Assembly (NCBI GenBank): GCA_019828565.1
Contig: JAHDYR010000040.1
Coordinates: 64,269-128,268, forward strand
From: Carpediemonas membranifera BICM
Lineage: Eukaryota > Protista > Fornicata
DNA length: 64,000 nt
Direction of reading: 5' to 3'
Shown here: one piece after another, positions 1-64,000 of the stretch
Layout of the letters: each line of letters starts with the position of its first letter
Position numbering within the stretch: the stretch's first letter is position 1
The notes under the pieces: generated by a model
The model's input: the letters and a program-made list of their open reading frames with translations, nothing else
Told to the model about the DNA's origin: nothing
Databases searched by the model: none
Program-made: the position numbers and the translations under genes

Positions 1-2526
1 GCGCACCTTATTCGATACAGACGTCGCCGCCCCGAAGACGCACTCTGTCGCCGCGGAGGCGGACGTTGCGTTCCTCTGCGATACAGAGTAGGCGGTCGAC
101 GTGGTCTAGAAGCTCCTGAGGTGTCTTGGCTCGACCAAAGATGTCATCGATGTAGTTCTTCGTACCGTCGGCGCGCACAGGGGCAAGGATTGCCTGGATG
201 GCCCGCTGGAACTGTGACGGTAGGTTACGAAGACCAAAAGGGTGCAAAGTTGTACTCTTTTGAACCGGCCTGGCAGCGTTATAGCGGTGAGGTACTTGTG
301 GTCTTCGCGTACTGGCATTTGATGAAAACCTGACCGGAGGTCACAAGCGAAGAAGTACTTGGCACCGATGAAGTCGTTGGTGAAGGTGCGGATATCTGCG
401 AGGGGGAACCTGTCTGGTGTAGTTACCGAGTTAAGCTCGCGGTAGTCGGCGCAAAGTCGTAACTCGCTTGACTTCTTCACTACGATGACGGCTGCGGATG
501 CCACGTGGCTGTAGGAATCGCGTACGATGCCCCTGTCTGTCCATGTCGTCGATAATCTCGTGCACTCTTTCGGCGGTGGATGCCGTGAGCGGTCGAGGGG
601 CATGGTTGGTAGGGGTGCGCCTGGCACGATGTCAATCGTTGCGGCGGCGATCTGGGCGCCGTCAGGGTGCAGCTCGCCGAATACCGGTGCGTGCCGGCGG
701 ATGACATCAGCCATCTCGGCTTTGAGCGGGAAGTCGCTTGCGATGCGTGTGCCAAGTGGGCCCGCGTCGTCGCTGACGATGTTGTTGACTGCGTGGAAGT
801 CATCGGTCTGGTCGTCGGGGAGGCCTTCGTCCTCGCCGTCGTGAACTTGCGGGCGGAGGCGAAGCATGATGCCCTCGTCGGACATGAGGCCTAAGAACCA
901 CAATATATCCGAGCCGATGAGGACCTTATCGGCCCTGCCGCTGATGACGTGCAGGGGCCAATCGATGATCGTTCGGCGGTCGCCCAAGCGGTCCGCGACC
1001 AGCGTTGTCTCGAAGGTGCCGTGTTGCTGGAGACCTTGGTCGTCAGGGCCCGTCAGCTGGACCATGTCGGGGCCCCTCCTGCCAAACTGGGCGAGTGCGT
1101 TGGCGAGGTCCAGCGAGATGGTGGACACTACGGAGCCAGGGTCGACCGTCGCTGAGATAAGCGTGTCACCTATCGTCACTGGAATCCGGAGAAGCCGGCC
1201 CGGCGAGTAAGCGTGCTCGGCATGCTCTACGTTCTGAACGCTGCCTTGTTGGGGCTTGTTGGGGGTGTCGGTGTGAATGGTGTGGCCTGCTTGGGGTTCT
1301 GCCTGAACTGCCAAGGACCCTTCGACGTCGATGGTTGCTGGGGCTGCTGTGGTTGTCCAGCGGCCTGTCGTTGGGGACCAACCTGCCTGCGGCTGGCGTG
1401 ACTGGTTCTGCTGGGCGGCTGAGGCTTGGTGTGGTGTGCGTTGAGAGGCCTGGCCCTGGCGGGGATCTTGAGGTTGGCGGCCCGCCGGTGTGGCTCTGTT
1501 AGCCTGACTCTGGCGCTTCAGCAGCCGGCACTCTTCAGTAGAGTGGCCGCCGGGACCGTGGACGCGGCAGGTCTTGCGGCCGTTGCCCGGTGTAGCGGGG
1601 ACCTTGGCGCCTGCCATGGGACCGGAGGTCCTCTGGCAGAAGGACCAAGGCGTGACGATCGTCCCATCGGAGTTAGTTGGCAAAGCCAGGATGCGGTGCT
1701 GGACGTCATCGATGGTGGTGGCGCCGTCGGCGAAATCCTCGAAGGCGAGGGCGGCTTCGGTGACGTCAAAACCGCGGGTCAGCACGCGGAAAAAGCGTGG
1801 ATATCAGCCTCTTCTCGGTGAGGGGCGTGTAACCGTTTTCTTCTGTCGGGAACTTGGGGTTCAGCTGGCGACAGTGCTTGCCGAAAGCTAGGAACATCTT
1901 CTGCATAGAGGTGATGTCTCCACCTGTGAGCGTGGTCCTTTCCAGGATCGCCGCGCGAGCGGTTGGGTTAGCCCGCTGGGCGGGTGTCAGCTCGAAGTAC
2001 GCGGTGTAGGTGAGCAAGAGGTCCGCCCGCTCGCGGAGCTCCTCCCTCGAGAGGCGCTCTGAGGCGTTGGTCGAGGTGTCTGGGGCCGTCGGTGGCGGAC
2101 TGACCGCCTTGAGGGCTGCGGTGATGAAGGCCTGCTTCAGCTCGTCTGAAGCGATCGAGGCCGCTTGGGTGTCTATATCCTTGAGCTTGGCCAGGAGAGC
2201 GCTGAGCTCCTCGGCCGATTTGTCGTCGTCGTTCTTCTCGGGTTCATTCTGCTCGGAAGGCTTATGAATGGGAGGACGGATCTCTGTCTCAAAGAAGCAT
2301 TGGAAATCCTCGAATGTTGGGAATCTCGTTGTCGGGATGAACGCCGCGCGGATTTCGGCTAGTTTCTCGCTCCCGAGGAAAAAGAGGATGCTAGACGGCT
2401 GCTTTTTGCTTGCAACATGAAGACGATACTCGTCTAAACGGCTGTTGCTGACTAAAACCATGACAGTGATCACTGTGGTATGGATAGAACAGCTAGCGAA
2501 AGAGGTTTAATCAATTGATTGGGACA
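1..2526 (-). mobile_element. Ty3/Gypsy LTR retrotransposon A (5' part; continues past window start), frameshifted
   Basis: gag 2461-1766, then ORF 1785-106 with CxxHxxxxHxxxxC knuckle, protease-like VDPGS and RT motifs (RLCADYRELN, DLRSGFHQ); PFGLRN and YIDD lie in another frame (8-247). Candidate 5' LTR 2526-2474 (TGTCC...CCACA on minus); partner LTR is outside the window. Confidence 0.9.
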
Positions 2527-2897
2527 GAGGGTGGCGGCCGTGCCCCGGAGCACTCAGCTCCAGGATAATGGGAAGCAAGCTCAGTCCGGGGCCTGATACC
2601 AGGCAAACGTAAATTTCTTTCTTTCTTTCTTTCTTTCGGGTCACCCGGAGGAGCGCTGCTGGAAGAAACATCCCCAGATAAAGCGCTAAGCCATGTTTGT
2701 TTGTTTTCCTCATTACACTAGCCAGCAGATTTAGGTGGTGAGATGCTTTCCGCACTGAACTGGGGGCCCCAGTTAGCAAAAGCGATAGAGCTCAACGCTC
2801 AGCCCGTCGTGGGCTCAATCTCAAGACAAGCGGACGTTTGGATGAAGTCTAATCCCCCCGCAGTGGTCACTGCTGCTTTAATGAATCTGCAGGTGAG

Positions 2898-5800
2898 CTA
2901 TCTCATTGGCGAGCTTGGGATCACGATCCTATCAAGACTCGACAGCCTTGGAGATATTGACACTTCTGAGCGCCTCGGTGTTGTTGGAAGCACAGGATTC
3001 ACACCAGAGGGCGAATAAAGTGTGGAAGCGCCACCAATACCTGCAAGGGGCACGAGACGTCGGGACGACAAGGGCGACACCGAGGTCGAGTGAGATCCTA
3101 GCAGGTGGGATTGACTACTGGCGAGGCTCAGCGGCGGTAGCTTGACACTGTTTGTCCTCGCGTTCACGCTAGAGGGCACGAGAATGGGTAGAATCGCGGT
3201 CGAGTCGTCCGTTCTTGCCACCTTGGGACGCCTACGACGCATGACAAAAAGCAGTGACCCTGGAACAAGTGCCAGAGTGCACGCGGTGACAACAACTCCG
3301 GATACGAGAAGGCACGCGAGTATTCCAAAGATTGGAACTGCCACTCCCAGTGCGACAAGAAGCATGCTGCCAGACGCATCGCCACCTGTTGGATCAGAGT
3401 GTGCCAGAAGAGTCTGCCCACTATAAGCATCGATTTCACAGTGCTTGATGACGTCAAGGAATGAATCATACCTCTGGACTGACGCGCAGACCCTCCCGCC
3501 CGATAGGAATAGCGGGGAAAGTTCGGATTTGTCGAGGAGGATTCGAATCAAGTCGGTGGATCCAAAACGAGCACCGACCAGAGCTACGCAGACAGTGGCG
3601 CCAGCCTCGCCCAGCTCAGCAGTCGTGGCCCCGTCGTCGGAGATGAGGTAGGGGCTGAACGTGGTCAGGATGGCAGTGGAAATGGGTCCGGAGGCGACAC
3701 ACTGGACAGAGGTTGAGCTCAGAGCTGTCACGGTGCTTAGAGCTGCGGTCCAGTTGATCGTCTTGACTTCGAATGAGGAGGGGCAGATTATGCTGGTCTG
3801 ATTGACAGCGAGGCTCGCTCCACTGACTGTAAGATCTGGATCAATCATTATATTCGATGGAATGTCCACAATCAAAGACTCGACCAACCCATCAAAGTTG
3901 AGTGTCAGGTCGTATTCTCCGGCAGGAATGACCCCGTCAAATGACACACACACTGGAACAACCAGAGTCGACTCATTTCCAGTAACAACAGCACAGGAAC
4001 ACTCGCCAAACGAAGCAGAGAGTAGGGCCGACGAGATGATTGAGCCGTTGATGATGATGGCGCTTGGGGTGTCTACCAGGTACTCGAAGCACTCGTCGTG
4101 GGGCTTGCCGTCGGCTGGAGTGCTTGTGAGAGATGGGCAAACGTCACACGCTCTGCCGCCCTCACTGCTGAACTTGCCGTCGTCACATGGTGTGGGCCCT
4201 GTGTCAGCCGCGGCGCTGTAACCTGCGGGAATATCTATGCAGGCCGACTGGCCCTGGGCCGTCTGGTATGTCGAGGCCGGACAGGGGGTCTGGTCAGTGT
4301 GGGCGCCCGTGGGTGGGACGTAGTAGCCGGGGTCGGCTGGGGTACACTCGCTGGAACCTGTGTTGGGTGAGAATTTGCCGGAGTTGCACTCGGCTTGGGC
4401 AGATTTGTCGGTCTCGGGGACGTAGTAGCCAGCAGCTGCAGCGTCGCAGGCTGCCTGCTCTGAGTCTGAGTAATGACCAGAGGGGCACTCACCGCACGAG
4501 ACCTGTCCCCCGAGTTCTTGGAACGTGCCCGGTGAGCACGCCGTCTCGCTAGTAGCAGAGGGACCTGGGACATAGTGGCCTGCGGACGCGTCTGTACATG
4601 CTGCCTGTCCCTCGCCGCTGTATGTGCCAGCAAGGCATGGGTTGCACGAGGTCATCCCCTCGTCGGGCTGACAGGTGCCTGCGGGGCACGGTGTCTGGGT
4701 CGACTGGGTTGAGTCGGGGACGAAGTTACCGGCTAATGCTGCAGTGCAGGTCGACTGGGCGGCGGAGGCAGTGTAGGTGCCGGCCATGCAGGGGTACTGT
4801 CTGGACTGGTCGAAAGCGGGGACAAAGTAGCCTGCATCCGCTGCGGTGCACGTCTCCTGGCCGCCGGGGGAGTAGTACCCCGTGTCGCACGGCTCCTCAC
4901 CGCTCCTGGCCGCGTTGACGTGGTGCGCGGCCCGGGCCTTGGTACATGAGCCCGAGCCCTCTGTGGCGTACCAGCCGCTGGGGCAGGCCTCGATGTCACT
5001 CCTGTCGCTGGTCGGGACGAAACCGGCAGGGGATACGGTGCATTGGGACGCGCCGGCGCTGCTGTAGTAGCCGCTCTGGCAGGGCGTCTGGCTCGACCGG
5101 GCGCCGTTCGCCGGGACATAGAAGCCGGCGCTGGTCGTGATGCAAGAGGTCTGGGCAGCTGCCGGCTGGTACTTGCCGTTGTTACACGGTTTCTGCAGGG
5201 ACTTGTCAGCGTCATCCACGTAGTATCCAGCCGACGCCCTCGTGCAAGTATCTGAGGCCGCTCCAGGGGGACTGTAATATCCAGAATTACACGCGACACA
5301 TGACGACTGCCCCTCTGCCGACTGGTAAGTGCCGGCCTCACACGGGGTCTGGGTAGTGTGCCCGTCGCCGTCGTCGGCGGTGTAGTACCCAGGGCTGACC
5401 AGCTCACACGCCGTCTGGCCCGGGCTGGGCTGGTAGTAGCCACCGTCGCACGGGAGCTGCTGGGTTTGGTCACAGCTTGGGACGTAGTAGCCGGCTTCGG
5501 CGGGGGTGCACTGGCTGCTGCCTTCTGCCGAGTATGAGCCCGGGGGGCAGGCGTCCTGGGTCTCGTGGGGCTTGCCGTCGGCTTCAGTGTAGAACCCGGC
5601 ATCTGTTTTCAAACAAGAGGTTTGACCTGTGCGCGGCTGGTAGTGGCCGTTATCGCACGCCACCTGCCTTGTCTTGTCGGAGTCAGCGACGTAGTACCCG
5701 GTCTCAGCGCTCGTGCATGCCACACTCTGCACGACCGCGGAGAACGTCCCATTGGCACACGGGGTCGGGCTGGTTCGAGCCCCATCGGCAGGGACGAAGT

Positions 5801-7802
5801 AGCCCGGCTGGGCTTCAGTGCACGATGACTGGCGGGAACTCGGGCTGTACCAGCCGCCGTTACAGGCCATCTGGGCACTGGAGCCTGGGTTCGAGACGTG
5901 GTAGCCGATGTCTGCGTCCAGACATGTTGAAGCTTGGCCGCTCGGCTGGTATGACCCTGCCGGGCACGGGATTTGGGCAGGGTGGGGGTCTCCGTCGGCC
6001 GGTACGTAGTGGCCGGCTGTAGCATTAAGGCAGGTTGTCTGCACGCTGTCTGGCTGGTACTTGCCGTCGTAACAGTTGGTGCACGTGTCTGTGTTACCCA
6101 GTGAGAATGTCCCAGCGGGACAGTCCACTTCGGCGGACTGGTCACTCGTGGTTCTGTGTCCCGAAGCGGCTATAGTGCACGAGGATGATCCTGCTGGAGC
6201 GTAAGATCCTGAAGCACATGGGGTTTGGCCCGAGTTTGGCATGTTGTTGTTCTCGACGAAGTTGCCGGCATCAGTCTTTGTGCAGGCAGAGGCGGGCGTG
6301 GCCGAGCTGTAGTACCCGTTGAAGCAGTCCGTGCAGTGGTCCGAATTGCCCGGTGAGACTGAGCCGAGAGTGCACAAGACTTGACCCGACTGGTCAGCGT
6401 TGGTCCTATATCCCGTGCTTGACGCCGTACAGGTCGTGGATCCCTGGGTAGCGTATGACCCAGTAGAGCATGCAGAGCAAACGTCTGTGTTGCCTGCTGA
6501 GCTCGTACCGACTGGACATATCGTCTGGTCAGACTGGTCCGAGTTTGTCTTGTAGCCAGGGGAGGCGGTCGTGCACGAGGTTGACCCTGCCGCAGCGTAG
6601 GACCCGGTCGGGCAGGCAGTGATGCCCGACCTCAGACTTCCCTTGTATCCAGCCGAAGTTATAAAGTTATAAATGGTGACCCGACCCCGATTTGAACTGT
6701 ACTCGGGAGCGCCGACTAGAAGGTACGACACGCCCGAGGAGCCGGCCCACAGCGACACAGAGGCGCCGAAGCGTCCGCTGCCTGTATATGTGTCGAAATC
6801 AACCCAGCCAATGCCGTTAAATGTGTAAACGAAAACAGTGTTGGTGCTGGGAGCGCCGACAGCGAGGTAGGACCCTGCCACAGCGACGGATTCCCCGAAA
6901 GAGGCATGGCCGGAGCGCGTGAGCACACCTGAGTCGGCCCATGACCCAGAGCTGAGCTTCCACAGCAAGACTTGGCCCGAGTCAGTTCCTGCCGCAAGCC
7001 AGGTCGAGTCAATGCTCAGGGAATGGCCGATGTGGGTGTACCCGGACCTCGACACCGCGGCAGGGTACTGGGAGGGAGTGGCGCCGGACTTTGTCACAAA
7101 ATGGATTTGGCCAGCGTCCTTGTCGGGGGCCGAGCCGGCGCAGACAGAACCAGAGTATCTGTTGCACGAGACTGCGTATCCGATATGAACGTATGCATTA
7201 TCCAGCCATCTAAGGTATGTCTCGCCCTGGTTCCACGCCGAGTAGAAGTAGAAGGCGCCGCTCTCTCTGACCCAGCCGCCGTCATTGAAGTCATTGTTCG
7301 GCTTGCCAACGAGCACGCCGCCGTCAGGGAAGATGCCGGTGGCCCAGCCGTAGTATCCGTTCTCGTCGTCGTCGAGGGATTTCACTGTCGTCTTCTGGTT
7401 CCAGTTGCCCGAAGAATCACGCTGGTAAATGTTGATTCGACCCGCGCCGTTCTCGCCGCTGACCGACTGATACGGCCTGCCAGCCACGGCATAGCCAGAC
7501 GCGCTAATATCAACAGAGTAGCCGAGCTTTCCTCCGGTGGAGGAACCCGCCATGGCGGTGGGTGAGGACCAGGCCTTCGTGGGGCTGGAAAAGGCGATGC
7601 CGTAAACTGTTTCGGCGCCAGGAGCACCGATAATGGCATAACCTTCCACTACAGACACTGAAAAGCCGAGGTTGGAAGCTGACGCGCCGTCGAAGGATTG
7701 AGATGTCACTGTGATTCCAGTTTGCACGCTGCGGAATACTAAAAAGCCTAAAACGATCGCTATCGATCGTACTAAGAATGCTCTTGAAGTTTGCAATTGC
7801 AT
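2898..7802 (-). CDS. Large type I membrane surface protein: FG-GAP beta-propeller plus GCC2/GCC3-like Cys-rich repeats
   Basis: N-terminal hydrophobic signal; FG-GAP motifs (FGESVAVAG...VGAP); many CPAGxY/C..A.AG.Y repeats; hydrophobic TM segment before RRRR; Ser/Pro-rich tail; 1634 aa. Confidence 0.85.
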   Translation of the reverse strand: MQLQTSRAFLVRSIAIVLGFLVFRSVQTGITVTSQSFDGASASNLGFSVSVVEGYAIIGAPGAETVYGIAFSSPTKAWSSPTAMAGSSTGGKLGYSVDISASGYAVAGRPYQSVSGENGAGRINIYQRDSSGNWNQKTTVKSLDDDENGYYGWATGIFPDGGVLVGKPNNDFNDGGWVRESGAFYFYSAWNQGETYLRWLDNAYVHIGYAVSCNRYSGSVCAGSAPDKDAGQIHFVTKSGATPSQYPAAVSRSGYTHIGHSLSIDSTWLAAGTDSGQVLLWKLSSGSWADSGVLTRSGHASFGESVAVAGSYLAVGAPSTNTVFVYTFNGIGWVDFDTYTGSGRFGASVSLWAGSSGVSYLLVGAPEYSSNRGRVTIYNFITSAGYKGSLRSGITACPTGSYAAAGSTSCTTASPGYKTNSDQSDQTICPVGTSSAGNTDVCSACSTGSYATQGSTTCTASSTGYRTNADQSGQVLCTLGSVSPGNSDHCTDCFNGYYSSATPASACTKTDAGNFVENNNMPNSGQTPCASGSYAPAGSSSCTIAASGHRTTSDQSAEVDCPAGTFSLGNTDTCTNCYDGKYQPDSVQTTCLNATAGHYVPADGDPHPAQIPCPAGSYQPSGQASTCLDADIGYHVSNPGSSAQMACNGGWYSPSSRQSSCTEAQPGYFVPADGARTSPTPCANGTFSAVVQSVACTSAETGYYVADSDKTRQVACDNGHYQPRTGQTSCLKTDAGFYTEADGKPHETQDACPPGSYSAEGSSQCTPAEAGYYVPSCDQTQQLPCDGGYYQPSPGQTACELVSPGYYTADDGDGHTTQTPCEAGTYQSAEGQSSCVACNSGYYSPPGAASDTCTRASAGYYVDDADKSLQKPCNNGKYQPAAAQTSCITTSAGFYVPANGARSSQTPCQSGYYSSAGASQCTVSPAGFVPTSDRSDIEACPSGWYATEGSGSCTKARAAHHVNAARSGEEPCDTGYYSPGGQETCTAADAGYFVPAFDQSRQYPCMAGTYTASAAQSTCTAALAGNFVPDSTQSTQTPCPAGTCQPDEGMTSCNPCLAGTYSGEGQAACTDASAGHYVPGPSATSETACSPGTFQELGGQVSCGECPSGHYSDSEQAACDAAAAGYYVPETDKSAQAECNSGKFSPNTGSSECTPADPGYYVPPTGAHTDQTPCPASTYQTAQGQSACIDIPAGYSAAADTGPTPCDDGKFSSEGGRACDVCPSLTSTPADGKPHDECFEYLVDTPSAIIINGSIISSALLSASFGECSCAVVTGNESTLVVPVCVSFDGVIPAGEYDLTLNFDGLVESLIVDIPSNIMIDPDLTVSGASLAVNQTSIICPSSFEVKTINWTAALSTVTALSSTSVQCVASGPISTAILTTFSPYLISDDGATTAELGEAGATVCVALVGARFGSTDLIRILLDKSELSPLFLSGGRVCASVQRYDSFLDVIKHCEIDAYSGQTLLAHSDPTGGDASGSMLLVALGVAVPIFGILACLLVSGVVVTACTLALVPGSLLFVMRRRRPKVARTDDSTAILPILVPSSVNARTNSVKLPPLSLASSQSHLLGSHSTSVSPLSSRRLVPLAGIGGASTLYSPSGVNPVLPTTPRRSEVSISPRLSSLDRIVIPSSPMR

Positions 7803-8086
7803 CTATCGCCTCGTTCTCTTTCTATTCCGAGAACAATGCAAAACTTTCTGTGGTCTCAGCGGCAGCTGATCAACGGGTCTCAAATCGTCAACTATTGAGT
7901 CAATCTGAATCTGATCACTCGATAAGAAGAAACAATCAAACCCAGGCTGCCACGTCCATGCCGAGGCAACTAACACTTCCATGCTGTGATAGGTCTGGCC
8001 AGCCAGCAGGCTTGTACGAGACTGCAACATGTCGGTAATCGGAAGAAAAGAACGCAACGCCGCTCTTTATGATACAGCGCCATGGC

Positions 8087-8915
8087 TCACTCCCTCCCCT
8101 GCCTAAGCTCCAGCAGCTTCCGACGCTGCTCCGTCAGAGTCTGCAGGTCCTTGTGATGCTGTCTGAACTCCTCCGCAGAGGCTGTAACGGGCCTGGCTGA
8201 CCGGCTTGTCGCATCCAAGTAGTTCTCAAGTGCACGGGCGCGGCGTTCCTTCTGGAGGTGGTCGGCCTCTTCGCGGACAGACCCCTCAGAGGTAATCGTG
8301 TCAAGCTGGCGCTGGAACAGGCGCTGGTGGAGGCGGTCTTCCTGTTTCTTCATCTGCCGGACCTGCTTGCTCTCGTGGATTCGCTGCAGTCGCTGCTCTT
8401 CGAGTTGACGCTCATGGACGGCTACGAGATCAACGTTGAACGGCGACTTCTCAAGCTTGCTCTTCCAGCGGCGCCGACGGCCACGCTCATCCTTAATATC
8501 ATGTAGTTGTTCCCGTTCGCGGCGGTTGGACTCGCGAGTCTTGATCGCCTCGCGCTGAAATGTTGCGTTCGAAAGGACACGGGTGGTAGCCTCTCTGGCG
8601 TTAACAGACATCTCGGAGCGCGTAGTCTCGTCAAGGCCACGGGGATACTCCAGCAGGCGCGGGGAACGATCGATTGTGCTGCTGGCAGCGCTGCTCGGAA
8701 CTCTGCGGGGTGATTTCCGTCTTGGCGAAGACTTCCGCGAGGAGTGGATGCTCTCGGGCTGTGGTTTGGGTGCCTTGAGGCGTTGCCGAAGTGGCGAGTG
8801 ACGCAAACGACCTGAATAAACGGAGGAGAGTGGACATACGTTTGATCTCTTCGTCCTTTGCCTTCTGTGACGCGGTATGCCGCTTTTTCTTAGTAATTTG
8901 CTCATAAGTAGCCAT
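8087..8915 (-). CDS. Hypothetical basic coiled-coil protein, 2 exons (intron 8839-8812)
   Basis: A 28-nt GTATGT...TTTATTCAG intron joins ORF 8990-8631 (MATYEQITKKK...EIK) in frame to ORF 8920-8087 (RRLRHSP...). Start codon uncertain. Confidence 0.65.
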
Positions 8916-9078
8916 TTCATTCATAATGGGCGCCAGCTGCTGGCTACTAAAGCCAAATGACGCCGACGATAACATTTGCAGATCAGCCACTCAAAATTTC
9001 GATCTGATTACCTCAACAGGCACACACCCTGTACCAATCCCTCCCACTCCATTTACACCTATCGATATAACTACCTTC

Positions 9079-9810
9079 TCAGTTAGTAACTTCCTGCTTG
9101 TTTCGAACGATGCCCTTTGACTTGAAAGTCGTCCGAGCAACCATCGTCGGCCGCACGGCCGGTATCGCTGGGACCGGGGCTTGCTCTGAAGCTTGGATCG
9201 AGCTGCTATCGGCCATTTGGGCGATCACATTGCTCTTGGCCTGTTCCTTTCTCTCCTCCTCCCTGGCTGCCTTGGCCGCGGCTTCGGCCTGGGCCATCGC
9301 CTCCATTGCTGCATGCGCCTTCTCCATCTCAGCCTTCTTCTTCTGTTCTACGTCCTTTCTTTGCCTCTCGGCTTCTGAGCGCTGGAATGCAGTTTCGTTG
9401 TCCTTTGCTTGCTTGGCCGCCGCCTCTCGGTCCTTCGCCCGCTGAGCTTCATTAGCTGAGTACCGTTCCTCTGCCTGTTTCCTGCGGTTAATAAGGTCAA
9501 GCTTGCTTGCTTTGAAGAGAATAGGCTCCCAAATGACGCCTGGGTTAATCTTCTTCACTGAAATTGCAAGTACTTTGCCTTTGCCGGTAATTGAAGGCTT
9601 AACTCTTGCACTGCATGTGCTTTCATCAACGGACTCCGCAAAATCAACGATAGCGAGGTAACTACGTCCGGAGTCGGTAATTGAGAGCTTCACATGCACG
9701 TCTGTGCAGTACATGTCTGCATTTTTAGCTGATACACCAGTGGGAAGGGATACATCCACTAAAATGCTCTCTGCCGTCTGGCTAACGGTTGTTTCGAGTG
9801 AGAACACCAT
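9079..9810 (-). CDS. DNAAF4: Dynein axonemal assembly factor 4 (DYX1C1)-like: CS/p23 domain plus coiled coil, no TPR
   Basis: N-terminal SQT...VSLPTGVSAKNADMYCTDVHVKL resembles the DYX1C1 CS domain; charged coiled coil; C-terminal IPAVR...TF motif. Confidence 0.65.
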   Translation of the reverse strand: MVFSLETTVSQTAESILVDVSLPTGVSAKNADMYCTDVHVKLSITDSGRSYLAIVDFAESVDESTCSARVKPSITGKGKVLAISVKKINPGVIWEPILFKASKLDLINRRKQAEERYSANEAQRAKDREAAAKQAKDNETAFQRSEAERQRKDVEQKKKAEMEKAHAAMEAMAQAEAAAKAAREEERKEQAKSNVIAQMADSSSIQASEQAPVPAIPAVRPTMVARTTFKSKGIVRNKQEVTN

Positions 9811-9948
9811 CGCAGTGCATAAAATGCGAAATGTAGAAGAGACATCGTAGAGACCTCAACTTGACTCACATCACGCGAATGGGCTGGCCGTGGGCCTAAT
9901 CAAGTCGAGACGCCGCGCCGCACTTTAGCTCCTTGTGTTGTGGCGACG

Positions 9949-10872
9949 ATGAATCAAGAGACTCCCGAGGCCATTCGTGGTCAGCTGAGCATCTACAAGC
10001 TCCTGTTTGAGTATAGGATTCATTTCCAGAAGCTTCTTGCTCTTGCTAACCAGCTTCCCGTCCCTAAGGAGGTTTCTCCGATTCACACAGCAGCGAAGAA
10101 GCATGGCGGCAAAGGAACCGTTACTGAAGTCAGCAACATGCTCGATACCATTATCAAGAAGATGGGTGCTGTAACACTCTCCATTCCCGCTCCCAAGGAT
10201 ACCGACCAGCCTAAGCACGATGATTCCGACGACGACGAGATCCCCAGCGATTTCGACGAGGACGACGACGAAGATGACGAGTCTGGCTCCGAATCCGAGG
10301 AGGAAGACACCGACGAGCCCGCAGACACCTCAGTGAAGACCCTCCTCGCTCGCAACCAGGCCCTCCGTGACTCTGTCGGTCCCGTGCTTCAGAGCTGGGC
10401 CACGAAGACTCAGACCATTGACCGTGCCCAAATGAGCAAGGTTACTGAGGCCAACACGATTGCCCTGAAGGTCACCGGCCTCAAGTCTCAGATGGACCTC
10501 AACGCCGGAGTGTACGAGGACTCCGAGTGGTATGGCCGCGTCCTCCGCGACTTCGTCACACGCTCACAGATGGGAGCGGCTGATATTGCAAGAAACATAG
10601 CCGCCTCCAAATCACTCAGAGTCAAACGAAAGAAGGCGTCTAACCATTCAAACAAGGGGCGCGCGTTCAACAAGAAGACACACGAGAAGCTGGTGGGGTA
10701 CATGGGCACGGTGCCTGTGAAGTATGACCCCCTCGCCGACACTATTATGAGCAGACTGTTCGGCGTGCCCACGGTGAATGCGGAGGCTGCCGAGTGGTAC
10801 GACGGGCGGCGGAAGAAGGCAGCTAAGGGTGCGGCTACTACTGTGGTTGCTGCTGAAGACCTTTTCGGATAA
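9949..10872 (+). CDS. BFR2: AATF/Bfr2 ribosome biogenesis factor
   Basis: QLSIYKLLFEYRIHFQKLLALANQLP, acidic tract, YEDSEWYGRVLRDFV and SNKGRAFNKKTHEKLVGYM match AATF/TRAUB motifs. Confidence 0.8.
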   Translation: MNQETPEAIRGQLSIYKLLFEYRIHFQKLLALANQLPVPKEVSPIHTAAKKHGGKGTVTEVSNMLDTIIKKMGAVTLSIPAPKDTDQPKHDDSDDDEIPSDFDEDDDEDDESGSESEEEDTDEPADTSVKTLLARNQALRDSVGPVLQSWATKTQTIDRAQMSKVTEANTIALKVTGLKSQMDLNAGVYEDSEWYGRVLRDFVTRSQMGAADIARNIAASKSLRVKRKKASNHSNKGRAFNKKTHEKLVGYMGTVPVKYDPLADTIMSRLFGVPTVNAEAAEWYDGRRKKAAKGAATTVVAAEDLFG

Positions 10873-11655
10873 ATCATTGCGGATTGCTGAGCTGGGTTGA
10901 GTGACGATGCACGGGTCTCGGCTTTGGCGACTATGCCACGTTGTTTGCTTCACACTCGTACTTATATCCTCCACTTCTTGAAACAAACATAGTGATGCCG
11001 ACTCCACGTGCAGTCGAGTCTGCCAGGTTTGCAAGTGTTTCCCCAATGCAGCATTTTGTGACTCTGCCACAGTCAACCGCGCATGCACCACAAAACATGG
11101 TAGGGGCCGTGTGGCAGTGAATACATTCGCAGATCATTTTGAGGTCATGGAGGTGTGTTGCATCGGACATTGCGATGAAGTTCCCTTCGTGGTGACCTTG
11201 CTAATCGAAGAGGAAGTGACACAGCATTTACTATGTAGCTGGACAGTCAGATGATCGTCGGTGTTGTGGGCGAGGTCTGCTGCCTCGGCAGAGTGTGACC
11301 TCAGATAGGACTGGAATCAGGTTGTCTGCTGAGAAAGACTGAACGTCATACGAGAAGCGGATACGAATCATTTCCCACTACCCAGACCCAGTTATCGCAA
11401 AGGAAGTGATGCGGCTGCCTACAGGAATGTGCAATTTCGGGCATCGGCTGGCTCAGTCGGGCATGGGTCAAAGTACCATCCAGCTCACCACACAACCCGG
11501 CCATTCTAATGCTAGGTTGGTCTTTTAACATGCAGTCCAAGTGCAACGTAGGCTAGACGGCGCCGAATGTGTAGCGTTTAGACTAAGACTTGAGGGTAGA
11601 ACCTCCTGTAGTGGTGAAAATGGTCTGAACTACTCATAAATAGATTCAACAGAAT

Positions 11656-13933
11656 TGTTGCGCAGTATAAACACATTGTTCGAACCTCCAGACAGGGCCT
11701 GAAAGGAACGATCAAAGTGCCAAACTGCACAACATCATCCGTCCGTAGACGAATGTTGGCGGTTAACCAATTGATGATACTGGAATGATGTTGGAAGGCG
11801 CGGGATCGAGGTGCGACTGAATGGAGAGCCACTGAGCTCATCTTCCGTGGCAAGAGAACGCCACAGGATGTTCTCTGCAGCACTCTTGTCCCGATGATCA
11901 ACATTCAGAGCATCAGGAACTGTTGCGCGCCACTGAGCACCACGGCACTGTGGATTTTCGCAGAGCATCACACGATGTGGGTGAACGTGCTGGTCATCAC
12001 GCGGACGAACTCGCTTGTAGGGGGCGTGGCTGTGAGGGCAGACGACGGTGGTGCGATCCTCGTCTACCATGTTAAGATCGACGACAATGTTATACCCTTG
12101 AGAAGGGGTACTATCTCTCTCGCGAACTTTCGATATGGCGCGCAAGGAATGAACATACCAGCAGGCGTGGTGAATCCCGAGCTCCCGTAGAAGACTTTCA
12201 GGCGAATGGGGGTCGCGATGGGATGGTGGCGACCGAACTCCCGAGCCAACTGTTGGCCGCAGCGGGCGAAGTGCTTCTGGCGAAGGATGTGGTTCGCAAA
12301 GCGCACTCGGCGGAAAGACTTACGCATTCCAGCCTCGAAAATGTCGTTCGCGTTGTCCAGCACAAACCTAATAGAGTTGTTGATACTCACTAGTCTTGTG
12401 CTCTTGAACGACGCGGCCGTCATATCAAAGCCGAAACTTGGCGTCTTAGTGTATCCGCACTTTGGGAGGACGCCGGAGCTGGTGGTGCCATCGGGGTGCC
12501 TGATGTAATACCCTCCGATGGACCTTGCGCCCGGGTCGAACCCCATGAGGTGGGCATCAGGATCCGGCGCGGGCGGAGCATCGGCATTATTGGTCCCGAG
12601 TCGCGGGCGCTCTTTCTCCCGCCATTTCGCTCGCTTTCGAACAGGCATGCTCGCATCATGTTGTGGCCGATAGTGGCCGAAGCCTCTCCTAATCGTCACC
12701 GCCACACAGACCCCATCGGTGCTCAGGCTGAGCAGACGGCCCATTGACCTGGGGTTGTCCCGGTAGCGTCTTTTCTGCTCTTCTGTCAACGGTTTGGTGG
12801 CGTGTGGGAGTGCGTGATTAATTCCCACACGATGACAGAAATTATCATTCAGTAGGCCCATCGTGTCACCGTAGGCCATGAAGCCCGGTCGGACGGGGGG
12901 CCATGGGCACGATCGGCACGAGGCGAGGCTGGCGGAGCGACATCGAGTACTCCCCGTTGAAGTGGCTGATGAGGCCACTCAACGTCTCCACTCCGTCAGC
13001 AATTGCCCAGACGCAAGAGAGAATGCGTGGGGCAGCCTGGGAGACTGGGAGCCCGTCGTTCTCACCCATGTGAGTCGCCCAGAACAGCGAGGGGAGACAC
13101 GCAAGGATCTCAGGGTTGACCATGTTGAGGATGGCGTGAACGCCGGCCAACTCCTGCTCGAAGAAGGCCGGAGAGCCAACACCTGCGAGAGCTTCTTCGA
13201 GTCGGGCGAGGGTGCCCTGTAGCCTGTCACGGTACGTCGTCACCGTGCGGGCGAGCCACAGCTTCACAGAGTTGGCGTATCGGATGAACCACTTCCGGAG
13301 ACTGGGACTCACTCCATGCGACTCCGCACGACCTTCGAGCTGCGCGACCAGATCCTGCGTGGTAGTCTCCCGCCACATCGGCAGAGTGTCGAGCGACTGC
13401 ACGATGGCCGCGTAGGCCTGACCCGGATGACCGCCGCGTAGATGAGTGAGCAGTCCTTTGTGGAAGTCGGCGTCATGTAGGGGGAGTTGCCGGCGCTGCG
13501 CATAGCATTCAACCGCGAGCCGGGCCAGCAGGCATGAGTAGAGATATTTTGCTGCGGCGTAATCCCCCACTCTCCGTTCTTCGGTGTAGTTCTGTCTGAA
13601 AGCTTGCTTGATGGAGGCTTTGATCGTATATATCTCCATCTTGTTGCGCACTACAGGTGTGCAGCTGGTCATAGATGAAGATGTCATATGAGCCGACGAT
13701 GAACACCATTACCAGCATATACAAGTGTAGAAGTGAATTTAATGTGGAATAGAAGACAATGAGACGACGTGTGAGCGATTGTGATGATTTGCAGCTGTGC
13801 TGACGTCCACGAAGAAGACGCTTTGTGGAAGCCCTGGAGAAGACGATCTCCCTACCGACTTTAGACGTGAGTAGGAGGGAGACAGGGCAGTGTTGCGCAG
13901 TATAAACACATTGTTTGACCCTTCAATAGCACA
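11656..13933. mobile_element. Fanzor-carrying non-autonomous element bounded by micro-LTR-like direct repeats
   Basis: Identical 25-mer TGTTGCGCAGTATAAACACATTGTT at 11656-11680 and 13891-13915; unit starts TGT and ends ACA; AGAAT on both sides (11651-11655, 13934-13938); purine tract 13869-13890 before the right copy. Confidence 0.6.
11735..13639 (-). pseudogene. Fanzor1 (eukaryotic TnpB-like RuvC RNA-guided nuclease), ~634 aa after correcting two compensating frameshifts
   Basis: Motifs in order across three ORFs: YTIKAS, STDGVCVAV, RuvC-I GFDPG, bridge-helix RFANHILRQK, VFYG..GF, RuvC-II VDEDRTT, Zn-ribbon CPHSH/CENPQC, RuvC-III HRDKSAAENI, terminal PFSR. Frame breaks at G6 12895-12900 and at 12095-12108. 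Confidence 0.88.
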
Positions 13934-13986
13934 AGAATGCAGGGGCAAAACTGCACATTTGTTCATTTTGAGACGAACGTTTGGTT

Positions 13987-14355
13987 ATGCGCGTTGTTTC
14001 TGGTTGGATCATGCCTGCAGATGCATTCTGCGCAGCTGCGGGGCTACAGACCGAATCGTTTCTTGCTGAGAACGAGCAGTGCATCGCGGCGATGGCATGG
14101 CTACGAGGCCTCGCAGACGTGCAGGAGGTGATTATTCCCCGCGATGGAGATGGATATTACGAGTATGAAGGTGCTTCTGTTCTCCTTATCCAAGAAACTC
14201 TGATGGAGACTGATGAGAGCGGCCCCGTCACCATGGCCGAGCTCATCCCCCCTTCACTCTGCCAGATCGACATCAACGGCGAGATGCAGGAACGGCTGTA
14301 CTCTGCGGGCTTCAGTCCTGTGTACGGCCCTATGCTTGTGATGACCAGCAGCTGA
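13987..14355 (+). CDS. Hypothetical small acidic protein, divergent from Fanzor
   Basis: 122-codon ORF with coding-like codon use; no recognisable motif. Confidence 0.45.
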   Translation: MRVVSGWIMPADAFCAAAGLQTESFLAENEQCIAAMAWLRGLADVQEVIIPRDGDGYYEYEGASVLLIQETLMETDESGPVTMAELIPPSLCQIDINGEMQERLYSAGFSPVYGPMLVMTSS

Positions 14356-14642
14356 GGGATTATGAAGATTAGGGTTTGGTCGCCCTTGAAGGGGGTCAAC
14401 CGATAATCCCAGCCGGGTAAAGAATGAGCGTTATTGGAGAGTATAGTGGATGATTGTTATTATAATACATCATGAACGGTGATGAGACACTGGCTGATGG
14501 CGGGTCAACGAATTTGTAGACGACAGAATAATGGTCTCTGCGCTTCAGTGCGAGGCAACAGACCGGATAGCTATCATTGTTCATCACTACTCGGAGGACT
14601 CCGGAGAATTTCCAAAACCTGCGAAAATTTTGCTCATCATCG

Positions 14643-16514
14643 ATGTCAGCCTCTAACGTCGCAATTGCGGTGCGCATACGTCCAGAGAGCAAAATTGAGC
14701 GTGAAAAAAAGCATCCGATAATCATTAGCCGTGTGAGCGAGGATATGCTCTTTTTTGACCCCGAACCCTCGTCATACCACGGAGCAAACAATGTAGTGGC
14801 CATGGTTCACGGCAAGCAGTGCCCTGTGAACCGTAGATACAAGAATCTCTCCTTCCAGTTCGATTCTGTGCTCGAGAACGCCACGAACAAGCAAGTATAC
14901 CAAGCAACGGCCCAGAAGATGCTCGGTCCCGTGTTTGACGGGATCAACGCGACTGTGTTCGCCTATGGTGCCACTGGCGCAGGCAAGACATTCACCATGA
15001 TGGGCGAACCCTCACAGAATATCGAAGGTGTCATGATGCTGACGATGGAGGAAGTGTTCGCGAGAATCGCCGCGAGTGCTGACACGAAACGCATCAAGGT
15101 CGTCGTGAGCTACATTGAGATTTATAACGAGCAGATCCACGACCTCCTGGCTCCACCCGTGAAGGGCAAGGCCCGCGTCCTCGACCTGAGGGAGGACCCC
15201 GCGAAGGGGATGACCATCGCCGGCCTCTCCGAAGAGACTCCCGAGAAGCTGGCTGACGTGATCAGCATCATTGCGCGTGGCACTGCCAATCGCACTCAGT
15301 TCTCTACAGCCGCCAACCAGCAATCGTCCAGGTCACACGCGGTGTTCCAGGTCAGAATTGAGCAATGCGACCGCACTGCTGCGATCACCGAGCCCATGCT
15401 GGTGTCTAAGCTGTCTCTCATTGACCTGGCAGGGTCTGAAAGGGCATGCCGGACCCAGAACAAGGGGATCCGGCTCATTGAGGGCGCCAACATCAATAGA
15501 AGCCTGCTCACCCTGGGAAGCTGCATCAACGCGCTGTGCAAGCCGCCAACCAACGGCCGCAGACAGTATGTGCCCTACCGCAACAGCAAGCTGACCCGGC
15601 TGCTCAAGGATTCCCTCGGTGGCTCGTGCCGGACCTGCATGATCGCCAACATCTCACCTTCCGGCTACAACTACCAGGATACGTTGAACACTCTCAACTA
15701 TGCCAACAGAGCCAAGGAGATCAAGACGACTGCGACGAGGAATGTTGTTACGGTCAAACATAGCGCCGTTGAGCATCAGCGCATCATCAAAGACCTCCAG
15801 CTTGAGAACATGCAGCTTAAGAACACCATTGCCGAGCTCAAAGCTGAGGTTGAGCGGCTCCGTGCCGCCCCGCCCGTACCCCTGGAGACAAAGCGGGTCT
15901 GTATGGACGAGACCGAGGTCGAGGAGGACGCGGACGTCAGTATGTTCAGCCACACCAGCGAGCTCAAGGAGGACACCCCCGCCCGGGGTCCCATGCCGGC
16001 CATGAGGCGGCCAGCAGGAGAGCAGGCACGGCCGGCTACCGTGGGCGGCATGATGCCAAGCATGTCCAGGAACGAGACGCCGGCCATGGTTGTAAGGGCA
16101 AGCGTGGGCTCCGTCAGACCTTCAACTTCTGTTGCGATGGCGCCGCCGACTGGGTCTGTTGCGCCCAAGTCTGCTGCCGGCAGAGGCATGCGCGGGGACC
16201 AGGAAAAGCTTGACGCGAGAAAGAGAAAGCTTGCTGAGTACCTCGATCGGAAGAAACAAGCTAAGAAGCAGGCTCAGAACGGTGGCCAGCCTCCCCGGTC
16301 AGCGCGCGCAGCGCCTATGGGGGAGAACGCACGGCCTATGTCTGCGAGGACGAAGAATGTTAGATTTACCGATAATGTCAAGGAGAACGCGACCAATAGG
16401 CCAGCTCCCGTGGTCAGCCTCAACTTGAAATTTGATGAGCTCACGAAGATTCACTCGGGGCTCAAGCCGACCAGAAGGGTTGTACCCAGACGGTCTGGGT
16501 TTCAGAATGCCTGA
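14643..16514 (+). CDS. Kinesin motor protein, kinesin-8 (KIF18/19)-like
   Basis: VAIAVRIRP, AYGATGAGKT, SSRSH, DLAGSER, EGANINRSLL, PYRNSKLTRLLKDSLGG, NTLNYANRAKEIK. Confidence 0.92.
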   Translation: MSASNVAIAVRIRPESKIEREKKHPIIISRVSEDMLFFDPEPSSYHGANNVVAMVHGKQCPVNRRYKNLSFQFDSVLENATNKQVYQATAQKMLGPVFDGINATVFAYGATGAGKTFTMMGEPSQNIEGVMMLTMEEVFARIAASADTKRIKVVVSYIEIYNEQIHDLLAPPVKGKARVLDLREDPAKGMTIAGLSEETPEKLADVISIIARGTANRTQFSTAANQQSSRSHAVFQVRIEQCDRTAAITEPMLVSKLSLIDLAGSERACRTQNKGIRLIEGANINRSLLTLGSCINALCKPPTNGRRQYVPYRNSKLTRLLKDSLGGSCRTCMIANISPSGYNYQDTLNTLNYANRAKEIKTTATRNVVTVKHSAVEHQRIIKDLQLENMQLKNTIAELKAEVERLRAAPPVPLETKRVCMDETEVEEDADVSMFSHTSELKEDTPARGPMPAMRRPAGEQARPATVGGMMPSMSRNETPAMVVRASVGSVRPSTSVAMAPPTGSVAPKSAAGRGMRGDQEKLDARKRKLAEYLDRKKQAKKQAQNGGQPPRSARAAPMGENARPMSARTKNVRFTDNVKENATNRPAPVVSLNLKFDELTKIHSGLKPTRRVVPRRSGFQNA

Positions 16515-16753
16515 ATGACTTGATTAACGACTATAAATATCGCTGCGTCGTCGTTGAAGCACCCCTTTCTGCACTTGATCGGCCACTGCTGAAGTGGGGG
16601 TCGAGTTGGGTCTGCGTGGTTTATGTTCCTCAACCCACTAAAATGATCTTATTGCGACATCCATAATTGCTCTTGCGCCGTGAGCACCACGATTTGCGAT
16701 CTTTGTGGCCATCACTTTTTTTCACGAAAAAGATTGCGTGAAAAAAGAACGAA

Positions 16754-17953
16754 ATGGCCGACGAAAACACCGCTGCGGCCTCGATGGCGTCATCCCAGTT
16801 CAACTCGAACTGGGAGGAGGTAATTCCCGAGTTTGAAGGCATGGGCCTCAAGGAATCTCTCCTTTCGGGCATTTTCACCCACGGTTTCTCCAAGCCGAGC
16901 CCTATCCAGCAGCGCGGCATCCGCCCTATCGTTCTTGGCCGTGACATGATCGCTCAGGCCCAGTCTGGTACCGGTAAGACCGCTACCTTCACCATCGGTG
17001 TTCTTGAGCGCCTCGACGAGTCCCTCAAGGCTACCCAGGTCCTCATCCTCGCCCCTACCCGTGAGCTTGCCCTCCAGAGCGAGAAGGTTGTCCGTGATAT
17101 CGGTGGCAGCATGGATCTGTCTTGCCACGTTTGCATCGGTGGCACTAGCTCCCAGGAGGATATGCGTATCCTTCAGTCCGGCGTTCAGGTTGTTGTCGGT
17201 ACCCCCGGCCGTGTTCTTGACATGATCAACCGTGGTGCCCTCAGAACCGAGGCCATCAAGAGCTTCGTCCTCGATGAGGCCGATGAGATGCTCTCCCAGG
17301 GTTTCACTGAGCAGATCTACACCATCTTCCAGAGCGTCCCCGCTGAGGTTCAGGTCCTTCTCCTGTCCGCCACCATGCCCGACGATGTTCTCCAGATCAC
17401 CGACAAGTTCATGCGCGACCCCGTCAAGATCCTTGTCCGCAAGGACGAGCTCACCCTTGATGGTATCCAGCAGTTCTTCGTCCCTATGGATGACGAGTCC
17501 TGGAAGCTTGATGTGCTCCTTGATCTTTACAAGAACCTCATTGTCTCTAAGGCTGTCATCTTCTGCAACACCAAGCGCAAGGTCGAGTGGCTCTCTGAGC
17601 AGCTCCAGGGTCTTGAGTTTGCTGTCTCTTGCGTCCACAGTGAGATGGACCAGCAGGCCCGTAACGACATCATGAACGAGTTCCGCCGTGGTGCCACCCG
17701 TGTCCTGATTGGCACTGACCTTATCGCCCGTGGTATCGATGTCCAGCAGGTTTCCCTCGTTATCAACTACGACCTCCCCAAGGAGAAGGAGACCTACCTC
17801 CACAGAATCGGTCGTTCTGGCCGTTTCGGCCGCAAGGGTATCGCTCTCAACTTCGTCGTGGGTCCCCGCGATGAGGGCAACCTCGCTGAGATCTCTCAGT
17901 TCTACAAGACTGAGATCAAGCCCATGCCGGAAGACATCGCTAGCTACACTTAA
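16754..17953 (+). CDS. eIF4A: Eukaryotic translation initiation factor 4A (DEAD-box helicase)
   Basis: [34 protein letters not shown]; strongly biased codon use. Confidence 0.96.
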
Positions 17954-18155
17954 ACTGTGTGTGTGTGATTTTATGCAATTTCCTCGCTTGCAGCCTTATC
18001 ATTCTCGTTCTTGGATGGACGACTTGCCAATGTGTATTCAGCTATAGTAGAGCCCGAGGTACTCTGCTCTGACCACGCTGCCAGGCTTGGCGAGCTCTCT
18101 TCCGCGAGTATTCCTGATTGATTCGGCCGTGACACTCATCCTTCATTCCGACGCA

Positions 18156-18836
18156 ATGATGCTCGAAGGACACGACGAGAGCTTTAATGAGAACCCAAAA
18201 GCCAATGGAGAGGTTAGCTTAGGTGTATGTCTCGTTTCTCCGCTTCTTATGTAGACTACCATCATGGCCATCCGCTTTGACCATGGCGTCGTCATGGCGG
18301 CCGATTCCCGGACAACAACCGGTTCATTCATCGCTAACCGTGTAACAGACAAGATCTATAAGGTTACAGACAACATATACTGCTGCCGCTCGGGCTCTGC
18401 GGCCGACACGCAGGCCATTTCCGACATTGTGAAGGCAAATCTCACCGTCCACTCGCTCGAGCTCGGGCAGCCTCCTGCTGTGAACACAGCTGCCAAGGTA
18501 TTCCGCTCCATGTGCTACAAATACCGCGACCAGCTCTCGGCCGGCATCATTGTCGGCGGCGTGGACTCCACAGGCCCGCACGTCTATTCCATCCCCCTGG
18601 GCGGCTCAGTCGTCGAGCAGCCGTTCTCTATCGGTGGGTCTGGCTCCACATACATTTACGGCTACTGTGACGCCCACTACAGGCCCGGGATGAGCAAGGA
18701 GGAGTGCATCGAGTTCGCCAAGAGCTGCGTCGCCCTCGCCATGTCTAGGGACGGCAGCTCGGGTGGGCTGATCAGGCTGGCCGTCATTACCCCGGACGGG
18801 GTCGAGCGGCAGGTGGTGACGGGCATCGAGCAATAA
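18156..18836 (+). CDS. PSMB6: 20S proteasome subunit beta1 (PRE3/PSMB6), 2 exons (intron 18225-18254)
   Basis: Removing the 30-nt GTATGT...CTTATGTAG intron (which ends in an in-frame TAG) gives GEVSLG|TTIMA, the propeptide/catalytic Thr junction; [24 protein letters not shown]. Confidence 0.95.
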
Positions 18837-18961
18837 GAGGATGCGCGAGAGATACATGAACTCGAGTAAATGATATATAGTGATGACGGGTAGCCAGTGA
18901 CGAGTTGACGATGTATTTATGTGTTACGTGACTGTGTTTAACTTTTCGACAACACGACGAT

Positions 18962-19561
18962 ATGGCTCGGTGGTTTTCTAATGCTGCTAGTGCGCTGAAA
19001 AAGGTCAAGGATCGTTTACAAGAGGAGCAGGCGACGGAAGAGGCACTCGCGGCTGCTGGTGTGATGACTATTAGCCAGAAGACAGAGGAAATCCCCGAAG
19101 CTCACCCCAAGGAGCAGGAAGACGACGGCAAGAAGCATGTCCGTGTTATCGATACGCAGAACATCCCCGATGCTGCTGTTCAAGCTGTCGCCACCAACAT
19201 CCAGTCTGCGATGAACTCGGCCAAGGCATCAGTACACAAGCGCTCCAACCAGATCATCGCCGACATCAGCGCCCTCGAGGATGCGTCAGGCTATCTCTCC
19301 TCCGAATACGCCCGTGCTGCCAAAGCCTTGGAATCAACCGCCGCCGTGTGGACGGACCTCCCCTCTCTCAGCGAATCAGTCGCCGCCATCCAAGAGAACC
19401 TAGAGTCCACCATAGCCCAGCTCGATGACATCTTCGCCATGATGAAGGATGCCCGCCCTGAATTCCTCTCGAGGACAGCCGACTGGGTACGGTTCAGAGA
19501 GATGAACAAGGATAGGATCGAGGCAGAGTCTAAGGGTGGATCATGGGGCCTGCTGTCGTGA
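18962..19561 (+). CDS. Hypothetical coiled-coil protein
   Basis: 199-aa ATG ORF, helical composition, host-like codons. Confidence 0.65.
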   Translation: MARWFSNAASALKKVKDRLQEEQATEEALAAAGVMTISQKTEEIPEAHPKEQEDDGKKHVRVIDTQNIPDAAVQAVATNIQSAMNSAKASVHKRSNQIIADISALEDASGYLSSEYARAAKALESTAAVWTDLPSLSESVAAIQENLESTIAQLDDIFAMMKDARPEFLSRTADWVRFREMNKDRIEAESKGGSWGLLS

Positions 19562-19776
19562 GTTAGAGTGTTGTTTAGATTAAATGGAGCCTGGCATGGG
19601 TGAATGTTATTCTGGTTTCCCGTTCTTCTTTTGAAACCAAGAGTCCAAAAATACTTTTTAGCCTATGCGTTCCACGTATAAGACCATACAGGGCATATAT
19701 ACCGCTTCATTGGCTGATTTTTTTGCCAGCCTGAATGGCATAAACTGCACCTTGGGACGACAGTGTTCGAATTTGT

Positions 19777-21231
19777 ATGAAGAGCGGATATAGTGTTTCA
19801 GGCGCCGCTTCATTCGCAGCAAGTGCGTACAAGTCAAAAATGAGTTCTACCTTCGCCAATCGACGAGCGAAGGTTGTTCAAGAGACTACATATGGAAACG
19901 ACACCGAAGTGGACTTGTCTGGCCTTATTGCCGACAATGACACGCATCCTGCCGTCTACGGTGTTGTTAGGATTGCTATTAAGACCGGCAAGCGCATCCT
20001 AGTGGACCAGTTCTTCCCAGGGAGCACCAACTCCTTCGTCAGAATTTGCTCACAGAACAACTCCCGCAAGACGCGTGTTTCACAGATCACCAAGGGCCTA
20101 GCGAGTTGGAATGAGGTGAAGCACTTCCCTGTCGAGGTGAACCGCAACAAACGGCACCCTACAAACCTCATGACGATTGAACTGTACACGTTCAGCGGAA
20201 ACATCGCAGTCACCGAGCCTCCCAAGCTACTGGGCAGTGTAGGGTTCCACCTGCATGACCTGGTTCGGGCCCAGCATGTCAGAGACGAGTTCAACCTCTA
20301 CAGCGGAGAGGCGATGATCGGCGCGTTAGCCATTGAGATAACTTTTACTTACGGTCTCTTTGGCTACGGATACGCACCCCAGATGCCCGACCTCGTGCCT
20401 GCTAACAAGGCCCTCAAGCGCTCACTGCTCCCGAGGGTCGATCCGCCCCGACGGAGGACCGACCCCCGCCGTCAAGTGATGCTGGCTGTAGCAACTGACA
20501 CACCCTCATTCATCCAAGCCGAGCCGGCCATTCTTGGCGCCACTGAGCGCATCCGTCAGCCCGAGGATATCGGTATCATCGAGGATTTTACCGAGAAGTT
20601 CCCGCTCCTCAGCAGTCAGATGACCAGCCTGACCAAGATCAGAGAGCACAGCCAGACACTCAGCAGGCACGACAGGCTGCAGTACCTCAAGCAATCCATG
20701 TTCGACGCGTCGCGGCGTACCCAGTATGTGTCCGTCGCCCGGTTTAACATGTCGAATCACGACACTCGGCCATTTATGAAATACATGCAGCCCGCACGTA
20801 TACCAATCGGCCGGGTGAAAGCGATGGGCTCGAGCGAGGACGGACCTAAGCCGAGGGCAGCCAAGGATTCGGGCGTGAACGACTCGCCGCCGATGATCAT
20901 GATTGAGGCCGAGTCCGAAGGAGAAGAGACCAAGGCCGACACTCCAGGCGCCATCCGCAGCATCATGAAGACACCAGGCCATGTCAGGCGCCGGTCGACT
21001 AGGAATGGACTCATGTTGGTGCAGTTTAGCCAAGAAGTCGACGAGCTCGAGGCCGAGAGGGAGCGGCGGATGCTGACCGAGTCGCACAAGCCCCGGCCGC
21101 GGAGTCCGCCGCCCAGAGACCCTGATGCGGACCTTGAGGTGGGTATCTTGGACGAGGCGAGCAAGCTGAGTCTCGGGTACAGCAGTAGCAGCGATGAAGA
21201 GGATTATGAGGTGTTTAACGGTGATATTTGA
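19777..21231 (+). CDS. C2-domain protein, C2CD6/ALS2CR11-like
   Basis: C2-like region (FVRI...KTRV...WNE..HF...LLGSVGFHLHDL) followed by FTYGLFGYGY and RSLLPRVDPP. Confidence 0.6.
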   Translation: MKSGYSVSGAASFAASAYKSKMSSTFANRRAKVVQETTYGNDTEVDLSGLIADNDTHPAVYGVVRIAIKTGKRILVDQFFPGSTNSFVRICSQNNSRKTRVSQITKGLASWNEVKHFPVEVNRNKRHPTNLMTIELYTFSGNIAVTEPPKLLGSVGFHLHDLVRAQHVRDEFNLYSGEAMIGALAIEITFTYGLFGYGYAPQMPDLVPANKALKRSLLPRVDPPRRRTDPRRQVMLAVATDTPSFIQAEPAILGATERIRQPEDIGIIEDFTEKFPLLSSQMTSLTKIREHSQTLSRHDRLQYLKQSMFDASRRTQYVSVARFNMSNHDTRPFMKYMQPARIPIGRVKAMGSSEDGPKPRAAKDSGVNDSPPMIMIEAESEGEETKADTPGAIRSIMKTPGHVRRRSTRNGLMLVQFSQEVDELEAERERRMLTESHKPRPRSPPPRDPDADLEVGILDEASKLSLGYSSSSDEEDYEVFNGDI

Positions 21232-21539
21232 GGGCGAGATTTTCTATTACTTTCGGAAACGCGGGTAAACTGTTTTGCGTTTGGGTGCTTTGCTCGGGAT
21301 GACCCATGCGGCGATGTCGCCAGAAACGGTTTATGAACTCGTCTTTTTTTTCACACAGCTTCTTTGCGCACGCATGAATGTTGGGGTTCGAAGCACCTCT
21401 GTTGCTTAATTTGTGCGCGATGCTCATTTAACATGCCTAGATGACGATTTCTCTTTCGATCTCGCAGTTTCGGTCACTTCTTCGTGCCGAACTAAACAAC
21501 ATCAATCAGGTGAGCCGACGGGACCCTGGAGCGGCAACA

Positions 21540-21876
21540 AGGTAAGTCCGCCACCATCATATGATGTCAAAATCCTAGCTGTGCGCCACGGCGTCTTCGG
21601 ACTCGTGGTATTGCATTGGCCTCTGGCCCTTGCTGCACACCGGGACATCCGCGCCACCTTGCACGGCGCGGAACCCGGGTTCCTGCTAGGAGCGCGTGGG
21701 CAGTGTGAGACTGCCGCGCGGACATCAGATGGACCTAGGACAGTGAGCCTAGATGATACACTTGGACGACCCCTTGCAGCAGCTGGCGGTCGGCGAGTGT
21801 ATGCGGGAGGGCAGCCCGCGGCGTGGAGCCCCATTGGATTCAAACACCCTGGGGGGTTACTTTCGTCCATTTTTTT
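21540..21876 (+). ncRNA. Candidate structured non-coding RNA, identity unknown
   Basis: Nested helices: CCTAGC 21574/GCTAGG 21685 enclose a cUUCGg hairpin (21586-21608) and CCGGG-TCCGCGCC/GGCGCGGA-CCCGG (21640-21678); GGCAGT/ACTGCC hairpin 21699-21715; T7 at 21870-21876; lies in a long intergenic gap. Confidence 0.4.
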
Positions 21877-22817
21877 CTGGATTGATTGTTACCATTTTTT
21901 TCACGCCTTTCCACAGCGACTGCCCCACCGTCGCCGTGTCACCACAATCCATCAGACAGTGATGCTGTCAGATACTGGCTTCAATTACTGATAGTGAACC
22001 CACCTTGCCCACTAAACCCAGACGATCCATTGATTCGACCTTCATTCCAAGACAGCAGGTGAGGCCGGACGCAATCGGAACATCGTGTCTCATCTCGAGC
22101 GGTTCAATAGGGCTAGCATCCGTTTATGCACTGAACAGACCCAGAACTCGTCTTCAATAATTCCCGAATCTAAATCTTCCGAGTAAGAATCTCAAGACCG
22201 AAAAATTTCGGACGTGGCATATGCTGTGCATATGTCTCCCAAACGCCAGTAGACGCCGCTACTCGTCCAGTTCACTGAATCTTAGCATGCTATGACTCTT
22301 GTGCTCACGGCACTGTCTGCCGGCCGCTCAGCATGAAGGATGACCCAGCCAACCCCGACTGGCTAAAACCAGGTGGATCATGCACACACTACTTTAGCAT
22401 CCGGACATCAGTCGCGGCACAGCTATCTCTGAGTTCAGAGGCGTAGTTCAAATTTTCTACCTCGTTTTCCAGACGATAAGGGGCCTTTAAAGTCGGCAGC
22501 GCGCTAAAGTGAAGAACACTGCCCCTTCATGGTTTTAGGGCGCATGCGTCTGTGGGCCATTGCTTTACCGTCCAGGGGGACCCAACCCAAAGTACTTCCG
22601 GCAAGCAGTATTTATGAAAAAATGACTCAGAGATCGCGGGGTCAGACCATATGAGGGACACTTTAGGCGATTTTGGAGCACTAACACCCCTGGGGAGTCC
22701 GTTGATTCGTTTTGGAGATTGAGGAAATCCTGACCTCCCGAGACCATTCTGTGAAAAGCGCGAAGCAAGTGTAGTTTGTTTCAGACCATTATCTGGTTAC
22801 ATAGGCAGCATCTCTGA

Positions 22818-24003
22818 ATGGCGTCTTATCTCACTACGATTGCCAGTATCTTTGGCACGCTTAGGTTTGTTCTTTCCATCAAAATCGCTCTTATGCCAGT
22901 ATTGCAACGTGGCTTTTTGCTCAGGCCCCGCAGATCATCAAGAACTTCAGGCGTCGCTCTACACTTGGCCTTTCCATGTATTTTATCATCTACTGGTTTG
23001 TTCCACCATTGCTTTCTCACATAGGTTCATCGGCGATGTAGCCAACCTCCTCGGAGGCCTCATCACCGGCACCACGTGGACTCAGATCGCCCAGGCTATC
23101 TACTTTATCGTCGTTGATGGCATCCTCGTATGCCAGTGGTTCATGTTCCACCGGCGTATCTGGCCCTGGTTCTGTCGGTACTTCTCAATGCCCGCCATTG
23201 AAGAGCCGACTGTCGATGACGTCGAGGAGTTCAAGATTGCATTCAGGAACTCGCAGGAGGACCTCGCCGCCATGGGCGAGGCTGCCGTGAAGGCTGAGGA
23301 GGAAGAGGCCGTCCACCATGGCGTGACCTTCCGCACTGAGGAGATGTGCGCCATCGCACCCTTCGCCGTCGCTGCTATCAGCTTGTCCAGCCTCCAGGCC
23401 GGCGAGGGCACACTCGGCACGCTCTGGGGCTACCTCGGCGCCGGCCTGGGTTACCTCAGCGCCGTCTGCTACCTCGCCTCCCGCGCCCCCCAGGTCTGGC
23501 GCAACTTCCGTATCCGTAGCGTCGAGGGCATTGCCCCCATGATGTTCGTCATGGCTGTCGTGGGCAACGGGTCTTACGTGCTCTCGATCATCTTCGCCGC
23601 CCCGTACGACGACAGCTCCTCCGCCGTGGGCACGTTCTACGTTGACCAGATCCCATGGATCCTCGGGTCCGCCGGCACCTTCCTATTTGACTTTACGATC
23701 ATCCTCCAGGTGGTCTACTTCAACATCCTCATGCCCCGACTCAGACGCAACAAGGGCAACGCGCCCGTGCCCACTGACGCTATCGAGCTGAAGACCCCGC
23801 CGGACTTCACCCTCAACCACACGCCTGCCGACCAGTCGGACCCTAGCGTCGTCATCGACAGCGACACCGATCTTAGCCTCGATGACGAGAGGGACGTGAA
23901 TGAGAATGAGGTCGAGGCTGAGGCCGGCACTGATAAGGCCGTCAGTGAGGCCGAGGCCCACTCGGATTCGGCGACGAACGATGTTCTTCCTGATACCCTC
24001 TAA
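22818..24003 (+). CDS. PQ-loop (PQLC2/Ypq-like) lysosomal amino-acid transporter, 3 exons (introns 22865-22899, 22996-23024)
   Basis: Splicing two GTTTGT...YAG introns restores WLFAQAPQIIKNFRRRSTLGLS...YWFIGDVANL; second PQ repeat ASRAPQVWRNFRIRSVEGI. Confidence 0.9.
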
Positions 24004-24138
24004 TGGGACTGCAGGCTGATAAATTCCTCGCGGTTACGGCTTAGCGTTACTGTTACAGTCAGCCTCATTGCTCCCCTGTCTCGTGGCCTTTCTGGCCACT
24101 GACCGCTATACGAATTTTACAAAGTCAAGCTTCTTGGA

Positions 24139-25620
24139 ATGTCTGGCAAAGTGTGCCGTATCTCTGTGCAGCTAGCAGATATTCAAGAGGAGATACTGGA
24201 TTGGAGCAACAAGAAGATCAACGTTTCTAACAATTGGGTTTATGCGCTTGCATACAAGAGCGGCGCGCACAAAGCTGAAACTGAAGTACGGCAATCGCAT
24301 GAGAGAAAACACAATCGGCTCCTTCTCACTACTGAGATACCAGAATCTGACCGAAAGCGCATTGCTAGTTCCACCGGCGACGATGAGTTTTTCGAGCTTC
24401 GTCTCTACGCCAGCCAGGACGATGTTCACAAGCTCTTCGCCGTTCTCGATCTGCGCGACTGGCTCCGTACTGGCAAGGACAGCGAGGGCGTTCCCCGGCC
24501 AGGCACTTATCTCCTGAAGAAGCGTGACGAGCGGGACACTTCGTACTCGACAAAGCAACGTATGCAAAAGCACATGAGTGACTCAAAGCTCCAAAGCAGG
24601 GGTGTGAAGAAGGCAGACATTTCGGCGTTCGTCGACGTCTATGGCGTCGTGCTCGAGACGCCCAAGGTAGCAGCTCCGAGGTCGGCCACAGTTTCAAGAA
24701 CCGGAAGTGCTAGGTCGGCTGGAAAGGCGCGCGCGGCTGTGTCAAACCCGACCCCGCACATCTCCCAGCACAGCAGCACGGCTACGGCCGAGGCTAAGGC
24801 CGACGGGACAGACCCAGCAGCCTCTGTTGCCAAGACATCCAGAGCCTCGCCTGCTGAAGCACCGAGGAAACCCCGTACCCCAGCCACCGCCAAACCAGCA
24901 TCAACTACAAGGCGCACGCCAGCCTCAGCCGAGTCTCGGCAGTCTGCCCGCCCCCGTCCCAAGCCCAGGCCGGAACCCAAGCCGACCGACCTGGACCTTT
25001 ATGCTTGGCAGATGATCGAGAACTACCTCCGGCAAGAACGCGGCGAGAGTTGGGAATCCGTCTACGGCGACATCGACCTGACGGCTATTAAGCAGCAAGT
25101 GGCCGAGATTGTCAGGAAGGACAAGGTAAGGAGGGCCCCGAGCTCCGTCCGATCGACCAAGCCGAAGGGCGAGGTGAAAATCCCGGAGGAGCCCGCGCGC
25201 TATCAGTCAACGCTGGTCGACACTGACCGATCAATTCTGGCGCGGCGAGCCAAGCAGTATCTCGCAGAGATGGCCGAGATCGACCGAAAGGCGGCTGATG
25301 ACGGCAGGATCACTGAGCTTACAGCAACGAATCAGAGCTTGGAGTCCGAGCTGCGTCAGCTGAAGGAAAGGAAGGCGCTCTACCAGGCCGAGATCGCCGC
25401 GATGGAGGATGTAGACAAGCAGTTGACGGCGGCGCTTGAGCTTCAGAGACGCAAGGCGAACGAGGCGACCGAGAACTATGCCCAGACGAGGCGCCAGGGT
25501 CTGACCCGGCGTCTGGACGAGCAGGAGCGGTGGCGGCAAGCCCACATGGCACCCGAGAAGAAGACGAAGCAGGAGGCCCGCGTGGTGCATGCCGCGCCCG
25601 ACGACCTGGCAGACGTCTGA
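24139..25620 (+). CDS. Hypothetical protein with low-complexity linker and C-terminal coiled coil
   Basis: 493-aa ATG ORF. Confidence 0.7.
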   Translation: MSGKVCRISVQLADIQEEILDWSNKKINVSNNWVYALAYKSGAHKAETEVRQSHERKHNRLLLTTEIPESDRKRIASSTGDDEFFELRLYASQDDVHKLFAVLDLRDWLRTGKDSEGVPRPGTYLLKKRDERDTSYSTKQRMQKHMSDSKLQSRGVKKADISAFVDVYGVVLETPKVAAPRSATVSRTGSARSAGKARAAVSNPTPHISQHSSTATAEAKADGTDPAASVAKTSRASPAEAPRKPRTPATAKPASTTRRTPASAESRQSARPRPKPRPEPKPTDLDLYAWQMIENYLRQERGESWESVYGDIDLTAIKQQVAEIVRKDKVRRAPSSVRSTKPKGEVKIPEEPARYQSTLVDTDRSILARRAKQYLAEMAEIDRKAADDGRITELTATNQSLESELRQLKERKALYQAEIAAMEDVDKQLTAALELQRRKANEATENYAQTRRQGLTRRLDEQERWRQAHMAPEKKTKQEARVVHAAPDDLADV

Positions 25621-26019
25621 GCCGCTTGAATGAGATGTATTTTTATTTAACCGAAGCCCCGCCGTTCTCTGCCACTGGCTTTAGCCCTGGGGCCTGAGTC
25701 GCTTAAGATTAAATCATCCTGGCCATTGCGTGGCTTCACTGCCACGTCAGGATGGAACTATGGCGATCGTGGGGCTTCTTAAGTGTAACTGCTCGTGATC
25801 AGGGTCTGAAGCACGCTGCGCACCTCTTCCCTGCTGAGGTAAGAGACCAGTAGGTCGGGCTTCTCTTTCGATCGGAGAGTTCCCTTGTAGTCATCGATGA
25901 AATCGGACCATGAGACAATATTTCGTCCCGGTGATGCGATGTTACTCATATTGAACACTTTTCATTGGCTATTTATCACCATAAATGGCGATCATCACCA
26001 AACAATCACCCTCAAACCG

Positions 26020-27555
26020 ATGGAAAGAGAGGACTATGTCGTCTTTATTCCCACCAGTGCATCTCCGATGACATGCATATCACAATGCTCGGACTTCATC
26101 TCCAACGAGCACTGGGAGGAGGCACTGGCGTTCATCTCGAAGGAATTGCAGTCCCCAGACGTTGGTGATGCGCGAAACGTGATCAATTCGGCATTACGGG
26201 ACATTTCTTCAGACCGTCTGATGGAGCTTTCCCTCCTCGTGACCTCCATCTTCGTCCAGCGGCATCACACCCGCGCTGCCCCAGACCTCGCGGAGTACAC
26301 CTCCACCTGCCTCCAGACACTGGCCAAGACCATCCTGCTGGCGTCTACGTTCGACAACGACGAGATGATCGACACCATTGACGTCCTGACCGACCTTGCC
26401 CGACCGGAGCCCCTCTCTGCCTTCTGTCGCACAGAATCTGTTCATGTCTTCATAGATTTGATTCATTCCCTCCCAATAGCCATTAAGCACAGGATGGTGG
26501 CCCTGATTACAACCAAGGTCCTCCTCGGCCTGCCGTCTGTCGCGGCAGACCCAGCTGCCCGACCCATCATCCCATTCCTCCTTGCTTTCTCAGCGGGATT
26601 GTCAGTAGAGGACGTCACACCGGTATGGAGTCAGATTGAGTCGGATGAGTCAGTGCGTCAGATTCTACTGAGTGAATCGTGGTCTCATTCGCTGTCAATG
26701 AAGCTTGCGAGTCACCGCCTGGCCCTGTCAGGCGAGGGTGGTCTGGTCACAATTCTCCGGATTATGGATGTCACCTCCAAGGAGGCCAGGCAGGCGTTGA
26801 TGGCTTCATATCGTGAAAGAATCGGGATGAATCTTCATCAATCTGACGATCCCGACGCGATACCCATGGATATCAGAAACACGCCTCCAGTGCGAGATCT
26901 GGTGCTATCTCCCGACCAGATCCAAATATTGTGTGATTCCCTCCTGGATGCCAGGACCACCCTCCCATGCGCCGCTGCACATCTGATACTACTGATATTC
27001 ATATCTGATCCAGATTCTGTGGTTGATATGATCTCACCCGAGGCTGCTCTGGACCTGGTTTGGTCTTTGAGGGCTTTCCCCGCGGCCATGGGCAGGATGC
27101 TGGATTTGATTAGCTCGGGCTTGCCAGAAGATGTGCTCAGTGCAGACTCGAGGTACGGAGAGAGTCAAAAGTTCTTGGATCAGATCAGAGCGGTCGATCT
27201 TACTGATGGGATACACCTCCACGATCTTGAATGTATCATTGAATCGAGCGAGATCCTGACCGAATCGCACATGACGCTCAAACAGCTGGGGCTTGCTTCT
27301 GCCGAGGTTGCCATGGCGCTTTCCAGGTCTGGGTTTGCCTCATTCGGCATCCTGGACATCGTCTTGGCCCATATTGCCGAGAAACCATTCGAACAGCGCC
27401 TTGAATTCATCAAAGATCAAATGATTACCATCTCCTCGCATCTCAACCGCGCGTACAAGAGCGTTGTCCGCGCCAGTGGTGTCTTTGACGTCAGCGGGCT
27501 CGACGTACTTGGCCTTCTGGCCCAGGAACGTATCCTGAAAGACGTGGATGAGTAA
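26020..27555 (+). CDS. Hypothetical alpha-helical (ARM/HEAT-like) protein
   Basis: Long Leu-rich ORF, open from 25897; likely start MEREDY at 26020. Confidence 0.65.
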   Translation: MEREDYVVFIPTSASPMTCISQCSDFISNEHWEEALAFISKELQSPDVGDARNVINSALRDISSDRLMELSLLVTSIFVQRHHTRAAPDLAEYTSTCLQTLAKTILLASTFDNDEMIDTIDVLTDLARPEPLSAFCRTESVHVFIDLIHSLPIAIKHRMVALITTKVLLGLPSVAADPAARPIIPFLLAFSAGLSVEDVTPVWSQIESDESVRQILLSESWSHSLSMKLASHRLALSGEGGLVTILRIMDVTSKEARQALMASYRERIGMNLHQSDDPDAIPMDIRNTPPVRDLVLSPDQIQILCDSLLDARTTLPCAAAHLILLIFISDPDSVVDMISPEAALDLVWSLRAFPAAMGRMLDLISSGLPEDVLSADSRYGESQKFLDQIRAVDLTDGIHLHDLECIIESSEILTESHMTLKQLGLASAEVAMALSRSGFASFGILDIVLAHIAEKPFEQRLEFIKDQMITISSHLNRAYKSVVRASGVFDVSGLDVLGLLAQERILKDVDE

Positions 27556-28128
27556 TCAATTGATGGCGGCCTCGGTCGGTGGGGCTTTCTGTGAGGCCCA
27601 ACTGCTTCGTCGGGAAGTCTCTGCCACGTTTCCATAAACATCTCGTTGTCAAGCACTTTAAGGCACAAGATAGATAGATACGTCGGCTATTTCTCTGAAC
27701 CTCGATTGAATGAACAAATTGACCTCACCATCCAATCTAGTCGACAAAGATGGCACCACATATGCTGGTGCAAAGTTCGAACGAAGCCCACAACCGGAAA
27801 CAATTCCCCAGCCCCTCTTCCAGGGCGCCAACGTCTACGGTATCGATCTCTCTTAGAATCAATGGGGCAAAACACCCAACTGGCGCTCAATCGTGGCTTA
27901 TACTCGATATCCTGGTCTGTAGTTGACGCCTGCCAGACCTCATCTTCCGTACCCTGACATTCTTGCTGGATACAAGGCTGTGATGATGCGAAGATGAACG
28001 AGTGTTGTTTTGGTGATCTGAACTGCTATCGACACCGATGACGCGACCATCCCATGCTTTCCCAGCATGCCGTTCCCTCTGCAGTCTCACCGCTGAATAA
28101 ACTGGTTGACTGATCATCTGGTTAGTAT

Positions 28129-28208
28129 TGAAGTTCTCAGCCCAGCAACACGGATGATTTAGATCAATCTGTAATATATGTAACACGTAAACGGGGACCT
28201 GAACTTCA
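28129..28208 (-). repeat. 3' LTR of element B (80 bp)
   Basis: Identical to 37987-38066; directly follows the purine-rich end and TAG stop of pol. Confidence 0.95.
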
Positions 28209-31200
28209 CTACCTCCGCTTCCCCTTCTGCGCGTCCCTCCACGCCTTCATGTACTTCTTGAATTCCTTATTCCAATCGGGGCGTCGGAGCAGGTACAGCT
28301 TCAGGTGCTCGTTATCTTTGAGCTTGTCTGCGTCCACCCATTGCTCGAACACGTCATCTACCTTGGCCCAAGCGACAAAGAACTGAAGGACATCACCAGC
28401 CCATCGTTGACCACCGATTCCGCGCACCACTCCGCACTTGTCATCCTTTCCGCGTTCGACCATAGCCTTTTCGATCGTCATTGCCTCCTGTACACGGTGT
28501 AACCTCGAACCATGCCGCACGTACTTCGCGCTAGTAGCGGGGTCCCATATCTCAGCTGTATCCATATGCCCCGTGTTCACGCTAGTAACCAAATAGGGCC
28601 CGGTCCGCTTGAGCTCGAGCACCGAGTGATTGGCCTTCCTCTTCCCATCAACGTTGCTGGCGCGATCCATCAGCACCCACATACCGATCTCTGGCTTGAC
28701 CTTTCCCCTCATCTCCCCCTCGCCTCTCAAGTCCGTGGGCTTGGCCGTGCCTTCGACGAACTCGTTCGGGGCTCCGCCCAGTGACTCCACCCTCCTGCTG
28801 TTCAGTGTGTCCTCCACTTCGCGCAGCGCTGCCGTCCACCTGGGATCGGTGTCACGGTAGGTGACCCGCTCCAGCTCCCGCCGCACATCCCTGTTCCTCC
28901 TCTCGACAACCCCGTTTGCCTCGTGTCGCTCCGGGGTCGTGTGGTGTACCGTGGCGCCCCACTCACTCTTAATAAACTTCGCGAACTTCGCCGATTTGAA
29001 TTGGCTCCCGGCGTCGGCATGCACCGCCTTAGGCGTGACGGGCCACTCGATCGTCCTCAGAGCCTCGATCGCGTCGTCGGACGTTGTCCTGACCATCGGC
29101 CTGAGCCATGTCCTCCGTGAATATCCGTCCACCGCCACCAGGATATGCTTGGCCGACGGGTCCTCCTCCAACCCGCCCATGGTGTCAATGAAGAGTACAT
29201 CCCCCACCGCGTCGCCCGTCGGTATCTTGCGCGTGGTCCATTGTAGTTGGTCGGCCAGGGATGTAGATCGCTTCTGCTCGTACACGTTCTTCTCTACTGG
29301 GGCGCTGGCGGCCGCCACCTTGGTTGGCATCCGTGACAACATATCGGCCATCGGGTTGTCCACTCCGTTGACGTGGGTCAGCTCGAAGTCGAACCGGTGC
29401 CTCAGGTCCAACGCCCATCCCTGCACCGTTGTGTTCTCCGACTTGTCCATCCACAGGAGGTTCCTATGATCGGTGAACACTCTGATCTTCTTGCCCTTGA
29501 TGTACCTGTCGAAATGCTCGAGACCCTTCTTGACCGCCCACGCTTCCTTCTGTGTCATGTTCCACCTGGCGCGTGACGTGTCAGGTTGGATAGCCTTCGC
29601 AAAGTAGGCCACCGGCAGCCGCTTGCCCTCCCGCTGGACCACCAGAACGGCCCCCACCCCGTGGTCACAGGCGTCAGTCCACACTTCCAACTTGTCGTCT
29701 GGGCTCGGGATCACCATCGCCGTAGCCTTAGCCACCGCGTCCCTGATGGCTTTGAACGCACGCTCGCAGCTCTCATCCCACTCTTTGTCGAAGACCACTC
29801 CCTTCCTCTCGAGCCGATGCAGGGGTGCCTCCATCAACCCCAGCTTCGGGATGCAATCCCTAATCCAGTTGACGGACCCAAGAAACTCCCGCACATCGTG
29901 GACCGACTTGGGCCTTGGTATCTTGAGTATGCCGGCTATCCTGTCGGGGTGTACGCTTCGCTCGCCCTTCCGCACAACCCAGCCGATGTACTCGATCTCA
30001 TCCTTCCCGAACTTGCACTTCTCTTCGCCCAATCCGACGGCGTGCTCCAGCAGCCGGTCGACCACCAAGTCGAGATTCCTATCGTGCTCGTCCTTGTCTC
30101 TGCCGAATATCACAATGTCGTCAATATACACTAGGCAGGCGGTGCCGATCAACTCCCGCAGCACGGCTTCCATTGCCATCTGCATGTGTGCCGCGGCACA
30201 CTTCAGTCCGAAAGGCATGCGGTTATATTCGTACTGTCCGTCCGCCGTTGCGAAGGCGGTGTACCCCTTGCTGTCTTCCTCAATCTCCACCTGGTTGAAG
30301 GCCGCCTTCAAATCAAGGGTACTGAACTTCGAGTTGCCCTCGAGCATCGTGATGATGTCTTCGATGCGGGGCAGGGGGTACTCGTAGTCGTGGGTTAGCG
30401 AATTCAACTTGCGGTAGTCCACGCACAGGCGCTTGTCCCCCGACTTCTTACTCGCCAGTACCACCCTGGAGCTGAACGGAGCCATTGATGGCCTGATGAT
30501 CCCCTTCCTCAACATCGCGGCAACCTCCTTTCTCACCCACCCCGCGTCCTCCGCGGACAGCTTGGCTGGCCATGCCCTGAAATGACCGACGTCGGCCTGC
30601 AGCTTAAGGCTAAACCTCGGCACGTTCGCGGCTGACCCCTCCCTGCCGTAGCGATAGAGCTTCTGCAGCTTCTCCTCTCTTGTGCCGGACGGCGTAGGGT
30701 CGACCCCCAGCCTCTCTGCCGCCTCCGGGGCTATCACACCCCGCTCGACCAACGTGGCGAACCCTACGAACAGGAGCTCCTTCTCCACCAAGCACCACTC
30801 AGTGTGGACACCCGCCAGCCTCGCCCTCGTTGTTGCCACCACCGGTATGATCTCACCGCCAGCCGCTTCTACCTCTTTCACTTCCTTCACAGGTCCGAAT
30901 GTCAGACCCAGCTCCCTCGCTAATCGTGTGGACATCAGGTTGGCCCCGGCCCCAGAGTCTAATAACGCTCGCTCCACTCTGTCCTCGATCATCACCTCTC
31001 GCTCCCATGTCACGGCCTCCGTCTGGCCCGAACACACCACCCTCCTGTTAGGAACCGCCGCTCCACCACCTTCCTTCTCACACGAAACAACATCAACAGC
31101 GTACGCCCGCGCATTTACAGCGTCTGGGCAATCCCTGGCCACGTGCCCCTCCTTCTTGCAACGGAAGCAAACAGGCTGAGGGAGGGGGCATCTGTCGGCG

Positions 31201-31296
31201 AAGTGTCCGGTCTCACCACACCGGAAGCACTTCTGGTGCCGAACAGTCATGCGGGCGACCAGGGGGGCGGAGGCAGTGGTGTGCTCGTCGGCGTGG
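28209..31296 (-). pseudogene. Element B gag-pol, 3' portion (knuckles, PR, RT, RH, IN, chromo-like)
   Basis: Joins 37971-37337 in frame (VETRPTPT|HADEH) when element C and one TSD copy are removed, giving 1240 aa. Confidence 0.92.
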
Positions 31297-31400
31297 GTGG
31301 TGTAGTCAGTATTAATATCTACCAATATCCCTGGGAGGGTCCAAACCTCTTTTTACTCGTAAACTCTTTCTCTTCCAAACCACAGTACTAGTACTTACCT

Positions 31401-34400
31401 ATGGGTAGAGAACAGAAAAAACAAGCGCCGCTCCTGAAAGAGGCAACATTCAGCGCTTTCGTAGCTTTTACGACGTCACTGCGTGACTTTAAGGCTAGAG
31501 GAGGTAAGGCGAAGCTCCGCAAGCTTATAAGCCCGGAGATCCAGTCCTATGCATCACAAGTGCTAGGCTTAGAGACCCTAGAGGAGGTTCCGCTTCCTCA
31601 GGGTGACCAACATGACGACGAACCTTCCACTTCATCACGCAAGCTCAGAGAGAAGATCATCATGCAGCGACTCGCCGCTGCCTTGCGCCCCACCAGAAAG
31701 GAACAATGCCTGAACCTTATCAGGCTGCGCATCGCGGCGTTCACGCCGCTCGAGGTGTCGAAGCTCAACTCGCAGTTCAACACCTTGTTGGAGTGCCTTA
31801 ACATGGACGAGGATGACACCATTCGTGAAGCCTACTTGCGGGCCTTTGCTGTGAAGGGCCAATCCCTCTACTACAGACTGAAGGAGCAGACTGAGGGTTG
31901 CTCACTGGCGGAGACCCAGCAATACACCATGAAGACGGCACGCGACGTAGCCGAGTCGGCTGAGTACCTTGCTCCGTTCACCGAGGCGATCCGCTCCGAT
32001 CAGTCGCGCCGTCCGACAGCGCCCGTGCCAGGCGCCCATCCGCAACGCGGCCAGAGCCGTAACCAGCGCGACCGTCGTGACCGCCGAGATGACCGCCGAG
32101 ACCGCCCCTACGACCGTCGTGACCGCCCGCATGACCATCACCGCCCGGACAAGCGGTCCCGCGATCGGGCTCGCCCTACCAGCACGACCCCAACCTGTTA
32201 CAACTGCGGGGGCAAGGGCCATTTCAGCCCCGAGTGCCGGAAGCCCAAGTCCAAGTGTGAGAAGTGCGGGCGCGAGGGCCACAAGAGAGAGTTCTGTGAC
32301 CGTATAAAGGTCCAGAACTATTCTTATTTGTCTTGTTTCGCGGCGTCTAGCAAACGCAGAGCGCAGGCTCTTCCGATTGTGTCAGGATCCATATACAGGA
32401 CCAGCGCAGAGTCGATGTTGTTCGACTGTGGCGCGTCAGCAACCTTCATATCGCCGCAAGTGGCCGAGAGGTCCGGCGAAAAGATCCTGCATTGTGACCC
32501 GGTCGAGGTGACGACACCGGCTGGAGTCATCACAGTCGACCAGACTATTTCCACCGAAGTAACCTTTGCCAAATCAGCTCTTATCCCCCGTGGGTGCACC
32601 TTTACTACTCGTGCGTACCTCCTACCCTCAGAGTACGATCTAATCATTGGGTACCCTGATATGGTCACCCTGGGGATCCTTCCTCAGATTGACGACTGCG
32701 AGGAGTCTGACGCCAATGACGCCGAGCAGGCTGAAGACGTCTCAACGGTCATTACTCCCCAGAAGTTGAGCCTATTCACCTTGTCTGACAAGTCGTCTTC
32801 CCTTCAGGACAGACTGCTCGCGCGGTTTGTCGGCCTGTTCGAGGACAGAGTAGGGCGTCCGAGTAAGCTCATCCCTTACGATCTAGTCTTGTCTGATGAT
32901 GAACCCGTCTTTAGCCGCGAGTTCTTCATGCCGCCGGAGAAGAAGACACTTCTCCAGGAACACCTTGACGACCTGTCCCGACATGGCTTCATCCAGCCAT
33001 CAGCATCGGCTTACTCCTCACCGGCATTCTTGGTCCCAAAGGGGAAGGACCGTACCCGGTTCGTTATCGACTTCCGTTTGGTCAACGCGAAGACTCCCCC
33101 GTTCAACTACCCTATCCCGATCATAGAGGATTGTCTAGCTAAGCTCAGGGGTAATACCATCTTTGCTACGCTCGACTGCAAGGCCGGCTACCATCAGGTG
33201 GCACTGACGGACCGTTCTCGTCCTCTGACCGCCTTCGGGACTCCCCTTGGACGGTTTGAGTACACGACTATGCCCTTTGGTCTGCGTAACGCTGGTTCTC
33301 ATTTCCAGTGGGCCATGGAGCAGGCTTTCTCCGACCTGATCTCGGCAGGGAAGTGCCTTATTTACATCGATGACATTATTGTCATGGGTCGGGACGAGCC
33401 TTCCTACATAAGGAACCTATGGGACGTCCTGAAACGTTGCCAAGAGTATGACCTACACCTAGGTCGCGATAAGTGCGTCTTCGCCGCGGCTGAGGTCGAG
33501 TTCCTGGGTCGACTCGTGTCCGGAGACACCGTGAGGATTGCCGAAGACCGCATCGACGACATTAAGAAGCTGAAACTACCGACCAGCAAGCGGTCCGCAC
33601 AGGCACTCGTCGGTTTCCTCAATTATTTCCGTGACTTCGTGCCCAACTTCGCGTCCCGAGCTCATCCTCTGTTGCAGGTGTCGGCTGGCAAGGCCGAACC
33701 CGGTGGGCCGGGTCAGCAAGCGGCCCTGGGCGACGTTATCGCCGAGCTCCTTAAGCGGGTCTCCCTCGTTCACTTCAAGACGGACGCGACACATGTCCTC
33801 ATGACCGATGCCTCAGACGTGGGATGCGGCGCCGTATTACTACAGGACGGGCAGCCGATCGCTTTCATGTCCCACGCATTCTCCGCGGTCCAGACTAGGT
33901 GGAGTACCACAGAGCAGGAAGCCTACGCAATCATCCTGGCCGTCCAGCGTTGGCGGAAATTCCTCTCGTGGACGCACTTTACCATCCGTACTGATCACCG
34001 CAACCTGCTGTTCATGGCCAAGTCCATCAACCCCAAGGTCCGTAGATGGTACGACCAACTAGCTGACCTCGATTTCACCATACGTCACGTTCCGGGTGTT
34101 GACAACGGGGCAGCAGATGGCCTTTCTCGCGTGTTCGCTAACACCCTCGATACCCAAGTCGCGGACAGGCTGCAGAAGGCGCATCACTTCGCCGGGGCTC
34201 ACTTGTCCGCCTGGGCGACCAAGAACCTTCTTCGAGACTGGGGCGTGCGCGTCCGCCAGAAGGACGTGGACGACTATATCGCCAAGTGCCCAATATGCCA
34301 GTTAAGGCGTAAGCCCCCGGCCTCTTCCGATGCGGGTTTGCACACCGCGGTCGAGCACCCCTTCGACCGAGTGGCCATGGACACTATGTCCGCTACCTCG

Positions 34401-35441
34401 TGCACGGTCGACGGCACGACCTATAAGTATATCCTCGTTGTAATAGACATGTGCTCACGTTGGACTGAGCTTGTCCCGCTCCAGACTACCCGAGCGGTCG
34501 AGACGTCCAGGGCGTTTGTCAATAACTGGGTCCTCCGATACGGCGTACCGAAGGTACTGCAGACGGATGGAGGATCCCAGTTCGTCAACGCAGTCTTTAA
34601 CGACCTGAGTGCCCGACTCGGGTTTACAACGAGAAAGACGACGGCTCATCATCCCCAGTCGAATGGGTTAGTAGAGCGAGCGAATGTGTCGGTTAAGTCC
34701 ATCCTGACAGCACGTCGTTACCAGTTTAGATCCAATGATTGGGTCCACAGCTTACCGATTGCCCAATACCTTGTTAACTCGACCCCTCGAGTCCCTACTC
34801 GACTCTCCCCAGCCGAGATCCTGTATGGCACCGAGATGCGAGTGCCAAAGGACATTACCGTTATCGCGCCGGGTGAGACGTATATCGTTGACCAGCAAGA
34901 GGACTGGCTGTCCGAGGCCAAGGCGTACCGGCTCATGGCTGCCGAGCGCATTAAGAGCAAGCGGCTCCTACAGCAGTACAGGCCGGACGCCCGTGCCACG
35001 GTTTCGACTCCGTACGTCCTGGTGGCTTACCCCGACAGACCACCCGACAAATTCGCCGCCGGCCTGCGTGGCCCAATGGCACTAGTGTCGGTGCACCAGG
35101 AGTACAACAAGGTTGTTGCCTATACTGTGCGTGACCTTGAATCTCTGAAGCAGTTCAGGGTCGACGCTTCCCGGGTCCTCCCGTTCGATCACGGCGACAT
35201 GTCCGTGGAGCAAGTTACTCGCTTGGCTAACACTGTTGCGGCCGAGTATATACCGAGCAAGATTGTGAAGTCCCGGCCCGACTCCGGTCCGGTCGAGAAT
35301 CGCGAATACTTGGTTGAGTGGCTGGGCTATGAGCCGGACGAAGCTTCGTGGGAGCCATTCGAGAATGTCGATGGCTGTGACAAGTTTGAGGACCTTCTTG
35401 AGCAGAGAGAACTACACCGTGCTGCGCACTCCAGGCAGTAA
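31401..35441 (+). CDS. Gag-Pol polyprotein of element C (1346 aa)
   Basis: CYNCGGKGHFSPEC and CEKCGREGHKREFC knuckles, LFDCGA protease, YIDD RT, TDAS RNase H, HHCC plus DDE integrase, chromodomain (YLVEWLGY...SWEP). Confidence 0.96.
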   Translation: MGREQKKQAPLLKEATFSAFVAFTTSLRDFKARGGKAKLRKLISPEIQSYASQVLGLETLEEVPLPQGDQHDDEPSTSSRKLREKIIMQRLAAALRPTRKEQCLNLIRLRIAAFTPLEVSKLNSQFNTLLECLNMDEDDTIREAYLRAFAVKGQSLYYRLKEQTEGCSLAETQQYTMKTARDVAESAEYLAPFTEAIRSDQSRRPTAPVPGAHPQRGQSRNQRDRRDRRDDRRDRPYDRRDRPHDHHRPDKRSRDRARPTSTTPTCYNCGGKGHFSPECRKPKSKCEKCGREGHKREFCDRIKVQNYSYLSCFAASSKRRAQALPIVSGSIYRTSAESMLFDCGASATFISPQVAERSGEKILHCDPVEVTTPAGVITVDQTISTEVTFAKSALIPRGCTFTTRAYLLPSEYDLIIGYPDMVTLGILPQIDDCEESDANDAEQAEDVSTVITPQKLSLFTLSDKSSSLQDRLLARFVGLFEDRVGRPSKLIPYDLVLSDDEPVFSREFFMPPEKKTLLQEHLDDLSRHGFIQPSASAYSSPAFLVPKGKDRTRFVIDFRLVNAKTPPFNYPIPIIEDCLAKLRGNTIFATLDCKAGYHQVALTDRSRPLTAFGTPLGRFEYTTMPFGLRNAGSHFQWAMEQAFSDLISAGKCLIYIDDIIVMGRDEPSYIRNLWDVLKRCQEYDLHLGRDKCVFAAAEVEFLGRLVSGDTVRIAEDRIDDIKKLKLPTSKRSAQALVGFLNYFRDFVPNFASRAHPLLQVSAGKAEPGGPGQQAALGDVIAELLKRVSLVHFKTDATHVLMTDASDVGCGAVLLQDGQPIAFMSHAFSAVQTRWSTTEQEAYAIILAVQRWRKFLSWTHFTIRTDHRNLLFMAKSINPKVRRWYDQLADLDFTIRHVPGVDNGAADGLSRVFANTLDTQVADRLQKAHHFAGAHLSAWATKNLLRDWGVRVRQKDVDDYIAKCPICQLRRKPPASSDAGLHTAVEHPFDRVAMDTMSATSCTVDGTTYKYILVVIDMCSRWTELVPLQTTRAVETSRAFVNNWVLRYGVPKVLQTDGGSQFVNAVFNDLSARLGFTTRKTTAHHPQSNGLVERANVSVKSILTARRYQFRSNDWVHSLPIAQYLVNSTPRVPTRLSPAEILYGTEMRVPKDITVIAPGETYIVDQQEDWLSEAKAYRLMAAERIKSKRLLQQYRPDARATVSTPYVLVAYPDRPPDKFAAGLRGPMALVSVHQEYNKVVAYTVRDLESLKQFRVDASRVLPFDHGDMSVEQVTRLANTVAAEYIPSKIVKSRPDSGPVENREYLVEWLGYEPDEASWEPFENVDGCDKFEDLLEQRELHRAAHSRQ

Positions 35442-35460
35442 ACGGATTCTCAATCAAGAT

Positions 35461-36548
35461 TTATTGGTAGTCGTCATCGGACTCGTCGTCAGGGCCCTTG
35501 ATCCAGTCCTCGAGCTCAAAGTCGATCAGATACTCGCGAGCCACGCTGACGGCAGCGAGGGTCTCGTCCAGACCAGTGCAGGTAGGGGCAGTGTAGCCCG
35601 CGTACTGAACGTGAAGAATGAGTCGGCGGTCGGATCCAGCCGTCAGGATCTCGTGACCCAGCACGTCAAGGACCTCGTACTCGCGCTCAGGGTCAGAGAC
35701 CTGCATGGCCAGACCGAGCCGCTCCGGCAGGGACGGAAGCTCGTCCATGGCGCGGAGGTTAGCGACCAGGGCGGCCCAGTGAGTGGCGGTGACTGAGACG
35801 TTCTCGCTACGCTCCCCGTGGAGGAACAAGCGGTAGTAGTCTGGGGCGAGGGCCAAGACGGCGACCCGGTACAGGGTGCGGCGGGCCAGGCTCTGGCCGC
35901 AGCCGAGAGCGCGGGAGAGCGAGAACAGGGTCTCCGGGGTGACGTACCTGTTTGAGCCGTTGCCCTTGAGATCGAAAACGCCGGCGTCAACGGCGTCGCG
36001 GACTATGCCGGAGTCGGTTTCGGCACGGCTGCGAGACGCCTCCCGCAGGAAGCGGAGCGCACGATGCTCTCGCTGGAGCTGGACCAGCAGGCCGGCTGAC
36101 AGATCGAGCAAGCCGCCTGCGTCCTTGCTCCACAGCGTGCCGGTGGAGAGGTGATCGAAGATCCCCTCGAGGGGCACCTCAACGAAGTTAACGTAGCCAG
36201 CCAAGCACCGTCGAACCACATCGGCGAGCTGGTCTGCCTGCTTCGTGAAGCACCCCTCCATCACACCCCCCACCGGCACACGGCAGAGCTCCCGAGCGGA
36301 AGTTGCCGGCACGGTGAAGATCCTAGGTAAGAAGAATAGAGGCGCACAAACCGCATCATGGGCATCTGGGAGGCATTCCCGCCGCTCTTGCGGATGGCCC
36401 TCTTCTGCAGGGCGCTCATCGTGCGGGCCTTATAGCGTTGCGTCCGAGCAATCGTCGCAAGGGCATTTTCGAGCACCTTGCGATAATCGTCATCAGTTAA
36501 CTCCATCGAAAGCTCACGAATTTGGTCGAGCGCACGCGTATCCGCCAT
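35461..36548 (-). CDS. Antisense accessory gene of element C with C-terminal chromodomain-like fold, 2 exons (intron 36351-36323), ~352 aa
   Basis: 29-nt GTTTGT...CTTACCTAG intron fuses MADTRALDQ...MMR to IFTVPATSARE in frame; C-terminus EYEVLDVLGH...LHVQYAGY. Confidence 0.75.
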
Positions 36549-37336
36549 GTTTGGCCGCTTTTTCCTCAGGAAAAAGCGACATATCCTGCACTTTTCCCAA
36601 ATGACGAATGGAAGTGCCCATAGTGATCCCCATGACGGACTATTCACAATATTTATATCTCAAACACAGTCCACGAGACTTCTACCGTCCGTGGAGCAGT
36701 GCTTATGATGTTGGTTAACTTTCGGTACAGCGCAGAACAAAAAGAGTCAGAACTCGCCAACGAAGCCGAATTGGGGCTCGAAAACCCCTTTTTCGGGCAC
36801 TGTGTAAGAATGGGGCGGATCAGCCCAACGTACCAGAACTTTCTGTATGAGCGATGGCGAAATGCCTAAAAATGCTCGGGGCCAGAATTCCCGAGTCGAG
36901 CGCGAGCCCCAGAGTGCCCGCGAGGGGGCGGGGCTGTGGTACGTCCTTTTTATACTTATACAGGAGCTCCTGAACCCATATCTTAATTAGCAGCGCTGCA
37001 TAGATCTTTTCCGAATCTTTTTGATATCATCCTCGAATCTTTCGGTCACACCTTACTACGCATAATACCTCACCTGGAGGTTGCAATAAGACGTAATCCC
37101 AGAAGTTGGTTGTCGTTATCCCGTCGATAATTCCAATAGTGGTTCGGCATGAGCGAGCGTAATCCCAAGTTCGATTGGTGGCTCTAGCCCCACGTAATAC
37201 CAGATGTTGGTTGTGGTGATGGCCGCGCGACTGCTTGGCCATGGGGGGGAAGTGTAGTCAGTATTAATATCTACCAATATCCCTGGGAGGGTCCAAACCT
37301 CTTTTTACTCGTAAACTCTTTCTCTTCCAAACCACA

Positions 37337-37971
37337 GTGGGCGTGGGTCTCGTCTCTACAAGCTCCCTCGCCGCGCGCAGGACGACCGTAACTGCGGCCT
37401 GGACCGACGCCGCCTCGCGGACGTCGTCCTCGACCTTGGTGCGCAGTTCGTCGTCGACGATGGCCTCCGTGAGGAGACGGCGGGCCCGGGCGTCCGACAC
37501 CATCGCGTCTCCGCAGATGCGCCGGACGAGCTGAAACCTTCTCAGGTAACGCGAGACCACGGAGGGTGACACCCCTGTCATCCGCCCCGACATCAGTCTC
37601 TCGTGCCCGGCCCGGGTGGCTGGGCGAACCACCGACTCCACGACGCCCATCCAGGCGCGTCGCAGGCGTCGGGCTCGCTCAGCCTTGGTCTCCTCGTGGT
37701 CCGAGTCACTGGAGGAGGTCGAAGAGTCGGAGCTTGACGACTCATAGACGTTGACGCGCGGGGGATCGTAGTCATCGATACTCTCCAGGCCTGCTTCCAT
37801 CAGAGCCTGTGCCTTGACGTCTCCGCCAAGGCACCGGTGGAAAGGCCGCGCGTGGTACGATGTACGGTACGATTCGTACCACAGTACGAATTGCACGTAG
37901 CTATCAACGTCAAGACTTGCCAGTTGGCGCGTCTTATCGGACTCATTCGTATCTCGGCTAGAGTTGTGCAT
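37337..37971 (-). pseudogene. Element B gag, 5' portion
   Basis: ATG 15 nt after the 5' LTR; cut by element C at the GTGG TSD. Confidence 0.9.
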
Positions 37972-37986
37972 ACACAGTTATATAAC

Positions 37987-38066
37987 TGAAGTTCTCAGCC
38001 CAGCAACACGGATGATTTAGATCAATCTGTAATATATGTAACACGTAAACGGGGACCTGAACTTCA
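37987..38066 (-). repeat. 5' LTR of element B (80 bp)
   Basis: Identical to 28129-28208. Confidence 0.95.
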
Positions 38067-39006
38067 GTATCAACGCGGGCCATGTCCTGGCAAACGTTTT
38101 AATCTGTCTCCGACTCGGTATCCGAATCGATTTATACATGTATACATGTATCCGAATTCTGCGCCGGGAGGGGGGGTCCTGATCATCTGGTGGCTGCAGC
38201 CGAGAGCGCCCGCCACGCGCAGAAATCGAAGTCTGGTCGCCCAAAGCGCAACAGTTTTGCCTAAATAATGGAGGGGATTCGTAAATTCATTTACGATTTT
38301 ATTCTATTTACGTGAGCGCCCATGATACGTTAATTGGAAAGTCACGGAGGGAGTCGCTGATGCTGGGCCGTAGCCACACCGATGAATAAGGGTAAGAGGG
38401 GAAGAGTAGAGGTTGTGCAGTTTAGTCAACATGGGCGGACAATAAGACTAGCGCCAAGGAGACGATGGTGGCTCTTCGCGAACGTTCTGTGACCGTAGTT
38501 TCATCCACACTCCTTATGCTGTGGCGCTCGTTGAGTCTTCCTGCCCTATAGTCTCAGTAATCAACATCAATGCACAGATGCGGCGCTATGAACGGGTTTT
38601 GGCGAGAAGTGTGCGAGGTTGCCGTTTTTATAGCGCTATGCTGTTGATTCTCGGTTCTCTTATGCTCATTACCTGGCACTGAGGCTTTACCGATTGGGGC
38701 ACAACTCAAACCGAAGCTAACAACCCAGCCTCACCTCCCAACCTCTTCCAGCCCGCTGAATACAGTGAATGCAGGCAATGCTTGCTCAGTAGGGCGCTTG
38801 CTAAGTCCCCGGCGACACGATTGCCTTGCTCCATTCTGAACGGGTAACCAATGACTGTCTGCGAAAGGTACTGCCGATCACCAGGAGAACTGCCTGTGTG
38901 GGTGAGTCCCATTTATCTGCTTTATATGAACATGTAACAACTTACAGTCGACTTCATCCGTGTCATGCGAATGAACAGTGCTTGACATCTGGCGAAGTCG
39001 CTTATA

Positions 39007-39850
39007 ATGGACTTCCTGATGCAAACACTTGCTCCTACGCCTCTTTTGTCTTCAACTCAGGTGAAAGCAAAGGACACGCGGCAATTCCTCGAAGAGATGG
39101 TGCCCAACAGTGGCGCCCTTGAGACTCTCGTCACTGTTTGTTGAATACAGCCCAGTAACACAGCAAGTCAGTAACCTCAAGCTCGCTGGCCAGCCTGCTG
39201 ATGAGCTAGCCCCGCTCTCGAGGTTCCCGGAGATATACCAAGAAGCCCGGTCCCTCCAGCATGCACGCCAGGGCCGCCCCATCCGGTCAGGGTTCAGGTC
39301 AGCCTCCCCGCTCGACCGTCAGCGCGAGCAGCTCACTGCTGCACCAATCCGCCCAAGCCCGAGTGTCCCGTCCTTCAGTACGGCCGAGGAAGAGGACAGG
39401 GGCCTTGTACCAGAGGACAAGGGCGAGGCCTGGCCTTCATCCTCCATCGTGAAGACCAAGAAGGTAGCTAAGAAGCGGCGTGCTCAGTCGAAGAGCTGGT
39501 CACAGGAAGAGTGCAACCACCTGCGGCAGCTTGTCGCAAAGTACCCCAAGGGCGTCCATGCCAGATGGCGCCACATCTCTCAAGAACTGGCCACGGGCCG
39601 CACCCCAGACCAGTGCTCGCAGAAGTGGCTTCGCGTGCTCGACCCGAGCATCAAGAAGGGTGACCCATGGACTGCGCAGGAGGACGAGGTAATCGTCAAG
39701 TACATTAGCGCATGTAAGGAGGCGGGGGCCAGACCGAGCTGGGCCCGCCTGGCGTCCATGCTGCCGGGCCGGACTGATACGAATATCAGATACCGCTACG
39801 TCGAGGAGCTCTGTGCTGTCGACGACAATTACCATAATGTTGTTACGTAG
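39007..39850 (+). CDS. Myb-domain transcription factor, 2 exons (intron 39136-39163)
   Basis: Two Myb repeats (WSQEE...W..IS...RTPDQCSQKW; WTAQED...W..LA...RTDTNIRYRY); a 28-nt GTTTGT...TAACACAG intron supplies an in-frame ATG exon. Confidence 0.85.
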
Positions 39851-40088
39851 AACCATGTAAATAGTGCCTGAGGAGGGTAACATGTGAGTCACACCACTCG
39901 CGGCAATTTATAAACGCTGATGCCACCCCAGGTATCGTTCAGCAGGTCGAAGGGTGCTAATCCACGAAACATTGACATTCGCGATCCTGGTGAGAGGCAC
40001 AGCTTGTCGACCCTTGACTTGGTCCATCGGCTTGGGCTAATCACCTGATGACGCGAAATTGCACTTTCCTTCCGAAGCGCAATACCCG

Positions 40089-42302
40089 ATGGCGAAACGC
40101 ACACGTTCATTGCAGTGGTGCCTCAAAGCCGATGTATTTGGCATCCCGGAAGGGAAATATGAGGCCCCTGTCTTCCAGCGTCCGTCCGCTGAGAAGAAGA
40201 AGGCAAGCACCGCCGCCAAGACAGAAAAGCGGCCCAAGAACGAGAAGTTGGAGAGTTTAGACGACGAAGACGACAAGCCAAAGAAGAAGGTCATGCGCCT
40301 GACGCCCGAGCACCCCGTACCGACTGTCGCCGAGCTCCTTGGCGAGGACAACTTCATCGCATGGTGGGAGGACGTCGACATGGACTCCCTGAGCAAGGCA
40401 GACCTCGGCGGGGATGATGACGATGACGACGACGACGAGTCACAGGATGCAGAGGCCGACCAGACATCATGGACAACTTGCGTCCACAACGGCCTCATGT
40501 TTGAGGCGCCGTACGAGCCGCACGGCGTGCCGCTGGTGTACGAGGGCAAGGACTACATCCTGGAGCCCGAAGCCGAGGAGATTGCGACCATGTTCGCGGC
40601 GGAGCTACACACGCCGTACAGCGCCAAGGAGGTCTTCTGCAAAAACTTCTGGACCGACTTCCAGAAGTGCTTGAACCGTAATTTTGAGTCGGGACGACAC
40701 CCTATCCAGCTCTTCCGGGAGACCAACTTTAGTAAGATCTGGAACCACCTCAATGACAAGCGGCAGGAGAAGCTGCTCATGACGAAGGAGCAGAAGGAGG
40801 CCGCCGCAGCGGGGACGAAGGTCGCCTGTGAGAAGTACGGAGTCGCCACGATTGACGGCATCCGCATCGACGTCGGGCCATGGAAGGTGGAGCCGCCGCA
40901 CCTGTACAAGGGCCGGGGCAACCACCCCATGCAGGGGCACGTGACCAAGCGTATCGTGCCTGAGGACGTGACACTCAACCTTGACCTGAAGGCAGGCAAA
41001 CGTCCGCCCCAGCCGAACATCCCCGGGGAGTGGGGGGAGATCGTGTGCCGGCCAGACGTGCAGTGGCTCGCTCAGTACAGCCCAGGCGGGTTTACAAACG
41101 TGCTCAAGTACATGAGGCCTGGGGCGACCTCGCCGATGAAGGGGCGCAGTGATTTGATCAAATTCAACCTCGCACGCAAGCTGACGCTTCGTATTGACGA
41201 CCTCCGGAAGTCTATTGAGGCTGACATGGCCGCCGACCAGCCCATGGACACGCGACAGCGGGCTGTGGTCATCCACGTCATCGACCGGCTCGCGATCAGG
41301 GCTGGCGGCGACAAGGACACCACCAAAACTGCGGACACCGTGGGCGTGTGCAACCTCAGGGTCGAGCACGTCACCCTCGACCCTGCCACCCGGTCTGTGA
41401 GCTTCGACTTCCTCGGTAAGGACAGCATCCGGTACCAGCGGACCGAGGTGTTCGACCCCCTGCCGTTCCAGGTGTTCGCGGACTCCGTGGGGAAGAAGGC
41501 CAAGGAGTTCCGACTGTGGAACTCTGGCACGCACACCCGCGTGAACAAGTACCTCTCCGACTTCATGCCGGGGCTCTCACTCAAGGTGCTTCGGACGTTC
41601 AATGCATGCGTGGTGCTCGACCGGCTGCTGTGGAAGACGCCGAAGGGACTCTTTGGACAGGAGGTGAAGCTCAAGGCACACTACACCGAGGCCAACAAGG
41701 AGGTCGCAGTCATGTGTAACCACCAGAAGTCGGTCAGCAAGGGCCACGCCAAGTCGGTCAACAACACCATGAAGAAGGCGGACGAGAAGAAGGCCGACCT
41801 GGACGCGAGTAGGACGCTTGTCGAGGCGCTGCTCCGGTTCACAGTCAAGCGGTTCTCGGAGACCTCACTCAGCGACGCCGCCAAGGAGGCGTCCGCAGAG
41901 CTCGGCATCGCCATCAAGGAGATCGAAAAGTCCGCGCTGGACGTCGCCCACCGGGATCTGGCGAAGACTGTCTTCGTCAAACGGGAGAAGGGCAGCGACG
42001 AGTCGACCCCGTACGCGCCCACGGGCAGGCAGGCCGTCTCCAAGCTCAAGACGGAGCTCGGCAGGTACCGCAGGCTGAGTACGGCCATAGAGAAGCTCGA
42101 GGGGTCTGTCGCTGAGCGGGAAAGCCTGAAGACGGTCGCCCTGGGGACCTCGAGGCTCAACTACCTCGACCCCCGCATCACAGTGGCGTGGTGCCGCAGA
42201 GAGGGGTTCCCCATCACCAAGGTCTTCAACAAGACGCTGCTGACCAAGTTCCCCTGGGCCCTGGATGTGCCCGCGGAGTGGCGGTTCAGGCCGGAGGAGT
42301 AA
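40089..42302 (+). CDS. TOP1: DNA topoisomerase IB
   Basis: HNG..F..PY, EPPHLYKGRG.HP, LAIRAG, FDFLGKDSIRY, KVLRTFNA, CNHQK, catalytic GTSRLNYLDPR. Confidence 0.96.
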   Translation: MAKRTRSLQWCLKADVFGIPEGKYEAPVFQRPSAEKKKASTAAKTEKRPKNEKLESLDDEDDKPKKKVMRLTPEHPVPTVAELLGEDNFIAWWEDVDMDSLSKADLGGDDDDDDDDESQDAEADQTSWTTCVHNGLMFEAPYEPHGVPLVYEGKDYILEPEAEEIATMFAAELHTPYSAKEVFCKNFWTDFQKCLNRNFESGRHPIQLFRETNFSKIWNHLNDKRQEKLLMTKEQKEAAAAGTKVACEKYGVATIDGIRIDVGPWKVEPPHLYKGRGNHPMQGHVTKRIVPEDVTLNLDLKAGKRPPQPNIPGEWGEIVCRPDVQWLAQYSPGGFTNVLKYMRPGATSPMKGRSDLIKFNLARKLTLRIDDLRKSIEADMAADQPMDTRQRAVVIHVIDRLAIRAGGDKDTTKTADTVGVCNLRVEHVTLDPATRSVSFDFLGKDSIRYQRTEVFDPLPFQVFADSVGKKAKEFRLWNSGTHTRVNKYLSDFMPGLSLKVLRTFNACVVLDRLLWKTPKGLFGQEVKLKAHYTEANKEVAVMCNHQKSVSKGHAKSVNNTMKKADEKKADLDASRTLVEALLRFTVKRFSETSLSDAAKEASAELGIAIKEIEKSALDVAHRDLAKTVFVKREKGSDESTPYAPTGRQAVSKLKTELGRYRRLSTAIEKLEGSVAERESLKTVALGTSRLNYLDPRITVAWCRREGFPITKVFNKTLLTKFPWALDVPAEWRFRPEE

Positions 42303-42610
42303 AGTTCTTTTCATTTACTCGAATACATGCCTCTCATGTACCTATTGCCCCTGTTGACCATAAGAAGCCTGGCGTCGGTTGTCTTCGCGCCAGTAACAGC
42401 AAACAGACTCGCAATACTCGTTTTGATCGAGGAGTCAGTGGACATAGGCAAAAAGGGGTAGTTATTCCCTATTCTCGTCGTGTGATGACTCGAGTAGACC
42501 CGGATTGCTCTGACCCGTCAGCTGACTCAAGCTTCTGCTCAAGCGATCGGAACCGATCACAGCTCAGTCTGTGCGCAAATCTGACAATATTATTGAAGTG
42601 TTGCTCGAGC

Positions 42611-43777
42611 ATGGAGTTCACTTGTATCAGCTGTGGAAATCCATTGTCCGAGAGTGACCTAGAACTATCGATCAACTTGGGTTCTGCAGCCTCCATGGAG
42701 GAAGACGTGGACCTTAGCGGGGATGAGTCTCCTCCCTTTGCTCTTGACGCGATCGATGACAGCGAAACGATGAACTTTTATTCTACAATGTGTACTAACG
42801 AGCCTATGGCCGAGAGCAGCACCGAGGCGATGCCGTTATGCGAAAGATGTTTTGAAAGCCTTGCAGGCAGCATCATTCACGATATACAGCGCACCACACG
42901 AGAGACAGGACGCTACAACGAGGCCATAGACCAGCTTTCGACCGTCACACCCCCGCCCCCGCCCGATCTTACTGCCCTGGAGCTGGAGGAGTCCCAGGCA
43001 ATGGCCGAGTTCCAGTCAGTCCAGGCCGAGCTCCACAAGCTGCGTCGGACACTGGCGGAGGTCAGGGCTGAGGCTGAAAAGACCACAGCAGACACTGAGG
43101 AACGGTGGAGGGCGATGAACGAGGCTCAGAGGGAGGCCGACGCCGCCTGTGAGGCTGCTCGTCTCCATGCTGCCGTGTCGACCAACCTGACCGCTATGCT
43201 GGCATCGCTAAGAGAAGATGCGACCCTGGCGCTGTTCCCGATCGTTGACTGCGGCACACACGCTACCATTTGCGGCATAACACTGTCATCAAATGATTGG
43301 GCCGAGACTGGCGCCGCCCTCGGAGTCGTAGCCTTCCTGATATCCGTGCTGCAGAAGAAGCTGGACATATTCGGGCAGTTCACCGTCTCTCCCCAGGGCC
43401 CTCAGAGCACCATCGCCATTGAGCGTCAGGGAAAGTCCACACAGGTTTACCCGCTTCACATGGCCCGGCCGACGAAGAAGGGGGCGGTCCAGCTCGGCAT
43501 GGCGTGCTGCTGTCTGCTCCACACGATCGCTGAGGTGTATGTGGCGCAGTTCCCGGACGACGATGCCGTTTCTTTCGAGCGGGACGGTCATTCTGTCGAT
43601 CTCGATGATAGATCGGAATCAGCCGAGTCTAGACGGCCTATAGACGCTATCAATGGCCTCAGCGTCGTTCCAGAGCCAAGAGGTGCGCCGAGCGAGCGCT
43701 GGGACCTGTCGTGGCGGGAGGCGCTACTCTGCCTGGGCCGGGTCTGCCGTAGCACCGCCACTCTCGACCCAGGCTGA
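42611..43777 (+). CDS. ATG6: Atg6/Vps30/Beclin-like protein
   Basis: FTCISCGNPL, PLCERC, coiled coil, then BARA-like FPI...ATICG...WAETGAALG. Confidence 0.75.
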   Translation: MEFTCISCGNPLSESDLELSINLGSAASMEEDVDLSGDESPPFALDAIDDSETMNFYSTMCTNEPMAESSTEAMPLCERCFESLAGSIIHDIQRTTRETGRYNEAIDQLSTVTPPPPPDLTALELEESQAMAEFQSVQAELHKLRRTLAEVRAEAEKTTADTEERWRAMNEAQREADAACEAARLHAAVSTNLTAMLASLREDATLALFPIVDCGTHATICGITLSSNDWAETGAALGVVAFLISVLQKKLDIFGQFTVSPQGPQSTIAIERQGKSTQVYPLHMARPTKKGAVQLGMACCCLLHTIAEVYVAQFPDDDAVSFERDGHSVDLDDRSESAESRRPIDAINGLSVVPEPRGAPSERWDLSWREALLCLGRVCRSTATLDPG

Positions 43778-43871
43778 TGGCAGGGTGGCTCGGATCATTT
43801 TTAGTACTAAATCACTCGATTTACGTGAGTTGCATGTATTGTTGATCTTCATCATTTGGCACGGCGATAGA

Positions 43872-44333
43872 ATGGAGCGGCAGATTCACAAACGAGTGCG
43901 TTTGCGGCAATCAGAAGGCAGATCACGCTTTAATACCAACTTTATCGGCGGTCCAAGTGAAAGAGTTCTCCGCCGACCCGAGTTTTCTTCCTCAAGAGAT
44001 GAATCCAGCGACGTAGAGATCATTGACCTTGAAAACAGCACTACAGCGGAGCCACATACCACAAATACTGCTCTTGCTGCTCTAACGCCAGTTCTTACAG
44101 GTCAGAGCCGCCGCAGGCCGAGCACAGTGGATCTCGAGGCTCTAAGCAACGACATCGTTTCAAGAGACCAGAGACAACGCACCCGCCCGCCGACCCCTGA
44201 GATCGACGAGGACGAGGTCGATTACCAGACAGAGGCGGTGCGGCGGAAGTATGCGCCCCAGCCACCAAGCGCAGGGCTGGTGCCGCAGGCTGTGTGGGAC
44301 AAGCTCGTCAGCCTCGGACTCAGGCCGGGGTAG
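43872..44333 (+). CDS. Hypothetical disordered protein with SIM-like VEIIDL
   Basis: 153-aa ATG ORF after ATG6. Confidence 0.5.
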   Translation: MERQIHKRVRLRQSEGRSRFNTNFIGGPSERVLRRPEFSSSRDESSDVEIIDLENSTTAEPHTTNTALAALTPVLTGQSRRRPSTVDLEALSNDIVSRDQRQRTRPPTPEIDEDEVDYQTEAVRRKYAPQPPSAGLVPQAVWDKLVSLGLRPG

Positions 44334-44369
44334 TGGAGAGAGGAGAGGCTTGGTCGGCATGCGATCCAC

Positions 44370-45300
44370 ATGGAGGCACTTAATTACCGACGCAGCCTGG
44401 ATATTTCATTCCAAGTCTGTGCACTTCCCCAGCACACGCCATCGCCGCGTGGACGGCCTTGCACCGCGACGACCGACAGTGGCGCTCACTTCACGTTCCC
44501 AAGAAGGTGGTGTTCTGGGGCATGTGCCACGACCAGCCTGTCGTCGCACACGAGCGGGAGACCGGCGAGCACGGCATCCGGGCGGTCCATGGCCAGGCAG
44601 ACAAACCGTCATCACAGACAAGGACCGAGTCCGCACCCGCGGTTGAATTTTTATTAAACTTTACGTAATCACAAACCAGCATGGAGTCGCCCCGTCGCCA
44701 TGAACGGTACCGTTAACGTGCCACTCCAGCTCCCTGAAAGTCACGATATCCACGACCTGCGTGGTCTTCTTGGCGTTTTCGGCCCAACCTAAGAGCTGTA
44801 TGACCCCTAGCATGGTCTCCCTTTCCCCGCACACCATGTTGTCGAGAAGGTGTTCCGTGTCCACGCCCATTGCCCGGAGGAGGGAGACCATGGGTTGTGT
44901 GAGCATTGTGAGCGACGACGGGCTGATCTTGACAATTGTCACTCTAGGCTCCTGGAGCTTGGCACTCCTCTGGCGCTGAATCGCATCAACTGACATGTGC
45001 TGGGCACGGTTCTTAGGGTCACCCCATGCTTGCTCCATACGACCCGGGTGCGCGAGTTAGGTGTGATCTTGGTCGACGCCCTCGTTGATCTCTCGGTGCG
45101 GAGGTTGGCGTGGTCCGTCTGGATCACGAAAACGCGTCCCGGCGAGGTGGTGTTCCCAGGTGCGCACTGCATGGACGATCGTGAATGCCTCGCGTTCTCC
45201 AACCGTCATCGTCTTGACGGCGCTGGTTTTGAGCTCGTCTTCTGTTCACGGTAAACAGACCATTGCCTTCCAACCCTTAACCTTGAAAACACCACAGCCC
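44370..45300 (-). mobile_element. Degenerate Gypsy pol remnant
   Basis: RNase H-like FVIQTDHANL and integrase-like LVCDY...VLVCDDGLSAW in broken frames; boundaries approximate. Confidence 0.5.
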
Positions 45301-45543
45301 GGTCAGCACCAAAGCCAATGACGCCGGTGGCGACCTCATGGACATGGTCAGAGATGTGTCGTGCCCGCCAACTCCCTCGAGCGCGAGGTCGACTGTGTTG
45401 CTGGCGTCCCGAGCTTGTTGCTCTATGACGTCTGGTTACCCTTGCCTAGTCACGTTATGTCACCTCACGTAACATATAATTCGCCGGTCTTGATCAGGGT
45501 CCCTGTTGCTGAATCCCACTCGCCAAGCAACAAGCGATCATTC

Positions 45544-46269
45544 ATGGACAAAGTTAAGATCACTGCTGACATGATGAATCAGTTCAGTTGCAGCGGCGAC
45601 TGCGCCAGCTGCTCTTCTAACGCGTGTGGAAGCAAGCCAAAGCCTGCTTTTGCCACCGATGGCTGCAGCTGTGGCGGGGATTGCTCCTCATGCTCTGGCA
45701 ACTGCGGTGGAGCCGATGGCGCCTCTTCTTGCTCTGGCAGCTGCTCCTCGTGCACATCCAAGTGCGGCGCCAAAGCCCCCGCCGACTCAAACGTCTGCCC
45801 CACTTGTGGCCAGCTCCTCAAGCCCATCGAGAAGCGCCACCTTCCCACCAATCTCGAGACCGGCGACGACATGGCCGTCAGGGACTCGAAGCACCTTGTC
45901 TGTTGGCCTGCCGACCTCATGCACGCTGATGCCGACAGTGCTGCGTTTGCTGGAGCAACCCTGTACATTGTCTCTGTGTCTGCCCTCGCCGCCATGGGAT
46001 CTGTCGCCGCCATTGCCAAGGGCAACCCCATGCTCCTGGCTGCAGTCTACCCCGAGACCGAGGAGGCTCTGAGGGAGAAGCTGGCCGAGGTGTTCGAGAA
46101 GAACGAGGTTGCAAAGGCCGTTGTTGTCCGCACCAACCTCAAGTTCGACACCGGCATCGTCAGCGTCTTCAACTTCGCTGTCGATGAGGTCGGGCTGGCT
46201 TGTCTGGCCGACCTCGAGGAGATCGTGGTGACTCCCGCGGGTAATGTCGAGAGCGTCCAAGAGCTCTGA
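45544..46269 (+). CDS. Cys-rich protein related to anaerobe Fe-S cluster-binding oxidoreductase C-terminal domain
   Basis: Three CxGxCxSC repeats plus CPTCG; C-terminal S.HL..WP..L...FAGATL...EKLAEVFEKN.V..VVVR...IVVTPAG pattern. Confidence 0.6.
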   Translation: MDKVKITADMMNQFSCSGDCASCSSNACGSKPKPAFATDGCSCGGDCSSCSGNCGGADGASSCSGSCSSCTSKCGAKAPADSNVCPTCGQLLKPIEKRHLPTNLETGDDMAVRDSKHLVCWPADLMHADADSAAFAGATLYIVSVSALAAMGSVAAIAKGNPMLLAAVYPETEEALREKLAEVFEKNEVAKAVVVRTNLKFDTGIVSVFNFAVDEVGLACLADLEEIVVTPAGNVESVQEL

Positions 46270-46615
46270 GCGCATTTGTTCTTTTTAGCAGTAAAGAGTG
46301 TTGTTATTCTCATCCCCTTCGAGCAACACCAATCTCGCGGCACCTGACTTTCATATTATAAACTATCATCTCTACTTTCAGACTGTTCAGCCCATGGCAA
46401 CCTCAAGGTAGTGTCACCTACACATTTTCTCCTTATATTTCGCCCACACTATTTCGGGAGATCGTCAAAAACGCCTCAACCAACACAGCACAGTCACCTT
46501 CGTGATCAGACAGGCCATCCAAAGCCATGTTGTACACGTGCAGGCTCATTTATCAAGTGGATCGCGTTGATCGGATCAATATAAAACAGATTTGCTGCAC
46601 AAACGCTCGTGAACC

Positions 46616-47230
46616 ATGGGAGCGCTGTTTTCGAAGTTTTTGAAGAAGAACACGATACGAATCGTCTTAGTTGGGGTAGAAAACGCAGGGAAGACGAGTA
46701 CAATGATGCGTGTCCTTCAGATTATGAGCGGAAACAAGAAAGATGACATTAACTTCGGCTCTTTCCCATCTACAATCGGCCTGAACCGCGGAGAATGCAA
46801 CATGTTTGGTAGAAAATGCATGCTGCTTGATATGGGCGGCCAAGCCTCTTTCCGAATGAGTTGGGGCGACCACTTCACGCAGGCCAGGGCTGTTCTGTTC
46901 GTCCTGGACGGTGCAGACATGGAGAAGTACGACGAAGCCAAGGAGGAGTTCCTACGCATCGCGATGGACCCGGATTTGGCTGACATGCCGCTCATGCTGT
47001 TCATCAACAAGAGTGACCTGCTCGACTGCGCTTCGTTCGAGCAAGTTGTCCACGATTTCGGACTCGATGGGGCTGCTTGGGTCAGTCACCGTCAGTTCAG
47101 GGTCATGCGAGGGTCTGCGCTCGAGGGGGACGGTGTATTCTCGCTCTTTAGGTGGTTGGTAACGGCCGCCGCCAAGGCTCACACCAAACACAAGCAGGAG
47201 ACCGGAGACCGGGCCCGGATCCTCAGCTAA
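46616..47230 (+). CDS. Arf-like small GTPase
   Basis: MG myristoylation start, GVENAGKT, DMGGQ, NKSD, GSA. Confidence 0.92.
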   Translation: MGALFSKFLKKNTIRIVLVGVENAGKTSTMMRVLQIMSGNKKDDINFGSFPSTIGLNRGECNMFGRKCMLLDMGGQASFRMSWGDHFTQARAVLFVLDGADMEKYDEAKEEFLRIAMDPDLADMPLMLFINKSDLLDCASFEQVVHDFGLDGAAWVSHRQFRVMRGSALEGDGVFSLFRWLVTAAAKAHTKHKQETGDRARILS

Positions 47231-47322
47231 GGCAGCTGCAGTTGTTCATATACTAGTGTTCGCATGTAAAGTCGCCCATTTATGAATTTACTCGATTGTA
47301 TGTAAACATGTACATACCATTA

Positions 47323-49932
47323 TTCAGCCATTGCGGGGCGCCGAAGCGCCTCCACGCTGACTCCGCTGGATGGCGGCGGTGGGAGGGGGTGGGGGGAGAT
47401 GTGGAGGATTGATCACGGACGTGGCCAGGTGGAGCAGGCGGTGTGCCTTGCGGAGCTCGAATGACTTCTTCAGTAGTCAGCCCATCAGTGCGATCGCGAG
47501 AACCGACCGAGCTCGGCGGTCAGTAAAGCATTCTGCGCCGGTGATCGTGCAGATTTCCTGTCCGATTTCAACCAGACTCCTGGCGGCTGACTCGATGTGG
47601 CTGCCGGTTGGAGTGAGTGCGACGACGATGACGTCAACATTGTAGTCGGCGTACTGGTCCTTCTTCTCCTGGATGAATGAGTCCGAGTCAGACTTGCCGA
47701 CTGTGACCTCAATCACTAGAGGACGGCCGTTCCGGAGCAGAGGCTCATTAATCAGGATATCTGCGCGTGCCTGCGTGATCTTACTTGCCTGATCAGCGAT
47801 TGCTTGCGGGATAGGCCTGTTTGCTTTCTGCAGGCGTTCCATTTCGTCGTATGCAACCTTCGCTCGGTACTTCTCGTCCTTTAGGAGCCCATCATCAAGG
47901 GGTTCCTCATGGAGGACCTCTGTCGAGGTCGTGCTAAGCAGCCGTACGATTCCGTGTTTCACCAAGTCGTGGCGGTGCAAAAGGTTCCTCTTCCGCTGAG
48001 GGAACCAGCGCTTCGCGCTACAGAGCATGGCATGGTCTTCCCACGTGCCTCTGGTTACACCTTTGCCGCAGAAGGGGCAGAAGAGTGCCGTGTTCCCGTC
48101 CTGGAGGCGCCGTGCCACTGGGCTGGGGAGCCCCGAGATCATGCCAACCCCGAGGACCGCCCTATAGGCTGCTATCACTGGTCGTGCTGTCGCGTACTGG
48201 TCGTCTACCGCCGTGTTGAGGCAGGCCGCCAGCAGTTCGCCGTACGGGATCCTCGACGTATATGTGCTCGGAGAAAACGCACTGCGGCCGGTCCGCCTTA
48301 GGCATCATGAGTTCCGGGTCCGAGCCTGCCATGTGGGGGATGGGCGGGACTGTGTCGCAGACAGGGGTGTATCCAGGGCCGCACATGCGTATGAGATCAC
48401 TCCTGGCGCCAAGGTATGCTGCCACCCAGTGGTCGAGTGGGTGCCTGAAGCCCCAGCCGTTGTCACTCGGCTTCTGCCACAGTGCATCTAACCTCGCGCT
48501 CTCCCAGCCGGCTGGGGAGTTCGCTATGACCCTCGCCACCTCGATGAGGCTGGCTTCTAACCTCTCAGCGATGGCTACATTCGGTGCGTTCGTCCTGAAC
48601 ATGAAATTCAGGTCCGCGCTGATGCATTTGCGGATGATGTGCAGACACATCCAGGACACCTGGTTCTTCGCGTGCCCCGTCGACTGCTCGATAATTCCAC
48701 ACAGCCGGCTGAGCTCGTCAATAACCTTCTCAGCCGTAACCTGCACCGCTGTAACGCGGCTCGTGGTCGGGCCGATGGTCACCCCGAGGTATTCCCACGC
48801 ATGTACGAATGGGTGGCCTGCGTCGTGTACGTCCGGGTGGGCGAGATCAGTTTCTCCACGTCGCTCCGGCCGCCCAGGCCATATTGTTCCGGCAGCCAGT
48901 CTGGCAGTGCCCCGGCCGGGTCGTCCCCGCTGTCGTCTGGCTTCAGGTGCCCGAGAGCAAGCTTAGCGAGGTATTTGCCTGCGATCACGTAGAACGGTTC
49001 GTTCACCCCTATTGGCCTCAGGCTACCGTTCGGCTTTGGCAGCATCGAGAGGTATGCCTGCGTCAACGGTCTGCAGGACGACTCACCCCTCACGATGCGG
49101 GAGACAATTTCGGTCATCGCGCTGACTACCGATTTGTTGGAGTCGGCTGGCCTCAGACGTCGGGCGTTCCTCCGTGTCGTGTCGGTGGCGAGATGCCGGC
49201 CCAGGAGCTGTAAGATGTGTTTGTTCGACCATCCTGACAGTCCCGCCGCTTTGGTGCCGTCCAGGCCGGTCATGATCTCCTCGCATTCTCGGGTCGGCAG
49301 GTCCCTCGGCGGTGGGCGGTGGGCTGGCCCATTTCAGGGACTCCGCTCGGGCCACCGTTGTGCGTGGGAGGGGAACGATCTCATCAGCACGGTCTGCCGG
49401 GAAGAGCCTGTGGACCTCCGCCACTATTTGGTCCTCCGACCATGCCGACTCATGGCGTGGTGCCAGAAGCTTCCGTGATTTTCCGACCTGTCCAAGCATG
49501 AAAGAGTCCACTGCCTTCTCAACCTGTCTCCTCTGCCGGGATGCGGCGGTGCGGGGGGTGGCAGGGATCTGATGGCATTTCGGAAGCCGACCGCAGCGAA
49601 CTTCCCGCTGTGTGGCAGGCACCTGATGAGCACTTTGGCGCGGATATCGGGTAGGATCTCGTCGAAGGTTTTGAGGCGGCCTTCTGTCTCTGAGCTGGAT
49701 CGCGTGAGTATCCTGCAGCTTGAGGAGCACACGTGGTGTAAAGCAATCTCTCAGCGCCTGTGGTGTCTTGTCAGATACGTCCCTGTCGAGAAGGTACTCG
49801 CGTAAAGCCTTTGGGGTTAGGGTTGAGTTTCCCGGGAAATTCGGACATATTTGGGATCGCCTCTATGCGTTGGAGAGCATTGGCCAGGTTTTGGAGCTGT
49901 TGGAGGCTTTGCGGCCCAAATTCTGTCGTCAT
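47323..49932 (-). mobile_element. CRE-like non-LTR retrotransposon (RT plus restriction-like endonuclease), internally deleted and frameshifted
   Basis: KAAGLSGW, LPKPNGSLRPIGVNE, QYG, then loss of the central RT; C-terminal CPFC...H..LC, RHD, EEP, RADI, IEVTV. Boundaries approximate. Confidence 0.8.
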
Positions 49933-50003
49933 GCAGTTTATATTTGTTTATGTTCGTTGGAGAGATACATGTGGCAATGTATATGCGATTGGATGAGAGA
50001 GAG

Positions 50004-51044
50004 ATGGTTCGCCGCAAGAAGCGCAGCAATGCCTGGGGTAACAAGCTTGGTGATATCACCGAGGCAACGCGTGCTGCTATGTACATGAAGCAGCTGGAGC
50101 ACGCTAAGCCGACGCAAGTTGGTTTTGAGTTTGTTTTCCCTCCAATTCGCTTATTCAGGTCCGAATCTGAGGAAGAAGAGAAAAAGCGCCCCAGAATCAC
50201 GCTCAATGACGACAAAATCTTCCGCAAGAAGGTTGAACGCGCCGAGGCGCGCATGAAACGCCGTTCCGTCACCAAGAAACCTGCCGCCAAGACCGCCTCC
50301 AACGTCTACGACCTCTGGGGAGACGACGAAGGTGTGGAGGGGCCCAAGGATCTGAATATCGTCGATCCTATGGTCCCCCTTGGCGGTTTGGCGGTGAACC
50401 CCGACCCCGAGACCCACGCAGCCCTCTACGAGGACGAGGAGGCCAAGGCCCGCATCGAGGCGATGAAGAAGCAAGCCTTCGAGGAGGCCGCCTTCCTGGC
50501 ACCCCGGAACCAGGGCCAGTCGTCCGCTGGGTTCGTGGACCAGCTGAGAGATGCCCCGCCAGACTCTGAGAACGAATCGGAGGCCGAGGAGGCGCCGGTG
50601 CACATCGAGCACCAGAAGAAGACCAAGCGGGAGCGGCGCCGTGAGAAGGAGGCCAAGGAAAAGGCCATGATGATGAGCATCCAGGTGTCGGAGAAGGACG
50701 CCGCCAGAGCTATCCTGGAAGCCGGAAAGCAGGTCAAGCTTGCTGCCATTGAGAAGGCTGAACGTGCTGACCGTCGTGTGCAGCTCAATGAGATGCGTGC
50801 CGGCCTGCCCACTGTGACCCGACTCGGCAAGGAAGTTTATGAGGACGTCGAGAGCGGGGTGGCCCTGCCTGAAGAGGTTAGTGGTACCCTCCTGCACACC
50901 AAGACGGACGCGGTTCCCCTTGTTTCCCGGGTGTTCAAGGGCATCGAGGCGAAGGGGTTGATCGAAACACGATCCAAGAAGGGCAAGTCCACCAACAAGC
51001 GACTGAAGACAAGAAGCGTCACCATCAGGAGCCGGAGGATTTAA
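50004..51044 (+). CDS. NOP53: Ribosome biogenesis protein NOP53 (possible in-frame intron 50129-50158)
   Basis: RRKKR..W, YDLW, NPDPETH, LPEEVSGTL, FKGIEAKGLIETR. Confidence 0.8.
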   Translation: MVRRKKRSNAWGNKLGDITEATRAAMYMKQLEHAKPTQVGFEFVFPPIRLFRSESEEEEKKRPRITLNDDKIFRKKVERAEARMKRRSVTKKPAAKTASNVYDLWGDDEGVEGPKDLNIVDPMVPLGGLAVNPDPETHAALYEDEEAKARIEAMKKQAFEEAAFLAPRNQGQSSAGFVDQLRDAPPDSENESEAEEAPVHIEHQKKTKRERRREKEAKEKAMMMSIQVSEKDAARAILEAGKQVKLAAIEKAERADRRVQLNEMRAGLPTVTRLGKEVYEDVESGVALPEEVSGTLLHTKTDAVPLVSRVFKGIEAKGLIETRSKKGKSTNKRLKTRSVTIRSRRI

Positions 51045-51152
51045 GTAAACATGCGGATAGAGTCTAGGAGCAGCAAGGTGCCGAGAATCAAGTTGATGTG
51101 GTCAATCTTCTTCAGAATTTTGGTGAATTTCGACGACGCTTGAAGCATCGGA

Positions 51153-52118
51153 ATGGGATATGCAAAAGAGTCATTAGATGCAGGAGTCACTGCTACTCCA
51201 CTTAGAAACCGTGCTAGCAACGCAATATTGCGAAACGTCTCCGATCCGCGAGATGCGCATCAGAACACCAAAACACACAGCATTGAGCAGCGCATGCAAG
51301 CAGAACCAGTCGAATACAAGAGTTTACGGGCCACATACTCTCAAAAGGACCACCGCCACGCCGAACCGCCGCGGTACAAGAGCTATCGCGCTGCCCACGC
51401 TGCCAACGAGGCGCGCCTGAAGCACCGCCACAGCATGGACCCCGTTGTCGACGACCTCATGACCCCCTCATTCTCCCGGACCTCTTCTATGGCGAGTCTT
51501 GGGTCCACAGCGCCTCTGCCGGTCGACTTGGAGGAGTCGAAACTTGAGTCGTCACGGCGGGACTTCCACAAGTGTTACGGAACCAGGCGGATCCCCTCGA
51601 AGTTCCAGCGCAGTCTGGAGATGCTGACGCCAGTAGAGATTGAGCAGCTTATTGCTGATGCCCACACTATGCAACATGCCCGGGAGGCGTGTCGGGTAGA
51701 GCAGATGCTGTGGGACGACCTGGACCGTATGGACCCGGAAGATGTCAAGGGGCCGTCTAGTGAGGCGACCACAGCTGTGTATGGGGACCAGAACACGGTC
51801 AATGGACCTCTCCCACCCTCTCAGGAGAGTATGGCGGATTGGACCTCAATGAGGCCAGTAGACCTCGTGAGAGAGTATGTCCTGGGTCCATTCACCGGGG
51901 TTTCTGTCTCACCGCAGCTCAAGAAGAGGGCGGAGCGGCTCAACAAGAGACGACAGGGTCGCCCCAGGAGCACGTCCACCGGGTCCGCCCCCAGGCCACT
52001 GACGGCCCACCGCATGGCTGAGCTGCGGCCAGTCCAGCCGCTGGACCGGTCGAGGTTCGAGGGCCGCGTCGTTAAGGCGCTTCAGACGATGAAGCCGACT
52101 TTTACGAGCGTGCTGTGA
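51153..52118 (+). CDS. Hypothetical protein
   Basis: 321-aa ATG ORF. Confidence 0.6.
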   Translation: MGYAKESLDAGVTATPLRNRASNAILRNVSDPRDAHQNTKTHSIEQRMQAEPVEYKSLRATYSQKDHRHAEPPRYKSYRAAHAANEARLKHRHSMDPVVDDLMTPSFSRTSSMASLGSTAPLPVDLEESKLESSRRDFHKCYGTRRIPSKFQRSLEMLTPVEIEQLIADAHTMQHAREACRVEQMLWDDLDRMDPEDVKGPSSEATTAVYGDQNTVNGPLPPSQESMADWTSMRPVDLVREYVLGPFTGVSVSPQLKKRAERLNKRRQGRPRSTSTGSAPRPLTAHRMAELRPVQPLDRSRFEGRVVKALQTMKPTFTSVL

Positions 52119-52407
52119 ACGTACTGGGTAATTATATGTGGAACGTGTAGCGCAAGTATACTGCTGGTCAACCTGTGAGTCTGATGATTTGATTTTGTTT
52201 AAAGTGCGTCCTCACATCATTCATACCTGATTGACAGCAATTGTGCTCTGTGGTTGTAGGAGTGGATGGTGCGGACCATGTCCAGGATGAAGGGTCCGGC
52301 AATGGCGGTGCGGATGTACGCCTTCTTGGGCGGGCGGGGACCAGAAGATTAAATTGGCCCGCTCCTCACGCAGCGACGGAGATGGCAGGAGCCATGCCTC
52401 AACACCA

Positions 52408-52646
52408 GGAGAGCTGAGAAACGCCAAGCCGCTCCTTCTGTTGCCGGTTGAGCCACTTGGGGCATTGGCGGCGGGGGCGCCAGTGGAGGCAGTGGGACCG
52501 GCGGAAGCGTCGGAAAGGTCGTCGTCAGAGCTTTCGTCATCCTCGTTGACATCTTCCTCGCTCTCGGCCGCTGGGTCGAACGGGAGGCCATCCAGGGCCT
52601 CCCGCAAGCCTCTAAGAGACTTCCCCAGCGGTCTGAGGGCTTCGTC
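52408..52646. repeat. 239-bp dispersed repeat, copy 1
   Basis: Identical by eye to 63205-63443. Confidence 0.9.
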
Positions 52647-52695
52647 CATCCTACGAGTGTGTGGTGTTCCCATGGGGTATGAGGAAAGATTTGGA

Positions 52696-53730
52696 TGTTC
52701 AGGTTTACATAAACTGCGGTCAATTCTAAAGATTATATCCGAGATTCGGTGGCGGTCACACGGACGCCACATCCTCCCCCAACTTGAGGGCGAAGATCGT
52801 GAGCGTCTATGTACTCCTCGACTCGTTCGTTGCCGATGACGTCTTCGTCGTATGGCTGCCAGATGTCGGAGTCGGTATCGTAGCCGAGCCAGCGGAGGCG
52901 GAAGAGTAAGATGTCGTCCTCGACCTTGTGCTTGACGACCTTCTCGACGATGTACTCGGAGAGGTCCAGCGCGGCTATCTTCTGGATGGTGTCTTTGTCG
53001 TGAGTGCCTCTGAAGGGGCGGACTCTCGAAGCGTGGGCGTTGAGCGTGTGGCTATCCACTATGGACTCCAGTTGGAGCGTGTCGTTGGGAAGGAGAGCCT
53101 TGACTGTGAAGGGACCTAGATAGATCGGGGAGAGCTTGTTGCGCTTCCGAGGAGGAATTAGGAGAGCGAGATCACCGACTGTGTAGCTGTTACGGTTGGG
53201 CTGAGCGTTGCGGTCCTTCTTGAGGTTGAGTTTCTTCTGGTTGGCGGCGACTACGTCCATAATGACCTGTATGCGGTGGCTTAGGAGCTCGACGTATTCG
53301 GAATGGGAAAGGTCAGGTCAAAGCAAAGTTGGGTGATCGCCTTGAGGTTAGCACGTGCAAAGAGGCAACGGGAGAGGGCATCGGCGACGACGTTTTCCTT
53401 GCCCGGGATGTGTTCAATGGTGTAAGAGTACTCCTGCATCCGTAAGGCCCAACGCATGACCTTCTGGGTGAGACTCTTTCTCATGTACACCAGGTTTCGG
53501 TGATCCGTCTGTATCGTAAACGGATGACCCAGCAAGTGATGAGAGAACTTGCCGACGACCGCAAAGAACACTCCAAACGCCTCCTTCTCGGCGCCTGGCC
53601 CAGCGCTTCTCGGCGTTGGTAAACGTATGGGAGCAATACTCGACTATATGCTCCTTTCCGTCGATGAGGTTCAAAATCATACCACCTGTAGTGGGCGCGC
53701 GGGGGTCAAGCACCAACGAACAATGCGAAG
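52696..53730 (-). mobile_element. Gypsy 3' fragment F: RNase H, deleted integrase, chromodomain, PPT and ~76-bp candidate 3' LTR (52771-52696)
   Basis: FTIQTDHRNL, ENVVADALSR, YLGPF, YIVEKVVKH...RLRWLGY; GGGGGAGGA|TGTGG...GAACA. Confidence 0.85.
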
Positions 53731-53832
53731 TGTTTAAAAACAAAAGACAAATCAAGACCAAATCGAAATCAGATCAGGAATAAATATACGAAGATATTGC
53801 ATGGATCTAAAGATCCACGACACTTCCCTCCC
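53731..53832 (-). repeat. Orphan PPT plus candidate 92-bp 3' LTR (element E)
   Basis: GGGAGGGAAG|TGTCG...AAACA; AT-rich block interrupting the RNase H of fragment F. Confidence 0.6.
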
Positions 53833-53898
53833 ATGGTCAGTAATTGGGCGCCACTGAGCTATGGTGAGCCCAGTTGCTCCCTCGGGATGCTCTACAGG

Positions 53899-56800
53899 TG
53901 TTGGCAATGAACGTTTACATAAACTGCACTTGACTTTGAGCTCAGACCACACTTCCCCCCTGTAGCGCAGCTACACTTCACAGTCGCTATCTAAATTGAT
54001 CGAACACGGGCTTCACTCGCTTCAGCTCCTGATATCTGTCGACCGCTTCGAGCTCATCAATCTCCTTGTCGAAAGGTTGCCATGTGTCTTCCTCCTCCTC
54101 GTACCCTTTCCAATGAATCCGCACCATCAGTCTGCGACTGCGCTTGTGCTTTTCAATCTTGTGGTCAACGATTGCTGCGACCTCGTAGTACTCACCCTCG
54201 CTGGCGGCCATGGCCTCGATCTCGGCCAGAGGGGCAGTCGTCACGAACTTTCTGAGGCGTTCTGCGTGCACGACCATTTCCTTCTGGGCGTTCACATCTC
54301 GTACCACGTACGTGTTGGGGTGCTCGGCGCGCTCTACAAGCAGCATGGGCCCGCGAAGCTTGTCCTGAAGCTTAGCGACCCGCTCCACCCGTTCCAGGAG
54401 CACGTAGCTACCCGGCTCGAGGTCGTCCTCGATGTCTCCCTTCCCCTCCGTGCGGGCGAGCGCCTCTTCTTGTATTGCTCTGCTCACCTGCACGGCTCTC
54501 CTGAACGAGATGAGGCCGCCAGGGGTAGGTTCATCCGCCCTGTCGCTCCGTGGGAATAGAACGTCGAACGGGGTTAGTCCTGACCGCGAAAACGCCGCTG
54601 AATTGACGATGTACTGTACGTCCCGCACGGTACTCAGCCATGTCGTGTTCGGTCCGCAGTCGGCCATCAGCGCTCGGATGTGCCTCATAATCTCACCGTT
54701 AACTCTCTCGACTATTCCGTTTCCAGCAGGATGATATGGTGTCGAGAACCTCTGGCCAATGCTCAGCTGACTCGTCAGTTCTGCGATGACTGCGTTTCTG
54801 AACTGTGTCGCGTTGTCGGTCTGAATCATTCTTGGGCGACCGTATCTGCTGGCCCAGTCCAGTATCGCGCTAGCTGCGCTCGCAGCGTCAGTGGACGGTG
54901 AGGGAAACAAGTTGACCAGTTTGCTAAACGTGTCAACTACGACAATGATATGACGCATCCCATCCACCAACGGCAGTGGTCCGATCGTGTCCAACTGTAC
55001 CACTTCGAACGGGGTGTGACCCGCTGTCCGGTGAGTGTCAAACTCCAGTTCTCTGAGGGCCTTCGTCGTCTCATATATTCCCCGGTGGCCGTTGGTCCCG
55101 CCGTGGACCATGTTGAACTGGCGACCGAACTCATCCACTGAATGGTCGAGGACGGTCAGGCTCTCGGTGGGGACCAGCCTGGACAGGGCGTCGGCGACTC
55201 CGTTGCTTGCTCCAGGAACGTGGACCACTGTGAAGCGGTGTTCTTCGAGCATGAGTCGCCACCTGAGCACCTTGGGGTTCACCGCATCAGCGATGTAGCA
55301 CAGGTTCCTGTGATCTGTATGTATGATAAAATGCTCGCCGGCTAACAGTCCTCCAGCCTTCTTCACGCAGTATATGATGCCGTAGGCCTCTTGTTCATAT
55401 GTCGACCAACGTCTCTCTACCGCGGTCAGCGTCTTGCTGAAGAAATAAGCGGGTCTGAAACGGCCTTGCTGGTCGTACTGGCCCATGACACCTCCTACTC
55501 CGACGTTGGATGCGTCGGTGAAGAGATGAATCGTCTTGTCGGGATCAAGGTGTGCCAAGTAGCACTCGTCGCTGGTGAGTCGCTGCTTCACCTGCGTCGT
55601 GCGTCAGAGCCTCGTCGCACTCGCGTGTCCAGTTAAACTCAACGTCTTTCCGTGTGAGGGCAAGTATAGGCTCCATCATCTCCGCGTAGCGCGGGATCAT
55701 GTCACGGAAGTAGTTCGTCAACCCGGTCAGGGTCGGGATGTCCTCCTTCCCCCGTGGGGCACGAAGGTTCCGGACGGGCGCTAGGCGGTCTGGGCTGATG
55801 CGCTTTCCTTCTCCGGAGACTAGCCAGCCCAGGTAATCAATCTCGCGTAAGTCGTACGCGCACTTCTTCTCGTTGAGTACTACGCGAGCGCTGTCGAGCT
55901 TCTCGCGCACCAGTCTAAGGTTCTCACGGTACTGCTGTTCGGTTTTGCCGAAGACGACCACGTCGTCTATATATACCAGGCATGCTGTGTTAACCAGGCC
56001 GCCCAGCAGTCGCTCAAGGTTGCGCTGCATCACCGCAGCCGCGTTCGTTAACCCGAAAGGCATTCTTGCGTACTGGTAGCGCTTGCCTCCTGCCGTAAGT
56101 GCAGTCAGCTCGCGTGCTGCCGGGTCCAGGTCCACCTGATGGAAGGCCCACCTCATGTCGAGAGTCGCGAACCACGAGCAGCCCTCGAGGCTGCCGATCA
56201 GGTCACTAATTCTAGGCATTGTGTGCTTGATCGGCACCGTATTCTCATTCAATTTGCGGAAGTCTATGCACAGCCTCCACTCTCCACCCCGCTTGTGTGC
56301 CATCACCACTGGGTTGTTGTGGGGTGAGTCGCTCTCTTCGATGACTCCTTCTTCTAGTAGTCGCCTGACCTCTTCTCGCAGGCCGTCCTCTGCCGCTGCG
56401 GACCTCCGCCTTGGCTGCTGATTGTTGATCCAATCGCGATCTTTCAGCTCAATCTCTATAGTCCCTATGTCAGCGTCGACGATCCCCATATGAGTGAGCC
56501 ATTCCCACTCCTCATCGTCGTCCACCATGACGACCGCGTCGGTATCGTCAGCGTCCACGGTCGGGAGGCGCAGGTATCCAAGCTCAGCCATGGTCGGGAA
56601 ACCGATGACCAACGGTCGAGGCAAATGTGGCAGCACGTGGAACTCGAGCGAGGCCTGGACCTTGCTCAAGACTCCGGGAACCGTGACAGTCAGCTGCACT
56701 CGGCCGAGAGTTTGGACAATCCTATCGTCGCCCAGACGAACGTTCAAGCCTACCGACAGGTCGACCGTCGCCCCCAGTCGTGAGGTCTTCGCTTCATCGA

Positions 56801-57600
56801 TGAAATTGACGGTTGCTCCAGAATCGAGCAGCGCAGTCAGACTGTAGCTATCGACCTGGGCCGTCACCTCAGGTCGCCCGTGGGCGCCATCCGTAATCAG
56901 TGACATGTACGTGGCCGATTTACTCGGCTTCCTGCACTCGTTTGCGGTGTGACCGAACATGCCACAGTTCTTGCAATGCCTAATGGGCTTAGGGCACTCG
57001 CTCATCCGGTGCCCGCCGCCACAGTTAAAGCACTTGATGTCCTTGGGCGCGTGCTCATGTGTCCTGTTGTCACGCTTGGCCGCGCGGTCCACCGGCGGGG
57101 CCTTGCGAGTCCTGGCTTCGTCCGTCGTCTTGACCAGCTTGTACCCTAGGTCGGGCAAGAAAGTCTTGACTCGCTCTAGGTCTTGCACCATATCCCTGCT
57201 GACCTTGTTCGCCAGTGAGAGAACCTCGGCCAGAGGGGTGTCCTCCTTGGTCCTGTCCTTGACCTCGAAGCGGAGGCTGGGGGCCGGGATGCCTTGGATG
57301 AAGAGCTCTCGAAGGTTCAGAGTCTTAGTGGTTGTGTCGCCCATGATGGCGTGCACACGCTGAAACTCGGTGATGTACGCGGCGATGTCCCGGGGTTGAA
57401 CGCTAGTTGCCTTCAGGGACTTAAAAGCTGCGCGAACGGTAGTCTCATCTGTAGGGCGAAGTGCTCCCAGCAAGGCATCGACCCACTTCTTGTCCCGCGC
57501 CTTCTTGAGTTTTCGACGCTGACGCTTCGTGAGTTCAACGCCGTCGGCGTCTTCTCGCGGAATTGCGAAGTCCTCAGGCGTGTAAGTAGTGGTACACGTT
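53899..57600 (-). mobile_element. Gypsy element D: 5'-truncated gag-pol (one frameshift ~55600), PPT and ~53-bp candidate 3' LTR (53951-53899)
   Basis: Two CCHC knuckles, LLDSGA, YIDD, TDAS, DDE integrase, chromodomain (YEVAAIVDH...HWKGY); AGGGGGGAAG|TGTGG...CAACA; no 5' LTR found. Confidence 0.9.
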
Positions 57601-58473
57601 GTAGCTGTCAGAACGGTTGTTCGTGGAATACCGCGGGAGATATGGCGGTTGGAATGAGGAGGTGTCTCCCAAGGCTTGGCGGAAGAATGGTCAAAGTTGC
57701 GCAGGCTCGTACACGACAGGGAGGCAGAAGCTAGGTTATGTCGTGGTATCTTTGAATAGAAGCGCAACGGGCGTGCTTGATGTAGCATAAGGCATGTCTG
57801 GGCTCATGGTGTATACAGGCTTCAGGGCGACGAAAGACCTAAACAGACGAGATCGTGAATTTCCGCGCAATCAAGCGGTCATTCGTAGGAATAGGGACAT
57901 AGCTGATATGCGTTAGTCTATATGGTGTCCAATGATGTGCTGTTAAAAGCCAAGTAGCTGGGTGGGATGAAGCGATTATGAACTGTGAAATTTCACATTT
58001 TCACATTTCGCGGGATTTTTACGAAACGCGATTACTGCGATTGCGACATCTGGGAGCTAAAAAGCGGCAGATAGTCATGTAAGAAGGATCTATAACACCT
58101 CCTGAAGTTAGACTGCTGATAGCTAGTCTCGTTGTCGAGCTCTGAGCTTGCACAAAAAATTGAATCTGAATTTCACGCTCAATATTGACCTAGATCGCGA
58201 AAGTGAAGGTGTAAGAAAAGGCTAACTCGCCAACGAGAGCAGCTAGAGGAAAATGGTAAAGGGTTTTGCAATCTGCATCCCCTGAGGAGTTCAGTTTCAC
58301 ACAGAAGAGGATTTGAGAAAGCTTCCCTTTCACAACGTCTTTGGGCACCTTCGACGGCGTCGATAAAGATGAAGCATACCATTAGCCCTTATAGGCTATG
58401 ATACACATCTACTGTTGGTGAAATGTTCTGCAATGTTGTCATCGACGAGATATGGTACCACATCTTTTATATC

Positions 58474-58701
58474 TCAAGATTGATGAAGTGCCCCATCTAG
58501 CCGAGCATATCCGGGTGCTGTATGAAGGTCATATAGCACCCCAGTATGGTTGGTTAGTTGGGGCACTTCACCAATCCCGAGATCGTGTGATTCAATCAAA
58601 AGAACCCAGCGACTGAGACATCGCTGAGAGCTGAAACCAAGAGAGGATGTATAAACTGTAGTACTGAGCTTGATTACAGACCAGCTTGTCATGACGACCA
58701 C
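58474..58701 (-). pseudogene. Possible old, AT-rich RNase H remnant
   Basis: SRWVLLIESHDLGI resembles the Gypsy RNase H C-terminal RW.L.L..FD..I motif. Confidence 0.3.
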
Positions 58702-58904
58702 TTTTCTCCAACTACATAAATGCGTTTCCCTATTTACTCACCGATGAGCAAAGTAATGCTCAACAAAGATGTAAGATATGCGTTATTCATCTATAAAGCG
58801 CCTGCTGTAGTATTTAAATCGGCTTCAGGGGTTCTACTTTCGGATATCGCCATTTTCACTTCCTCATGATTTCCTCAGGCATCGAAACCCCGTTTTTAAC
58901 AGTA

Positions 58905-60418
58905 TGTAACCATCTATCGAAGGACTGTAAGGCCCGGGGCGAGGCCTCCTCCGATAAGAAACCTGCGAGGATGAACGCCGTGAAGGCTCACCATGAGGGC
59001 GAGATCATTCCCGACCCCCTCAAGCCCAGGAACAGAGTTAGAACGGTGGAACTTCGTTCGACAGTTTCATCCGCCGCTGCCTCAGTCGAGGCTCTCGCCG
59101 ACTCGGGGGCGGAGGTCAGCCTCATCAGCGAGGCCTACCTCAAGACCCTGCTGGGGGACAAAGCGGTCGAGGAGAGCGACTCCGACGTTGTAATCGAGTC
59201 TTCCAACACCACTCGCGACCGTGCCCTAAAGGCTGTGGCGCTGATCATCCGTGTCAGCAAGCCCGGCCAGTGCCACGAGGCACTGGAGGTGCAAGAAACG
59301 TTCCACGTGATGGAGCGACTCTCCGGCGACGTCATCATCTCAGACGATGTGAGCGACCGCCTCGGACTGCTAGGCAACCGCCCCGAGCTGGTTATCAACG
59401 CTCACGTCGACGCTGATGACCCAGTGGAAGCCACGGACCCATCCTTGATCTGGGCTCAGAACCCCTGGTCCCAGCCATCGGAGATCGAGAAGTTCATCTC
59501 CAAGAGCGAAAACTTCTCTCCCAGACTGCGGGACATCCTGGTCCGCCATATCGCTGTCTTCCAACCGCTCGACACGCAGCCATCCGGCGTGACCCCTATG
59601 CGAATCGACACCGTCCCCGACGCTACACCGGTTCGTCGCAGACCCTACTGGATGTCCGCATCGAGGCAGCCGACGCAGAGCTAGCCCGCCTCCAGCAGCT
59701 CGACATCATCGAGCCATCCGTCAGCGAGTGGGCAGCCGGCATCTTCTTCGTCCCACAGGGCGAGAAGCTGAGGATGGTAGTCGACTACAAGCCTCTGAAC
59801 GAGGCAACTACTACCCACGCGACCCCGATAGCCTCGTGCAACGAGCTCCTCAGCACGCTGAAGGGGAAGCAGTACTTCTGCTCACTTGATCTGAAGAGTG
59901 GCTACCACCAGGTGGAGCTTCTAGCGGAGCACCGCCACCTTAGCGCCTTCATCACGCATCGCGGGCTGTATCAGTGGAAACGGGTGCCGTTCGGGCTCAA
60001 GAACGCTCCGTCCCATTTCCAATCCGCCATGCTCAGAGTCCTGGATGGCCTCGTCTTCAACGCCTGCCTGCTGTACGTAGACGACATTTTAGTCTTTGGC
60101 GAGACAAGCGAGGAGATGGAGCGCAACCTCGACGCTGTTCTCGCAAGGCTCGAGGACCACGGCCTGAAATGCGGCCTCGACAAGTGCCGTTTCGGCATGC
60201 GAGAGGTGCTATTCCTCGGGAACATCGTCTCACCGGACGGTATTTCCATCGATCCAGCTAGGATCGACGCAATCCGCAACATGAAGAGTCCCTCATCCTC
60301 CACTGAGGTCCGTTCAGCTCTGGGACTTTTCAACTACTACAGACGGTTCATTCCGAACTATTCAGCCATTACGGCTCCCCTCAACGAGCTCACGAAGAAG
60401 GGAACGCCATTCAAATGG
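58905..60418 (+). mobile_element. Gypsy fragment (knuckle remnant, protease, RT), frameshift ~59670
   Basis: HLSKDC, LADSGA, VVDYKPLN, DLKSGYHQ, PFGLKNAP, YVDD; truncated at PFKW. Confidence 0.9.
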
Positions 60419-62107
60419 CTAGAGCCAGGTGATGGGAGGGAACTTACGGCGTAGTTGGGCCAGGATCGGCATCATGGCCAGTGAGAAGGCGAGTGGAGAG
60501 ACGGGACAGCCTTGTTGGATGCCTTCGTCGGAGGAGAAGGTGCTTCCAGTGGTGGCGTGTAGGTTACCATTCTCGTACATGGTGTGGAGATAGCCAGAGG
60601 CAACAGGGGCATATTCTTCAACAACTCTGAGGAGATAGGGGCGCGAAACCGTGCCGTATGCGTTGGTGAGGTCAAAGGCAGCGATTGTTTGTCCTTTGGC
60701 GCGGAGGGCGCGCATTTTGGCGATCATGAGCTCGGCGCCACATTTCTCACCGAGGCCATATTGGTCAACGAAAATCTTGTCCTTCACCAGGCGGTCGCGG
60801 ACGGCCTTGGCAAGTATGCGGCCAGCGATGCGGCGGAGGGACTCGCCAATCGCGATGGGGCGGATGTCTGTTGCGGAATTCTTGGGCACGGGGACAAGTA
60901 TGGCGTGGGCGAGGGCGGCCGTCCAAGGCTCGCCGTTGACGATATCTTGGATTAGGGGGACCAGGGACCTAGAGAGCTTGCCGCGGGCGCGCAGCATCGT
61001 CTTGAGGTGCAGGAAGGAGAGGCCGGAGGGCCCGGGGGCTGAGTCGAAACGGGTGCGGTGGATGACTGTGCTGACGGTGCTGGCGGACACCTCAATGTGG
61101 CGCAGAGGTGTCGTCGGCGACACGCCGATGTCGGTCAGAGGATGGAGCGGGGTGGCGGGCACTGGGAGGAGGCGGGTGAAAGCGGTGTCGATTTCGTCGT
61201 CGGCAAGCGCCACGCGCATGGCAGTTAGGCACTGGAGGGCCTTAGCGTAGAATCCACGCTGGCACATGGTGAGGGCCAGCTTGGACGCCGCCACAGCGGC
61301 CGGCGTGGACGTCTTGGTGGCGGGCGGTATGTGCAGCGTTAGGGGGTACTGGAGCACTCGCTGCAGTTTCCCGCCGCGGTCCTCTCCCTCGGCAGCGTTG
61401 TAGTCGCCAAGGAGGGTGATGAACTCGTCGGCAAAGCGCACCTGTGCAGATTTGGAGGGCTTCTTTTCCCCCACCGCCAGGGCCTCCTTCGCGTTGAGGG
61501 GGCCGCAGGTAGGGGCGGGGCGGTCGGCCGGTGTGTGGTGGAGGATCGCAAGGTGCGGCACGGGGGTAGCAATGCTCGGTTGGGCTGGGGCTGGTGGCGC
61601 GGACTCGGGGCTGGGCGGTGTTGGGGCTGTAGGCAGCTGCGTGGCGATGGCCGTCTCATCAGTCTCAAAGTCCAGAGTGTCGGGGTCAAAGGCGTCGATG
61701 ATGTCCACGCGGTCGACGAATAGCTGTACGAAGACGGCATGAATCATGGGGCAAGCAGCGTCAAGGTTCTTGGCGTGCTTGGTGATGTCCGAGGTGGCAT
61801 AACTGCGGTGGAGCAGTAGGGCGAACTCTGCGATGAGCTCGCACCAGAAACGAACGGTGATTGTAGGGCCAGAGACGCAGGTGATGGATCTGAGCGTGTT
61901 GAGGTTTGTTACTGTGTAATAGAAGGACATGCAGTTGTCAATGAAGCGCTTCTTGGTCTTTGGTACTCGATGTTCGTGTTTCGAGACTACTGCGGCGATA
62001 ATCTGTCTAAGAAGGGAAAAACGTACAGCGTTCGCCTCTCCGGAGAGTCCTGGGACATCTGGTGGCCACGGAGGAGGCTCATCGGGCGTTCCTGCCCGGC
62101 TTCTCAT
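60419..62107 (-). mobile_element. CRE-like non-LTR RT, 3'-truncated
   Basis: SAPGPSG, PVPK...IRPIAIGESLRR, QYG, FDLTNAY, GIQQGCPVSP; stops before the YxDD motif. Confidence 0.88.
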
Positions 62108-62243
62108 ACTATGATCGAATTTACGGTGGGACGGTGGGGGAGAATCGAAGTGGAAGTCCCCGATTGATGAAGAGCAAAGAAGGAGTGCAAATAGAAGCGA
62201 ATTTACAGTCTAGTAGGCGTATGAAGCACGCGGATGATGTTGT

Positions 62244-62792
62244 TTATCGGACCGTTGAGACGTCTATCCCCCAGACTACCCCCTCGCTGTCGTTGGGTCT
62301 AGGCACTATGTCTGTCTCCTGTAACTGGGCGGGGGTGGGTGGTCCTGAGCCGGGAGGTGAAATGCTCGGGGATAGCAGCTCCGCGATCATCATCTCCTCC
62401 CTCTCGATCTGCGTTCCTGATGTCTGGTGGGCTGACGCAACGGGTCTGTCGTCGATCTCATCAATGGTGGAGAGCCTTGGGCATCCAGCCGCCCGTAGTT
62501 GCTCTAGTAGAGCCCTGCGGCGGCCTAGGGATAGCGTATGGTCACGGCCCTCTGTGTCTATACGGATTCGCGAGTCCATTCGGTGCATCAGGAATTGGAC
62601 GGGATGCGGCGGTAGGTTCCTGATCAGCTGGATTGAGCTTAGTACTTGGTGTAATCTCTGCTTGAAGTCTCGGTTTGAGGGCCTCTGGATCACTGGGAAG
62701 AGCGGACTCACAGTGGCAATGAGTTCTTCGGAGACTCTCTTGGTGAAGTACAGACCTCCAAAAATCACGAGATCGAGTCGATCACTCGACAA
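62244..62792 (-). CDS. Hypothetical ORF upstream of the CRE-like RT, possibly element-derived
   Basis: 182-aa ORF co-oriented with the RT; no motif recognised. Confidence 0.35.
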   Translation of the reverse strand: MSSDRLDLVIFGGLYFTKRVSEELIATVSPLFPVIQRPSNRDFKQRLHQVLSSIQLIRNLPPHPVQFLMHRMDSRIRIDTEGRDHTLSLGRRRALLEQLRAAGCPRLSTIDEIDDRPVASAHQTSGTQIEREEMMIAELLSPSISPPGSGPPTPAQLQETDIVPRPNDSEGVVWGIDVSTVR

Positions 62793-62816
62793 GCGTGTCT
62801 ATGGATTCCAGGCATC

Positions 62817-63479
62817 TCAAAGATCACATGTATTTACTGAAGGAAGTACTTGGGTGTGACAGCGTTCGCCATGGACGTTGGCCCCAACGTGGAGTAGAGT
62901 CGCCATCCTGGTCCAGTAACGCTCTGGTTTCTCCTCCAGCAGCTCGGCGCGGTGGAACACCATCTGGGCGGACCAGAGAGAGACACTCTCCAGAATGGCC
63001 TCTCGCTGGCTCTTGGGGGTAATCATGACCGCCAGGTCGATGCGGGCCATCGCCCGGACCGAGCACCGCTTGTATGCTGCCGTGTGGGCAGCTACGGTGT
63101 CCTCGCAGTCGCCAGCCAAAAACCATTGAGCGGAAGTTTGTGCCTTCAGGGGCCACAACGGACTGGTGAACGAGCGCTCTCGTGACCTCCGGCACCTGTA
63201 CACGGGAGAGCTGAGAAACGCCAAGCCGCTCCTTCTGTTGCCGGTTGAGCCACTTGGGGCATTGGCGGCGGGGGCGCCAGTGGAGGCAGTGGGACCGGCG
63301 GAAGCGTCGGAAAGGTCGTCGTCAGAGCTTTCGTCATCCTCGTTGACATCTTCCTCGCTCTCGGCCGCTGGGTCGAACGGGAGGCCATCCAGGGCCTCCC
63401 GCAAGCCTCTAAGAGACTTCCCCAGCGGTCTGAGGGCTTCGTCTCTATCCTCCGAGTGTGCCTCGAGGAAATTCGTCAA
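62817..63479 (-). CDS. Repeat-derived hypothetical ORF containing copy 2 of the 239-bp repeat (63205-63443)
   Basis: Shares DEALRPLGK...AFLSSP with ORF 52221-52772. Confidence 0.4.
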   Translation of the reverse strand: MTNFLEAHSEDRDEALRPLGKSLRGLREALDGLPFDPAAESEEDVNEDDESSDDDLSDASAGPTASTGAPAANAPSGSTGNRRSGLAFLSSPVYRCRRSRERSFTSPLWPLKAQTSAQWFLAGDCEDTVAAHTAAYKRCSVRAMARIDLAVMITPKSQREAILESVSLWSAQMVFHRAELLEEKPERYWTRMATLLHVGANVHGERCHTQVLPSVNTCDL

Positions 63480-63534
63480 GTTCTCGACGTATTCCTTCGA
63501 AATAGCCTGGGTAAGCGGTAGTTACTTTACTGCG

Positions 63535-64000
63535 TTCATTGTAAATGCGGCTTGGACCAACGCCGCCTCGTGGATATCGTCCACCTTAGCGCGCGGTTCG
63601 TCGTCGACGATTGCCTCCGTGAGGAGTCGGTGGGCCCGGCTTCCGACACCATCGCCTCGCCGCAGATGCGTCGGACGAGCTGATACCTTCTCAGGTACAG
63701 TGATACCTCGGCGTGCGACACCCTTGTCATCCGCCCGGTCAGCAATCGCTCGTGTCCGGTCCGGGTGGTGGGACGTACCACAAACTCGACAACGCCCATC
63801 CAGGCGCGACGCAGGCCCTGGTGGATCCCCTCCACAGATGGAATGACCGCACCAGTTGTCGCGAAGAGCGACCCAGACTGATGCATGGTCCGCACGTAGC
63901 CTGCGATGGCCGGGCAATACGCGTCAACCACCCTGGCGATGAACTAACGGGACATGGTCCCGTAGGCGTTCGAGAGATCCATGGCTGCGGTGACACCACC
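63535..64000 (-). mobile_element. Chimeric fragment: CRE-like RT fused to an element-B-like gag
   Basis: MDLSNAYG...EGIHQG continues in frame into LRRAWMGVVEFVVRP, homologous to 37385-37667. Confidence 0.8.

Follow-up and report, generated by a model that had tools for sequence, protein, structure and literature searches.

The unit at positions 11656 to 13933 of the window (the whole 64,000-nt stretch of Carpediemonas membranifera DNA analysed here) is one frame-shifted, full-length copy of a recently active, non-autonomous mobile family of roughly 120 copies in C. membranifera. On balance we consider it probable that the unit is a Fanzor-like carrier with both ends moved as one piece to promoter-linked targets by a DDE-type enzyme acting in trans. 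The first-pass annotation had described a Fanzor1 gene between short LTR-like repeats, mobilised by Gypsy reverse transcriptase and integrase. The non-autonomous nature and LTR-like anatomy of the unit agree with that description, but normal LTR reverse transcription does not, since variants and tails stay specific to one end. The features of the unit and its flanks, in order of position, are these:

11651-11655, unstranded: left copy of the 5-bp TSD, AGAAT (from the sequence and the comparison of copies)
11656-11694, plus strand: left LTR-like unit, made of the 25-nt repeat A (11656-11680) and a left-specific tail ending ACA (comparison of copies)
11656-11735, minus strand: Fanzor 3' UTR, candidate omega-RNA scaffold end (predicted fold, z = -4.3)
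11717-11731, plus strand: internal promoter-like motif (GTGCCAAACTGCACA), inverted partner of the left terminus (PWM 10.3; repeat D8)
11735-13687, minus strand: Fanzor-like gene (TnpB/Cas12-type RuvC), in three broken frames in this copy
12094-12098, minus strand: -1 frameshift, near 12097, common to copy L003 (alignment of six full-length copies)
12895-12900, minus strand: +1 frameshift found in this copy alone, where a C/G homopolymer has gained a base (six full-length copies aligned)
13869-13890, plus strand: purine tract abutting the right repeat, PPT-like; on the minus strand the Fanzor 5' leader begins here
13891-13933, plus strand: right LTR-like unit, made of repeat A (13891-13915) and an 18-nt right-specific tail ending GCACA
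13934-13938, unstranded: right copy of the TSD, AGAAT (from the sequence and the comparison of copies)
13943-13957, plus strand: host core-promoter motif (GGGCAAAACTGCACA) marking the target site (conserved offset in right flanks)

The unit starts with TGT at 11656 and ends with ACA at 13933. Its direct repeats (11656-11690 and 13891-13925) are identical over their initial 25 nt and match at 32 of 35 positions overall, and a 17-nt core of the repeat occurs in the window at only these two sites, against 0.05 expected by chance. The purine tract has purines at 19 of its 22 positions. A near-palindrome, CAGGGCCTG, lies at 11693-11701 after the left repeat, where a TGG-type tRNA PBS is absent; it resembles the palindromes that follow the LTRs of the Gypsy elements in the window. 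Re-inspection of the sequence found the boundaries given by the first-pass annotation (25-nt repeats, TGT...ACA, AGAAT on both sides, purine tract) to be exact. Its reading of the gene as antisense to the repeats is also correct, the Fanzor-like gene lying on the minus strand, as is its claim that no transposase is encoded, plus-strand ORFs within the unit reaching at most 114 aa.

Comparison with the genome establishes the family. The 25-nt repeat has 231 matches in the genome against 0 for a control, and the unit has 78 DNA matches, with homology among copies ending exactly at 11656 and 13933. Perfect 5-bp TSDs flank at least 22 of the 29 two-ended copies, and every TSD sequence is different. 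The family integrates via a 5-bp staggered cut. Solo units with TSDs are also present. A 93-nt solo unit (L039) is unique in the genome. Deletion classes are each common to 2-6 loci with different TSDs, and internally deleted derivatives without most of the Fanzor gene have each spread to several loci, which indicates that the gene is dispensable in cis. A subfamily with an extended right end, again ending GCACA (L007, L014), has transposed at least twice. The checks that had been proposed for the unit therefore gave two-ended copies with differing TSDs and solo repeats as predicted; neither an empty site nor an excision footprint for the 11656-13933 insertion was found elsewhere in the assembly. 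The observations that had been named in advance as telling against the proposed unit were not made, in that homology does not run past the ends and the 5-bp flank is not invariant.

The two ends are inherited independently of each other. A G-to-T variant at position 23 is found in 8 of 22 left ends and in none of 22 right ends, while an A-to-G variant at position 12 is found in 4/22 right ends and 3 unpaired right ends (7 loci) and in 0/22 left ends. Position 26 is C in all 22 left ends, versus T, C, and G in 12, 6, and 4 of the right ends, and the left and right tails differ in every copy. A second Fanzor family, with about 46-48% protein identity to the first, has termini significantly like those of the first (p about 0.001). 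Its end structure, read from the single copy L037, comprises 34-nt direct repeats, a 5-bp TSD, identical spacing to the promoter motif, tails that differ between ends with the same asymmetry as in the first family, and a G-rich tract at the position matching the purine tract. Open frames of 634-644 aa occur at several family-2 loci. A contig search for the family-2 protein found no record.

Insertions of the family lie at a fixed offset from a host core-promoter motif (CCTTAAACTGCRC) and are orientation-specific. The motif is conserved in 42 of 48 distinct right flanks, at an identical offset in 35 of them, and the right end of the unit is 10 nt upstream of it, a distance made up of the 5-bp TSD and 5 nt. 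Similar motifs precede host ORFs by 17-61 nt. Several positions of the target motif are degenerate, and no conserved TAM-like sequence adjoins the would-be target. Since insertion occurs in one orientation upstream of a promoter, the Fanzor gene is transcribed divergently from the host gene. On its minus strand, repeat A of the right end itself matches the host promoter motif and is directed into the Fanzor gene, with a PWM score of 14.1 at 13908, 206 nt upstream of the first ATG. The promoter-offset, orientation-specific insertion and the motif inside the terminal repeat are new observations. The motif 10 nt past the right end was absent from the first-pass annotation, and it provides a usable core-promoter definition for C. 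membranifera, a little-studied metamonad.

The gene in the window copy is divided among minus-strand frames at 13687-12866, 12978-12064, and 12145-11735. At the +1 site (12895-12900), one cDNA contig of the family has a shorter run, and at the -1 site (12094-12098), family cDNA contigs have the extra base. The three RuvC acidic motifs claimed previously were located on the minus strand: GFDPG at 12529-12543, VDEDRT at 12050-12067, and RDKSAAENI at 11867-11893. The D...E...D triad is in order, with CxxC...CxxC between RuvC-II and RuvC-III, and the first zinc-finger CxxC of the window copy reads CPHS. GFDPG, E(D/F)RT, and RDK(S/T)A(A/S)xNI are kept across three paralogous families, and the catalytic E lies 6 residues ahead of the first Cys (NEDRTTVVC and SEFRTSIVC). 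An E-to-CxxC spacing of 6 residues is a Fanzor hallmark (2026 review, PMC13565253).

Judged by its motif layout (D...E-6aa-CxxC...CxxC...RD) and its protein-language-model neighbours, the gene is Fanzor-like and very divergent. Among the homology tests the sole supportive result came from ESM Atlas features, which gave 0.97-0.98 to eukaryotic and giant-virus PF07282 clusters. The best match to Pfam PF07282 had E = 0.028 and 15 bits, below the cutoff of 26.3, and NCBIfam matches were likewise below threshold. Phmmer against PDB found no match for the three ORF pieces or for an uninterrupted 592-aa paralogue, and profiles of two alignments against PDB gave Cas12f as the best match (E = 0.31, not significant). 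A phmmer search of 1.84 billion representative proteins returned 28 matches, apparently all C. membranifera paralogues, and a profile search across 5.8 billion proteins recovered a small set that was essentially the same, named as C. membranifera. Both AlphaFold models (mean pLDDT 49 and 39) are too poor to support a fold search. The Fanzor-like assignment is supported by motif layout and language-model neighbours, but every sequence and profile test fell below threshold. The antisense cargo ORF of element C, to which the gene had been likened, is unrelated to Fanzor.

The evidence on RNA comes from contigs of a single sample whose RNA status was guessed, with strand and true ends uncertain, and we treat these contigs as hints only. 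Since the genome lacks a 22-27-nt leader that recurs in the cDNA contigs, we took this leader to be a library adaptor and set aside its reading as a spliced leader. cDNA ends bearing the adaptor lie at 13958 and 13965, directly after the target motif, and at 11673 and 11676, within the left repeat. Contig coverage is heavy over 11673-12150, and at other loci some contigs extend across the left boundary, their strand and ends being uncertain. A transcriptome-derived protein fragment of the family also exists (P0043). In the predicted fold of the 3' UTR, a long hairpin, the terminus (11656-11667) pairs with 11724-11735. The same terminal pairing is predicted with a different sequence in family 2, where the whole fold is no better than shuffles (z = -1.4), and the 3' region has no Rfam match. 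We infer from the predicted fold that this hairpin may be the scaffold end of an omega RNA.

Our preferred reading is that the whole element, including both ends, would be transferred as a single piece, most likely as a DNA intermediate processed by an integrase or transposase of the DDE type that is provided in trans, and not through LTR-type reverse transcription. Tethering to a protein that occupies the promoter motif would determine the target, as for Ty3 or Tf1. The terminal direct repeat would be a promoter module, its right copy driving the Fanzor gene, while the guide-RNA scaffold end, reading into the left flank, would be formed by the 3' UTR hairpin and the left copy of the repeat. 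The LTR-like anatomy may be left over from an ancestral retroelement or may have arisen by convergence. Against a DNA transposon, TGT/ACA is the sole terminal inverted repeat, where ~10 bp or more would be expected with a classical DNA transposase, and the cognate transposase ORF is absent. The unit also has traits typical of retroelements, namely the purine tract, solo units, and TG...CA ends, whose positions are conserved in two families. No partner transposase or integrase with matching ends was found, nor any matching Ty3 family in about 300 kb examined. An IS200/IS605 or IS607-type TnpB carrier is a poor fit given the 5-bp TSDs, the variable bases flanking the ends, and the lack of a second gene.

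The alternative closest to the first-pass annotation is a canonical TRIM-like route, in which a left-to-right plus-strand RNA is primed at PBS and PPT by Gypsy reverse transcriptase, identical ~40-nt LTRs are regenerated, and Gypsy integrase inserts the product. The TG...CA termini and a TSD of variable sequence within 4-6 bp are what is expected of an LTR retrotransposon or TRIM. This route would also account for the TGT...ACA ends with 5-bp TSDs, the solo units, the purine tract abutting the right repeat, and the near-palindrome with its likeness to those behind the Gypsy LTRs in the window, and the cDNA ends at 11673 and 11676 could be plus-strand starts. In LTR reverse transcription, one template yields both LTRs of each daughter, which should then be identical at insertion. 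Here each end passes on its own variants and tail unchanged through many insertions, and because subfamily variants stay end-specific and tails differ in all copies, canonical retro-mobilisation is contradicted. The one family-2 copy examined has the same end asymmetry, and there is no tRNA-type PBS. Nor is the proposed Gypsy partner supported: the two intact Ty3/gypsy elements in the window have 4-bp TSDs, are not located at promoter motifs, and have LTRs without significant similarity to the unit ends. A 239-nt perfect repeat at 52408/63205 was rejected as an LTR for want of TG...CA ends. Integrase genes lie within 5 kb of Fanzor genes in ~3/99 cases by our own count from two gene lists, which is roughly chance level with no enrichment. 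We judge this route improbable.

A different retroelement scenario, which we regard as unlikely yet well ahead of the TRIM-like route, holds that the Fanzor carriers are retroelement-derived shells, an end-keeping RNA/cDNA or linear extrachromosomal DNA being inserted by a promoter-tethered Ty3/gypsy-type integrase. Of the retroelement functions, such a shell would still require the integrase alone. Inverted symmetry of at most about 5 bp (TGTG...CACA) is needed at the ends, which is also what retroviral-type integrases need, and the repeated transposition of the subfamily with an extended right end ending GCACA is consistent with such an enzyme. The genome holds more than 700 integrase candidates, and Ty3 and Tf1, which make 5-bp TSDs and target promoters at a fixed offset, offer precedents. 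This scenario lacks a plausible promoter upstream of either terminus for an end-to-end RNA and a matching Ty3 family in the ~300 kb, and we know of no mechanism by which linear DNA could acquire exact asymmetric ends when LTRs are not regenerated. RNA-guided targeting of the CAST type, in which Fanzor with an RNA from the terminal repeat would recognise the promoter motif and direct insertion beside it, merits very little credence. The single orientation, fixed distance, 5-bp TSDs, and TGT...ACA ends are as in Tn7-like elements, and the minus-strand repeat does match the target motif. A simpler account of that likeness is that the repeat serves as the promoter of the gene itself, and the degeneracy of the motif fits protein recognition and not base pairing. 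Insertion a mere 5 nt from the motif, a catalytic triad that is intact, unlike that of Cas12k, the continued transposition of gene-less derivatives, and the absence of a linked transposase all argue against it as well.

The persistence of Fanzor and TnpB is thought to be due to their restoring transposons that excise. The present family places a Fanzor-like gene on a vehicle with retroelement-like ends, integrase-like TSDs, and precise promoter targeting, with both ends moved unchanged. Identifying the enzyme that mobilises it would either add a new transposition chemistry to those known for Fanzor carriers or bring to light an integrase-type DNA transposon not recognised before, and would test "restorative homing" where no fixed TAM adjoins the target. 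If the shell with a Ty3/gypsy integrase were the true explanation, this would be the first case linking an OMEGA/TnpB-type RNA-guided nuclease with the integration machinery of retroelements, and the carriers would have a built-in safe-haven rule for targeting, namely insertion 10 nt upstream of a core-promoter motif. A 2026 review argues that Fanzor is advantageous only to excising elements and states that no retrotransposon is known to carry Fanzor or TnpB (PMC13565253).

Described Fanzor carriers include Mariner, Sola2, MuDR, Harbinger, Helitron, Crypton, hAT, EnSpm, and piggyBac (PMC3627910; PMC13565253), and some Fanzor1 families without TIRs are still unclassified (Bao and Jurka 2013, PMC3627910; PMC13565253). 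Like the non-autonomous transposons that carry Fanzor1, the unit has a TnpB-like nuclease as sole cargo, many often internally deleted copies, a long protein (about 630 aa), and a catalytic Glu 6 residues before the zinc finger. None of the described Fanzor1 carriers combines direct repeats at its termini and TG...CA ends with 5-bp TSDs and promoter targeting, and the protein here is too divergent for a sequence match to any known Fanzor. The unit resembles TRIM and LARD elements in that its terminal direct repeats are short, its ends read TG...CA, its TSDs are 5 bp long, a purine tract precedes the right repeat, solo repeats occur, and gag-pol is absent, but its repeats are not regenerated from one template, its ends are stably asymmetric, and it has no tRNA PBS and an antisense cargo. 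Tn7-like and CRISPR-associated transposons are similar in their TGT...ACA ends, 5-bp TSDs, direct-orientation repeats resembling binding sites at both ends, fixed-distance insertion in one orientation, and association with a Cas12/TnpB-type protein, whereas the unit has no TnsB/TnsC-like genes, a eukaryotic host, an intact triad, and insertion a few bp from the motif. Ty3 of yeast and Tf1 of fission yeast likewise make 5-bp TSDs and insert at or near transcription starts in compact genomes, at positions set by a promoter-bound factor, to which we liken the targeting of the unit. Those elements are autonomous with true LTRs, whereas the unit is without reverse transcriptase or integrase and keeps its offset fixed relative to a Pol II-type core motif.

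The unit at 11656-13933 has exactly the anatomy proposed for it in the first-pass annotation:

11656-11680: left copy of repeat A, a 25-nt perfect direct repeat with similarity on to about 35 nt (32/35)
13891-13915: right copy of A, identical to the left 25 nt
11656 and 13933: termini, starting TGT and finishing ACA
Adjoining both sides of 11656-13933: AGAAT duplication
13869-13890: purine tract (22 nt, 19 purines) abutting the right repeat
11693-11701: CAGGGCCTG, after the left repeat unit
13687-12866, 12978-12064 and 12145-11735, minus strand: three overlapping ORFs containing GFDPG, VDEDRT and RDKSAAENI

The 17-nt core of A has only these two sites in the 64-kb window, versus 0.05 expected. 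Since internal plus-strand ORFs reach at most 114 aa, no transposase is encoded in the unit, as had been noted.

In its own 24.2-Mb genome the unit has 78 matches, with homology that begins at 11656, ends at 13933 and is confined to those limits; the true ends are not inverted repeats elsewhere. Repeat A has 231 genome matches (3 mismatches or fewer) versus 0 for a reversed control. The 50 loci examined yielded 29 two-ended copies of this family (family 1), at least 22 of which have perfect 5-bp duplications, no two alike (AGAAT, CAATG, GACCC, CGAGC, TTTTG and GCGAC are examples); AGAAT is thus not invariant, and the prediction that copies share both ends but differ in their duplications was borne out at these loci. 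The anticipated solo units (A plus right tail, 43 nt) are also common, each with its own 5-bp duplication, as expected if the two A copies had recombined. Six of the copies run the full length of 2.2-2.3 kb, and the remainder have internal deletions. Six deletion classes have identical breakpoints within the class, each at 2-6 loci with different duplications, so derivatives without most of the gene have transposed, which implies mobilisation in trans. Copies L009 and L011 (G000:C65:306237-307898 and 329198-330856) have GTGAG at opposite flanks, left in one and right in the other; this suggests that recombination between two oppositely oriented copies inverted about 23 kb.

Left flanks have no motif. 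On the right, the 5-bp duplication is followed by five variable bases and then CCTTAAACTGCRC, present in 42 of 48 distinct right flanks and at an identical offset in 35. High-scoring matches elsewhere in the window lie 17-61 nt upstream of long same-strand ORFs, among them a kinesin gene near 14643 and two more genes, at 19777 and 20997, and cDNA contigs with a non-genomic adaptor start at 13958 and 13965, right past the motif at 13943-13957. We read CCTTAAACTGCRC as a host core promoter or initiator. Because it sits at a fixed offset past the right end, insertion is just upstream of the promoter, which is left unbroken, in a single orientation with the Fanzor gene directed away from the host gene. 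At L037:2534-2660, an element of a second, related carrier family (family 2) and a family-1 solo unit share one insertion point, to the base, upstream of a single promoter, and AAGAC stands there three times. Adaptor-tagged cDNA ends at 11584 (minus) and 13958/13965 (plus) suggest that the window unit sits between two divergent host transcription units, with starts about 90 bp apart before insertion.

The first-pass annotation proposed a non-autonomous LTR-like element with antisense Fanzor1, mobilised by Gypsy reverse transcriptase and integrase. In LTR-type reverse transcription, both LTRs of the daughter are built from the right U3 and left U5 of the parent, so stable left/right differences are not heritable. 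Here they are inherited. G23T is present in 8 of the 22 left repeats but no right ones, A12G at right ends of seven loci (four within the 22 paired copies) and no left ends, position 26 is always C in left units (22/22) but T, C or G in right units, and the tails (left ...CGAACCTCC-AGACA, right ...GACCCTTCAATAGCACA) are unlike each other in every copy. These stable, end-specific features contradict a canonical LTR retroelement and the retro-mobilisation that goes with it; the transposition intermediate must carry both ends unchanged. The only family-2 copy with readable ends (L037:129-2602, about 46-48% protein identity to family 1) gives the same picture, with 34-nt direct repeats, a G-rich tract ahead of the right repeat, a longer right-only tail whose last bases are CCACA, and a 5-bp duplication with target spacing as in family 1. 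Since the ends of the two families are also significantly alike (p about 0.001), the asymmetry looks old and functional. A subfamily with an extended right end, again finishing GCACA, has moved at least twice (L007, minus strand, about 3698-3724; L014:3253-3270). The extra bases at L007 form a palindrome of the terminus (AGCACA-CTGTAC-TGTGCT), with the true duplication past the extension, and may represent a hairpin-type footprint left by processing of the end.

Two intact Ty3/gypsy elements in the window bear on the identity of the mobiliser:

28129-38076: element B
31301-37338: element C

Both have 4-bp duplications, neither is sited at a promoter motif, and comparison of their LTRs with the unit ends shows no significant similarity (p = 0.1-0.8). 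Fanzor genes have no excess of integrase genes nearby (about 3/99 within 5 kb, close to chance), and in about 300 kb examined the canonical promoter offset is occupied by Fanzor-family ends only. One Fanzor-like fragment (G000:C6:1725589-1726713, plus) is antisense to an integrase match (C6:1728676-1728969, minus) and 2 kb downstream of it, the layout expected of an autonomous Ty3 with antisense Fanzor cargo, but this could also be chance adjacency. The TG...CA ends, the 5-bp duplications and a symmetry requirement of no more than about 5 bp at the termini suggest, as the mover, a DDE enzyme of the retroviral integrase superfamily. A DNA cut-and-paste route fits better with the argument that a Fanzor is of use only to elements that excise (PMC13565253). 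No excision of a family-1 element was observed when the empty site of the window insertion was sought in the assembly.

The LTRs of B and C (about 80-84 nt) are each followed immediately by a perfect 10-bp palindrome (GTTATATAAC, GTACTAGTAC; 28210-28232 and 37976-37986; 31385-31394). It stands where the tRNA primer-binding site would be, so priming may be unusual, perhaps self-priming or dimer priming. Element C is a chromodomain Ty3/gypsy; antisense to it, in the interval from pol to the 3' LTR, lies an ORF of 283 aa (35461-36312, minus) that matches no Pfam family and is not similar to Fanzor. A 239-nt direct repeat (52408-52646 and 63205-63443, 100% identical, 10.8 kb apart) lacks TG...CA ends, was rejected as an LTR and looks like duplicated coding sequence.

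The annotation of the gene as Fanzor1 holds in part. At the sequence level, homology to TnpB/Fanzor is weak: PDB sequence and profile searches gave no significant match (best profile match Cas12f, E = 0.31), Pfam PF07282 gave below-threshold matches only, in 7 members (best E 0.028), and an exhaustive protein search returned only 28 proteins, apparently all from Carpediemonas membranifera itself. Neither of two AlphaFold models could be used. The order of motifs, D...E...CxxC...CxxC...RD, is kept across three families of paralogues that share roughly 40-50% identity, and by ESM Atlas features the protein scores 0.98, 0.97 and 0.97 against PF07282-bearing clusters from green algae, giant viruses and Mucoromycota, which are known Fanzor1 hosts. 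The protein also has a Glu exactly six residues ahead of the zinc finger, a Fanzor hallmark (PMC13565253). On these three grounds we call the gene Fanzor-like, and probably Fanzor1 by length.

The paralogue L004 has an uninterrupted open stretch of 592 codons. Compared with the other full-length copies, the one in the window is defective at three points: a C/G run near 12895-12900 is one base too long, a base is missing near 12097, and the first CxxC has a Cys-to-Ser change. Family cDNA contigs have the frame-restoring state at both frameshift sites; since these contigs are not assignable to the window locus, the two frameshifts may be assembly errors.

Read on the minus strand, A matches the host promoter motif at both ends (PWM 14.1). 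The right copy, 206 nt upstream of the Fanzor ATG, is likely the promoter of the gene, which would place the purine tract at the beginning of the 5' leader. The Fanzor 3' UTR ends in the left copy, and its final 12 nt are predicted to pair with 11724-11735, forming a long hairpin (z = -4.3), a candidate omega-RNA scaffold end. An analogous terminal stem of different sequence is predicted in family 2, where the fold as a whole does not beat shuffled sequences (z = -1.4).

No link between Fanzor and Carpediemonas was found in the literature searched. Fanzor1 carriers on record (PMC3627910, PMC13565253) comprise TIR transposons, Helitrons, Cryptons and a small number of families that lack TIRs and are unclassified. 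The present family shows a combination new for a Fanzor carrier: direct repeats at its termini, TG...CA ends, 5-bp duplications and promoter targeting at a fixed offset.
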